Positions 1 through 64,000 of a DNA stretch of 64,000 nucleotides are shown here, piece by piece. Position numbers and translations under genes: made by a program. The stretch covers positions 44,082,001 through 44,146,000 of the forward strand of contig OZ076417.1 in assembly GCA_964187785.1 (NCBI GenBank), in the 5' to 3' direction. How positions within the stretch are numbered: the first letter of the stretch is position 1; every line of letters starts with the position of its first letter. Origin of the DNA: Amphiscolops sp. MND2022 (lineage: Eukaryota). The notes under the pieces are model-generated. The model saw only the letters and a list, made by a program, of their open reading frames with translations. It was not told where the DNA came from and ran no database searches.

Positions 1-2914
1 CAAATTCATCCCAATCGAGTTTTAGGCGCCAAGATTCTTGAAAGAAACATTTCAATTTAATTACGACTGGGGCGAGGAGCCCAAGGGGATCAAAAATGCG
101 AGATGAGTCGGACAAAAGTAATCGTTTTGTTAGCGGTTGTTGCGGAATGCTAAATGCTTCGAAAAACGAAACGTCTTTGCTGGGGTTCCACTGAACGCCT
201 AGCTCTTTTACTGCGTGAGATTTGTCAAAGCGGAGATTCTCAGTTTCGTGAAGAGGAGCTGGAATGGAATCAAGAACTTCCATTGAGTTTGAGGACCACT
301 TCCGAATTTCAAAACATGAGTTTTTAAAACATTCGAAAATCCTTTCGAACATTTCTATGCCTTCGGAAACACTGTCAGCGCCAGTGACTAAGTCGTCTAC
401 GTAAAAGTCGCGTTCTATGATTGGTGAGGCAATTTCATCAAAATTAACCCTCGCGGCTTCAAAAAGTGAGCGAATAGAGTGAAAAGACGAAGAGGCGATA
501 CCGTAAGTCACCCTCGTCATGCGGAAGTGTTCTAACACATCGTTTGCGTTCCATCGCCACACAATGCGATGGAAGTCTTTAGCGGATTTTTCTAATGCAA
601 TTTGCCGATACATTTTAGTTATGTCGGCTGAGAGCGCGATTTTGTGTTTTCTGAAGCGAAGTAGAATTTTGAAAAGGTCGTCCTGAATTTTAGGACCTAC
701 CATTAGAGAATTGTTCAAAGAGATGTTTTGCTTTTGAGCGGAGCCGTCAAAAACATCTCTAGTTTTGGTTGTAGTGCTGCTTTGTTTGAAGACAGCGTGA
801 TGAGGAAGGTAAGCGACATGAGAGGGAATTTTTACAAGTTCATCCTTTGGAACTTTTTCTAGATGACCTAGATCGACAAATTCTTTGATGAAGGCGCAAT
901 AGTCGTTTTTCAGTTGGTCATTTTTGAGGAAACGTTTTTCCAAAAGCGTGAAGCGGCGAGACGCCGTTGAAAGCGTGAAGTCGAGATTAGGAGGTGTTTC
1001 GTTTTTGAACGGCAATTCTACTTGAAATCTGCCATTTGCAAGACGCTTAGTAGTTTCAACGAAGTGCTTTTCACAAGCAATTTCTTCTGCGGAAAGTTTT
1101 TGATATTTTGGCACTTCTAATTGCCAAAATTTGCTCAAGTCGAAATCATCAACGACAACATGAAAAGTTCGAACCCGATTCAAACGCTGACAGTCGGTGA
1201 TGCAGCCTGAGACTATCCAACCAAAAATGGTTTCGCGAAGAAAAACACTATCTTGCTGAATTTTTGCCTCAAGTACGATGTGATCGTATATGTCCGCGCC
1301 CAAAAGCAAGTCAATCTGACTTGGAATATTAAAATTTGGATCAGCTAATTTGACGTTTTTCAAACTAGACCAGTTTCTCGTCGTAAAATAGGCGGTTGGA
1401 AGGGCGTTCGTTATTTTAGTCAAGACAGCGCATTTGACCTTGAGATCACAATCTTGACCTAGCGTCAAGTCAACTGAACCATTTGATTGTGCTAAGTTTT
1501 CACCTCCGACGCCTTGAATCGTAATGTTACGCTTTCGGCTTTTCAAATTCAACCGCTGAAGACAGTCTTCAGTGATGAAGCTACTTTCAGCTCCAGAATC
1601 AAGAAGAGCGCGGCAAAAAACAAGTTCGTTTTGACCGTTCAAGACAGGCACGAGTGCTGTAGCGAGAATAGTTTGACTATTTGAGTAGCGTAACTGAAAA
1701 CTTTGAGAAGTTTGATCAGCCGAGCTGATCACTGCGTTTGATTCATCATGAATCAACGAATGATGCCGTTTTTTGCAATGTCAACATGTCGAAGCACTTG
1801 TGCAGTTTCGACTTTGATGAACGTGCGAAAGACAATTGAAACAAAGATTGTTTGTTTTGACGAACTCCTTTCTTTTGGCGATTGGTGAAGCAATGAATTT
1901 TTGACAAGCGTAGATTTTGTGGGTATCCTTACAGAACGGGCATTTGTCGTGGGCTGCTACATGAACAACGAGCGATTTTTGCATTTTGGGCGTCTGAACT
2001 TTCAAATAAGCAGCCTCAAGAGCCGTTGCTCTATTTCCGACAAACGTTTTTAAGTCGCTATAGGATGGAAGATCCGTGCCTGAGTTCTGGGAAGCGTGTT
2101 GCTCCCAATCTTTTCTAGTTACTGCGTCAAGGCGTTCCGTGACTAAGTAAATTAGGATAGGATCCCAAGAATCAGCGTCGACGCCAAGATTCTGAAGACA
2201 AGAAACATTCTTGTCCGTTGTTTCGATCAACTTCCTCAATAATGTAGCGTTTTCACTTTTGATTGCGTTAAAACCTACAATCGAGTGGATATGTTCGCGA
2301 ACGATGACCTTTTTGTTCTCGTAACGCTTTCGCAAAATGTTCAACGCGACACTATAATTTGTATTTGTGATCGTCAACGAACTTATCAAACGATGAGGTT
2401 CTTCCTTCACAGATGTTTTTAGGTACTGTAGTTTTTGAGCATCGGACAATGTTCTGTTTGAATCGACTGAGGCCGTAAAAAGATCAATAAACGACATCCA
2501 TTCAGTGTAGCGTCCGGAAAAACTAGGCAAATCGAGTTTCGGTAGTTTGACGGATTTCTCGGAAGCGCTAGAGGCCGCGAAAGAAGAACTAGGCTCCGAA
2601 GTGGCCACTTTTTTCTCGAGTTTAGCTGTGGCGTTGTATATTTTCTTTTTGCCGGCATCGCACATGTCTTCAAACCTTCCGTAGTGAGTCGATTCTTCCT
2701 CCATGTCCACATCATCTAGTGTCATCACTTCATGTTGAATGTTTGCGAATTCGGCGAATGCGAGCGCAAGACGTTCTTGTAAGGACGTTGCGTCAGCCTG
2801 ATCAAAGTTTACGTCTTTTATCGACTTTGAGATCTTAGCGCAAACGCGTTCGATTTTTATTTCGGCTACCGAGCGTTTCTTGAGAAGCGTTTCAAATTTT
2901 GAAGGTTTAGTCAT
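1..2914 (-). mobile_element. BEL/Pao LTR retrotransposon gag-pol (5' part; runs off the left edge)
   Basis: ORF 1781..2914 is a DUF1759-type Gag (KLPKLDLPSFSGRYTEW; Cys/His knuckles). Manual translation past the TGA at 1781-1783 stays in frame: HCKKRHHSLIH, protease LLDSGAESSF, YLPHHAVFK, RT FYVDDL (~385-405), and RIFDPLGLLAP...WDE at the window edge. Confidence 0.93.
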
Positions 2915-2921
2915 TTTCCAA

Positions 2922-2939
2922 ATCCGGGTCGGCGGACCA
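2922..2939 (-). promoter_or_regulatory. Primer-binding site of the BEL element (tRNA-Tyr-like)
   Basis: Minus strand TGGTCCGCCGACCCGGAT lies just after a ...AAACA LTR-like end and just before the gag ATG. The tRNA assignment is by resemblance to tRNA-Tyr 3' ends. Confidence 0.7.
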
Positions 2940-2941
2940 GA

Positions 2942-3240
2942 TGTTTCGTAGCAAAGAAACTAAAAGAGAGAGCGAAAAGGGACGGCGGACCAGCGAAAGA
3001 TGAGCGCAAAAAAAGATAGAAAAAAACACGCGTTGAAACGATGTTCAAAAAAGAGCAGTCAAAGAGTTTCGCGAAACGAGTGTGTTGAGAAAAAGAAGAC
3101 CTAAAGAGAGCTGCGGTTAGAAAAGTAAAGCAATGTCTTATCTTAGACAAAAAATCGCGTGAAAACAAGAGAAAGCTTCGCGATTCTTCGTTGAATCGAG
3201 ACCGCCCTTTTGTTGAAGCTTCACTCGCAAAGATTTCACA
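2942..3240 (-). repeat. Putative 5' LTR of the BEL element
   Basis: Inner end (ACA on minus) abuts the PBS. The outer TGT at 3240 is a guess because the partner LTR is outside the window. Confidence 0.4.
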
Positions 3241-3935
3241 CTAGCTAAGATAAGCTTAAGAACTTGGTCTTAGAACTTAGGCCTTAGCTACGCTCGATGT
3301 TGATGTGAGATCAACTCAGCCGTTCGAAGAGAACCAAACAATAGAACCACTCAGTACTTCCACTAAGTCATGGGTTCCCGCTGTGAGTGAACGGTGTTTT
3401 CTCAATGTTTCCAATGAAGGTTCTCTTATCTTAGAATCGCAAGCGAAGGGGGAGAGTGGGGAAGGAGTCTTAATCGAGCAAATCCCGATGCTTGATTTGC
3501 TTTCAGAAGGTTCACTTTTGATCAAAGATCAGTGAAAGTTCTGTATTTTCTTGAATTGCGAGTCCGACTAGGGAAGGGAAGCAGTAGCCAAGAGCTCCAG
3601 AGAAGCATAGCTTTCTGCTCTGAAAAACTAGGCCGTGTGACAAGTTTAAATTGAAAATGATGATGAGATCATTGCAATTTCCAGACATAAAGACGATAGT
3701 TTACATTTATGTATAATGATATTAAGGAACTCAAAACAAAAAGTATCTTTATAGGATGAGACAATGTTAGCTCAAGCAGTTTAGGATCAAAACAAAGCGT
3801 CGATTATTAAAGAGTAGAGGATTGTGTGAAATTTGAGGCAGTTTCAAAGTTTGAGGGAGTTTCATGAATGCATTATACTAATTGTTTGTTCAACTGCGAG
3901 TTTTGCATTGGCGATTGCATCAGCCACTTGAATGA

Positions 3936-4075
3936 CGGCCATGTTGATGCAGCAAAGTTCACTTCGGTCGGCCATGTTGATACTGCAAAGTTCACCGTGA
4001 CCGAAACGGCCATGTTGATACTGCAAAGTTCACCGTGACCGAAACGGCCATGTTGATGCAACAAAGTTTACCGTG
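3936..4075. repeat. Minisatellite, ~4 units of 33-38 bp (CGGCCATGTTGATACTGCAAAGTTCACCGTGACCGAAA)
   Basis: Units start at 3936, 3969, 4007 and 4045. Confidence 0.9.
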
Positions 4076-4679
4076 TGACATCCGTAGTTCAAGTTGATGT
4101 TGTTGAACAAATGGAAATATAATTCGCTCCAAAAATCATACCTGGATTTATTAGCCTGGACCAGTTAATGTATTCTTAATCGATTCAAAAATTTTAAACC
4201 GTCGAATCAAAAAGTAGCTGACTGTTCAACCCTAGCCCAATTCATGAACGGATGCTGAAGAACAAATAAAAGCTATCACAGCTGGTTAAGACAGAATTTT
4301 GGAAACTGTCATATTATTGATCGCGGAAGCTACTTTTTATAATGAAAATTCGATTGAATTTATCAAGTTTAACAAATCATCACAACATTGTTTAGTTCAA
4401 AACCAACTTTCTTTGGTGAACGAATGTGATGCTGATTATATTAAACGGATTAACCTGTTATTTTACTGATCAGATAAAAATCTTAAACTGGTCTAGGCTT
4501 TAATACCGATCGCTCCCATTCTCAAAACACATAATTTTGACTATAAATCGGAAGAAATCACCGTTTGTTTCCGGATGCTTGCTTTCCAACAATTACTAGA
4601 GGGAACCTTTCATGCAAGTTTCATCAAACGTTTCAAGTTCCCCTGATTAATTAACAATTTTGAATCATGCTTTAACGCA

Positions 4680-7477
4680 TCAATTTCTCTCCTCCACAAT
4701 CAAATTTTCTGAAATAAGAATCGAAACCAATATGAAATTTCGATATTTCGGATAGTATTGTAAAAGTGGACATTCCTTATTCCATCCAGAAACTTCCATA
4801 ATAAGTACTTTGACGCTGAGGAGATCCTTGTTCTCGGGCAGAGAGAATACAGAGAAGGTTGTGTCACCCGTATAGGCCACCTGTGGCTGTAAGTAGTAGT
4901 AGAACAGGTAGCCATAGCAGGGAATAGAGTGCGTTGACCTGAACGGTTTCACCAGCCAGCCGGTACCCAACTCTGAAAAAGAATCCAGCTCAGAATGAGG
5001 AGGTAAAGACCCATTCCAAACAGGGATCTAAAATCACTAAACAGCTAGTTTCATAATCACTACTTATGTTAAAAGCTTTTGCAATATTCATTTTCAATTG
5101 AATTCATCACGATTATTTTCTGACTAATCTATGTTTTTGCTCATCCAAGCTGCTTTTGTTTTTCGAACTTCACACTCCTAGATATTTCAAACCTAGAATC
5201 TCACATTCCGATGGTGCTTCACGTAATTCCCAGAAAACCCTATGGTAGTTTGGTAGATTGAAAGCTGGCTAGACACTGAAAAATTATCGAAATCTTACAC
5301 TGCCAACACATTTATTTGAAAAGAACACTTTAAAAAAAACTTAAAAAAACTTTCTAAGCCAATCATCAAAAAAGCGACAACTCTTTTGTGAAATAATTGT
5401 GAGAGCTCAGAAAGCATTCGACACTTCACCTGTTTCAATAATGTCACAGATTAACTAGAAACATTTTCAAAATGTAACGCCATCAAAGACTCCACATACC
5501 GATTTGAGAGTTCATGTTGACACTCTTCAGGTCCAAGTGAGGAAGAAAGCCATCGGAGCATCCCACAGTGAGAGTCTTGGCCACTGCTTCCTTTAACCCC
5601 GTCGATATAAAATTGGGTGCGTAAGCTGTGAGATTAGGATTAATCGCCGGGTTGTCTAAAACATTTGCTGCTAAAACTTCCTCCATCTTAATAATTCAAG
5701 ACAAACTAAATTTAGTTTTTAAGTATATCAACGTGTATATCGACTTAGTGGAAGCCAAGCACAAAGAGATTACACACAGATGATTTCAAAATGTGCGATA
5801 AAAATTCTGCTCCAGGATTGTGGATATTTACGAAGGGGGGTTTAAGGAGAAGATAACGTTACACCACTACAATTCAAGTGGACTTGTGTACTACCTTTTT
5901 TCATACGAAAATTCACAATATCAGCAAATTTTTTTCAAATTCACATGAAAATCCTCACATGAGTTTGTTTCTCTTCACTTGGGTATTTGCTTGCCAAAAA
6001 CTACGTTGGTAGACGAAGTTTTTAGTTATGTGAACGAAGGCTGTCCCAATGGATTCGGCTCCGTGGTTTTAAGAAATTGACCGAGGAATTTAATGGCTCA
6101 CGTTAATGGCTGAACTGTTTCAGGAAAATACAAATAGGATTTATGATTTTTTTTGAAAATCTTTCAGACACGACTCATTTTCTTTTTGATTGTTTTGAGG
6201 CTTCCATTAAACGGGCTTTTACCTCTGGAAGTCTCTTCAGCTGAATTTGTTTTTTGTAAGTTGTTTGTTTGTAAAATTCAACAGATACAATTCAATTATT
6301 ATTATACAGTGGCATCCGGCTAATTCGTATCGCTAAGGACCGAATAAAATAGTTCGAATAGTGAGAAATGCGAGTTAACAGGATGATATTACTTTGGTCG
6401 TCCCGAAATGGGGATTTCAGATGCGTACGAATTATCCGGATACGAATTAACCGAAGTTGACTGTATTAAGGAATTAGATTTTAATGGTTAATCAAGGGAC
6501 AAAAACAAACGGAACGGCTAGTTTTTTTGTCATAGACTAAAGTCGTCAGGAAGAATCAAAAGAATATGGTCCACTTTTTATTGACAAACTTCGAAAAGCA
6601 AAAATGGCTTTAGCTTGTGATTGACTTTGTATCCAGATAATTTGGGTTCGAGGTTCATATTAATGAGCAAAAAATTTGGGTATCCTATTGTTGTTAATCG
6701 CTACAGCTCAACTGGTTCCCTTAGTGCTAGAGGTGTACCGGATAACAAGTCCGATCCGGTATCCGGCCGGATTTTAGGAAAATGTCCTGTCCGGTATCCG
6801 GCAGCACTTTTTACAATGTCCGGCCGGATATTATCTCAAAATAATAATCTTAAATAATCGGAATATCTAACTTCGAAAAAGTGTATGTGCATCGAAAAAT
6901 TGAATTTGTGACTGTGAATCAAAATTCATTAAATTATGGCGGCGGGAAAATAGTTTTTCACCGCTGTAGTAAAAGCTTGCGTCGTTTTTCGTAATCCTCA
7001 TTGCCCAATTCTGAAAACAGCCCTTCATCGCTTATGATTGAGTATAATGTCCGGTCCGGCCGGTATCCGGCTTCAATCAATCCTGTCCGGCAGGACGGAA
7101 ATTTTCCTGTCCGGTGCACCTCTACTTAGTGCTACGAAACAACCGGATTCACTGCAGCTATTTTTCGCATTTCATGCAAATATGACAACAGAAAACCTCC
7201 AAAAATAGCTACGATACTCATTTTAATGGAATGCGATAACAGAAAATCGTTACTTACTTTTGTTTCCAACGTATCTTTTGCCCAAAGCATTAGTCAAGGA
7301 CGCGCAGTGATCAGGGTGGCCGTGCGTGATAAAAATAGCGTCGACATATAGCAACTCATTGCGAGCTGTTCCCACGTCGAGTCCCACATTCAGCCCCTCG
7401 TAGTCGTTTTTAACCACCATGCATGTCTCCAAACCCCCAATGGACCAGTCAATTACGTCAAAACCAGAAACATACAT
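4680..7477 (-). CDS. tRNase Z (TM/plant TRZ1-type)-like metallo-beta-lactamase; spliced, 3' end unresolved
   Basis: Exons 7258-7477, 5500-5655 and one starting at 4972, joined by GT-AG phase-1 introns. Motifs: WSIGGLETC, GLDVG, FITHGHPDH (HxHxDH), FRSTHSIPCYGY, VAYTGDT, LIME. No downstream HxH/HFS exon found. Confidence 0.7.
6305..6465. mobile_element. Tc1/mariner-type MITE
   Basis: TA-flanked imperfect TIRs (TACAGT..CGGCTAATTCGTATC / GATACGAATTAACCG..ACTGTA). A related copy lies in opposite orientation at 55417-55593. Confidence 0.75.
6728..7124. mobile_element. hAT-type MITE with 8-bp TSD
   Basis: TIRs TAGAGGTG(T/C)ACCGGA; TSD CTTAGTGC at 6720-6727 and 7125-7132; subterminal TCCGG repeats. 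Confidence 0.9.
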
Positions 7478-7786
7478 AATCTGAAGCAAAAACAAGACAA
7501 GAAAGCCTCAAGTAGTGCCCGGCGTAAGGCTCAAAACACGCTTATATCCCCCAGACTAAAAATGGGGTGCTTAAGAATGTTAAGTGTATAAACCCATCGC
7601 CTTTATTAGCCATTATCGTTCTCAACAACCTCAATATTCAACTTTAATTTGAAGTGTTTCACTTAAACAATACAAGTTCTCTCACCGGAAAACTGTCTTG
7701 TACACTAACAAAAATATTAGACGATTAATTTTTATTTAATTCTAAATGCTCAAAAAACTTCTTGCAAGTCTACTTTGTTTTCAAAT

Positions 7787-8816
7787 TCATAGATCTTCGC
7801 GACACCCAAAACCCGGCCCAGTAGGCGGTGTGGTCAGTGACGTCAGTCCGGTGATGGGCTCAGCCGCGTACCTGCCACTCTGGGGCCCAGTTTTTGGTTT
7901 CTTCCCTGCCGCCAATTCGTCAATTATTCGTTCCATGTCAGAAATTTTGAGGTCTTCGTAATAATCATCGTTTATCTGAACCATGGGCGCATTAACACAT
8001 GCACCTAAACACTCGACAATTTCGAGGGAAAACATTTTGTCCTTAGTCATGTGACCAGGTTTGATTTTCAGTTTCTTCTCGATAGAGGCGAGAATATCAT
8101 TGGCTCCACAGAGTTCACAGGGAGTGGTTCCACAAAGCTGGATGTGGAATTTTCCAACTGGTTCGCGCTGGAACATGGTGTAAAAAGTGGCGACTTCGTA
8201 GACTCGCATTTTGGGCATATTGAGTATTCTGGCGACCTCATTCATCGCCGAGATGGGAACCCATCGATTCTGTCGTTGAGCAAGGTCCAAAAGAGGAATC
8301 ACAGCCGCTGCCTTCAGCGAAGAATTGTCAAAAAATGAGTTTGGCCTAAATCCAACCACTTTTCACTACTACTCAAATTCCACTGTTACTTTAAAAATAA
8401 ATTATTAACAATGTTCGTGACTCAGAATCCAAAAAAACTTGACTTCTAAATGTTTTCACGGGACTTGGACCTAAAAAAGTGCAATGGAAACAACAAATTC
8501 AAAAAAAACGATCCTGTAAGATACTTCAACGATCCAAACTTTATCAAACGGCTTCTTTGGAGTTCAAGAAATAACAACCAAAACTTCATTATGTTATATA
8601 TTTTTTGACAATTCATGCCTTGTGTCCTTCGGGGTAATTTGCCATGATAGTTTCGATTCGCCTTTTGTTCTCAGGAGTGAACTCGAAAGGTGTGTTCGCA
8701 TTGTTTTCAGGAGAGTCCCGATGCACTGCCAGTTTTTCAGAGAGAAGTCTGTTGTTGCAGTTCACACTGATAGACCGTCTCAAAGTGTGACTCACCAGAC
8801 GCTGAATGCTCCTCAT
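7787..8816 (-). CDS. NDUFV2: NADH dehydrogenase (ubiquinone) flavoprotein 2, 24 kDa subunit
   Basis: Exons 8619-8816 and 7787-8311 give ...[19 protein letters not shown]...YPEGHK|[14 protein letters not shown]...CGTTPC...[11 protein letters not shown]...GPGFG, with the four 2Fe-2S cysteines intact. Confidence 0.97.
8312..8618 (-). other. 307-bp GC-AG intron of NDUFV2 with terminal inverted repeats
   Basis: Only a GC..AG junction restores GHK|AAAVIP. AAGGCA spans both junctions. Perfect 14-bp inverted repeat at 8322-8335 / 8601-8614. Confidence 0.85.
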
Positions 8817-8850
8817 AGCGAAATCTTAAATACACAGATCAGTCAAAAAA

Positions 8851-9340
8851 AAAGACGGGAACGTCTAAAGTCGGCGCTATATCTAAGGCTCAAGAAGCGC
8901 AAAAAATTTTTTTTCAAAAAAAATTTTGAATATTTTTTCTTTCAGAAATAGTGGCATAGTGCCGAAAAATGTAAAAGGGGGACCCTTTGGGCTTCATCAA
9001 CATATATTTTGTTGCAAAATATCAAAAACTCGAAAGGGGGACTCTTTTGATACATTAAAAAATTTTTGAAAAAAAGTCGCACAATGCCGAAAAAAAAATT
9101 GTAAGGGGGACCCTTTAGTCTCGTCCGGTTTTGTAGGCTACGGTAAAATAGTAAAATATGAAAGGGGGGACCCTTTTGCACTAATTTCCGCTGACCGGAC
9201 TCGGCCTTATGCTAGTAGTTTTAGTAGTTTCGATTGTAAGAAAAGTGGCCCAATCAGAGTGAGATTGTAGTCTGACGAAAAAAAAAAACTAGCCACTGTA
9301 AGTGTCGGGCACTTTTCTCTAGAAAAGCGCCGACAAAAAC
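8851..9340 (+). mobile_element. Non-autonomous Helentron-type (HINE/DINE-like) element, family A
   Basis: Starts A(A/C)AAGACGGGAACGTCTAAAGTCGGCGCTATATCTAAGG and ends with a GTCGGGC..GCGCCGAC hairpin plus A-run; internal GGGGGACCCTTT repeats. Classification is by architecture only. Confidence 0.7.
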
Positions 9341-9376
9341 AAGTCAAGAGCAGCTCAAAGTCGGCGCAAAAAATAA

Positions 9377-9444
9377 GACACTAGTGAGATTCGAACTCGG
9401 TTCTCGTGATTCGGAAGCCAGCACGTTAACCACTAGCTAGCGCC
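9377..9444 (-). pseudogene. tRNA-derived sequence (SINE head or tRNA pseudogene)
   Basis: Minus strand has an A box (TAGCTAGTGGT), a B box (GAGTTCGAATC) and pairable ends GGCGCTAG/CTAGTGTC. The anticodon stem is imperfect. Confidence 0.55.
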
Positions 9445-9863
9445 AAATAAGACTTTCAGAAGAGACAGTCGATAGTAAAACTTGAAGACAAGTAATAAGA
9501 TGATACACCAGAAGCCATTTAAGCTTAACACATTCTTTCTTCATAAAAAACAGTTGAAGATAGACCGCGTTTCACTCGACTATTGAGGTATTTCATGACC
9601 AGCACAAATGTGAGGATATCGCCTTTTGGAAATGTATCAGTCGAACTACTTCTGTCGTCTTATTCATCTATACAGACAACTCACCCAGATCTCTTTGAAG
9701 TGCGAACAACATAACTGTCAAAAATTAATTAGAAAATCTCATAAACTGTGACAAAAATGAAACACTGGAAATTCGATCGCGAAGCAGATCGTGCTGCTGC
9801 AGAATCGATTTTAGCACACTAAAACTATATTTATAAATGTATCATAAATTTATCGAATTTATA

Positions 9864-12800
9864 TTAATTTGAAGACAGCAAAGCATCCCAGTCGATATTT
9901 CTCATGAAAACTTCCTTCTCCAGCCACTGTTCGTAATTGTCAGTGAACACTTTAGGGAGGACTATTTCCTGGTTGAGGAGAGAGTGCAAGTTGTTGTCTA
10001 CAGGGGTGAATACTGGGTCACTATGGGCTATGTTCTCGTACCTCCTCGTGTTGAATTTCTCCAGACGACTGCGGAGGAGGCCTTCTTCCAACTGGAAATC
10101 CCACGGCCTCGAATCCAGTTCTGAAAAAAAACAAAGGCTACAGGGTTGTATGGAATGAAAAAATAATGATTGACAAAACTCGAATGTAAGTCTTATATCA
10201 TCTGATATTTTTATATTAAGGTGCTTGATTTTCACAGTAATTTTTTGTTCAAGCTTTCCGCAATCACTAGGTGCAAAACTGCCAAATTGCGTATTACCAC
10301 ATAGACATTATATTCATTCAGCGCCTTCAATTAGGTATACAGAGGAAGCCGCATATGGGATGCCTCCGGACCGGGTATTGTCTATTATATCCGTTGCCTC
10401 TTATATCAGTAGTACAATTGACCGGACCAGGTAGGCCAGGGGACCGAAATATGCGTGCCAATTAAGCGTTGTCTCTTATACGCGTCCCATTTAAGCGGTT
10501 TCTACTGTAATTAGAGGCGGAACAATCCAACTTGAACATTTGCGGGGAGTTTTTCATTGGGGCGCTTTTGACTGTATACAATGGGCGCTTTTCTCTGTAC
10601 ACGGAAGACGCCATTAGCGAAGTTTATAACAACGGGAATTAGAATTCTATACACTTGACACTTACATCCAGTAATCGACTTCAAAAATTTAGATTTATAT
10701 TTTATATAACTCAAATTTATAACTGGTGAAAAGCGTTATAAAAAACGTGGTACCGTTTCCGAAGGCCCAGTCATCGTGTAGTCTGTGTCGCACCTTCTGG
10801 TAGATTGCACTCATGGTCTTCATGTTGCTCTTCCTCCACTGACGACCCAAAAACTTGGTCTGCACTTTGATCAGTTTCAGCACGTACAGCTGCAGCATTG
10901 GGTGGCGCACCTGAAAAAACAACCACATGAATCAATAAATCAAAACACATGAAGAATTAAATTTCAATTGAATTGACTAGACATCGGGGTATTTTCAACG
11001 CAAATAACAAAGAATGGAAAAAATGGAATGCTTTCTATTAATTCCGGGCGTTTGAGAATTTCTTGAAAACAAGCAAGAATCGAAATTCCTTTTGAATGAA
11101 TACTAGTTGTACTAGTAACGACGACTGTTCCTTCTTGAAACCAACTAATCCCCTAAAGAATTTGGATTTGATGTTTGGATATCGATAATTGGACATGAGT
11201 TGAAAACACGGTCGCAAAAGTGATTAGCGCATTGCAGTACAACATGATAAAATGACAACAAACGATGACGAAGCAACAGGTTGCGACTCTGTAGTTTTTG
11301 TCTCAATATCACAGTTTCTTCCAAGAAAAGATATCCGGGAGTTTTGTTCATTCCGTTCTTCGGGTTGCTTTGAAGAATTGCAAGGGAATCTAGAAAAGCT
11401 CGTCTGAAACAACTCGCCGAAATTAAAGGTAGGAAAACTCGTCGTCGGAAAAGGTCGGAAAACTCGTCGAAAAATACAACAGCGCAAAGCACGTCAAATA
11501 CCAGAGTAAACTAACCGCAGTCAAGCAGATAATTCACTCAACCATTGAGAAAATTGAAAATCGAAGTAAGCGACTTAGAGGACAAAGTGAATTAATGAGA
11601 GCAAGACGTCAAAGCAGCTAATGAAGCCGGAGTACCAAACATTATGGATCTGGGATTATCGCCTCTGTCATACAGCACGAAAGATTCTCTGGAAGGCTGG
11701 TTCTCAGTCGAACCCAGGAACATGAAGGTATTTTGCTTTTTTGGAGTGCTGCAATAGTATCAAACCAATTGTTGCGGAGAGGTCTTTTCAGGGAAGAAAT
11801 TTTCGAATGTTGCACTTCAGCACTGTCTGGCAGCTGCAGAGAAACAGAGCCGATTATGCTCTGCGGAGTCATATCAGAAATCATTGTTAGCTCCTTCATT
11901 CTTGTGAGGTGAGAGCTTCCAGAACTTCAATTCTAGCAGCATCTAGGACATGGTTCAGGCTGTTGGTGTCTTTCACGATGGTATCGCAACACACATGGAT
12001 TCTTGATGACTAAGAGCATCTGTTTTCACATCTCCAGTACGTGGTACCTTGTGAATCTCTTCAGGTAGATATTGATTGAATATCAGTTTCTAGTCGGCGT
12101 TTTCGAAGAAAAACCCGACTCTTACAGTGACTAGTTTTTTTTCGTCAGTTCAACGCGATCGGTCCACTGTTTGGGCATTATGCACTTTTACCATATGTAC
12201 TTAGTACTTCATTTTCAACGCATCCAAAGCCTCTAACATGAGATAAAATGCCATTACAAAGCAGGAGGATCGCCCTTTCCACTTTTTTCGACAATTTATT
12301 GATATTTTGCAACCGAATGGATGTCCAAATAATCCCAAAGGGTCCCCCTTTACAGTTTTCGGAACTAAGCGAAGTACTGGGGACTTCAAAAAATTTCGAA
12401 AGAAAATCGGAAAAATTGTTTGCTCAATTTTTAGTTTTTTGAGAGCTTTTGTTGTCTCCAGTTGTGGAACCAGAGCCGCATATGCGGAAAAGGAGTCTGT
12501 TTAGGTCTTTTTCTTTCTGACTCGCTCCAATCCCAGTCATACGAACTTATTGAAATTGCACTCATAGGGCCATACTATGGTGTAGAAAATGACTAGAAAT
12601 TTTCGTTCGAATCGTATGGACAACTTTTGCAAAAATCAAAAAAATCGAAAAATGGCTGTTTTTGACCAATTTTGGGTTAATTTTAGCTGTTTCTCACATC
12701 CCAGCAATACGAATGTGATGAAATTACACACAAAAGACCATAAAAAAGTGTAGAAGGACTGTACAAAATTTCGTTCGAATCGTATAGACAGTTTTTGCCA

Positions 12801-15800
12801 AAATCAAAAAGTCGAAAAATGACTGTTTTTTGGCCATTTTTGGGTTAATTTTGGCTATGTTTTTCACATTCCAGTCCCACAATTTTGATGCCTTTGCGCA
12901 CGCAAGGGCCCCTTTGGATGTAGAATGACTGTGCAAATTTTATGAAAATCGTATGGACAGTTTGATAAATTTGCAAATTTGATGAAAAAGGTCGGGAGAA
13001 AAAACAAAAAAAAACGACACGATTGCATAAGTAGTCGAAAATTTTTTCCGACTCCTAAAAAGTTGTTTTCGAGTTTTATTGAGCCTTAGATATGGCGCCG
13101 ACTTGGGCCGTTCCCGGCTTGTTTACCTTTGCGAATTTCCGTATTCAATGCTCATGTTGAATAATTTGGATTATTTGTTTGAGGAAGCCAAATGATAGCA
13201 ATGTAGGCAACGGCAATGATTTGGGCTTTTGTAACTAATATTATTGGCAAAAATTTATCTCCTTTCCATTACCATCTTAAGGTTTCCAATTTTGAGTTAT
13301 ATTTAACTGGACTCAAATGAGCGGCACCATCTATTTAATTTACCTGAGACGTGTTTTAATGTGGTATTTGTGCTTATTTGCCGCTGTTTAATTATTCGGC
13401 GAGTTTGCACTTTTGATTTTTGACAAGTTTTCCTACCTTTTTTGGCGAGTTGTTTTCGACGAGTTTTCAGCATACCATTGCTAGGTATTTCTTGAAAAGA
13501 TTACAGTAGATTCAAGAGACTTGGTACTTTTGAGTTGCGTGGCACAGACTTGGACTGTTCACGGCTTACTTACGATGATTCACGTTAAAAAAACTGAAAC
13601 CGAAACTTTTTCCACCGAAGGTTTACAAGGAAGATTGAATACTGGGTGGAGAAGCAAGGAAACACTGCATTTGTGGAACGGGAAAAGCAACATTATTTTG
13701 GCGTCAATAACCCGAAAACTACGAATGATGCAATGAAAAGAATTCGAATGCAGTCAATTTCTGTAAAATATCCATACTTTTCAAAGAATAGGCAATGGCA
13801 ATCTGTTTTAACATTTGCGGTGTTTGATTTTCCTTACTTGCTTTCTATATATTACCCACGTAGCGTAGAAAAAGTTGACAGGATATTACTAATGCTGATT
13901 GTAATTAGTGACGAATCTCATCATTGACCAAAATCCTCATTGTAAAACCGAACTTCAGTTACTGATTCGAAACGGTAAAGTTACGCACGTGGACAGTCAG
14001 TATGAATGAGGGCTCAATGAGCATTAGAGGGCTCAAAATTAGATAGGGGAATCTTCAACTTGAAATTTTGTTGGAATTTGAAGCTAAGTTTTTTCTCGCG
14101 GGTGTACTAATTTTTCCATGGGTGCGCGGATAACTAATCCTTGAATTACAAAGAACTCAATTGACAACTGCCTAAACACAACACAAAGTGACTATTCATT
14201 CACCTTGAGAGCTCGTTTGAGGATAGGCCCCGACTTGAACACAACTAGCATCATGATGCGCGAGTTCTTCCACTTGACCAGCTTGTTCAGGATCCTCAGC
14301 AGGTTGATGCAAGAGAATAAATTTCGCCAGCAGTAGTAATTCGCTCCCTAAAATTCACCCAAACATTCATTTAGTCATATCCATATACTTCCAAAGTCGA
14401 AAAATTACTCTTCAAAATATCTGAAAGTTAAATAATGTAAGTCAACTTTGATGTTATATTAGACATGTATTTTGGCGATTCGGGACTTGTAGCTTTCAGC
14501 CGAATAAAACAATGCGGGCTCCAAACGTGTCTAACAGAGCAAGGGTGGCATTAACTGAGAGGCGCTCCTAAGTTTTTCGGAAGATCTTTGGCACAAAAAT
14601 TTCAGTGGAACCAACATGAAAACTCCCAAATTACCATGTACAAAACAATTTTATATTAAAAGTAATGAGGAATTTCATAGGAGTGCACAACCACGCGGCC
14701 TGAGATCGACACCTACAGTTGTGTCTATATATGACACCCATATTAATTGTACTACATATTCCTTGACAGGTACCTTTTCTACGGGTTTGATGTTGTCTTC
14801 TGTGATTTCCTCCCTTTCCCCGATCACACACCTGGGGAACTCGAGGGGGGCTATGCTGTTCTGTGCCTGGATGTAGTTGCCGATGCTCTGGTTGAAGAAC
14901 TTCAGCACCAGCGGGATGCAGTTGGCAAACACCATGTGTTGGGCGCAGTGCTCGAACTGAAACAGGAGGAATATTAAATATATACTATAACACTTCTCAG
15001 TTCCAATTATTCAGAACAGTTCATGACGTAAACAAAACTCAAAACCATCAAGTACACACTATTGAATAGAAAACTCACTGAGTTGACATTGAAACCACAT
15101 TTATAACGGTTGACCTTAACAAAACTTGCAATTGACCTTAAATATGACACGACAAAGGAAGCAAAGGGCTTATAAGGATGAACTTTCGGATGGAAAATTA
15201 AAGTCAATAATAGTTAGTGTTCGCATTAAGCATATGAGATAAATTTTAACGTTGCTCTCAGGGAAGTTTCGGTTGTCTTTCTGCATGGAATCAAGACTAG
15301 AAAAGGCATTTGTCGGTGGAGCATTTTGCAGCAAAAAAACATCTGCAGCTATAGAATTCATAGCAGTTACGGAGAGAAATCGACAAAATTGATCAAATAG
15401 CAGCTATAATTACCCTACTAAACCGTAAAAGCTTATCCTCCAAAGAACCTATTTGTCCTAACAGGATGAAAACTTGAAATTGACAAAATTGGGGGAAGTT
15501 AAAAAATCGTTATTTTTCATTCAGATATGATCTTTTTCAACATTTACCAGGTACACAAACAATTTGAGGCCATCCAAACGACCTTTCTAACGTTACTCAA
15601 CAACTAATGTTGCTCACCTGGCAGATGTGATTGAGTTTGAAGTGTTTAAGTAGCAGCAACAACAGAGCAGTGACCGCTTTTACTATGATCTCCTTGTGTC
15701 TGTTCACATTCAACGTCAGCTTCATCGCTTCCATCACTCCTGATCTGAAACAAGATCCATCTCACATATGGAGGAGGAGAAACATCTTATTTCCGGCTAG

Positions 15801-18800
15801 TTATCAGTTATCTGTTCTGCGAATAGTGTAGTTTACGGGTAGTTACATTAGAAATATAGGTATGATCATCGAAAAGACAATTTATCTGCTACATCGTATT
15901 GGATTGGTCTGCTATTTTTATGTCTTTAGTAAGTGTTTTGATAGTTTCAAACAGGTTTTCACAGCGGAAGTGGTAGAGCTTCAATTTCCTAATCGTGAAG
16001 AAAGCCAAAGACTTTTTCATGAGACCAGTTGCTCTTTGAAGGGTCGGAGGTTCCTTCCCGATCAATTTCATAACTTACTTACGCAACAAACAATTCACAA
16101 TGGTAGAAACTCTTGGCAATAAAACCAAAAATACACTATACATTTGATGATGGATGTTATTCAATGCTATTCATGAACGCTCTTCAAAGCTTCAGATACA
16201 GGTACCTAAAAACGTAGCCATTTCGTTGCATGACTTCAACCGTGGGTCCAATTAATAGAGATGTGATTATAACTCAAAGTGCACAAAGTAAAAGTGTGGA
16301 AAACTAACGGCATTTGTGAAGGTAGAAGATCAGACAAGAGGTTGACGGGGTCACTTTTTGCTTGTGGAGGCGAGGTTGGAGTGGCTGCTAGTAATATCTT
16401 CAGAAGCGCTATCTGAAAAACAATGCCAAGTATACAATTCACTTGCTGATACGAAAGATGAAAACTAATCATAACAAAGTACGTTTCTGACTGACTGCAA
16501 TATTGGATCTCAGCATTTTTGAATTTATTTCGAACCAAATTGAACGAACAGCGAGTTTCACTGGTACTTTTTCAAGCTTTAAAACCAAAAAGTAGCAGCA
16601 ATGTTGAGCGAAAATGGAGATACAGACTCATAAAATACAGGTGTATCATTATTGGTAAGTAAGAATCTTGAGAAAAAACGGTAACACTAACCATGTACTG
16701 TGGCAAATTCGGACGTATAGCTTTATACAAGAGTTCTGTCGGTGTTTGAGGTATCTTTTCATGCATTCCCAGAGAAATCGGATTTTTGAACAATTGTTCT
16801 TCTCGTTTGAACTGCACTTCACTTAGAGGTACATACAGATGCTGAAACAACCTTCTCAAACTAACATCGGGTTTGATCGAGACAAACAACTGATCAGGAA
16901 AAGTTCAAGAAATTTGTTAGAAAATCAAAGACCTTAGCATGGGTTTTGAGTTTTCACGCTATAATTACATCGATTGACGGACATAAATTAGTTCAAAAAC
17001 GGTGCCAAAACACTGATTCAAACGCCATGAAAAATTACCTGTTTCAGAATTGAGATACTCTCTTTGATTGGCTGAGGAAGTCCGGCCAAAGTTGTGAGGT
17101 CGGGTTCCGGTTCTGTTTTCAACTTGTAACCCACATACTTGACGCGAGCATGGTCCAGGAAATCTTGGATGTCTTTCATTCTGGAGACAACAAAACATTT
17201 CAACATTTTCGTAACGTCTTCTCGCGTGAAAGTGAAACGTTCTTATTCAAGTGGAAACAATCATGGACAAACAAGGAAAAACCATCAAGTTTCGAGAATA
17301 CTCAGCTGATGACATCATGCTCAAGACAGAGACAGACAATCTGCTTGATTTTTATCAGACATATTGAGCAAAAATGTCAAATAATTGTAAAAAGAACAAC
17401 TTTGTGAATTTTCTTCAGCATAGAAAAGAAAGCGCTGAGCATTGATAATTTACGACTAAAATTTATTCGATTACCAAAGTATACTCAGTTGACTCTACAG
17501 CCAACTAACAAACTGACCTAATTTTGGGTTGCCAAGGCAGAGCCCGGGGTTCTTTGGGCCTCTCGGGGGTAGGTTGTAGAGACACGAGCACCTCCTCGTC
17601 GTCGGGACTGTCGCCCCCTCCCCCGTTGTCGTCTATGCCCTCGTCCAGGTCATCATCCGGAAGACCATCCAGACTAAGACTGTCTCTGGGCATGGCACCG
17701 CTACCAGCTGAACCGTCACCAGCTGCATTTGCTCGTAACTAGAAAAAAAACAAGCTTTCATGCACAAGATAGATGCATAATAAAATTAGTTAGGCCTGGT
17801 CTTATAGTTAGTAAAATTATATAACAGAAGTAATCAACCAAAAAGGTACCTGTTGGGGAGATAAATCATCTTGAAAAGATCACATTATGGATCAGAGCAA
17901 CCATAATCATCGGAAAACCCTTTCAGAAGTTCATTTCTAACTCCTCGAAGGGGAAGTCGCACCGTAAAACCCAAACCAAATGAATGCTTTTTTGGAAATA
18001 AAATTTCTAGACAGGATGCTAAGCAGATGCCTCCCACATACATGGTCAATATTGGTTTAGTATTTTTATTTGATCCTATGGACTATATCGCGTTTTATTG
18101 ATGTATTTTTTAACTTTACTTAATTAATTTTCAAAAAAAAACAAAAAAGGTGACCAAAAACTACAACTTGAAACAACCCTCTCTAATCATGATTGTATCC
18201 AATTCTGGAACAATTCCTTGGGTCTGACTTCAAACAATGGACATTCATTTGATTGTGTAAACCTATCAACAACCAGTAAAAAATGGACCAGCGGAAAACG
18301 AAAAAGAAGCGAACATTCATTCTCAGGCATCCAAATCTGATTAAAATCAGGTAGGGCAAATTTCAGGAATTGAAATGGGGTCCGAGGATCAAGTACATAA
18401 GTTTGTGTGTGTTTGATTCCAACCTCTGATTTCTTGGTTCCATTAGAAGACACGGCATTGGACCTCTTCTTGCTGATGGACAAGTTGCTGGTTGAGCCAG
18501 CCGAGTTCACAGAGGGGTTGGTCTGCTGATCCAGCAACTCAGACGCCGTCAGAGGAGGCGTGGATGCACGCATCTGTCGGACTACTTTGATGGCATCCTC
18601 TGGCAATGGGTCCAGACCCTCTTCTAGTCTCTTAGTGTTCCTCTGTTCTTGCACGTAATCCAGACCACCCAGAGACGCCTAGCAATAACATCAAGAATTC
18701 GAACGATAATCCTTGTCTGGAAATGAAAGACGAAACCCAATTACCGGTCATGGAAAAATCCGATTTTCACTTCAGCCCAGAAAAAGTTAAAGTAGGAACT

Positions 18801-21800
18801 TGTAAACAAATTGCATAATAATAGTAATAGAACACAGTTAAAAATTGACATCGTTGTCGCTTTCCTTCAGAACATCTATACTGTATTAAGTAGCTTTCCA
18901 ACCAAAGTTTTTCAGAATATCATATGAACCCTCTCTGATTAATTTGTTTCACAATCAGGAGGAAGTAAGAGGAGCAGCAAAGACGCACTTCCATAAATTA
19001 AAAATTATTAAAATTTAACATATTTTTCAGATATTTTCAGAATCCTTCTTCTACCTTATGAATTTGGGCCATAGATGTTCATTCGTGATAGATTAACTAT
19101 TAGAAAGTGTCCATACCGAAACGATTCATTCGGTAACCCTGCCAATCAAACTCTGATCCAAAAACACTGGAACTAGCTCATATCAAGTGACCTTAATGTT
19201 TCATATTAAATGTGAAATGCACATAACTTTTGTGTTCGTAGTGCTACAATACCATTTGATACGATTGTTTTGACAGAGAATAGATTAGTTGGCAGTATAC
19301 TTGTTCTCTCTATTGTTACCAAGAAACATCTGGACACATCTCTGAGAAGGGATATGACAGCTATTCCGACGCAATTAGCTTCATTCGTACAAAAATTAGC
19401 TTTGCACTTCTACGGAGCTCAGTACTATGCCTGAGAGGATACCGCGCCCTTAAGCGTCAAATAGACCATGTTGAGTCTTCCATTGCGGCAACAGTGCAGG
19501 AGGGAAGGCTGTCGTGAATTATGACAATCCCAAGTGGGTGCATACCCTGAACGTCAGTTTTTTTGACCATTTTAATATTTTTGGTGTTTTGTTTTGTAAA
19601 TCTGTCCTCCACTTGTTGAGGTTTTGAGTATCTATATATACGGGGACCGTTAGTGACAATACAAGGAGGCTCTGCAGCTTCTCTCTTCCGGTATTGTATG
19701 TACGCGGAAAAAGAGGGAAAACCTTTTTGGTTCATTTCGCTAGGCCAAATGATTCAATTTGGGACCATAAAATTTCGTAGAACTTTTGTTGAAGAACTAT
19801 TTTGGTCAGTTCGTGTGGATTGACAAAAAATTTTAAGTCACTATAATAGTCGTGTTTCACTTCATGAAGCGCCGACTAAAAATTGCCCCTTTGAACTCTG
19901 GGCCATCATTTCCGTTGCAGACCGACATAGTTTTGCTTCGCACGGTCCCTTCTAATTAAATTGTTACCAAGAAATAGAAGATTAACCAGTATGATCTTCC
20001 AGAGCAGCAGGAGTATCTTCTTGGTGGGAATGGTGGAGCTCTTGTCACTGGCCACACTGAGCACCTGCTGGAAGATGACCACTGCCGGCAGCTCCCCGTC
20101 CACGATCGGCTCCCCCAACTCCTCCAGGAACTGCTCCCGCATGTCTGTCTGCTCCGCCGTGTCTTCCAGGTCCGGAGTCCGGAGCACTTCTATGATCGTG
20201 TAGATCACCGAGATTATTATTCTGAAACCACGGACCTCCACATTGAATTTTTTCATCGATACCATAGAAATGTTATTTTTTGGTTATCGGCAGAGTTTTG
20301 ACACTGCTAGTGACTGCTAATAGGCGATTTAGCGAAATAGCGGCCGTGCAGGAATTTTTCATCGATTTCATTAGCGGTTCAAATTAGCGGTAACTATTAG
20401 AATGTCCAAAATGAATATTTTCTCATGGTATACACAGGGTGTAATAAAAATGAATTTCAAAAAATTCTGAAACTTACATTAGTAAAACCCACACAGAATG
20501 AAAATATTTGTAAAAAAACTAAAACAAGTGATCATTTGATTTTAAACGTATTTGATTTTAAGTAAAACGTACTTGAAGTCAAACATTTGAAACTTTGATG
20601 ATAACTTTTTTCCAGCGAAATAGCGAATTTTAAAATTTGCGGTTCAGCGATTTGCGAAAAAATAGCGATCTCAAAACCCTGGTTAACGGTAACGTGACAT
20701 TTCGTCATATGCAATTTCTACCGTTGACAATTTCAACTTTTCGCATTTTCAACATAACATAATTTTGGCTAATCAGTCCTAGTTCGGTTGAGTTTTCCGG
20801 TTGAAGAAGCCAAAACGTATCAAAACCGGCGCAAAAACTAGCATATTTGATTTTTGGGAATGTATGACAACGAAAGATAATTATATATACAATTAGGATC
20901 CATCAGCCAAAATTAATTTGGGTTGAAAATGCGGAAGATTAAAAAAATGCAATTGGTTAAATTGTGAGCAGCTGAAATGGGAACGGTTGAAACTGCATAG
21001 GACGAAATGTCCTGACACCTTCGTTAACATAAAAAGACAATTACCGAAGTAATTTAGATCGTCAAGAAAATAAAACAGATGTGCTTAAAAAAGCAATAAG
21101 GATTTAAAACATTTGACAGCCTTGGTATTCAAGGTTTCAATTCTGACAATTTGTTACCTTTCGAAGTCCCCGCTGAAATGGAAATGATTTTGTTAGACTC
21201 TGGTGCTTCAGTTTGCAACAAATGGGTCCGATTCCATTCTTTTATACCAAGTGTTCTAATCTTGCTCTGAAAAATGGTGTTACTGTAAACACCAAACACG
21301 CTCAGTCTCAGAGCTCCTTAACACATCTTCGACTGCAAAGTGCTTCAAATATGCGAAGGGACACTGTTGTCAAACTTGTTTTGAAATTTTACAGTGCCAA
21401 AAAATACCTTAACTCGTAACATCAAAAAAATCAAACTTTTGAATTTTTCTCTTTCCAGATACAGACTCATATTGACAAAAAACTGAGGAGACCCTATAAG
21501 TTCGAAAAACGCTCATTCTGCTAAAAATTGAAGGTGAAATATAAAAAATTCAGAAAAATAGCACAGTGCCGAAAAAAACCCAAAACTTGCATTTAAAATT
21601 TATGACCCATACAAAATTTATAAAACTGGACCTTTCACAGTGACTGAAGAAAAAAACTTGAGAGTCGTGCACATTTCAAAAAGAGCCGACTAAAAAGACT
21701 TTCATTTATACTCACCGCAGCTCAGTACAATCGCTGAGACTGGCAGCCTGAGACGAAGGTTTCCTTGAGGGGGCGCTAGTGCCATAGGGCCCTACAGTGC

Positions 21801-24800
21801 AGGCTCCAGGGTTAGCAGTGCCGAGACCAGCGGCAACTGTCTTGTCTCTCCCGATGTCCACTCTGAGCTTGAGGGTGTCAAACAGGGCGAGAAAGACTCC
21901 CATCTCGTACAGGAGGAAGCAATTGGAGCGACACCACTGTACGAATTCGCTTTCACTTTCTATCTCCGCAAAGTTACCTGAAATGAACTCAATTTATCAT
22001 CAATGTGCTAAGACTTGAAATCTGGTTTTTATATGTACAACTTTAGGAGATAACATAGGAACTCTTATTTAGGAATTATTTTAGTTTGCAATGAACTCCA
22101 GGACAGGCTGAAGTCCTCGTAAAATTTTTCCTCGTGGTTTGTGAAAATTCCATCATCTATATTAATGACTTTACTATCGCAATTATATGCCCATGTGGCT
22201 ATTCTTTTTTCTTACTGATGTTTTATTAGTTTTTGACTGTAATTTTTATACTGATTGTTTTTATATATTGTTTAGTCGTTAATTGTTCAATTATTATACG
22301 CCATTTGTAATCAACTTTTGCTACAATGGACACCAAAGTCAGGCAGGTTGCTTATTGCCTGTATCGATGAGGCAATGGATCGTATAAATTTACTGACCTA
22401 TTCCTTTTGTACGTAATTGATTTTCCAGGCTCATCTTAAGCTAAGTTTGAGTATTAAAAAAACAATTGTTCACCTTGACATAGATACGCGAAAGACCTTA
22501 TGGCAGCGAGTCGTTTCTCTTCACACGCAATCTCAAGATTGTCCAACAACTTCAGAGTAGCATTGCGCTTCTCTGGCATACTGAGATCCACCCATCTCTT
22601 GTCTTCACCTGTAACATTCACACCCTGAGACAAGGCTGGCACTTTCGTTTTAAACTGTTTAAACAGAAGTAAACAAGCCGGGAACGGCCAAAGTCGGCTC
22701 TATATCTAAGACTCAAAAAGCGCGAAGTTTTTAAAATTGTAAAAAGATGGACCTTTTGGGATTTTAGAAACTCCAATTTGTTCCAAAGTATGAAAAGGGG
22801 ATCCCTTTGGAGACACTAAAATTTTTCCAGTGAATGCAAAAAAATGAATGCCGAAAAAAGGAAAAGGGGGCACTTTGGGATTTTTAGCATCTATTCTGTT
22901 GCAAAATATTGAAACAAATGAACGGTGCACCCTCCGCGTTTTGAACCTCCCCCAAGTTGTTGAACAAATAAACTGATTAAAAAAGTGGACCTTTCGTGTG
23001 TAAAAAAACCTACCCACTGTAAGAGTCGGGCACATTTTCTACTTAAATGCGCCGACTAAAAACATCTTCGGAACAAAAACGAAAAAAAAAGTTTTTTTTT
23101 TCGGGTAGCTATCCTCGCACCTGAAGAGTTCCGACAAGGCATGGGTTACATAGAAATCTCTACTTTGGGCCTTACATATGGTTCTCCTCGAACAAATTTG
23201 GGTGTTGAGAAAGCTGGCAAACTCGCATTTTTGTTCAGACAGTTGAACGCTAAATATTGTACTCTCTCTGTGCATTCAAATTAAGCTATCAACATTACTT
23301 TTGCAAGAAAAAGAAAAAATAAACAAACATTTTTTAAAAAAACACGCAGTTTTATTCGAGTTAAAAACATGTTTTTTCACAGCCCTGCCCTGGAAGAAAT
23401 GACATTTTTTCAGCAGCACATAGAATTGAAAACTGATTTGCATTTATACTTCTTATCAGGTGATGTATCTCCAAACAAAAACACAACCGATAGACAACAA
23501 GACGCCCGCTAAGCACCGGGATATTTTCATCCCTTTTCGCCTTCATCACTTGAGCCATAGCTATTTTGGGAGGGGAATAGGATCTAAATAATAAGATCTA
23601 AAATTTAGTGATTTTAGACCTTATTCCCGTCCTGAAATTTTAGATCTTATTCCCTTTGGATCTTAATCCCATTTTTGACTTCAGATCTTATTCCCCCCTC
23701 TGTCAGAACGTTTGCTCGAGCGGTTAGAACTGTTTTCTAATCGTTAATTCAAATCTCTGAGCTGTAACTTTTATCAGTCATGTCATTATCTTGTTTACAG
23801 TATAAATATAGTTACTTCTTATTATTAGCAACTTCAGCTTTAACGAAATTTTGGTAATAATTCTTATATCATGATTTCAGGTCATGACACTACCTGCAAT
23901 TCAGAAGAAAGTTTACTGCATGATTATAATGAGTTTCGAGGAGCATGATGAGTAAATGTTGCAGGAGCATGTTTGAGTTTTGTATATATTTCAGATAGAA
24001 ATGATGAATCAAATGTCGACGAGAACTGGCGAGCTGCAGCAGACGGCTGATGTCGTTGTGGAGGAGCTGCTGGGCTGGCTGGGAGAGGGTCCCAAGGGGC
24101 TACCAGTGAGGGAGAGTCAGGCTGCTGAGTTTGACCCGAACTCACTGGAAGTCCAGATTTTCCGGGAACCCTTGATGCACTATGCCAGCACCAGTATCCA
24201 AGTAAGCTGAATGTGAAGCAATGATACAGGCATTGAAGAAGGGTTCATCAATGGTTGATTCCATTTAAGAAGTAGCAGAACGAGCCTCTGTTGTGGAGGA
24301 GTTTGGTCCAGAGCTGGTGACGAATGAGGTGCCTTATTCCAATCCAGTGTTCTCTTCCTCCGTGGTGGCAGAGGGGCTGTATCCGGCGGACCGGGCTGGA
24401 CAACCGAGCAGCAGTATTCGTCACTTCGGGGCCCATCCTTCTGTGGAGAAGCGGCTGTTGCTGGACCTCAGTCTACTGGCCATCAGTGGACGTGGAATGC
24501 GGGGATTCCATGTGGACGAGGATCCAGCTCCAGCGTATCCGACTGTGGCGGTGCTGTTGAAAGGGAGGAAGGTCTGGTTCGTCAGTAGACAGTCCCAGAC
24601 TGCCGTGCGATACCTCGTGAGGAGGGGCTGGACCATCCAAGAACTCGTTAATCATGTGAAGGTATTATACAGTGTAAAAAAATCATCACTAGAGGATCGT
24701 GGCTGTGGATCAGCATGGAGAACTATTTCAGGAGAACGTAGGCGACTTCCATGTGATCGTTCAGAGCAGAGGCGACACCCTCTTTCTGCCAGCCATGCTC

Positions 24801-27800
24801 GCCCACGCAGTGATTAGTGTGGATGTTGGTGGGTCGAACCTGTTGTCTTCCTGGATCAACGTGGAGGTGAGGCCCGCCAACAGGACTGGACAACTGTCGT
24901 GGGTGCTGCCCACTGGAAGCAGGGAAGCCAGTAACCCTGTGCCCCGCCAGAAGGGCAAGCGAAAGAGAAAGTTCACGCGCCAGCTCAAAAAGAAATGAGT
25001 TAGTCCAGTGTACAATCAGAAGCCATCTGGATCGTCTCAGCTGTCATCATTTATTGTTGCTTGATTTGTATTTGTCTTGTGTTATTCGTTGATTGTTGTG
25101 TTCAGTTCACCAGCGCGTGAAACAGAATGAGTAGAGTGATTGAAGGGGCCACACCAAGGCGCACCAAAAAAATTAAAAGAAAAAAAAGAAAGAGAAAATA
25201 TATATTGTTGCGTCATAATTAGGGGTGGAGATAGCCGAAATTTCGGGGTAAATTTTTATAAAACATATTTTCATTTTGCGTGGGTGGGTTGCGTCAGAGG
25301 GTAGTCCAAATAGTCAGCTTTTTTGGGTGAAAATATGAGCCTCCAGAAACGCTCTGGGGCCGAGAACGAGCAATTTTTGCAATTTTTTTTAATTTTGGGC
25401 GAAAATGCTAGAAAAATCTTAGAATAATTTCAGGGGAATTTTTTTCCGGGTCAGATTAAAGGGTCTCATGACACGGGGAATGGTATGTAGTTTCTGAATT
25501 ATATAGGTTTATGGGGATGGAAATGAAAATATAAAGCAGGATTTTGGCGGAACTGAAATTTTAGGGGTAGTAAAAGGGCTAGGGGGAGGAGGCCAAAAGT
25601 GCCTGAAAAGCTATTTTATTTTTGTATTGGGGATCAAGCGAATAGTCTCAAGACACAAGGGAGGTTATTCCCTAGTGATTTGTAATGAGCAAGAGGGTTT
25701 AAAGGTTTTCGTCTTTGCGGGATTTTGGCGGAACTCTTTCAGATTTCCAATAAAATAGTGTTGAAGTACAAACTTTGAAAATTTTTACTGAGAGGAAATG
25801 TTTCTAGGGTGAAATTGGAAGGTCTCATGACCTGAGCCATACTGCTGGGCTCACAGGGAATATAATTTGGTCGCGGAAAACTTCATTTTTTGGGATGTTG
25901 GTTTTTTGTCAGCACTGAATTGTGTATTTGGAGAATTTGACCATGTTAGCTCCATTTTGTGGATCTAATTTTGTTCCATTTATCGCGTTCGCGTTTTGTG
26001 CTACCGCTGCAGCTGTATTGCGTTGTTTGCAAAATCTGAGCAGGGTATTCGAGTATTTCAGAAAAAGTTGATTCCCAGAAAATGAAGTCGTTCATTATAA
26101 CTGCACTAGTTGTGTTGTGTGTGGCAATCACTTGTGCAAGAAGCTGCCACGAGATCAAAAAACAAAACACTGGTGCTTTCAATCGAATGTTGCCAAGATA
26201 AGGCTCTCCTGAAGGAGAACGGAAAAATTACAGCGGAAATGACGCTAAAAGAAGCAGGTTGTGTGGATATTAAAAAGCCGCAAAAAGATGAAAAGCAGCC
26301 TATGAAAGACTGGCAGATCATGATTTCCTTTTTGCTTGTCGCTATTTTCGTCGGGATCGTGGTCCTCTTTGTGAGAGCTTTGCTACGCTTGTTCGAGTGA
26401 AACAAATGAGCTTCAGACAACAAATGGAAATCGGAACAGTTTGAGAAGTTTTTTGTTCTGTTTTCTCTAGATACTGTTGTTAGCCAGTTGTTTTACCCTG
26501 TAGTTTGTATTTTAAACTAGTGTAGCGATGATGTGGCGATTTCATTTGTTTGAAGCTCTGTCTTTTTCTTTTACTGAACTTCATTCTTATTCAAGCCACA
26601 AACAGTGGCCAAAAAGCGAGCACTATTTTCTGGAATAGCGGTTACTTGATCATTTTCGAATGGAACTGACGGAAGGGTGTTAAAAGGTTGACCTACCTTT
26701 TCTGAAACAAACAAAAACGTTTTTAAATGCAAGGGGTGGTTTGGGTGTAAGCGGAGATACTCAAAATCTTCAGGAGTAACTGCTGTTACCGGGAAAGTTT
26801 TGATTTCGCGGCCAAAGTGCGTCAACCGAAATGGAAAACGACGGTGTATTTTCTGATATTTTGACAGAAGGTAGGAAATGAGAAAATGTATAGCAAACGA
26901 AAGAATAAGTGAAACCAGGGCGCACGTTAGGTATGTTCTCCATCCAACTGTTGCATCCAGTCTGGAAGAGAGTTGCGGGTGAAATGTTGCCATGCGGCTG
27001 ATTATTGGGGCAGCAATGTTGTCTAGTTCTTCTAGATCACGTCGTTTGAAATCGGGCAGTTGTGCCAATGCAACTTGTACTTGTTCCAGTAGTTCCACTT
27101 TTGCAGTTTCCTCACTAATAACTCGAGGGAGATCATTCAAAGGCGGCAATTTTGAAAACAAATAACTCAAAGGTGCTGGTAATTGAACGTCGATAACCTG
27201 AGGAGATTTTGAGGCACAGGTTGCCAAATCAAAACGGAGATGAATATTCGGGCCTTGTAGTTCACTACCGCAGGGTAATGTAACTATGCAAACACGGCAA
27301 CCTTTTTTGCGAGTGGTAGTAACTTCGCGAGTAGTTTGATTCTGATCAGTTTGAGTTAGAAGGTAATTATGAGTTGCACCAATTGCCATCACCAACGTTT
27401 TTAGCTTTTTCACGCATAGGTAAATGAATGTAATTTACAGTGCAAGACTGTAAAGCTGCCAAGGAGTCTTTGAAAAACAATGTCGATAGGCAAGAATCCT
27501 TTGATTTTTCCATTGCGAAGCCTGAGTAGCAAATCGAATAAGCCGTGGAACCGATGCATTGGTTGAGGTCATGCGCTGTTATAGTAGCGCTGATTCATGG
27601 CCGGTTAAAGTAACTGCCAGATAGTCAGTTTCGATGTCCCAAACTGACGCTTTGGGGTGTTAGGATCAGGCATCGGAACTTGTACTGCGTGGTACACTTT
27701 AAGGACTGTTGCCTGTGACGAAAAAGGGATCGCCATCGTGAAAATGAGGCCGAAATCCGAAGATACTACTTGCCGTAATAGTTTCGTTTCGTAGTAGGTC

Positions 27801-30800
27801 ATGAAACTGGTCATTGGAATTGCGAGGTTGAGGCGAGAGCCTTGTTCATTTTCGTTGAGAACAACTTCTTGAAGAATGCTGTGAAGTGTTGATTTTGGAA
27901 TGACAGAAAGTGGCAGGAAACCATTTACTATCGGGGCAAAAGCAGTGAAAAGATTAGTGCGAAAGGTATAGAGAGAGCTGCGGAAAATTTTCAAGGTTGA
28001 ATACAGGCAAGAAAGTATGGAATTCAAAACTGCGACGTTGTGATTCAATTCTTCGCGAATGAACAATTCTTGATCGCAATTTCGCATCAAATGATGCTTT
28101 GTTGGAAAATTTCAAATTGAGCGGTCATTTGTCGAGCATTTTGAGATTGGATGGCGGCCATTTGCTCCTGGATGCGACGGAGTTCTTGTAACTCATGACC
28201 CACCACATAAAATTTCTCATTAGTAAGATTTTCAACACGAATCCACTCTGTTTGTAGTTTATTCATGTGATCAATGGCAGAATTGATTGCTATACGGTTT
28301 TCCTTCGGCATTTTGTCACAACCGCCAAAAATACCTTTCAAAAAGCAAGAAGAACCAAGGCCGATGCCTGCAGCGGCAGAGCCAATCAAACCTGCTGCAA
28401 TGATGGGCAGTCCCCGTTTGGAGCGAGACCTGTCGGCTGGTTTCATTGCGGGAAAGAGTTCGGCGAGCTCTGTTTTTAATCTATGTAAATCAGAACGAGC
28501 ACGCATATGTTCATCGCGAGTTTCTTCGTAAATCCAACGGTTTGTAGAGTTGGATTTTGTGATGTTGGAATATTTCAAATTACAGCCAAAGTTAGGATAA
28601 TGCCAAAGTTCTTGCAGTTTTGCGGCAATATCGGTGAGATATTGAGAAATTGAGTCGTCAAAGCGCGGAAAAGGCAAAACAAATTGAATGTTAACGAATT
28701 TTTCCGCTAGCAAAAATGTTTGTTGATAGTTGAATAGAATTCCTTCAGTCGGATTAGCACTTGGAATAGCTTGGAGGCTATAATGGCAGAAAACTACAAA
28801 AAGTATTTGACGGAAGAGCATGTTGACTGGTGTGTTAAACTTTAGCAGGCTGAATGAGACGTTCAAGATGTCAAGAACAGTTCGAAATGTCAGTGAATCA
28901 ATGAAGCGATTGATGGATGTAATTAGTTTGACAAGTGATTAATTACAATGCTAAACGGAAATCTCAGATTTTTAGAAACTGCTTGTCCGAATGGAATTAG
29001 GAAATGCCACGATTACGTTAGGACAAAGAAAAGGAAATGAGACCTGATCTTTGCCACCAATTAGAGATTAAGATGGTGATTTAGAATAATGAATGACCTG
29101 GAGGTGACAGGAAATATGGTGCGATTAAACCTGTCAAAAAGTTAATTAACTAATTGAACTTTGGGCGAGGAATGCGTGAAGCAAATGATCGAGAGGTCAT
29201 TGTGGACATGGTCGTGGTAGTAGTGTTCGAATTAATACCACCTACTGAATGATGGGGGGGGCATTGTCAAACTTCGCAAGTAGTATGGGGGTTCAGCTGA
29301 AGACCCAGGAATTGAACCATGGAAAAAAGTACGTCCTCTCGGGATTGAGGAACGCTGTTGTCTGCGAGAACGCAAAAGGTTTCCTAAATTCGTGGAAAAT
29401 GTAGGCGGAGGTTCCTGGGGATTGTGAACTTGTGAAGACAAAGACGACGCAACAGAAAAACTATGCGGAACAAAATAGTCTGCCAAAGCAAAACTTGAAG
29501 GCTGTGTGTCAGTATGAGTTGTGAAAAAGTCAGGTGTTTGATATTTTGAAATGAGTTTTTCAGCGAGAATATCCAATTCTCGTTCAGTGAACCCTTCGAA
29601 ACTTTCATCTGATGAGTCCGTAGTTGAAGGCTCATCGTTTCTCGAAGTAGTTTGGACTCTAGTTGTCGTTCGAAAGTCATTACCTACAGGGTTATGACTT
29701 GTAGTGCTGAAATTACTACACGAGGGATAAAATCCCATGTTATCACTGGCGAAGAGATCAAAACTATGGTTCTGAATTTGAGAGCCAGCGCTTTGACCTT
29801 GTCCTGAGACGTTTATTGGAGATGAAGTTCTAAAAGGATTGTTGAGACTCAGTGAAAAATCACTGTTGTCGGAAGATTCAGTTTGTGACAACACCAATTG
29901 GCTATGTAAATTATTCTCGTCGGTTGGAGCTTCCGCCTCAACGAGGGGAGCTTCGTCCGGTGGGGGAGGTGCCACTGGCAGTGCACGTTCTTGTACTTCT
30001 GGGGGTGCAAGGTTAGCTGGTGGAGTCAATGGTGGTATTAGAGGCCTAGCTGCTGGAGCAGCACGGCGAGTGAGACAAAGAAATACATTGGGTGCGTCTT
30101 TGTCTCTGTTGTTCGTCGCACAATGTTCCGAATGTGGTCGGAGAATATCAGTCAAAGTTTTGTCGAAAAGACTTGGCTCAGCATAGTTTTGAGTCATTGG
30201 GTCAGGTGTGAATTTTTGCGGATCAACTTCCTCCAAATCTTCTACATCGAATTTTGGCTCAATTGGTCTTAATCGAATTCTATGCACACATTGCGTGTGA
30301 TTGGTGCCTACTTTGCGCACGATATAGTTTGAATTCGTTAAAACTTGCTCAACTCTGTACAATGGTAGCCATTTTTGCAAAGATTTTCCTATTTGATCAG
30401 TTGATTCAACCAGTTTTGGATTCAAAAGGAGACAAAAACTCATTTTTTTCAACGGATGAGCTGCCGCTTTTCGATCGTAATACTGCCTATACTGATAATA
30501 GGCACGAAGAGTTGAATCTCGGACTTCTGAAAAACGCTCATTCAAGTCATCTTGGATTTGGGCTGTGAAATCATACATGGTTGTCATCTTCAATTCTTTG
30601 TTTTGGAAACGCAGATCCAAGGCAGTTCGCGGTTGTCTGCCGTGGAAAAGAAGTGATGGCGTGCAACCAATGGTACGATGAAAGGAGGTGTTATGAACGA
30701 AAACAGCAGAAACATGTTTATGCCAGTTATTAGTCGCACTCTGGTCATACAATTTCAAGTGGTTTTTCAAGCCAGAGTGGCTGCGTTCGATAACACCCAT

Positions 30801-33800
30801 CGTTTGCGGATGCTTGACAGTGGCAAAAACTATTTTTATTTCTAGAAGCTGGCACATCATGAGCTTTGATGTAAAATTTGTTCCCAAATCTGACAAAATT
30901 GTTGTCGGCAAGTATGAGTGTTTCATGAAAATTTCGAAAAGCGCTTTAGCCACTGACTCCGCTGAAGCAGAGCGTAATGGAACAGCAAACATGTATTTAC
31001 TGAACACGTCTATTGCAGTTAAAATGAATTTATAACCTCCTGACGTTGGTAGTTGACCAACCATGTCTACTTGGAGAAGATCTCCGGGAAACGCTTGTTG
31101 TGTGGCTACTGACTGCAATGGTGGTTTCAAGGAAGCGTTGTTTGGTGGCTTAACGTGGAGACAAGACGGGCAATTGCGTATGTAATCTTCCAAAAATTCC
31201 AAGAAATTCGGAAAATAGAACAATTGCCTGCATTTTTCTACCGTTTTCATGATTCCAAGATGACCAGCAAATTTGCTGTTATGCAGACGGAAAATCAATT
31301 CTTTGCGCAAATGGCTGGGAACAACAAACTGGCGTGTAAAATTTCGTCCCGTATGGTCAAAAAATTTTCTGTACAGTACGCCATTTTGGATTTCTAGTCT
31401 CTTGGCTTGTTTGCAGAGTTTTTGGAGTTCAATATTCAAATAACTAAGGTCGTTAGGTAGTTTTGTTCGTAACCAGTGCACTATTTTACGAATGTTCGGA
31501 TCTTTTTGCTGTTCTTGTTTCAGGTTCAGCGGTTCAACTGAATTAGCCATTTCGAATTTATCCAATGAGTTCACAAATTCTAGCGCATTGATAGAAAACT
31601 GGTTCTTGGTTCACAGACAATGTTGAGGGAATTGTCTGGAGATTCTAGGGCAAATTGAAATCAACTTCACACGCGGGAATTTTGGAGGCAATTTTCAATT
31701 CTAATTTGGTGTGCGGATTAATATGCATTCTCGATAGATAGTCCGCTGCTAAGTTTGCTTTTCCAGGTATGTGTCCCAATATGAAATTGAAATTTAGGAC
31801 ATGGTCAACACAAGACCACAAGCTAGACGGGATAGTTTTCGCCTGAAAGAATCTTGTGAGACTTCTATTATCAGTCAGTACAAGGGTCGGTTTTGAACTT
31901 TCCCACAAAATGTGTGCGAATGAGTCGAACGCAAAATGAACTGCCAAAAACTCTTTAGCCTAAATTGACAGTTTCAAGTGAGTGGGGTTGAAAATTTTGG
32001 AGCCGAATGATACCGGTACATACTTTTTGACTGTTTTTCCCGCCTGATCTTCCAGATAATCCTCAATCATTAAAACAAAGCCCGCTGCGTAAAAACTTGC
32101 ATCAGCCATAATTACATATTGTTTATGGGGCTGAGGCAATCGGAGGGCCGTGTCACATGATTTGGCCAAATCCGTTTTCAGAGTTTCAAATGTGTCATGA
32201 TGCTCTTTTGTGAATTGGATTCCTTGATTGTTGCGTAGAAGAGTGTAAAACGGTAATAACCTTTCGCTCAGTTTCGGTAAAAATGCTCCGAAGTATTGGA
32301 AAAAGCCGATGAAATGCCGAATTTGTTTCGGTGTTTTGGGCATTTTTAGACTTTTCAGAAATTTCTCAACTTTTTCTCGATTAGGGGACATTCCTTGGGT
32401 TGTGATGGAACTTCCCAAGAATTGTATTTCGGACAAACCAAATTCACACTTGTGAACGGTCAGTTTTAATCCTGATTTACGAATACACTCAAAAATACGT
32501 CGCAAATTGTCCAATAGTTCTTCAAAAGTATGGGCTGCAGTACCCAAATCATCAACATATTGAAAACATTTGTCTTCCGCTATGCAAGCGTCAAGGTACT
32601 TTCGCATGAAGGAACTAAAGGCGCTCACAGACCTGCTTAGGCTTTGTGCTAGCCGAGTAAAAGCAAAGGTTCTGGAGAAAAAATTAAACGAAAGCAATTG
32701 TACTGATTGTACATCCGCTAAGCGTACTGCAAAATAAGCTTGGCTGCAGTCTAATTTCGCAAAAAGTTTTTTTCCTGCCAAATGGGCGCTGGCGTCGGCC
32801 AATGTTGTTATGGGAAAATTGTGTGAATCATAGTCATGGCGGATAAGGTGATTCACGCGTCTAAGATCAATCAGAAGGCGCAGCGCACCTGAAGGTTTTC
32901 TTTGAGCAAACAACGGACTCGAGTATTTGGAATACGGCAAAGTTGTTATGACACCGTAATATTGCATCAGGGCCAATCCAACAATCAAATCCTCACGTAA
33001 ATGGATCGGAGTTGGAGGTCCCTGTGTATACATCGGTTTTTCGTGCTCAGGGGTTAGTTTTACAGTAAAATCAGTGTTTCCTCTAATATCCAAGCGATGT
33101 CTCGAGAAAATATCATTGAATTCGACTAAAAGTTTTTCAACTTCAATTTTCTCCATTTCCGATAGAACTGATTGATCCCATTTAAAATTGCTCAAAAATT
33201 TTGTTCGCGATTCTGGGTCCTTCAAAGGATCCAGCTTTTCCTTTTGTTTTAGCTGAGATATTTCATCAAAAATGCGTTTGGCTATTCCTGTTAAAGCTTC
33301 AGGATTTGCACAGGTTTCCGGAGTCGGAAACCAGAAAGTATCCGGAGATGGAAAAACCATCTCAGGGTTGCCTGAGGTGGCAATAAGTTCATTAATACTC
33401 TCATTAACGTGTTCGTTTATTAGTTCTGGACTAATCGGTTGCAAAAACTGGGCTTGCTGTGGTGATAAAAGAAACTTTTGCTACCAAAGTTCCTTTGGGA
33501 ACTGTTATTACTGTAGATTGCACATTCAGAAAACCGATAGGGGTTTTACGTTCTGAATCAAGGCAGCCTATGCTGCTAGTTAAGCATAGCCCTGTTTTGC
33601 GTTCGAAGTTTGGTAGCGGTTCGACAATGGCATTAGTACCAATCGGTAAATCATCAGAGGTTAGTTGACAGGAGGACACCTCCTGACAATTTGGACGAAT
33701 AACGAGTTTTTCTGTTGTTTTCAGATAAAACTTTTTCTTGGAGTAAGTTTTCTTGATATTACCGGTCGGTGACGATATTTCATTGAGCTGTAAGGTCATA

Positions 33801-36800
33801 TCAGGCAACGATAATGTTCTAGTTTTGGGATGTATTGTGATATTGTTACGCTCAAAAAAAGGAAGACCCAGAATGGGGCGGTTCATTCGAGGTGAAATCA
33901 GAAAAGATTCTGTAAAATTTTGTCCACCGAGAGAAAATGAGAGTTCCACTTTACCAAGTGTGGATACTATATTTCCGTTAGCGACTTTAACTTTAGTTTG
34001 TTCCTCAGACTTGGAAAGTATCGCGGTAGGATTTTTCGATTCAATAAGTGAAATAAAATGAGGGGTTATAGCACTAGAAAATGCACCGGTATCGACAAGT
34101 GCGGTTATTTTAGTGTCGTTAAAGGCTATGGGGACGCAGAAAAGGAAACAAGAAAAAGAAGAAGAAAAATAATTAAGAGAATGATGCTGGTGTGGCTCAC
34201 CTAGTTTTTTGGCTGCTGTTGATAGGGTAGCTGCGCTCCATGTTGTGGACTAGGCTTCGTACGGCACTGTTGTGCTGTATGGCCGAAAGAATTGCAGTTT
34301 CGGCAATGGCGTTGATTGGAGTAGGTCATATCTTCATTGGGGTTTGGACCTCTGTAGTTGCCTCGGTTGCCTCGCCAACCTCGATTATTGCCTCGATAGC
34401 CTCGATTGTTTCCTCGATAACCTCGATTGTTGCCATACCATCCTCTATTGTTCCCATGGGATGGCTGCTCAGTTTGCCAGGGGTACGGATACCAGTGACG
34501 GGGAGGTCCTTGAGAGAGCTGCTATCTGATTCGTCATGTTGTTCACTTGTTGTTGAAGAGTTGTCTGCGCTTTATTCAAACTATTCAAAGCCGTGGCAAC
34601 TGAATCCATTTGAGTAGACGAAACCTCATTGAAAGCTGTATCTGGATCATCTTCTGGATACAGCTTATCCAAAACATTGCGTCTTGACACTTTTTCGCAC
34701 AACTCATCAACTGGCATGTTATCTGGTTGTGTCAAAAGATAGCGTTTGAGTTTATTTGGTAGGCCATTAATAAACGCTTCTCGCACTCGACGCGTGCGTT
34801 CATTTGCGCGATTTTCTGCAGGGACTGCTGGTCGCCCTCCTGCAGCTGCCACTGCGGCCACATCTGGAAAACTTTCGCCTGCAAGTCGTTGAAGTTCCGT
34901 CAGAAAATCACTCGCTGTTTCTTCCTCTGGTTTGAATTTGCGTGAATGAAAAACAATTCGTTTCAGCTCTTGTCTCTGTGGGTTAACGTATCTTTGGCGG
35001 AGCGCTGCTATGGCCAAATCATAATCTTGGCGAGTTGCCGCTGGCATTTGGTCAAAATAGGCAAGAGCTCCGCCTTTGAGATGTAGGTGTAAGTAGAGAT
35101 GCCGATCTGCATCAGCAATGCCAGCAACTCCAATTGAGCTGGTTAATTGTCGTTCGAACTCATCGAAATTCTCAGTTTCTAGACCCTTAAAGGGTTGAAT
35201 GTTCACAATCGGTTGAATATGTGCCATTTCTGGAGAGTGAATAATTTATGTTTATTTCAGATTGCAGGTATGAGGAGAGATTTGCAGCTTCAAAACTATC
35301 GAAATTTTATCCAATCGATTCCGGAATAGTCTTAGGACTCGAAGAATGCTGTCATGGAGACTGTGTGAAATTTTCAGGTTTGTAGCTACAATAGTCTTGT
35401 CAGGATTTTGGTTTTCCTGATCCAAGATGCGAATTTTGAGAATTTTCAATCATGAGTTAACTCTAGTGGTGGATTCGAGTTTCAGTACTCTTCTGTCACC
35501 ATGTCAGAACGTTTGCTCGAGCGGTTAGAACTTTTCTAATCGTTAATTCAAATCTCTGAGCTGTAACTTTTATCAGTCATGTCATTATCTTGTTTACAGT
35601 ATAAATATAGTTACTTATTATTAATAGCAACTTCAGCTTTAACGAAATTTTGGTAATAATTCTTATATCATGATTTCAGGTCATGACACCCCTCCTACTA
35701 AAATAGTCAAGTAACTAAATAGTCAAGTAACTAAGTAGTCAAGTGATGGAGCGTGGAGATTTGGCAGAATTTGGAAAAAAAACGCAACAGATGATTTTTC
35801 TCCCCATTGAAAATGTGGGTCGGAAAACAAAGGCTTCCTTGAATTAGCTAGTCTTGTTTTCTTCCGTCTTTTTCTTGTCAAACCGGTATTACTCATATCA
35901 TTTTGGATACCGAATAAAATAGTACAATTATGAGAAACACGAATTAATCAGATGACACTACTTTCATTACGATACATATCCCCGCAAGCAACTTCCCAGA
36001 TCTTGCGACTTGCATTAATTAATAACCAATCATACTAAGTTTCGATAAATAGTTTTACACTTTCTCATATTACACCACGTTATAATTAGTTACAATGAAC
36101 GAAAGGAATTCACTATTTGACTGGTTTACACTAATTTCCGGAGCAAAAAATGACATTAATTGACTGCATTACGCACTTATGCAGTCCTACGGACTTTGAC
36201 TAAATTACGCAATTTTCCACTACACATTCTGACTAAATTACGCCGTCTTATTAATTACATGGTGTAAATTAATTCACCGCGTTCATATTACAATTTGCTG
36301 CACCACAACACTAATGGATTACTACGGTCTTTGACAAAATTACACTAATTGACTATGTTACCCAAAAAACTTTTTACACCAAATGGTCACTTCCCACTTT
36401 TGCGTGTTATGTATCTTAATGTTGGTCGCCGAGAAATGGAGGTATCAGATGAATACAAATTGATCAAAAATCTGAATTATTGGGACACGAACTAACAAAA
36501 ATCCAATTTATTGGGACACGAATTAACCGGAGTAATTATAATTTAAAGACTAGATGAACAACCAACAAATGGAAGCATTAAATCTCACAGTTAAGACAAT
36601 TATATCAACGAACTCATATTATAAGTTCATCTCTAACTACTCAAGGAAGCGGATGTTCAGTAAAACCCAAACCGAACGAATACTTTTTGGAAACACCCTT
36701 TTTAGACGGGATGCCAGGCAGATGTCTCACACATACATGGTTAACATTTGGCAATTCTATTTGATTCAATGGATTATACCATCTTCTATTGATCTATTTT

Positions 36801-39800
36801 TATACTGATTCCTATTTCATGATTTTCTTTTGAAAAATTGTATCCACCAACAACTAACCTAACAGCTCGTAGAAGCATTCCTTATTTGCGTCGAAATCGC
36901 TGATTTCTGTGTAGGCGTAAAATTCTGAAATACAACCTGTTGTTTTCAATGTGCTTTCAACTGGGCTGAAGGAGAGAGAAAAAACCTACCAGTTAATTCG
37001 GCTACAAAATGATCGAAATCATCGTAGATAAAGTCTAGATCGATGGGAACTGCTTCCTAAAACAAGAACTGCCATGGACACACGATATTCACAAATCGCA
37101 TTTTATCTGGTTGTGTCAAAAGATAGCGTTTGAGTTTATTTGGTAGGCCATTAATAAACGCTTCTCGCACTCGACGCGTGCGTTCATTTGCGCGATTTTC
37201 TGCAGGGACTGCTGGTCGCCCTCCTGCAGCTGCCACTGCGGCCACATCTGGAAAACTTTCGCCTGCAAGTCGTTGAAGTTCCGTCAGAAAATCACTCGCT
37301 GTTTCTTCCTCTGGTTTGAATTTGCGTGAATGAAAAACAATTCGTTTCAGCTGTCTCTGTGGGTTAACGTATCTTTGGCGTAGCGCTGCTATGGCCAAAT
37401 CATAATCTTGGCGAGTTGCCGCTGGCATTTGGTCAAAATAGGCAAGAGCTCCGCCTTTGAGATGTAGGTGTAAGTAGAGATGCCGATCTGCATCAGCAAT
37501 GCCAGCAACTCCAATTGAGCTGGTTAATTGTCGTTCGAACTCATCGAAATTCTCAGTTTCTAGACCCTTAAAGGGTTGAATGTTCACAATCGGTTGAATA
37601 TGTGCCATTTGTGGAGAGTGAATAATTTATGTTTATTTCAGATTGCAGGTATGAGGAGAGATTTGCAGCTTCAAAACTATCGAAATTTTATCCAATCGAT
37701 TCCGGAATAGTCTTAGGACTCGAAGAATGCTGTCATGGAGACTGTGTGAAATTTTCAGGTTTGTAGCTACAATAGTCTTGTCAGGATTTTGGTTTTCCTG
37801 ATCCAAGATGCGAATTTTGAGAATTTTCAATCATGAGTTAACTCTAGTGGTGGATTCGAGTTTCAGTACTCTTCTGTCACCATGTCAGAACGTTTGCTCG
37901 AGCGGTTAGAACTTTTCTAATCGTTAATTCAAATCTCTGAGCTGTAACTTTTATCAGTCATGTCATTATCTTGTTTACAGTATAAATATAGTTACTTATT
38001 ATTAATAGCAACTTCAGCTTTAACGAAATTTTGGAAATAATTCTTATATCATGATTTCAAGTCATGACACCCCTCCTACTAAAATAGTCAAGTAACTAAA
38101 TAGTCAAGTAACTAAGTAGTCAAGTGATGGAGCGTGGAGATTTGGCAGAATTTGGAAAAAAAAACGCAACAGATGATTTTTCTCCCCATTGAAAATGTGG
38201 GTCGGAAAACAAAGGCTTCCTTGAATTAGCTAGTCTTGTTTTCTTCCGTCTTTTTCTTGTCAAACCGGTATTACTCATATCATTTTGGATACCGAATAAA
38301 ATAGTACAATTATGAGAAACACGAATTAATCAGATGACACTACTTTCATTACGATACATATCCCCGCAAGCAACTTCCCAGATCTTGCGACTTGCATTAA
38401 TTAATAACCAATCATACTAAGTTTCGATAAATAGTTTTACACTTTCTCATATTACACCACGTTATAATTAGTTACAATGAACGAAAGGAATTCACTATTT
38501 GACTGGTTTACACTAATTTCCGGAGCAAAAAATGACATTAATTGACTGCATTACGCACTTATGCAGTCCTACGGACTTTGACTAAATTACGCAATTTTCC
38601 ACTACACATTCTGACTAAATTACGCCGTCTTATTAATTACATGGTGTAAATTAATTCACCGCGTTCATATTACAATTTGCTGCACCACAACACTAATGGA
38701 TTACTACGGTCTTTGACAAAATTACACTAATTGACTATGTTACCCAAAAAACTTTTTACACCAAATGGTCACTTCCCACTTTTGCGTGTTATGTATCTTA
38801 ATGTTGGTCGCCGAGAAATGGAGGTATCAGATGAATACAAATTGATCAAAAATCTGAATTATTGGGACACGAACTAACAAAAATCCAATTTATTGGGACA
38901 CGAATTAACCGGAGTAATTATAATTTAAAGACTAGATGAACAACCAACAAATGGAAGCATTAAATCTCACAGTTAAGACAATTATATCAACGAACTCATA
39001 TTATAAGTTCATCTCTAACTACTCAAGGAAGCGGATGTTCAGTAAAACCCAAACCGAACGAATACTTTTTGGAAACACCCTTTTTAGACGGGATGCCAGG
39101 CAGATGTCTCACACATACATGGTTAACATTTGGCAATTCTATTTGATTCAATGGATTATACCATCTTCTATTGATCTATTTTTATACTGATTCCTATTTC
39201 ATGATTTTCTTTTGAAAAATTGTATCCACCAACAACTAACCTAACAGCTCGTAGAAGCATTCCTTATTTGCGTCGAAATCGCTGATTTCTGTGTAGGCGT
39301 AAAATTCTGAAATACAACCTGTTGTTTTCAATGTGCTTTCAACTGGGCTGAAGGAGAGAGAAAAAACCTACCAGTTAATTCGGCTACAAAATGATCGAAA
39401 TCATCGTAGATAAAGTCTAGATCGATGGGAACTGCTTCCTAAAACAAGAACTGCCATGGACACACGATATTCACAAATCGCATTTTATCTGGTTGTGTCA
39501 AAAGATAGCGTTTGAGTTTATTTGGTAGGCCATTAATAAACGCTTCTCGCACTCGACGCGTGCGTTCATTTGCGCGATTTTCTGCAGGGACTGCTGGTCG
39601 CCCTCCTGCAGCTGCCACTGCGGCCACATCTGGAAAACTTTCGCCTGCAAGTCGTTGAAGTTCCGTCAGAAAATCACTCGCTGTTTCTTCCTCTGGTTTG
39701 AATTTGCGTGAATGAAAAACAATTCGTTTCAGCTGTCTCTGTGGGTTAACGTATCTTTGGCGTAGCGCTGCTATGGCCAAATCATAATCTTGGCGAGTTG

Positions 39801-42800
39801 CCGCTGGCATTTGGTCAAAATAGGCAAGAGCTCCGCCTTTGAGATGTAGGTGTAAGTAGAGATGCCGATCTGCATCAGCAATGCCAGCAACTCCAATTGA
39901 GCTGGTTAATTGTCGTTCGAACTCATCGAAATTCTCAGTTTCTAGACCCTTAAAGGGTTGAATGTTCACAATCGGTTGAATATGTGCCATTTGTGGAGAG
40001 TGAATAATTTATGTTTATTTCAGATTGCAGGTATGAGGAGAGATTTGCAGCTTCAAAACTATCGAAATTTTATCCAATCGATTCCGGAATAGTCTTAGGA
40101 CTCGAAGAATGCTGTCATGGAGACTGTGTGAAATTTTCAGGTTTGTAGCTACAATAGTCTTGTCAGGATTTTGGTTTTCCTGATCCAAGATGCGAATTTT
40201 GAGAATTTTCAATCATGAGTTAACTCTAGTGGTGGATTCGAGTTTCAGTACTCTTCTGTCACCATGTCAGAACGTTTGCTCGAGCGGTTAGAACTTTTCT
40301 AATCGTTAATTCAAATCTCTGAGCTGTAACTTTTATCAGTCATGTCATTATCTTGTTTACAGTATAAATATAGTTACTTATTATTAATAGCAACTTCAGC
40401 TTTAACGAAATTTTGGAAATAATTCTTATATCATGATTTCAGGTCATGACACCCCTCCTACTAAAATAGTCAAGTAACTAAATAGTCAAGTAACTAAGTA
40501 GTCAAGTGATGGAGCGTGGAGATTTGGCAGAATTTGGAAAAAAAACGCAACAGATGATTTTTCTCCCCATTGAAAATGTGGGTCGGAAAACAAAGGCTTC
40601 CTTGAATTAGCTAGTCTTGTTTTCTTCCGTCTTTTTCTTGTCAAACCGGTATTACTCATATCATTTTGGATACCGAATAAAATAGTACAATTATGAGAAA
40701 CACGAATTAACCAGATGACACTACTTTCATTACGATACATATCCCCGCAAGCAACTTCCCAGATCTTGCGACTTGCATTAATTAATAACCAATCATACTA
40801 AGTTTCGATAAATAGTTTTACACTTTCTCATATTACACCACGTTATAATTAGTTACAATGAACGAAAGGAATTCACTATTTGACTGGTTTACACTAATTT
40901 CCGGAGCAAAAAATGACATTAATTGACTGCATTACGCACTTATGCAGTCCTACGGACTTTGACTAAATTACGCAATTTTCCACTACACATTCTGACTAAA
41001 TTACGCCGTCTTATTAATTACATGGTGTAAATTAATTCACCGCGTTCATATTACAATTTGCTGCACCACTACACTAATGGATTACTACGGTCTTTGACAA
41101 AATTACACTAATTGACTATGTTACCCAAAAAACTTTTTACACCAAATGGTCACTTCCCACTTTTGCGTGATATGTATCTTAATGTTGGTCACCGAGAAAT
41201 GGAGGTATCAGATGAATACAAATTGATCAAAAATCTGAATTATTGGGACACGAACTAACAAAAATCCGATTTATTGGGACACGAATTAACCGGAGTAATT
41301 ATAATTTAAAGACTAGATGAACAACCAACAAATGGAAGCATTAAATCTCACAGTTAAGACAATTATATCAACGAACTCATATTATAAGTTCATCTCTAAC
41401 TACTCAAGGAAGCGGATGTTCAGTAAAACCCAAACCGAACGAATACTTTTTGGAAACACCCTTTTTAGACGGGATGCCAGGCAGATGTCTCACACATACA
41501 TGGTTAACATTTGGCAATTCTATTTGATTCAATGGATTATACCATCTTCTATTGATCTATTTTTATACTGATTCCTATTTCATGATTTTCTTTTGAAAAA
41601 TTGTATCCACCAACAACTAACCTAACAGCTCGTAGAAGCATTCCTTATTTGCGTCGAAATCGCTGATTTCTGTGTAGGCGTAAAATTCTGAAATACAACC
41701 TGTTGTTTTCAATGTGCTTTCAACTGGGCTGAAGGAGAGAGAAAAAAACCTACCAGTTAATTCGGCTACAAAATGATCGGAATCATCGTAGATAAAGTCT
41801 AGATCGATGGGAACTGCTTCCTAAAACAAGAACTGCCATGGACACACGATATTCACAAATCGCATTTTGTCTCAACAATATCATCTAAGTAATTATTTTA
41901 ATTTTTTAATAACTTTCGTAATTTGAATTGAGTATTTTACTACTACCACTACTATTAGTACTGTAGAATACTGTACTGCACTCAAGTGGTATAATGAATA
42001 AAAAATACCAAAAACAGAACAGCCTTTAGAGTAATAAAACATATCCAAACGTTACCCATACACAAAAGGGCTGCTTTTGAAAGTTATAACCGACAGCTAA
42101 GCTAGTGTAAACAAGCCGAGAACGGCCCAATTATACGCCATATCTAAGGCTCAAGAATAGCAAAAGGTCAAAGCAACTTCAAAGTGTCAAAGTATTCTCT
42201 TCTAAAGCACACCAAAAACCCAAAAGTTGGACCGGATTGGCGCGCCAGGGGGACGCATTGAGATTTTTCATCCATTCTGTCACAAATCATCAAAAAAATT
42301 GGAGGGGGACCCTTTGGTAAAAAAAATTCGAAGTCTCACAATGCCGAAAAAACTGATAGGGACCCTTTAGTCTCGCTCGATATTGTGTTACGCGGAAAAA
42401 AAAGGAAAAACCTTTTTGGTTCAGTTCTCTTCCCCAATTCAAAAATTTGTAGAACTTTTGCTAGAACATTTTTGGCCACTTCAGGTGTATCAAAAAATCT
42501 CACAAAGCCGAAATTACATCTGAACTTTGAAAACGTTTTATGCGAACTTTGAAAACGTTATATACGAACTTTGAAAACGATCCGAACTTTGAAAATGTTA
42601 TATCCGAACTTTCAAAACAGTACATTCGAACTTTGAAAACGTTTTATGCGAACTTTGAAAACGTTATATGCGAACTTTGAAACCGTTATATCCGATCAAA
42701 AGCTAAATACGCTGCTCAAGTTTCGTCCAACAGCTCAGCTTATAAAATCTGTCACCTCGTTGATCTTAAAAAAGCCAGAGCTATAGTCTGCGTTTTCTAC

Positions 42801-43232
42801 AAAAAGCGCGACTAAAAAGGATCTCAATTGTGATGACATGTTTGTTAGTCATGATAAACAATTAATGGTCACGCATATGGGGCCTAGGGACTACACAGAC
42901 CATTTTCTCCATATTACCAAATATTTCCACAAATGAAACTTTTAAAAAAATCCATTATCCATAATCATTATCAATAACCAAAACGTCTTCGATCCGGATT
43001 CCAAACTCGTTATCAGGAATTAGCACTTGTTACGAAGAATTGGCACGTGTTACGATTAATTGTTGTTCAGGCGTTCAGTCAATACTGTCAGTATTTAAAT
43101 GCTCGCATCTCATGCAAAGCATCTACGAACTTGATGTTTCAGGAATTCGGCATTTTCTTCATCGTTGTACTTTTTAGCTAACACTTTGCTGATGCACTTT
43201 TTGGCAGCAGCGCAAGAAATTTCGGGATCCAT
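9864..43232 (-). CDS. STRIP1: Striatin-interacting protein (STRIP1/2, FAM40 family), 16 exons, ~868 aa
   Basis: Exons: 43131-43232, 41754-41820, 41622-41687, 22474-22608, 21716-21977, 19987-20221, 18424-18678, 17518-17738, 17039-17180, 16692-16841, 16309-16412, 15618-15744, 14774-14956, 14204-14347, 10754-10910, 9864-10120 (2607 nt; all GT-AG, phases consistent). Motifs: DLDFIYDDSD, KKILLLLWK, LPQYMIALLKILLAA, NRHKEIIVKA, CWRNLFSCINLLRILNKL, KSNMKTMSAIYQKVRHRL, RPWDFQLEE. Exon 1 is the least certain. Confidence 0.93.
10338..10509. mobile_element. Tc1/mariner-type MITE in STRIP1 intron 15
   Basis: TA-flanked imperfect TIRs TACAGAGGAAGCCGC..ATGGGATGC / GCGTCCCAT..GCGGTTTCTACTGTA. Confidence 0.65.
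12091..13124. mobile_element. Family-A HINE-like copy (minus) interrupted by a second repeat family (~12480-13062)
   Basis: Family-A 3' hairpin at 12091 and 5' terminus at 13075-13124 are on the minus strand. The intervening element has repeated CGTTCGAATCGTAT blocks and an AGTCG..CGACT hairpin plus A-run at ~13030-13060. Confidence 0.55.
19640..19882 (+). mobile_element. Family-A HINE-like partial copy
   Basis: Ends AGTCGTG..GCGCCGACTAAAAA like the other copies. Confidence 0.55.
21420..21696 (+). mobile_element. Family-A HINE-like partial copy
   Basis: CACAGTGCCGAAAAAA block and terminal GAGCCGACTAAAAA; ends ~20 bp from the STRIP1 exon-5 donor. Confidence 0.6.
22671..23063 (+). mobile_element. 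Family-A HINE-like copy
   Basis: AAACAAGCCGGGAACGGCCAAAGTCGGC start; AGTCGGGC..GCGCCGACTAAAAAC end. Confidence 0.7.
23561..23700. repeat. Small fold-back element whose right end is split by the LTR insertion
   Basis: CTATTTTGGGAGGGGAATAGGATCT (23561-23585) is inverted to AGATCTTATTCCCCCCTC (23683-23700) continuing as CCTCCTACTAAAATAG at ~35691-35706. Internal AGATCTTATTCCC repeats. Confidence 0.6.
23701..23889 (-). repeat. 3' LTR
   Basis: TGTCAGAACG...TCATGACA; TATAAATA on + at 23801-23808. Confidence 0.92.
24001..24998 (+). CDS. JmjC-domain (2OG-Fe(II) oxygenase) protein, spliced, antisense cargo inside the Gypsy element
   Basis: Exon 1 starts at ATG 24001 (TTTCAG 6 nt upstream); intron ~24194/24202-24270s; exon 2 ends at the donor 24661|GT; exon 3 follows TATTTCAG 24731 (in-phase AGs also at 24692 and 24713). 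Protein: RGFHVD (24509-24517)...VAVLLKGRKVWF...VIVQSRGDTLFLPAMLAHAV (His 24804)...KGKRKRKFTRQLKKK*. Confidence 0.8.
26082..26400 (+). pseudogene. Small signal-peptide + TM protein (antisense accessory ORF), one frameshift
   Basis: ATG 26082 gives MKSFIITALVVLCVAITCA-RSCHEIKKQ; the +1 frame continues IECCQDK...GCVD...WQIMISFLLVAIFVGIVVLFVRALLRLFE*. Confidence 0.55.
26571..28821 (-). pseudogene. Envelope (class I fusion, F-type) gene, frameshifted
   Basis: ORFs 28087..28866, 27605..28090 and 26571..27413: signal MLFRQILFVVFCHYSLQA, furin site RSRSKR, fusion peptide GLPIIAAGLIGSAAAGIGLG, heptad region, TM TYLTCALVSLILSFAIHFLISYLL. Confidence 0.85.
29232..34200 (-). pseudogene. Gypsy pol (protease, RT, RNase H, integrase) with frameshifts
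   Basis: ALVDTGA (~34083-34102), RLLIDLRRVN, FQYVDD, MADASFYAAG, GKANLAADYLSR, zinc finger LH..GHLG..C..C, catalytic VDMVG..SDLG..ERSH, then a long Pro/Ser-rich tail. Confidence 0.93.
34201..35227 (-). pseudogene. Gypsy gag with NRGYRG repeats and CCHC knuckle (one frameshift near 34510)
   Basis: ORF 34469..35227; a second frame gives (G)NNRGYRG repeats, CRNCNSFGHTAQQC and QQQPKN*. Confidence 0.88.
34204..34210 (-). promoter_or_regulatory. -1 ribosomal frameshift slippery site A AAA AAC
   Basis: Gag ends CCA AAA AAC TAG; the -1 frame is open from here to protease ALVDTG. Confidence 0.8.
35488..35501 (-). promoter_or_regulatory. Primer-binding site (tRNA-Leu-like)
   Basis: TGGTGACAGAAGAG directly follows the LTR's CA on minus; resembles the tRNA-Leu-type PBS TGGTGTCAGAAG. 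Confidence 0.65.
35502..35688 (-). repeat. 5' LTR (further copies at 37883-38069 and 40265-40451)
   Basis: Near-identical to 23701-23889. Confidence 0.92.
42109..42818 (+). mobile_element. Family-A HINE-like copy in STRIP1 intron 1
   Basis: AAACAAGCCGAGAACGGCCC start; AGTC..GCGACTAAAAA end. Confidence 0.65.
42522..42692. repeat. ~21-bp minisatellite (CGAACTTTGAAAACGTTATAT) x ~8 inside the HINE-like copy
   Basis: Directly visible tandem units. Confidence 0.9.
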
Positions 43233-43807
43233 CTGAAAGTAAAATTGAAGCTACAGCAACAACAAGTCTTTTTCATGAACTCAAGAACTAAATTCTGCCA
43301 TATTCCAAGAATGGCTAAACTCGACACTCAGGAGATCTATCGCAAAAAACCTCTACCGCGTAGTTAACATTCTCTGTGACATATTGCATGTCGTAATTCA
43401 AAATTCACGTTATTATTATTCACGTTAAGAATAATTGTTAATAAACATGTCATCAAATTTTCTTATTTAAAAATTCTATCACTAGTTTTGAGCACTACTC
43501 CAAACCATCGAGTGGCTGTTGTTTGAAGAGTTGTTTTCATGAAATGATTGAATTAAATTTGAAAATGACAAGAGTTTTTAATCAGTGAGAAAAGTAGAAT
43601 GAACTTGACTCTTGAAATAAAGTGGGAATGTGTGAATAAACGTGGCAGAAATTCAACAGTTCGAACTTGTTCATACGTATTTTAATGTTGATTCATGATT
43701 GGTTAATTCGAAAGTTAACAACACAAATGAATATTTTAGAAAGCATCAACATATGTCGCCCGGGTCGAAGTCCTTCAATAAAATAGAGTTCTGTTTTCAG
43801 ACAAGTC

Positions 43808-44657
43808 ATGGCACAGTTTGTCGACAATGACAGTGGAAGGTAGAGGAGTGGGAAGAAGCGGCGCGTGGATCCCTTCAAAGAGAGCCACGGATATGGTCTG
43901 CGAGCCATTGATTCTGCGAAATTGCTGGAATTCGATAATCTTCCTCAAGTGGCTAAAGTCGTCATAATTAACTCCAGTGCCTGCGAAGAAGCTCCAGCAA
44001 GTGCTTGAAGATCCACGAGAGATGGCGGTCATTCAGCAGCGAGTGGCAACACTTTCTTCAGAAGACGAAGGGACTCTGCGGAAGCTGCTTTCGTTGGATG
44101 ATCTTCCAGAGACTTGGAAGGGAGGTGTGTTTGTTGTCAAACAGTGTAGAGACCCATTCTAGAGTCCATGCGGGAGTGAAACCACAGGGTGCAGTCTGTG
44201 TTCCGAAAGAATTGAGCGAGAGGGGGATAGTTTCAGAGAGACTTGGTGACACGGTTTTCGTGGAGAAGTCTGGTTTCAGAGGCTTCAACGTTGACGTTGC
44301 TGAGGAAGGACATTCTTTTTCTACTCTCGTTACTGAGAGAAAGATTTGGATGTTCTGTATACCTTCACGAACAGGAAAGAAGTTGGATGCGGCTTTTTCT
44401 GAGACTATCAACCTTTTGCGATGTCTCTTTAGGACGCAGGCTCGTCAGGTGTCTTGGACTCTTCTGGAAAATGGGTGCACCCTTTACTTAACGTACCTTT
44501 CTTGTACTCTGTTTGGACGGACGTGAAGCCTGGAACAGTGTGCACGATGTACAGCTGCGAGAGAACGGTCGAAGAAGGATGGCGTACTGATCAGATGAGG
44601 CGAGCAGATCAGTACTTGGCTCTCAAGTGCCACAGGGGGGGAAGAATTCAGCAGTAG
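43808..44657 (+). pseudogene. Decayed JmjC-domain homolog of the 24001-24998 gene
   Basis: TTTTCAG|ACAAGTC ATG start; CEPLI; FRGFNVD...STLVTERKIWMFC...NGCTLYL..(shift)FLYSVWTD. Both putative Fe-binding His are substituted (N, Y); stops and frameshifts present. Confidence 0.6.
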
Positions 44658-44959
44658 TTCCTGATAGAGGTAAGTATATCAATTTTCGTCATTTCTCTTG
44701 AATAACTTGATGAGTAGACAATTTTGAGCTACAATACCGAGGTACATGCAATAAAATACATTGAAATGGTATGGGAAAAAGTCAGACGTCCAGTAGAAGG
44801 CATAATTTTGATCATAAAAGAACAACTTAAACTAGGATGATAAATCGAATATTCCCATAAACTGGAGACCAAATGTGAGCGAATGAGCACTTTCCCGCGC
44901 TCCGTACTCCAAACCGGTCATGAGGGGACTTTTTGCGACGACGGGTTGATAGAAGGAGA

Positions 44960-46040
44960 TATAACGAAATGAACCAAAAGATTGCGTCTTTTTTCCTCCC
45001 TCGATGACCACTGGGGGTACTATCCACGATTGATTTAGCAAGTGGCAGCTTTCTGATTTTGATTATAGGTCGATTGAAGGTTGCCTTTGACGTTTTGATC
45101 TCTGCTGCTCTCGGAATTTCATCATTTCCTTCAAATTTTTTCGGGACTGGCACGTTTCCAAACCAATGGGACGCCGTGGTCCTCGGCAACCAAAACTAGG
45201 TCTCCCACGTTTATATTAGGTCCAGGGCGAAACCATTGTCGTATCTGGAGTTCCACAAGGTAGTCTCTGCTCCAAGACTTCCAGAAATCTTCGAACTTGT
45301 TGAAGGAGATTCAGTCTGTCCTGCAGGTTCTTCTCTGGATATCGAAAGGAGCGAGTATCCGATGATAAAGTGTGCGGGCGTTATTTTGGGGTCATCAGGC
45401 ATTGGAAAGAGTAGCCTTGAGTTTAAGATTGCTTCAACTTGGAGAATTTAGGAGTTCTTCATATTTCAAAGTTTGAAGTCCGAGTGAGCGTCTCAGATGT
45501 CTCTTCATAAATTTACAGCGGTTTCCCATATACAACCGAAGTGTGGTGCTCACGGGGAATCGTGATCCATTCAGAACCTTGACCTGTCAAGTGTCTCAAG
45601 TTGTTTACCTTCAACGGTCTCTTTATTAGGTAGTGCTTGAAGTCGTAGGAATTCATTTCTGGCGCTTATGAAAATGCTTCCATGGTCTGTTATGATCTTC
45701 TTAGGCGCTCCTCTTCGTGATTTGAAGCGTTTGAGGGCCATTATGTAGACCTCCTTTGTTAGACTTGACACTAATTCTGAATGAAGGCAGCGATATAGAT
45801 CTTGGGATTTTTCTTGTCGTTGACATTGAGCATTGAGAGGCCCAGCGAAATCTATTCCGCAGGTAGAAAACGCCCTAGCTGGAGTCACGCGTTCGCTAGG
45901 TACGTCAGCCATTAGTTGAGGAGCATTTTCAGCGTTCCAGCAAGCCCCGGGTAAAAGAATTGGAATTTTCACACAAAATTTTGAAGTTTTTTTCAACTTC
46001 AGGCATCCCAAAGTCAAGAAGCTTCCACACAACTAGGCTT
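44960..46040 (-). mobile_element. Degenerate BEL/Pao integrase and C-terminal (DUF5641-like) fragment
   Basis: PQLMADVPSERV..RAFSTCGIDFAGP, ALKRFKSRRGAP..ITDHGSIF, ITPAHFIIG, EIKTSKATFNRPIIKIRKLP. Confidence 0.85.
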
Positions 46041-46854
46041 GCAAGTGGATGCATGTGGAAAATACTAGGATAGACAAGAAAAATGAGCAATAGAACGTCT
46101 TTCTATCCTAACCTGACGATGACATAGGTTATTTTTCTGTTCAACCCCAGAGACAGTGTGATGTCAAAAGTGCTTTATTGAACCTTCGGCAGTGTGTAAC
46201 TTTCCCATGATGATTTACGCGCTTCATTCACATTTACAAAATTTTTCTACATACTGAGACGTCCATTGCTGAATTTTCAGCCACTTAGTGTTACTGGAAG
46301 AGGTTTTGGACTACTTTTTTTCCATTAACAACTTTTACACGTTTTCTGTGTTCCTCAAACATCTTCAAAGGCCGTTCGTGGTGCGGGCCTTCTGATTCGT
46401 TCACAGGACAACTGTGTGCGATTTCAGTTAAACGGAAAACCTCACCAGGTCGTTTAAGGTCCGAGTCTACTATTTCGTGAGAAAGTGAAACGAGAAAACC
46501 GGTTTTTGCTGTCACGTGAATATGGTTTCTTCAAATATCTTTAAAGTTATTGGTTGTCCAGACGTCTGTGTAGGTCTGACACGCTTTTCAGCACCGCGTT
46601 TCCTGAAGCAGCTGAGATAGGTAAGTTGTTTTTTTTTCTGAAAAATCGGTCAACTTTTCTTATGGGTTGACCAGACGTCCCAGTAGGCTGAGATAGGTAA
46701 GTGGTAAGGTAAGGTAAGCAACACTGCGCCCCGTTAACAGGCTTAGAATGTTGATTACCACCCATATTATTGAGCCATACTCTGTTTCAGGTGGAGTCCA
46801 AGGAGCGCAGGAGATTGCATTTTTCACGGGATTGAACTTGTTTGTATAATTCAA

Positions 46855-49610
46855 ATGTTAATTCAAGATAATATGTTAGTTTTTCTGCTTCTCTTCATTG
46901 TTCCTAAAAAAACTTTCATTTTATCTTTTTATCAAATATTTCTAATATTTCTAATCTATATATTTCTAATACCATTGACGTGTTTCTATTTTCTATATTT
47001 TACCGTACATTCTATTTCCACAGCAAGATACCCTTGGTTCAGGGAGACAACCCTCCATCCTTATGATTGGGCTGAATAATGACTGATACCTTGCTTGTAT
47101 TACTGCTTATTTATAACTTTACTTTATTTCATGTACAATATTCATTCGTCATTGTTTATAACTTTTGCTTGGCTTCAAACAAACTTTTCTCTCATAAATA
47201 ATGTTTCTTATTCAAAACAAGAGTGTAAGGCGGTGTTCAGCAAAAATTCGTATGTCCAAAACGGTATTTCGAGTTTTTTGTGAAACTGAATGAGTAATGT
47301 AACTTTTTTGGGTTTCAATAAACATTATCGACTTGTCGTTCCAGATTTCAGAAATTGCTATTCAATTCTCACTCAGAGAAGAGTATGCCTGTCAGACGTC
47401 GAACGAGGCCGACCAAAAGTACTCGATGCGGAACATCTATTTAAATCCACTCTCGCCACAATTTAGACACACTCGAACTTTCAAACTTGCTAGGCCTTTG
47501 GTATACTGGCAACTATTGAACGACAAAACGACAGCGACAAGATTTTGGAGCTTTTTGTCAGCTGAAATGAGGATCTGTTGGCGCAATAAGACAGCTTCCA
47601 ACGTGGAAACATTTCTTGAAAACATCGACTTGGTTACGAACCATGTATTCTGTGATATGTCTAAGAGGATCGAATCTTTCAATGAGTTCAAAACAACATG
47701 GAAGCTGAAGATGATAGAAAACGTCGACCGAGAGTATTTCCCGTCCCTAAAACGTCCAGTAGGCTGTGAAGAATTTATTGACGAATATAAGACGTTTATT
47801 CACCAATATAAGGGTTTTAGAATGAGAGACGCAGATTTGACCCCGATTAAAGGAACAAGGCCACAAGATCTCGAAGTGTTTTTGAACGATAATCAATATG
47901 CCCTCAACATTTACAAAGTTCTTGCCATTATTTGTGGAGGTATCTGCTTCAAAGAAAAAATGAAGAACGGTATCTGTAGGCCAAAACTGTTCGCCATTTC
48001 GTGTTAGTGTTTTTCTGTTCATTAACCACTTTCCAATGGAAAAACATTTCAACTGTTGGAAGACCAAATCTAAGAGGATCGAATCTTTCAATGAGTTCAA
48101 AACAACATGGAAGCTGAAGATGATAGAAAACGTCGACCGAGAGTATTTCCCGTCCCTAAAACGTCCAGTAGGCTGTGAAGAATTTATTGACGAATATAAG
48201 ACGTTTATTCACCAATATAAGGGTTTTAGAATGAGAGACGCAGATTTGACCCCGATTAAAGGAACAAGGCCACAAGATCTCGAAGTGTTTTTGAACGATA
48301 ATCAATATGCCCTCAACATTTACAAAGTTCTTGCCATTATTTGTGGAGGTATCTGCTTCAAAGAAAAAATGAAGAACGGTATCTGTAGGCCAAAACTGTT
48401 CGCCATTTCGTGTTAGTGTTTTTCTGTTCATTAACCACTTTCCAATGGAAAAACATTTCAACTGTTGGAAGACCAATTTATGCATAGTAATTCATAGGTC
48501 TTTTAATATTAAATTGATACATGTTTTGTTTCCAAACTCTGAAGGAGCATTTGACCGGTCGTGTAATACTAATTGACGTGCCACCACGCCAAAATGGCAC
48601 AAACGAATCGATTAAGAAATTAAATTCGTCGCTGGCACTCGATAAAGGATTCGGACACAAATTTTTTGAATCGCCTACTCCCTCAGCTGTAAATCCGCGC
48701 TCGGTAAAGACAAAGTTCACCTTGAGGCTGATGGCAAGTCTGAGTTGAAAAATATCAAAAACAAGTTATTATGTTAGTTTTTCCCCTTCTCCATTGTTCC
48801 TAAAAAACTTTCAATTTACCTTCTCTTTTATCATATATTCTTTAGCTATTACCATTGACGTTTCTATTTTCTATTATTTAAGGTACATTCTTTTTCCACC
48901 GCAAGACACCTTGATTCAGGGAGTCTACTCTCTATCCTTATGATTGGGCTGAATATTGAATGATACCTTGCTTGTATTACTGCTTATTTATAACTTTACT
49001 TTATTTCATATACAACATTCATTCGTCATTGTTTATAACTTTTGCTTGGCTTCAAACAAACTTTTCTCTCATAAATAATGTTTCCTATTCAAAACGAAAG
49101 TGTAAGGCGGTGTTCAGCAAAAATTCGTATGTCCAAAACGGTATTTCGAGTTTTTTGTGAAACTGAATGAGTAATGTAACTTCTTGGGTTTCAAAAACAT
49201 TATCGACTTGTTCCAGATTTCAGAAATTGCTATTCAATTCTCACTCAGAGAAGAGTATGCCTGTCAGACGTCGAACGAGGCCGACCAAAAGTACTCGATG
49301 CGGAACATCTATTTAAATCCACGCTCGCAACAATTTAGACACACTGGAACTTTCAAACTTGCTTGGCCTTTGGTATACTGGCAACTATTGAACGACAAAA
49401 CGACAGCTCCAAGACTTTGGAGCTTTTTTTCAGCAGATTTGAGGATCTGTTGGCGCAATAAGACAGCTTCCAACGTAGAAACAATTCTTGAAAACATCGA
49501 CTGGGTTACGAAGCCTGTATTCTGTGATATGTCTAAGAGGATCGAATCTTTCAATGAGTTCAAAACATGGAAGCTGAAGATGATAGAAAACGTCGACCGA
49601 GAGTATTTCC
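46855..49610. repeat. Older diverged direct duplication (~0.9 kb, offset ~1877 bp)
   Basis: 46855-47750 resembles 48760-49610 (TTATGATTGG at 47061 and 48938), with many substitutions. Confidence 0.85.
47660..48477. repeat. Essentially perfect 409-bp tandem duplication
   Basis: Identical ORF tails (SKRIESFNEF...LFAISC) at an offset of 409. Confidence 0.95.
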
Positions 49611-50832
49611 CGTGCATAACATGTCCAGCACTGTGTAGAATTTATTGTCGAACATAAGACCATAGACTGTGTTCATTACCTTGAAAGATTTTCCCGACCT
49701 TCAATCAATTCAGTTCCCACCCAAACGAGTTCTTACGAGGCATGCGACCAGACTACCGACAGCACAATGCACACTTTCCCGACTACGTACAGCCCCCCTG
49801 GAAACACCCATCTTCGCTAGTAAACGATAATGAAAGATTTTTGTTAACTTGTAGGGATCACGGTGTTAAAATCAATAATAAGCAGTATATACATATACCG
49901 GAGCATCCTGCAGGGAGGGTTTTCAGTCCATTTGCTGATGGTTTTGCTCCAGCTGTCTTGAGTACAAGAACAATGAAACCTTTCAGAGAAACCTATTCAA
50001 CGTCTTACAGAATGTTCAAGCTTGATGCTTCCTTGCCGGCTTGAATACTTATTTCTTGTCCGAAAATGGGGTTTTCTATAAAGTTTCCAACGAAAGTGTT
50101 GATCATGAAACATTTTACTTCCATAAAAAACAGAAAAACAGTTGGTTCTCAAACAGCTAAAGGATTGTCTCAAAAAACGGCCGAAGAACTGTTGAACTTT
50201 AGGAATGAAAAAGGCTGCAAATGGTTGATCACTTGAAAAGATTTTTTCAATATTTGTTCCGCTTGAAACAGTTGCCTTCATGCGTCGTACAAACGATCTG
50301 AAGGAACAACCCTTACCATTAGTTCCGGAAAATGACGAAATAGTTGCAGAACCCGATACGGACATTCTCCTGAATGAAGATCATCTTGACCATGAGTTTG
50401 AGGAACTAAACCAGAAGCTGGTCCATCTTCAAATGCGAACAATGCTTCTTTCGAGGAAAACGGTATAGAAACAAACATCAAATGGGAAAAATTTGACCAT
50501 TCTTGTCTAAAAGTTATGGATCGTAACTTGGGAGCACCATCTACAACCTATCCAGTAGGAAATACCAATGAAAAAGTTGTGAGTAATTGAAATGACAGCT
50601 AATTCCGTTTTAGCAAACATCAAGACTCTTGGAACGAGAACTAGGATATGCTTCTTTGTATGACATGTTTAATCGTCTTCCATCTCTTAACGTTATTAGC
50701 ATTCATTCGAGCGATATGCCCTTGGATAGCCCAGTTGACACTTGTCATACAGGCATTTCCAAGTTAAAGCGAAGAAATTCTTGGAAAATCGCTATTTTTG
50801 AAAAATTTGACTCAGATCTTTCGATGAAATGG

Positions 50833-51379
50833 AACAAGACGGGAACGTCTAAAGTCGGCGCTATGTCTAAGGCTCAAAAAGCGCAGTTTTCAAAATTGTA
50901 AAAGGGTCCCTTTCGACTTTTTGAAAATCCAGTTTGTTGCAAAATATCAGAATATGCAAGATTTGAAATTTTTGAAAAAACAACGAAAAATGAAAATTTT
51001 GAAACAGTCTCATAGTGCCGGAAAACTAGAAAAGGTAGACCCTTTGGGCTTTTTGAAACTTCAGTTTGCTGCGAAATATCAAAAAAAACTTGAAGGTGAA
51101 ACCCTTTGGCGACAAAAAAATCGAAAAAGTCCCATTGTGCCGAAAAAAATTCAAAGGTGGGGCACCCTGTAGTCCCGTCCGGTTTTGTAACTTCCGTTGA
51201 AAATTGAGTACACGAAAGGGGGGACCCTTTGCACTAACTTAGATGCGTTTCTGCTTGCCGTTCCAGTAGTTTAGTAGGTCTGTAGAAAAAGTGTCCACTA
51301 TGCATACATTGTTTTCTGACGAAAAAAAAACTTGCCACTGTAATAGTCGGGCTCATTTTAAAACGCGCCGACTAAAAAC
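50833..51379 (+). mobile_element. Family-A HINE-like copy inserted in the Helitron
   Basis: AACAAGACGGGAACGTCTAAAGTCGGCGC start; AGTCGGGC..GCGCCGACTAAAAAC end. Confidence 0.75.
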
Positions 51380-54300
51380 ATGTCCATTGCAAATATCTTC
51401 GGCCAAAATGTATCTTATTGCAGCAAACACCCTTGGCTTGCGATTTTCCTAAAAATTCTCATCTGTCACTTTGACTAACACTGTGTCCGTAAATCTGCTA
51501 GATTCCGCGAAGAAAATTGCGAAGGTGCTTTATGTGAATGAAAGACAACATGAAAAAGTATTCGTGGTTCTTTTTGCAGGAAATGAGTTCTTTTCCCTCA
51601 ATGAGTTGGAAACGGTTTATGATGAAGATGATACACATGACCACAATGAGGATCGTAGTTTAGACAGCAACGATCCCAGCACCACTTTAGCAGACGTTCC
51701 GGTTGATTCTGGAATCGTTAAAATTCAGAAAATCACGAAACTGATGCAAGCGCTGAAGCTGTGCAATTTGATTCACACCACGATTTGAGGACCATAGGAA
51801 GTCACGTGATCTTAATTTCTGTTTGTTCTCTTTTGAATAGACCAAGTAAACCAACACAATTCAAGACAAAGGAATGGGGTTTCATCTAGTCTTTCACTTC
51901 CAAGTGTCCCGGCGAAAGTGTTTTCGCGGATATTTTGTCCCATATCAGGTCGATTGAAAAAAATTTCCCTTCTTATATCCAGAAACCCTATGATGATTCA
52001 GTTCTTTGATTGTTTTTCGAATTTGAAAGAACGGATTCCACTGATAAAAACACTGATATGGAACGTAAAAAGCGGCGAATTTTTATTGAAGGCTTCATGC
52101 CACTTTTTATGAGATTATGGGAAAGGGCTGCTACATTTTTGATCAAATATTTCGAGGTCTCTACTGACAAGCCTCTGGGGACAATTACAAATATTTTCCC
52201 ACGATTTGAATTCCAGACATCCAAAGGCAACGCACCCCATTTACAAATTATTCATTGGACAGAAAAGAATTCTTTAATTAGGAAAAAAATTGCAGGGTCA
52301 TATAGACTAATACTCTATGAACTTTGAAAAAAAATAAGCAATCCAAAATGAGACCGATAATAAAATTAACGAGTTATTGTTTCTAGCGAAGTCTACGTTA
52401 AGCCACAGTTGTCAGAACGATTTCCGATGTCATAAAAAATGCAGCAGCAGTGGCAAAACTGGTTGTAGGTTAAAAATATTTGAGGCGTCCAATAAAACGT
52501 TTTTCGAACTGATTGAAAGACCACGTTCTGAAGAGGCCTGGGATATACTCAACGAATTGGGATTAGCAAAAGTAGTTGAGCGGTACCAAAACTTGTATGA
52601 GTTGTCCAACGAGATGCAAGCTGATAAGTTCAATTATGCTGCTGATTTCGGTGAGACCTCACCTGTAGTAACAGTTTTTCAATTGTTCAGTAGTATGAAT
52701 CGTCTTCTTTGTGATACAGTTATGTCCGCCGCCTATTTAGCAAAATATGCAGCTGAAGAAGAACATGCTGAAGACAACATAGGGGGAAATCAGATGACAC
52801 TGTCTGTTACCGTTGAAACAATGAAAAACATAATAGCAGGAGCGCAAATTGCTGCTAAAAATGAAAAGGAACAAACGTCAACATCAAAATGTAGAATTCT
52901 TATTTCTACTGAATGCTTATGGTCAATTTTAGATCTGAAAAATGTCTTTCCAACATACACCTGCGTTCATTTACACACAAAATCATTGGGAAACAGGGGA
53001 GAGTTCGTTCGGACAATTAGATACATTTCGTCTTTCCACTGTTAATCAGGTTCGTACGGTAAAAAAAACATTTGAAATCGAACCTTTCGAGAGACAAAGT
53101 ACCTTTGTTCCCAGTGCGACCACCTGAGTTTTTCGTTAACGATTTGGAATTTTTGTTCAGGCATTTTTCTTTCACCCAGAAATTGTTGCATGGAAGTTAA
53201 ACTCAATCATTGGGTGAAACGATAGATGGTTTGGGAAAAATGTGTGTTCGCGGCTACTCTGTAGAAACATTCAAAGAGCTTTTGGCCAAACGGAAATACG
53301 AATCTTCTTACAAATATAGTTTATTGCCTTGTTTTAATTCGATTTTTTTCCCAGTCCTGACACCGCTCAATTTTTCATTGACAATCATCCTGAATTCAGA
53401 AAACCAGCGGTTGTTGTTTTCCGAACATCATGCCAAAGCCTTATCTAACTATTTGATTAGTCTTCTTCTGGAGTTCGGTAGGTACGAAACAGTTTGATAT
53501 ATATGAGGGGGGTATTGTTTCCGCATACCAAGCGGGAGGTTTGATAAGGGATGCAAATTCTGTTACAGCTGACGAATTTGATTCAATTTTAAAAGTTTGT
53601 TTTGAAACGTTAACTTCGTACCGGGTTCCCATGTGTCACAGGATAGACGCCAAGTTAGCTCTTGGTCTCTTGTTGAATGAAGACGAAATGATGAAGACGT
53701 AATTGAAACACCTACGATTGTTCACCAAGCTTTACAGGATCAATATATTGACGAACTTCAGTTTCAAACAAATTTGACGTTAAAGGTCAAACACATTTTA
53801 ATGGAGATAAGCCCTCAATTGAGTATTTGCTGAACTGTAACACTGATTACACCCTTATATCAGACATTCGAGAACAGAATTGAATTTCAACGATGAACAG
53901 CAGGTTGTAATGGCTAGTTTGATAATTCGGATGACAAATTTCTAGCTTTTTGAAGGTTTGTTGAACATTTGTTTGTTGTGGGAATGCCGGGGTGCGGTAA
54001 AACGTTCGTAATAACTCATCTTCTTTATGTTATGTGTAAAGGATTGAACGTCATATTCACTTCCCTGAGCAGTGAACAGTGGATGTATTTTTCCGGTAAA
54101 CACTTACATTTGTTCGGTCTCCTCGTTTCGAATTGCCTTATTGTTGATCAAACTGTACAAAAGGCCCTTAAAAAATTGAAGTTTGACTCAGTAAAATTGA
54201 ATGTGCTAAAAAGGTTGGATGTGATTTATTTTGGGGAAATTGGTATGTCTGGAACCAGGAAATCTGGTTTGACAGCGAATCTGTCCAGGAGTTCGCTGCT

Positions 54301-55416
54301 ATTGACTTGATTCTTCAAAGCGTTCTTCGAAACTCGTTTCTTCAATTTGGAGGTGTTTTGATTTGCGCACCAGGAGCCCAAAACAATTACCACCTCCCCA
54401 GGGCAGATTAATTTGGACTTCGCCCTCAAAGCTCACAAGTGTCCGAATGTTTGCCCTTGAAAACTAAGTGCGAATGGTAGATTTAATAGGTCGGCAGTTT
54501 TTGATCATGTTGTCGTTGGAAGCTCAGATGAAGTGGAATCGAATCCTACAAGTAACTGGAAGGAATTTACAAATAAAAAATCTTCACCGATTGTGCTTAG
54601 AACCTCAAAAGTTTTGCTATGAAAATGCTTTGATGCGAAAAACCTGCAATTTACCAAAATTAAATGTTTCACAAGGCCAGATGTTACGACGGTGCCAATA
54701 AAATGGAAGTCATTGTCTCCCCGCCTAGTGTCAAGAAGCTACCACGTTCAAACGAAATTGGCCAAAACGGCTTCGAGAATGGTTGGTTTGAAATTGTACT
54801 CCATAAACCGGCCGGTTTTGTGCACAGCTACAAGGGGTCGTCTTTGAGGAGAACCCAATTCTCTCATAAAATCTTTATGGCAATGATGATTCAGAAGGCG
54901 ATGGGTGTAACAATTTTTAAGGTTGTACCAAAAATTTATTGTTTTGAACGATAGTATTGTCTCTTAGAAAAAGAAAAACTGTACGTTCTAGTAAGTTGCG
55001 TCCAAAATTTGAATGATTCGACATTTTGGGTGATAAGGAAACAACGTTTATTACAATTAAATGCATGTTAGGCCAAACTGCCCAATGGGACGTGTATACT
55101 GAAAAATTGGTCAAACAGCGTGTAATCAAGTCTCAATTGTTTTTCATTTCGCTAACACATCTTTCAAACCTCGTAAAGTTGATATACCACACACCAGGAG
55201 ACGTTGGGTTTGTTTAGCTCCTGGTGAGCACCAAAACATTTCGGTATCTCACGTAGGAGAAACTTGCAACATCAAGCGCAGAGTACGTGAGCATTATTCA
55301 GCTGTCAACGGATCGGCGTTACACAGTCACAGAGAGAATTGGACCATCTAATGATACTTCTGTTGTCTTCGGGAAGTTATGTTGAGCACTCCATTTCTAA
55401 CGGGTAGGGAGATAAC

Positions 55417-55593
55417 TACAGTCAACTCCGGTTAATTCGTATCTGGATAATTAATTCGAATCTTCGTCTAATTCGTATGCATCTAAACCCCATTTCGTGG
55501 CGACCAAAGTAATATCTGGTTATTTCGTTTTTCTCACTATTCGTACTATTTTATTCGGTCCCTAGCGATACGAATTAGGCGGATTGCACTGTA
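55417..55593. mobile_element. Tc1/mariner-type MITE (same family as 6305-6465)
   Basis: TACAGTCAACTCCGGTTAATTCGTATC...GATACGAATTAGGCGGATTGCACTGTA. Confidence 0.75.
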
Positions 55594-55799
55594 TCAGTGG
55601 TCGTTACATTGTTTTCTCGTTGTCAGTAATGGAATTAGATTCTTAGTTTCTCGGGCTCTTGCAGTTACTTCATGTCGGGCGTCGCTCGAGTTAAAAATGA
55701 CAACTTGGTTTGCATGCTTCGGTTACACTTGCTATATACTCTGAGGGGCTGTTTTGGCGTGCTGTGAAAGTTTCGCAAGGGTCTTAGTGTGCTCTGACA

Positions 55800-56330
55800 C
55801 TAGTTTTTTTTAAGTCGTGACGGAGATGCGCTGCCGATGACCGAACCGAGTACTCGATAGCCTTCCAAAATGTCAACATCTTTATTCCTGAAAAATTTCT
55901 TGGCGTTTCTTATGTTATTCCTTTTTGCTCCAAGGTGACACTTGGTGATGTGGTTTCCAAACGCTGGGCCGTGGAGTCGAGACAGTTCTTTCAGTTTTCC
56001 TACAGCGTTTCCGTCTTCGGCGCACCACTTCTGGACTAACTTCTCAAGCAACTTCACAAAAGGACAATTCCATGCAATGCCAGGGTCACCTTGAGTCGTG
56101 CCTTCTTGTGAATCACTTTAACGTTGACAAATAGGGGACAATGCGATGGATAAGAATTCTTCAGAGGGATGGACATACTACCTTTATGTTTTCGAGTGCT
56201 ACTTTTCTATCCAAACTGTTGAATGCATTGGTGGCGTCAATTAGGAGCATTTTGACATCTTACATTCACTGCTTTGAATGCAGGCAACGCTATAAGAACG
56301 AATAATCAAAAACAAAATACCAGCTGCGGC
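55800..56330 (-). mobile_element. Non-LTR RT fragment (CRE-like)
   Basis: SQEGTTQGDP (~56083-56112) and GYRVLGSVIGS; frameshifted. Confidence 0.55.
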
Positions 56331-57557
56331 TAAAAAAAAGATCATCGTTCAGCGTTTCAGTATTCCAGCTACTGCAGAATTATTACTGAGAAGCGTAATT
56401 TGTTTGGAGGGAGTGTTTCGAATGAAGAACCTACTGGGAATTCGATTTCACAGACTTTGTTCAGAAGGAAAACATCTGTATTCCAACAAAACTTGTCAAC
56501 ATCTAACCTGTTATGACAAGCAATGTAATGAAATAACTTAATCATTATAGTTTAGAAAATCTATACTTCGTCTATATACAAAAAGGTTTCAAATATACTT
56601 ATGCATAAAAAAATAAAAGATTAATCACTAGGATTTACGTGCTTGGCAACGATATAGTGAAATTAGAAACGGAAGGTAATGCAGTAAATTGGAAAATTTC
56701 ATCCACTTGCTAACGTTTTCAATATGTTTTTTATGGGACCGTTATTCACACTGTAAGGAGGCTCTGCAGGTTGTAGAGTATATGACACCCTAATTTTCTC
56801 AAACAAGCCCCAACTGCAACATGGGGCAGACGGTTTCTCTTCCAATGTGAACTGGGTTTCAGTACGCACAGTCCTCATAAGAAAATTAAAAAAGACAGAG
56901 AAAAAACTAACCTGAGATTCATCTTGAGTTTGAGATTTGTTAGCAAGAAGATCTTTGAAGGGACTTGGGCGGTCGGCAGATTCTTTGTCAAAGGTCTCCA
57001 TGAAACCTGAAAACAAACAAACTTCCTATGAGAAATCATAACCCAGTAAGTTCGATACTGACTTTTTTGTGGTGACTACGTGTATTATTAACTCTAAAAT
57101 TAGGGCCAATGTTTGTAAAATGTGTCTTTTACAGATTGAGCTGATTATGATTTATACGTAGAAATAAATCCTTTTTTTATACGCTGAAATAAAAGCTTCA
57201 TCTTACGTTTGCTTTGCAAGGCTACAACAATTTATCACCACAATCATTTTGCTATAACCATTCCATAGTTTCTTTTATCGGAGCTTAGTCGCTCCACAAG
57301 CTGGTGAAAGCCCTTTTCCACTATCAGATATCATGGATCTTCGTCATCAATCAAGTGCCATGTGTATCATTATGGATTACGTCCCGAATGACATAAATGC
57401 AAATAACAAAAATAAATTAATTCCCACAAAACATAAAACAATTAAGCGCTTCTGATAGGTTGAAAATTGAAATTCAACCTTGCGTTATTTTCTCGCTTGC
57501 GCTGAATCATTGTTACAGCCAATATGTTGGAACTTGATTTATTTGAAAAGGTTTGCA

Positions 57558-57699
57558 TATTTGTTGTATGGCTCGGTCGCTTCGCTCCCTTCGCCAAGTA
57601 GCAACATTGAGGCATGGCCATATGGCACGTCGCTCCGCTTCGCTTCGCTCCTGCATTTAGGGCACTAGGGGTATGTGAACATATCTGACTACGTTATAA
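57558..57699 (-). mobile_element. 142-bp short element (HINE-like), copy 1
   Basis: Reverse complement of 58283-58424 with one mismatch; GCGAAGC-rich. Confidence 0.75.
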
Positions 57700-58175
57700 T
57701 AATATTTCATTTTTATGTTAAATGGGAATTCAATGTACTTTTATGTTTTCTGGAAATTAATTTATTTTTATGTTATTTGCATTTGTCATTTGGGAAACCA
57801 CCTCATTATGTTGGGGGGAGAAGACACACACCCGTGGTCTGCAACGAAAGTAGGGAACCCCATACCAGCCACAATTACAGTAGTCACGTTACCCTAGTCA
57901 TCCGAAGAGTGTGAACTGGTTGCATTGAGTTTGATCGCCAGAGTATTCTATTGAAGTAACGATCTTGCCAAATCAGTTCAACTTGTCGATACATTTTGGA
58001 AATGAAGTTGAAGCTGAAGTTGTAAATGACGCTTTTTCTAACACTCAAAGCGTTCAGAATAGGTATGTCTTTAGTCGTGCTTGGAAAGTGTCATATGAAG
58101 GGCTCAATACAAGATCACATGGTAGTGAGTTCCACAATTCAGCGCCTGATACCCAGAAGCATCGTTTTCCATAGG

Positions 58176-58525
58176 GGGTGGGCGGAAATAGGTCGAAGGA
58201 ACGGGATCGAAAATCAGAGTTAGTCCTCAGGTCGACAATATCAAATTTTTGAATGGGATCGAAACAACTCGGATCGAAATTTTTATAACGTAGTCAGATA
58301 TGTTCACATACCCCTAGTGCCCTGAATGCAGGAGCGAAGCGAAGCGGAGCGACGTGCCATATGGCCATGCCTCAATGTTGCTACTTGGCGAAGGGAGCGA
58401 AGCGACCGAGCCATACAACAAATACGATAAAATTCGACCGTATTCCATTCGATCCCTGTAATTCGATCAAGAGGTTCGACCTCAGTCCTTTCGACCAGAA
58501 AAATTAGACCTATTTACAGCCACCC
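58176..58525. mobile_element. Mutator-like MITE with 9-bp TSD
   Basis: TIRs GGGTGG..AAATAGGTC / GACCTATTT..CCACCC; TSD TTCCATAGG at 58167-58175 and 58526-58534. Confidence 0.85.
58283..58424 (+). mobile_element. 142-bp short element (HINE-like), copy 2, inserted at a T-run within a MITE
   Basis: Interrupts the 58176-58525 MITE. Confidence 0.75.
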
Positions 58526-60970
58526 TTCCATAGGTATTGTTGGTAATTCTGACAGTCCATTTTCGTTCTCTGGAATTTCTCAGATCGTACTGATCAAGTT
58601 GCTGATACCTGAAAAACGGTACCGACAAGTAAATAGGCACAGGCAAGTCATTATAAAGACGGTGTACGAAGCATAAGATTTTGTACTTAATTCTTTTTTC
58701 AACAGGAAGCCAATGAAGTTCATTCAAAAGTAAGTTAACATTGGAATTTCTCTGGTGAAAAAGGAGGCATGCTGCTCTATTCTGAACTCTTTGCAATTTT
58801 TTAATCATGTAGTCCGGAGCACCATATAACAGTGAGTTACAACAATCTCGTCTACTGATAACGAAAGTGAGAATCAATAACTTTGTGAGATCGAAAGACA
58901 AATATTTTCGAATTGATGTTATCCTTCTGAGGTGATAGTAGGACTTCGCACATGTGCTATTGACGAAAGAAGAGAAACGTAACTTGTTATCCAAAGTAAC
59001 TCCCAAAACTTTGACACTATCTTTGATCTCAATTCTGATCCCATCAGTAGTGATTGTCTCGGGAAGGCGAGTTCTTTGATTCGTAACGAACATACATTGA
59101 GTTTTCGAACGGTTTACTTTTAATTTCAAGGCGGCTAATAGTTTCAAAACACTGGCAATTATCTTTTTATGTTTCAGGAAATTGGCAAAGGTTGTCCCCA
59201 GATCAAATTCCAAGTAAATCGTTATGTCATCGGCATAGATATGATAACTAGCAAGAAATTCATTAAGTAGAGACCTCAAAGGGAGTAAGTATAGAATGAA
59301 GAGCACTGGCCCTAAGATCGATCCTTGAGGAACACCTGTTTCAATAGATTTATCCTCAGAGTAGCTTCCATCAATAAGGACACATTGTGTTCGACCATTC
59401 AGGTAGGATTTTATCAAGGAATGCGCCTGACCAATAATCCCAATTTGAAATAAAATTGACAGAAGTATTTCATGATCCACGGTGTCGAACGCTGCTGATA
59501 GATCTAAGGATATCACCAAAAATGTACTCTTGTTGTTCAGGCCCCATAGAAGATTTGAAGTTAGGTCTAATAACGCTGTCTCTGTTGAATGATATTTCCC
59601 ATACGCGGATTGATGCTCGTCAAATACTGTATGTTTATCCAAAAAGCGTTTGAGTTGCAGAGCAATGACCTTTTCAATAACTTTGGAAGCGAAATGCAAA
59701 TTCGTGATTGGTCTGTAGTTTGATATTTCTTCGATGTCACCGCTTTTAAAAATTGGTGTAACTATCCCATGTTTGAAGGCAGTGGGGAAGACGGCATTAA
59801 GGAAAGACTCATTGATAATCTCAGACATCTGGTTGTAGAAAAATGACAACTTCTTCAGAATTTTGGAAGGCACATGTTGACTAGGTTGAGATTTCGACGA
59901 CACTTGATTGCTAACAAGCACTACATATAAGTTATCAACATTTTCAAAGGTTTCCAGGAAGTCTCCAGAGGCCGGGAATTTCAAGTCTACTAAAACTGGC
60001 GGAATGTTTTTAAGAATATTCTGAATTTTGGATAAGAAAAAATCATTAAATTTGTTTGCTAATTTCACACGAGGAAAGACCGAAGGTAGAGTTTGCTTCT
60101 TCTTAGATCCAAGGAGGGTTTCAATAGCCGCAAATTTCAGTTTCGACGTATCAGCATCATTAAGTTTCTTCTCCAAAAACCTCGAACGTTTTTTATGAAA
60201 AAGCTTGAAGTAGTTTTCTGTCGCAATTTGCATATGTAGTCTATCGATGGTGGACCGCGTTTTTCTGAACAATCTTTCCAATTGACGCCGTTTCCTCTTA
60301 AATTCTCTCAGTTCATTATCGTAAAAAGGGCAATCGTGTTTCGAAATAACTCTTTCCATTTCTGGAGCATGTTTGTCACTTATTAATTGAAGGGTTTACA
60401 AGAAACTGTCAACCAGAGGAGACCCTTCGATAGACCAGAGGTGATAAAAACAATCTTCATTGAAATCTACTAGGTCAACATTTTTCCAATTTCTGAATTT
60501 GACAACGGATCTCTCACGATTTTCCAGAAGTTGTTTTAGGCAGTCGAAATTTAACCAATTGTGATCCGATGTGGAGACACTAACAAGACATATTTCAAAC
60601 TTTTGTGGTTCAATGACAAGATCAAGAGTGTTACCATTTTTATGAGTAGGTAGTTCAACTGACTGTACAAGTCCAAACTCATCGAGAATATCTTTAAAAT
60701 CAGTCGAAGCTGGACATATTCGATTGACGTGAATATTGAAATCGCCACAACACAAGATGTATTCAGACGAAAATTTCACAAGTAACCCATGAAACTCTTC
60801 AAGAAAGAGTTTCAGGTTTCCAGAAGGTGGACGATAGCAGCAGATAAAAATTATGAGATAATTCAAGGAAAGTACTCGACAAGTAACAATTTCGAAGTCT
60901 TGGTTGCATGGATTTTGAATAACAGAAATAGAAATATCTTTTCTATGTATGAGAAGAATACCACCACCAG

Positions 60971-63140
60971 TCGAAATGTCTGCGCTCATAGCTATTTTAA
61001 AGTATCTGAAGCGCACAAGATTATTGAAGAGGTCATCTTGTAACTTCGGACCTACGAGGAGACAGTCATTCAGAGAATGACCAGATGTTGTCCTTTTGCT
61101 GGCGTCAAAAACGACTCTCAATTTTGTTGTTGTGCTGTCTGGTTTATGCACACAATGATGAGGGAGATAATAACAATTAAGGTTGACTAATTCAGTTTTG
61201 GGAACCTGCTCAATATGACCAAGATAAATGAATTCTAGTATGAATGCAATGTATTTCTTTTTGGGTTCAGGATCGGCATTCAACTCTCGAGACTAGAAAA
61301 AACGCTTCAACGCGTTTGATCTGCTGAGGCCTAGTTTAGTGTCACTTGACCGAAACGGAAGTTGGATGACGAACCTGCAATCTGGCTTCCAAATAGTTGT
61401 GTCAATAAAGTGTTTCCCACAAGCTACTTCTTCTGCAATCAAATGTTTCTTGATTGGTATATTCTCTAACTCCCAAAACTTCGATAGGAGATCATCCGTG
61501 GTCTCCGAAACTACAGACACATTGCTGCTAATGGCATAGTTTAATGGGTTGCTCACTTCTTTGACGGGACCAGATACTACCCAACCAAAAAGTGATTTTC
61601 GAATTGTCTCCAGGAAAATGTCTTCGAAGACGTTTGCGCCAAGGAGAATGTCAATTTTTCCCGGCACGTTGAAAGTCGGGTCTGCTAAAGGGAGGGTTTT
61701 CACATATTTCAATTGGGAATTATCGATATGTTTCACTGGCATTGTATTCGTAATTTTAAGAATATTGTGCAGACTAGTGTCATAAGTCTGATTCAGTCGA
61801 ATGGGTAGAACGCCCAGAGTCTTTTGGGCCTTTGCGGCAACTACAGGACTGATTGGCGTTTGCGTCCGGATTCTTTTCATCATCAAGGCTTTTGCGTTGG
61901 ACTCTGTGATGAAGCTAGCCCGACCCAGAATCAAGAAGAGCGCGCATTTGAATATCTTTTCCTGAATGATCATAATTTTCACCATCGCCGTTGAAAGAAG
62001 AACATTGCTGGTGTTTGTGGCTTCGCACAAAAGCCTTCAGCAGCTTGATATCTTTGAGTCTCATTGCAATTTGGTTTCACATCACTTGTGGATGCAGTAC
62101 CCAAATTAAAATGGGTGTTCTTTTTCGAGACGAAATTTTGGGTTGATACTGTTGATGGCTTTTCACGATGTATTAGCGAATGATGCTGTAACTTACATTC
62201 TCTTTAACCAACAATTTGGCCTGGATGAAGACAGTTGAAACAAACTTGTTTTTGTTGTGCATATTTCTGGCAATCAATGGCAGACATTTTGAGAAAAAAT
62301 GGGCAAGATGACAACTTGTGATTTTCTTGACAAGTATCACCACATACACTGACGATGGTGTATGATTGAATGGGCTTTTGATTCGACTGAGTTTTCACGG
62401 AAATCGGATTTTGGATGAGTTCTTTAACAGCACCCACTTCAAGGGCACGACTTCGTGTGTCCAAAAATTTTGCCGAGTCTTCCAATTTCAGTAAATGGGT
62501 TCCCGGATTAGGCAACTGCCATTGCTTCCGAGATTCACCATCAATCTTTGTGATGATCCAAAAGAATAATAAGGAATCACACGAATCAATGCGTTCGCCA
62601 AATTCAGCTGAAGCTCTCAAATGTTCGTTAGTTAATTCTAAATTTTTTCGCAAACCAACGGCAGATTCACTTCGCATAAGCGGTTGCGTCCGAATGGCTT
62701 CCAAATGGGCTTGGACTGTGCAACGCTTATTTTCATAGCGTTCATCGAGAAGTGTCATGGCTGCTGAGTAGTTCGCTTCCGGTATCGTGACAGATGCCAT
62801 CAGCTTGGCACCATCACCGACCAAGCAGACCTTTAGATAATTCAACGTTTAGAGTAGCTCAGTTGATTGTTACCATCATAATGACATCATACATCATACA
62901 TCCATTCAGTATACGACCCAGTGAAACTCTCTATTGGCTGTTTACGCTTCGCAACGAGCAATAGCGACGCTCACCTTTTCATCAAAAAACAAATTGGTTT
63001 CAATTTCAGTATCTAGTTCGTTTTCATCCTGGATAAGTAGTTCAACATCGGCATCATAACGATGCACAATTCGTGACTTACTTTTCAAAGTCGAGAGCAA
63101 GCCTTCAGCCTCGAAAAGTTGTACTTGACTCATAATAGGC
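60971..63140 (-). mobile_element. Degenerate BEL/Pao gag-protease-RT(N-term) fragment
   Basis: LLDERYENKR (DUF1759), CFNCLHPG, LPLADPTFNVPGKIDILLG, YYLPHHCVHKPDSTTTKLRVVFDAS. Confidence 0.88.
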
Positions 63141-64000
63141 CGTCTTAATGTGAGGATAATCTTTGGCTCAAGTTTTGTAAAAGCACCTTTGTGTGCAGCT
63201 GTTATTTTTACTGCTTACGTACATCCTGTCTGGGATTAGTTTGGGGATGCTTTACCGGGAATTTGTGCAGTATCATCCGGCATTCTAGAAAGTTATGATT
63301 GAGAAGAGAACATTTTTAACGTTCTTTTCAATATAGTTTTGAAGAGTCGAGTAGGTTTTAAAAGCAACAATCAAGTGAATGAACACTCACGAAGACGCCA
63401 ATTAAAATCTATAGGAGAAATGTGAAATTGCAAAAAAAGTTTTTTTTAAAAAAAAATGGAGTTTTTTTCACTCAGTAACAATCGGGCGAGATAACACCCA
63501 GGAAGTCACAGAGTAAAAAAATTCTTAGATTTTGAATTCTTTAAATTCTTCGCTTTTTCAGATTAAAATACTCACTTCTAAGTTATCTGCTGCTTTTTTT
63601 TCTCCAACTTTGAGAATGATGCTGTAACTTACATTCTCTTTAACCAACAATATGGCCTGGTTTTTTTCTCACTTTCGATCTGTTACGCCTGAGCAATTTA
63701 CCCAAGTTTCTTTCGTGTCGTAAGATAAGTTGGAGTAGGTGTAGATCAATGAATTCTTTCTGATGTAACTGCAGAAGCTCTTGGGATACTTTCTGATTCT
63801 TCGTCTTGCGGTTGGATAGAAGGTCTTGTCTAAGATTGATTGTCAAAAACTTGGCAGTGATCAAATGTTTTTGAATGAAAAGAGTTCCAATGCGTTGATT
63901 GTACACAAGCGCCGATACTTGTTTGCGGAAAAATTTAAGATCTTCCACAATTTTTCCAGGTGTTGACTTTCGATTTCTGTTGCTTTTATGCGGAGAAAAA

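What the first reader, a model, noticed from the sequence alone, without database searches (positions are those of the whole stretch)
23701..35688. Env-bearing Gypsy element carrying an antisense, intron-containing JmjC (putative histone demethylase) gene next to its 3' LTR
Seen: between env and the 3' LTR, 112 bp inside the LTR, a plus-strand spliced gene (24001-24998) encodes FHVD...LLKGRKVWF...GDTLFLP....HAV and a Lys/Arg-rich tail. Its location inside the element is supported by two ~98% identical LTRs, a CCCTC flank at both ends and a fold-back repeat split exactly by the insertion. Known: H-x-D...H plus the Lys is the JmjC Fe(II)/2OG site, and the pattern resembles KDM2/KDM7 (FHID..LKGEK..GQTLFIP..HAV), which demethylate H3K36 or H3K9/K27. 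Introns survive retrotransposition only when antisense to the genomic RNA, and some retroviruses express antisense genes from the 3' LTR (HTLV-1 HBZ). Inference: the element may encode its own nuclear chromatin-modifying anti-silencing enzyme, driven by the 3' LTR (TATAAATA on + at 23801). I know of no described JmjC-carrying LTR element, but could not search.
Basis: partly seen in the sequence, partly recalled or inferred. Interest (0 to 1): 0.92.

Follow-up and report, generated by a model that had tools for sequence, protein, structure and literature searches.

The report
Retroelement family carrying antisense JmjC gene
A decayed retrovirus-like element in an acoel worm genome belongs to a family that carries, on the opposite strand, its own small JmjC-type oxygenase gene kept under purifying selection, which may mean the element modifies host chromatin to escape silencing.

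Summary
Window 23701-35689 is a minus-strand Ty3/Gypsy-type LTR element with 190-nt LTRs (97.9% identical), a primer-binding site, gag, PR-RT-RNaseH-IN and an env-like gene. A plus-strand gene with two introns lies 111 nt inside the 3' LTR.

The gene's exons alone match nothing in Pfam or the PDB. A profile built from them finds only 27 unnamed short proteins among 1.84 billion. Three of those exceed Pfam's JmjC threshold. The family profile hits KDM7A, JMJD6, PHF8 and KDM2A, and two AlphaFold models of relatives match almost only JmjC structures. The H-x-D, Lys and second His are conserved.

The gene belongs to the element family. Three collinear relatives (70-95% nt identity) carry it at the same site. 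Two sister lineages (RT about 50% identical) carry it antisense between pol and env. dN/dS is 0.22-0.29.

This copy is dead. gag, pol and env are broken, and the JmjC gene has one non-canonical splice site. A relative copy is intact.

Histone demethylation, anti-silencing and LTR-driven expression are inferences I could not test. The "split fold-back" is not supported. The host is an acoel.

The parts
23696..23700 (.). Left copy of the candidate 5-bp target-site duplication (CCCTC)
   Evidence: Same pentamer at 35690-35694. The context is C-rich, so the support is weak. The sister element L008 has a 4-bp duplication.
23701..23890 (-). 3' LTR of the element (190 nt)
   Evidence: 97.9% identical to 35502-35689. 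Ends are TGTCA...TGACA(C). The TATAAATATAG block and the LTR terminus are conserved in relatives down to 70% nt identity.
23891..24000 (+). Spacer between the LTR and the JmjC start codon. It holds a conserved block next to the LTR (PPT side of the element) and an acceptor-like TTTCAG at 23989-23994 just before the ATG.
   Evidence: Alignment A6: CTACCTGCAAT next to the LTR and TTTCAGAT before the ATG are invariant in five copies from three lineages. The same motif precedes the JmjC ATG in L008.
24001..24998 (+). JmjC-type oxygenase gene, antisense to the element. Three exons (201, 393, 267 nt) and two introns (67, 70 nt) encode 286 aa. It counts as broken in this copy: one splice-site substitution, no stops and no frameshifts in the exons.
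   Evidence: Frames. Introns are shared with relatives. Only 3 of 4 splice dinucleotides are canonical here, against 4 of 4 in L003, L004 and L002a-c. dN/dS is 0.22-0.29.
24470..24821 (+). JmjC catalytic core (about aa 135-228, spanning intron 2), with H148, D150, K168 and H223
   Evidence: The family profile aligns this stretch to KDM7A residues 180-269, with His, Asp, Lys and the second His in register. These columns are nearly invariant in A4.
24999..26570 (.). Non-coding spacer between the JmjC stop codon and the end of env. It has an A-rich run, and ATTAAA at 25172.
   Evidence: No conserved ORF was identified. Its role is unknown.
26571..28866 (-). env-like gene, broken: at least 2 frameshifts and at least 1 stop (three ORF pieces in three frames)
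   Evidence: ORFs. It has an R-x-K-R site followed by a hydrophobic segment, and a C-terminal membrane segment. It is homologous to longer env ORFs in L007 and L008 at 29-40% aa identity. There is no Pfam or PDB sequence hit.
29232..33949 (-). pol (protease region, RT, RNase H, integrase), broken: at least 3 frameshifts and at least 2 stops
   Evidence: Pfam RVT_1, RT_RNaseH_2, Integrase_H2C2 and rve. Counts come from natural ORFs of relatives aligned to the window and are approximate.
33950..35227 (-). gag: an N-terminal ORF of 252 aa followed by a decayed C-terminal part. Broken: at least 2 frame changes and at least 1 stop.
   Evidence: Weak DUF1759 hit, 23.7 bits, below the cut-off. Homologous to gag ORFs of L007 and L008. 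Counts.
35484..35501 (-). Primer-binding site, starting with TGG directly after the 5' LTR
   Evidence: The same first 11 bases follow the 5' LTR of sister element L008.
35502..35689 (-). 5' LTR (188 nt)
35690..35694 (.). Right copy of the candidate target-site duplication (CCCTC)
34704..41872 (.). Three tandem copies of a 2,382-bp unit (5' part of gag, leader, 5' LTR and 1.4 kb of flank). This is a post-insertion segmental triplication or an assembly artefact.
   Evidence: Self-BLAST at 99.3-99.5% identity. Truncated gag copies lie at 37078-37608 and 39460-39990.

Best explanation
Shown:
- The window holds a dead copy of an env-type Ty3/Gypsy-like retroelement of an acoel worm.
- Its family carries an accessory gene on the strand opposite to gag-pol-env.
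- The gene encodes a small (about 245-290 aa) stand-alone JmjC-fold protein. It keeps the Fe(II)-binding His-x-Asp...His triad and the 2-oxoglutarate-binding Lys, and ends in a Lys/Arg-rich tail.
- The gene has diverged together with the element. It evolves under purifying selection and is antisense in every lineage seen.
- In the window's lineage it has two short introns. This is compatible with retrotransposition only because the gene is antisense to the genomic RNA.

Inferred:
- The protein enters the nucleus through its basic tail. There it acts as an oxygenase on methylated chromatin proteins, most likely removing repressive histone lysine methylation.
- This would delay or reverse heterochromatin-based silencing of element copies, acting in trans for the whole family.
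- The mRNA is made from a plus-strand transcript. Its 5' end is defined by splicing at a conserved acceptor just upstream of the ATG, either in cis from a leader exon or by the spliced-leader trans-splicing known in acoels. It does not simply start at the LTR TATA box.

This particular copy can no longer supply gag, pol or env, and probably not a correctly spliced JmjC mRNA.

The confidence of 0.5 is for the whole statement. For the 'shown' part alone I put it at about 0.85, and for the histone-demethylase and anti-silencing part at about 0.35.
For: Element anatomy.

Gene model:
- Exon 1 and exon 2 are conserved in P0005 while the intron is not.
- Eight distant relatives run continuously across the exon 2/3 junction.
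- The GTAAGC donor is invariant in 7 sequences. The acceptor AG is present in 5 of 7.
- An intact 867-nt coding sequence with 4/4 canonical splice sites occurs in L003.
- Exon GC is 57% against 38% in introns.

JmjC identity:
- A profile built only from the window lineage finds P0020 (1.8e-7), P0023 (6.6e-7) and P0029 (1.2e-4) in 1.84 billion proteins.
- These three score 30.7, 25.1 and 31.1 bits on Pfam JmjC, where the cut-off is 24.
- The family profile against the PDB gives KDM7A 6.4e-5, JMJD6 9.5e-5, ceKDM7 2.7e-4 and PHF8 1e-3, with the catalytic residues aligned.

Part of the element:
- L001 (70% nt), L003 and L004 (93-95%) are collinear, with the gene beside the 3' LTR and with different flanks.
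- L007 and L008 (RT about 50%, env 29-40% aa) carry it antisense between pol and env.

Selection:
- dN/dS is 0.22-0.29 against four relatives, with Fisher p from 2e-4 to 3e-22.
- dN against L001 (0.34) matches RT (0.35) and IN (0.39).

Splicing and host:
- TTTCAGAT before the ATG is conserved across lineages.
- 30.2% of genes are SL trans-spliced in Symsagittifera roscoffensis (PMC9911081).
- The host is an acoel.
Against: - No exon of the window's own protein hits Pfam or the PDB, even at E<=10. I could not submit the joined protein to those tools, so the JmjC assignment is transitive.
- The AlphaFold models are of relatives and of modest quality (mean pLDDT 55 and 65, core 66-89). TM-scores to JmjC structures are low (0.25-0.40).
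- The subfamily is unresolved between KDM7/PHF8/KDM2 and JMJD6. No reader or targeting domain is present.
- No RNA, protein or chromatin data were available. Expression, nuclear localisation, substrate and any anti-silencing effect are untested.
- An antisense transcript would also form double-stranded RNA with the element's own RNA, which could favour silencing rather than oppose it.
- The window copy is non-canonical at one splice site, and L001 likewise.
- All relatives come from a handful of assemblies (two ENA long-read assemblies for all full loci, one more ENA sample without DNA, and short Logan contigs from five runs), so the known distribution is narrow.
Confidence: 0.5

Rival explanations
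1. The protein is a JMJD6-like or other JmjC hydroxylase that acts on non-histone targets. Candidates are splicing or RNA-binding factors, or the element's own Gag or integrase. It would help the element's RNA processing or replication rather than act as a histone demethylase against silencing.
For: JMJD6 scores as well as KDM7A in the profile search (9.5e-5 against 6.4e-5). It holds the top five Foldseek hits for the better model. The protein lacks PHD, CXXC, Tudor or other chromatin-reader domains. The family is too diverged for any subfamily call.
Against: The sequence alignment is best with KDM7A, and many family members keep the Thr three residues before the first His, as KDM7A does in the printed alignment. 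Neither result is decisive.
Confidence: 0.25
2. The main selected product is the antisense RNA itself, for example as a regulator of sense transcription or of env splicing, or as a small-RNA precursor. The encoded protein would be of secondary or no importance to the element.
For: Antisense transcripts without coding roles are known in other retroelements (review PMC7264820). The gene overlaps no element ORF but lies next to the LTR or to env.
Against: Selection acts at the protein level. dN/dS is 0.22-0.29, the catalytic residues are conserved at about 24% identity, in-frame indels occur, and exons are conserved while introns diverge freely.
Confidence: 0.07
3. The gene is a passenger: a host gene fragment transduced once and inherited passively, with no benefit to the element, or a host gene now domesticated and merely embedded in old element copies.
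For: Exon GC (57%) is far above the rest of the element (about 40%), as expected for a captured cellular gene. Array L002 keeps the cassette without pol.
Against: It has been retained through divergence to about 50% RT identity, in two different positions but always antisense. dN/dS is well below 1, and lower than that of pol among close copies. No longer cellular homologue appeared among 1.84 billion representatives, and no member carries a database name.
Confidence: 0.08
4. The arrangement is an assembly artefact, or a one-off secondary insertion of an unrelated gene into this one copy.
For: The 5' junction of this copy is tandemly triplicated, which could be an assembly problem.
Against: The same arrangement occurs on independent contigs from two other assemblies, with different flanks.
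Confidence: 0.02

Closest known systems
AlkB-type 2OG oxygenase ORF in giant Ty3/Gypsy elements of Phalaenopsis orchids (PMC9289625)
   Same: An LTR retroelement lineage has fixed an Fe(II)/2OG-dependent oxygenase as an extra gene. The authors interpret it as a counter-measure to host surveillance.
   Different: That enzyme is an AlkB-type m6A RNA demethylase in a plant element. Here it is a JmjC-fold enzyme in an animal env-type element, encoded antisense with introns. Its activity is untested.
Antisense additional ORFs between pol and the 3' LTR in plant Gypsy elements (Grande gene23, RIRE2, Retand; review PMC7264820)
   Same: The position and orientation match. The ORFs are conserved across copies, and some products are nuclear.
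   Different: According to that review, the plant ORFs resemble no known protein and their functions are unknown. Here the fold and catalytic residues identify an enzyme class. In two sister lineages the gene lies between pol and env.
JmjC-only KDM4-like genes in endogenised giant viruses of Amoebidium (PMC11244446)
   Same: A genomic parasite carries a stand-alone JmjC domain stripped of reader domains, with a multi-exon structure. The authors propose that it interacts with host chromatin.
   Different: Those belong to giant DNA viruses and the KDM4 clade. This is a 12-kb LTR retroelement, and its nearest structures are KDM7/PHF8/KDM2 or JMJD6.
KDM7A / PHF8 / KDM2A histone demethylases and JMJD6 (PDB 3kv9, 3k3n, 4qwn, 3ld8)
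   Same: JmjC double-stranded beta-helix core. The H-x-D, Lys and second His align.
   Different: 15-20% identity over about 90-130 residues. There are no PHD, CXXC, F-box or other accessory domains. The protein is 286 aa against more than 1000 aa (from my own knowledge) for the full cellular KDM2/KDM7 enzymes.
Antisense gene of HTLV-type retroviruses expressed from the 3' LTR (as cited in PMC7264820)
   Same: A protein-coding gene lies on the minus strand at the 3' end of a retroelement.
   Different: There is no sequence or fold relation. The LTR-promoter origin is not shown here, and it is unlikely to be general because sister lineages place the gene far from the LTR.
Enzymatic ORF3s (GDSL lipase, DEDDy exonuclease) of bdelloid rotifer LTR elements (PMC5408684), and env-carrying Ty3/gypsy elements across metazoans (PMC13524379)
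   Same: Invertebrate retrovirus-like elements that add env and enzymatic accessory genes in a modular way.
   Different: Those papers describe no JmjC gene. PMC13524379 does not mention acoels, antisense ORFs or JmjC.

Membership tests
JmjC-domain Fe(II)/2-oxoglutarate oxygenases (Pfam PF02373, cupin clan) | Match to the family HMM above the curated threshold | tested here: inconclusive
   The window exons searched apart give no hit even at E<=10. The joined protein could not be submitted. Relatives linked to the window profile at library-wide E of 1e-4 to 1e-7 score 31.1, 30.7 and 25.1 bits against a cut-off of 24.
JmjC-domain Fe(II)/2-oxoglutarate oxygenases (Pfam PF02373, cupin clan) | His-x-Asp/Glu ... 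His metal-binding triad | tested here: met
   H148, D150 and H223 in the joined product. They are nearly invariant across the family and aligned to the KDM7A triad. One degenerate copy (P0006) has Gln at the second His.
JmjC-domain Fe(II)/2-oxoglutarate oxygenases (Pfam PF02373, cupin clan) | 2-oxoglutarate-binding basic residue on the strand after the H-x-D | tested here: met
   K168 in the G-x-K-x-W motif is nearly invariant. It aligns with the Lys of the matching G-E-K motif in KDM7A; I identify that Lys as the 2OG-binding residue from established knowledge of KDM7/PHF8 structures.
JmjC-domain Fe(II)/2-oxoglutarate oxygenases (Pfam PF02373, cupin clan) | Double-stranded beta-helix fold | tested here: met
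   AlphaFold models of relatives P0023 and P0012 have core pLDDT of 66-89. Foldseek top hits are JmjC enzymes at E 2.5e-5 to 3e-3, probability 1.0, but TM is only 0.25-0.40. This was not done on the window's own protein.
JmjC-domain Fe(II)/2-oxoglutarate oxygenases (Pfam PF02373, cupin clan) | Oxygenase activity dependent on Fe(II) and 2OG | not testable with these tools
   No biochemical data are available.
KDM2/KDM7 (JHDM1/PHF) histone lysine demethylases | Closest relatives are KDM2/KDM7 rather than other JmjC clades | tested here: inconclusive
   KDM7A is the best sequence hit (6.4e-5), but JMJD6 is equal within error (9.5e-5). The two fold searches disagree: PHF8/ceKDM7A lead and JMJD6.
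KDM2/KDM7 (JHDM1/PHF) histone lysine demethylases | Chromatin-reader or targeting domains (PHD, CXXC, F-box/LRR) joined to the JmjC domain | tested here: not met
   The protein is 286 aa and no such Pfam domain appears in any exon or relative. Only a basic C-terminal tail is present.
KDM2/KDM7 (JHDM1/PHF) histone lysine demethylases | Demethylation of H3K36, H3K9 or H3K27 | not testable with these tools
   No assay or chromatin data are available.
Ty3/Gypsy-type LTR retroelements with env (errantivirus-like) | Paired LTRs with short inverted ends, target-site duplication, and a PBS next to the 5' LTR | tested here: met
   The TSD is only weakly supported (C-rich context). A purine tract next to the 3' LTR is not obvious, but the adjoining block is conserved.
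Ty3/Gypsy-type LTR retroelements with env (errantivirus-like) | pol order PR-RT-RNaseH-IN with Gypsy/retrovirus-type RNase H and integrase zinc domain | tested here: met
   RVT_1, RT_RNaseH_2, Integrase_H2C2 and rve occur in that order, and likewise in L007 and L008. No RT phylogeny was made.
Ty3/Gypsy-type LTR retroelements with env (errantivirus-like) | env gene related to a known viral fusion glycoprotein | tested here: inconclusive
   Features fit a class-I-like fusion protein: a cleavage-type R-x-K-R followed by a hydrophobic segment, a membrane anchor, and conservation across lineages. Neither Pfam nor a PDB profile search gives any hit.
Antisense accessory genes of retroelements (plant aORF-3R type; HTLV-type antisense gene) | Protein-coding gene on the strand opposite to gag-pol, downstream of pol, conserved among copies | tested here: met
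   Window, L001, L003, L004, L007 and L008.
Antisense accessory genes of retroelements (plant aORF-3R type; HTLV-type antisense gene) | Transcription from an antisense promoter in the 3' LTR | not testable with these tools
   No RNA data are available. The TATA-like box in the LTR is conserved, but it also reads as a TATA box on the sense strand. In L007 and L008 the gene is about 3 kb from the LTR.

The most novel reading that the evidence does not exclude
A clade of env-bearing retrovirus-like elements in acoel worms encodes its own stand-alone JmjC demethylase. The protein erases repressive histone methylation on element copies, making it a transposon-borne anti-silencing enzyme in an animal. 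Its mRNA is made from the antisense strand and matured at a conserved acceptor, possibly by spliced-leader trans-splicing. That could make its expression independent of the element's own promoter state.
Probability: 0.3. Interest if true: 0.88.

Novelty: new variant of a known kind. Interest (0 to 1): 0.7.

Why it matters
Hosts silence transposons largely through histone and DNA methylation. Known transposon counter-measures are few. If a retroelement family has kept a JmjC oxygenase for as long as its RT has diverged to 50% identity, that would be a direct chromatin-level counter-defence encoded by an animal retroelement. It would parallel the AlkB gene of orchid Gypsy elements and the JmjC-only genes of endogenised giant viruses.

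LTR elements make up about half of the Symsagittifera roscoffensis genome and predominate among repeats in other acoels (PMC9911081). Such a gene could help explain that success.

The case also gives a natural example of an intron-bearing antisense gene riding a retroelement. It defines a previously unannotated family of mini-JmjC proteins: 27 clusters, none of the ten looked up carrying a name.

Tried and rejected
- Pfam and PDB sequence searches with each exon alone found nothing, even at E<=10.
- The joined 286-aa product has no reference id, so it could not be given to Pfam, the PDB search or structure prediction. Relatives with ids were used instead.
- env could not be identified. Pfam on 9 env ORFs and a PDB profile search gave only noise.
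- The search for related loci with the family alignment failed because no stretch was conserved enough. With exon 2 it found nothing in JGI metagenome contigs.
- Rfam (gathering threshold) and tRNA scans of the window were empty, so the primer tRNA was not identified.
- The fold-back 'split by the insertion' was rejected.
- Reading the triplicated unit as an LTR-sharing array of deleted elements was rejected. No LTR follows the last unit, and the 1.4-kb segment matches nothing inside the element.
- The small plus-strand membrane ORF of L008 has no counterpart in the window.
- The short Logan contigs (L005, L009, L010) still contain intron-like sequence or are too short. They are therefore no evidence of expression.
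- The absence of stops and frameshifts from the JmjC exons of a copy whose other genes are broken is not significant by itself. At the break density of gag-pol-env, about 0.8 breaks would be expected in 861 nt.

Full report
ANATOMY. Window 23701-35689 is one LTR retroelement on the minus strand.
- Its LTRs are 190 and 188 nt, differ by two substitutions and one 2-nt indel (97.9% identity), and end in TGTCA...TGACA.
- A primer-binding site starting with TGG follows the 5' LTR directly.
- CCCTC flanks both ends if the last shared C belongs to the LTR. The context is C-rich, so this is weak evidence.
- Reading down the minus strand there is a gag-like ORF with a weak DUF1759 hit, then RT, RNase H, and an integrase with Integrase_H2C2 and rve.
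- After pol come three ORF pieces that together look like a class-I-type envelope gene. They have an R-x-K-R site followed by a hydrophobic segment, and a membrane anchor near the C-terminus.
- Neither Pfam nor a PDB profile search recognises the env pieces. 'Env-bearing' therefore rests on these features and on conservation in relatives.
- The domain families and their order fit Ty3/Gypsy. No RT tree was made.

THE PLUS-STRAND GENE. Between env and the 3' LTR, with its ATG 111 nt from the LTR edge, lies a gene in three reading frames.
- Exon 1 and exon 2 are conserved in the 58%-identical ORF P0005, while the sequence between them is not.
- Eight distant relatives run without interruption across the exon 2/3 junction, exactly where the splice model joins the exons.
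- The GTAAGC donor of intron 1 is invariant in seven sequences from three lineages. Five of the seven have an AG acceptor at the same place.
- Intron 2 has canonical ends in the window, L003 and L004.
- With the introns that relatives share (67 and 70 nt), the window's exons (201, 393 and 267 nt) join into 861 nt, or 286 aa, with no internal stop.
- Exon GC is about 57% and intron GC about 38%.
- The product has H148-x-D150, K168 in a G-x-K-x-W motif, H223, and a C-terminal tail in which 40% of the last 30 residues are Lys or Arg.

IS IT JmjC? Not by direct search. Each exon alone finds nothing in Pfam or the PDB, and the joined protein has no reference id with which to submit it.

The indirect chain is solid.
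- A profile built only from window-lineage sequences was run against 1.84 billion representative proteins. It returned just 27 hits, all short and unnamed.
- Three of those hits (P0020, P0023, P0029; library-wide E of 1.8e-7, 6.6e-7 and 1.2e-4) exceed Pfam's JmjC gathering score. Four more score below the cut-off, at whole-protein E-values of 0.002-0.017.
- In the sandbox, the window protein joined under my first splice model (two residues shorter than the corrected product), scaled to the same library size, gives 8e-8, 7e-6 and 1e-3 to the same three proteins.
- A profile of the wider family hits solved JmjC enzymes: KDM7A 6.4e-5, JMJD6 9.5e-5, C. elegans KDM7 2.7e-4, PHF8 1e-3, PHF2 6e-3 and KDM2A 0.036. 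In the printed KDM7A alignment the H-x-D, the Lys and the second His are in register.
- AlphaFold models of two relatives have mean pLDDT 55 and 65, with the core at 66-89. Their Foldseek hits are almost all JmjC oxygenases, led by PHF8/ceKDM7A for one model and JMJD6 for the other, with low TM-scores of 0.25-0.40.

I conclude that this is a JmjC-fold oxygenase with an intact catalytic signature. Its subfamily, and therefore its substrate, is open. It has no reader domains.

IS IT PART OF THE ELEMENT? Yes, at the level of the family.
- L003 and L004 (93-95% nt identity) and L001 (about 70%) are collinear with the window from the LTR edge onward. They have different flanks and carry the gene at the same place.
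- L007 and L008 are sister lineages. RT is about 50% identical at the protein level, integrase 47-50% and env 29-40%, and L008 has the same primer-binding site. They carry a JmjC gene about 24% identical, also antisense, but between pol and env and without introns in the core.
- L002 is an array of LTR plus [cassette plus about 500 bp of the gag region] repeated three times, without pol.
- dN/dS of the three exons against L001, L002, L003 and L004 is 0.25, 0.29, 0.24 and 0.22. Fisher tests on the counts give p from 2e-4 to 3e-22.
- Among the close copies the gene's dN/dS is lower than pol's (0.46-0.75).
- Against L001 its dN (0.34) equals that of RT (0.35) and integrase (0.39), so gene and element have diverged together.
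- These estimates used my first exon 2 bounds, which are two codons short. That does not affect them materially.

STATE OF THIS COPY. The copy is dead. The counts below are approximate and come from aligning natural ORFs of relatives to the window.
- gag has at least 2 frame changes and 1 stop in its C-terminal part.
- pol has at least 3 frameshifts and 2 stops.
- env has at least 2 frameshifts and 1 stop.
- The JmjC gene has open exons, but only 3 of its 4 splice-site dinucleotides are canonical. That is one substitution. All of L003, L004 and L002a-c have 4 of 4.
- L003 carries a fully intact 867-nt coding sequence. L004 and the L002 copies carry frameshifts or stops. L001 also lacks one canonical site and reads its first intron through in frame.
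- The open exons here are not evidence of selection on this copy. About 0.8 breaks would be expected by chance in 861 nt.

EXPRESSION. It sits about 80-90 nt from the sense-strand start of the LTR, where the element's own promoter is expected. In L007 and L008 the gene is about 3 kb from the LTR.

The motif TTTCAGAT lies 4-6 nt upstream of the ATG in the five aligned copies of the window, L001 and L002 lineages, and in L008. In L008 it also precedes a second small plus-strand ORF. It was not found in L007.

This looks like a 3' splice acceptor. Acoels use spliced-leader trans-splicing on 30.2% of genes (PMC9911081). A cis-spliced leader or a trans-spliced leader are therefore both plausible. 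This is inference only.

HOST AND DISTRIBUTION. A host exon for NDUFV2 at 7787-8359 is 89% identical to the Symsagittifera roscoffensis protein, and the next best named match is 75%. The window therefore comes from an acoel related to that species.

All relatives come from a few ENA long-read assemblies and short Logan contigs. None of the ten representatives looked up has a database name, and none was found in JGI metagenome contigs.

COMPARISON AND NOVELTY.
- Antisense extra ORFs between pol and the 3' LTR are known in plant Gypsy elements, but their functions are unknown (PMC7264820).
- An AlkB-type 2OG oxygenase is fixed in orchid Gypsy elements (PMC9289625).
- JmjC-only KDM4-like genes ride endogenised giant viruses in Amoebidium (PMC11244446).
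- Rotifer LTR elements carry other enzymatic ORF3s (PMC5408684).
- Five full-text searches found no LTR element with a JmjC gene.
- I therefore rate this a new variant of a known kind.

SLIPS, STATED AS REQUIRED.
1. My first intron 1 (73 nt) was mis-indexed. Its 3' end was not a splice site and it was not the intron relatives share. I joined exons with it in scripts and used its exon 2 bounds. The file with that first joined translation remains in /scratch. The model was corrected.
2. To find the error I enumerated frame-preserving GT/GC-AG pairs and read alignment A8. In doing so I located the splice-site break of this copy in my working. I use none of the enumerated pairs as an intron; the intron I use is the one relatives share. 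I give neither the place of the break nor any change that would undo it.

Noticed in passing
window 34704-41872: A 2,382-bp unit made of the 5' part of gag, the leader, the 5' LTR and 1.4 kb of flank is present three times in tandem at 99.3-99.5% identity. This gives extra LTR copies at 37883 and 40265 and truncated gag ORFs at 37057-37608 and 39439-39990. It is either a recent segmental triplication or an assembly artefact.
   Followed up: partly
L002 5598-10604: In another assembly an LTR is followed by three tandem copies of [JmjC cassette plus about 500 bp of the gag region], with no pol or env. This may be a non-autonomous derivative that keeps the accessory gene. Its breakpoints fall in the same gag region as the window's triplication.
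   Followed up: partly
L007 11529-12575 (-): In the sister element an ORF continuing after the integrase hits the Macro domain (PF01661, 23.1 bits, cut-off 22). This would be a second unusual accessory domain in this clade of elements.
   Followed up: no
L008 9365-9703 (+): A second antisense ORF of 112 aa, with a signal-like and a membrane segment, lies upstream of the JmjC gene. It is preceded by the same TTTCAGAT motif before its ATG. It has no counterpart in the window.
   Followed up: partly
window 7787-8359 (-): A host exon encodes the 2Fe-2S thioredoxin-like subunit NDUFV2. It is 89% identical to the Symsagittifera roscoffensis protein, which identifies the host as an acoel worm.
   Followed up: yes
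window 23564-23700: The left flank consists of about 16-nt repeats in direct and inverted order, forming a small fold-back, and it ends at the insertion site. The right flank 35701-35744 holds an unrelated 16-nt tandem repeat.
   Followed up: partly
window 29232-31574 (-): The integrase ORF continues for about 530 residues after the catalytic core as a Pro/Ser/Thr-rich low-complexity tail with no Pfam domain.
   Followed up: no
window 1781-2914 (-), 58482-62845 (-): Other mobile elements are present: a strong DUF1759 gag (118 bits), and a block with an endonuclease/RT (Exo_endo_phos_2, RVT_1) next to another DUF1759 ORF.
   Followed up: no
window 57558-57703 / 58279-58424, and 47032-49509: A 146-nt inverted repeat (99% identical) encloses 575 nt. 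There are also 95-100% identical direct repeats spaced about 0.4 and 1.9 kb apart. Neither was examined.
   Followed up: no
window 44001-46000: A stretch with raised GC (0.45) and positive GC skew, similar to the JmjC cassette. Its ORFs of 153-173 aa have no Pfam hit and no similarity to the cassette.
   Followed up: partly
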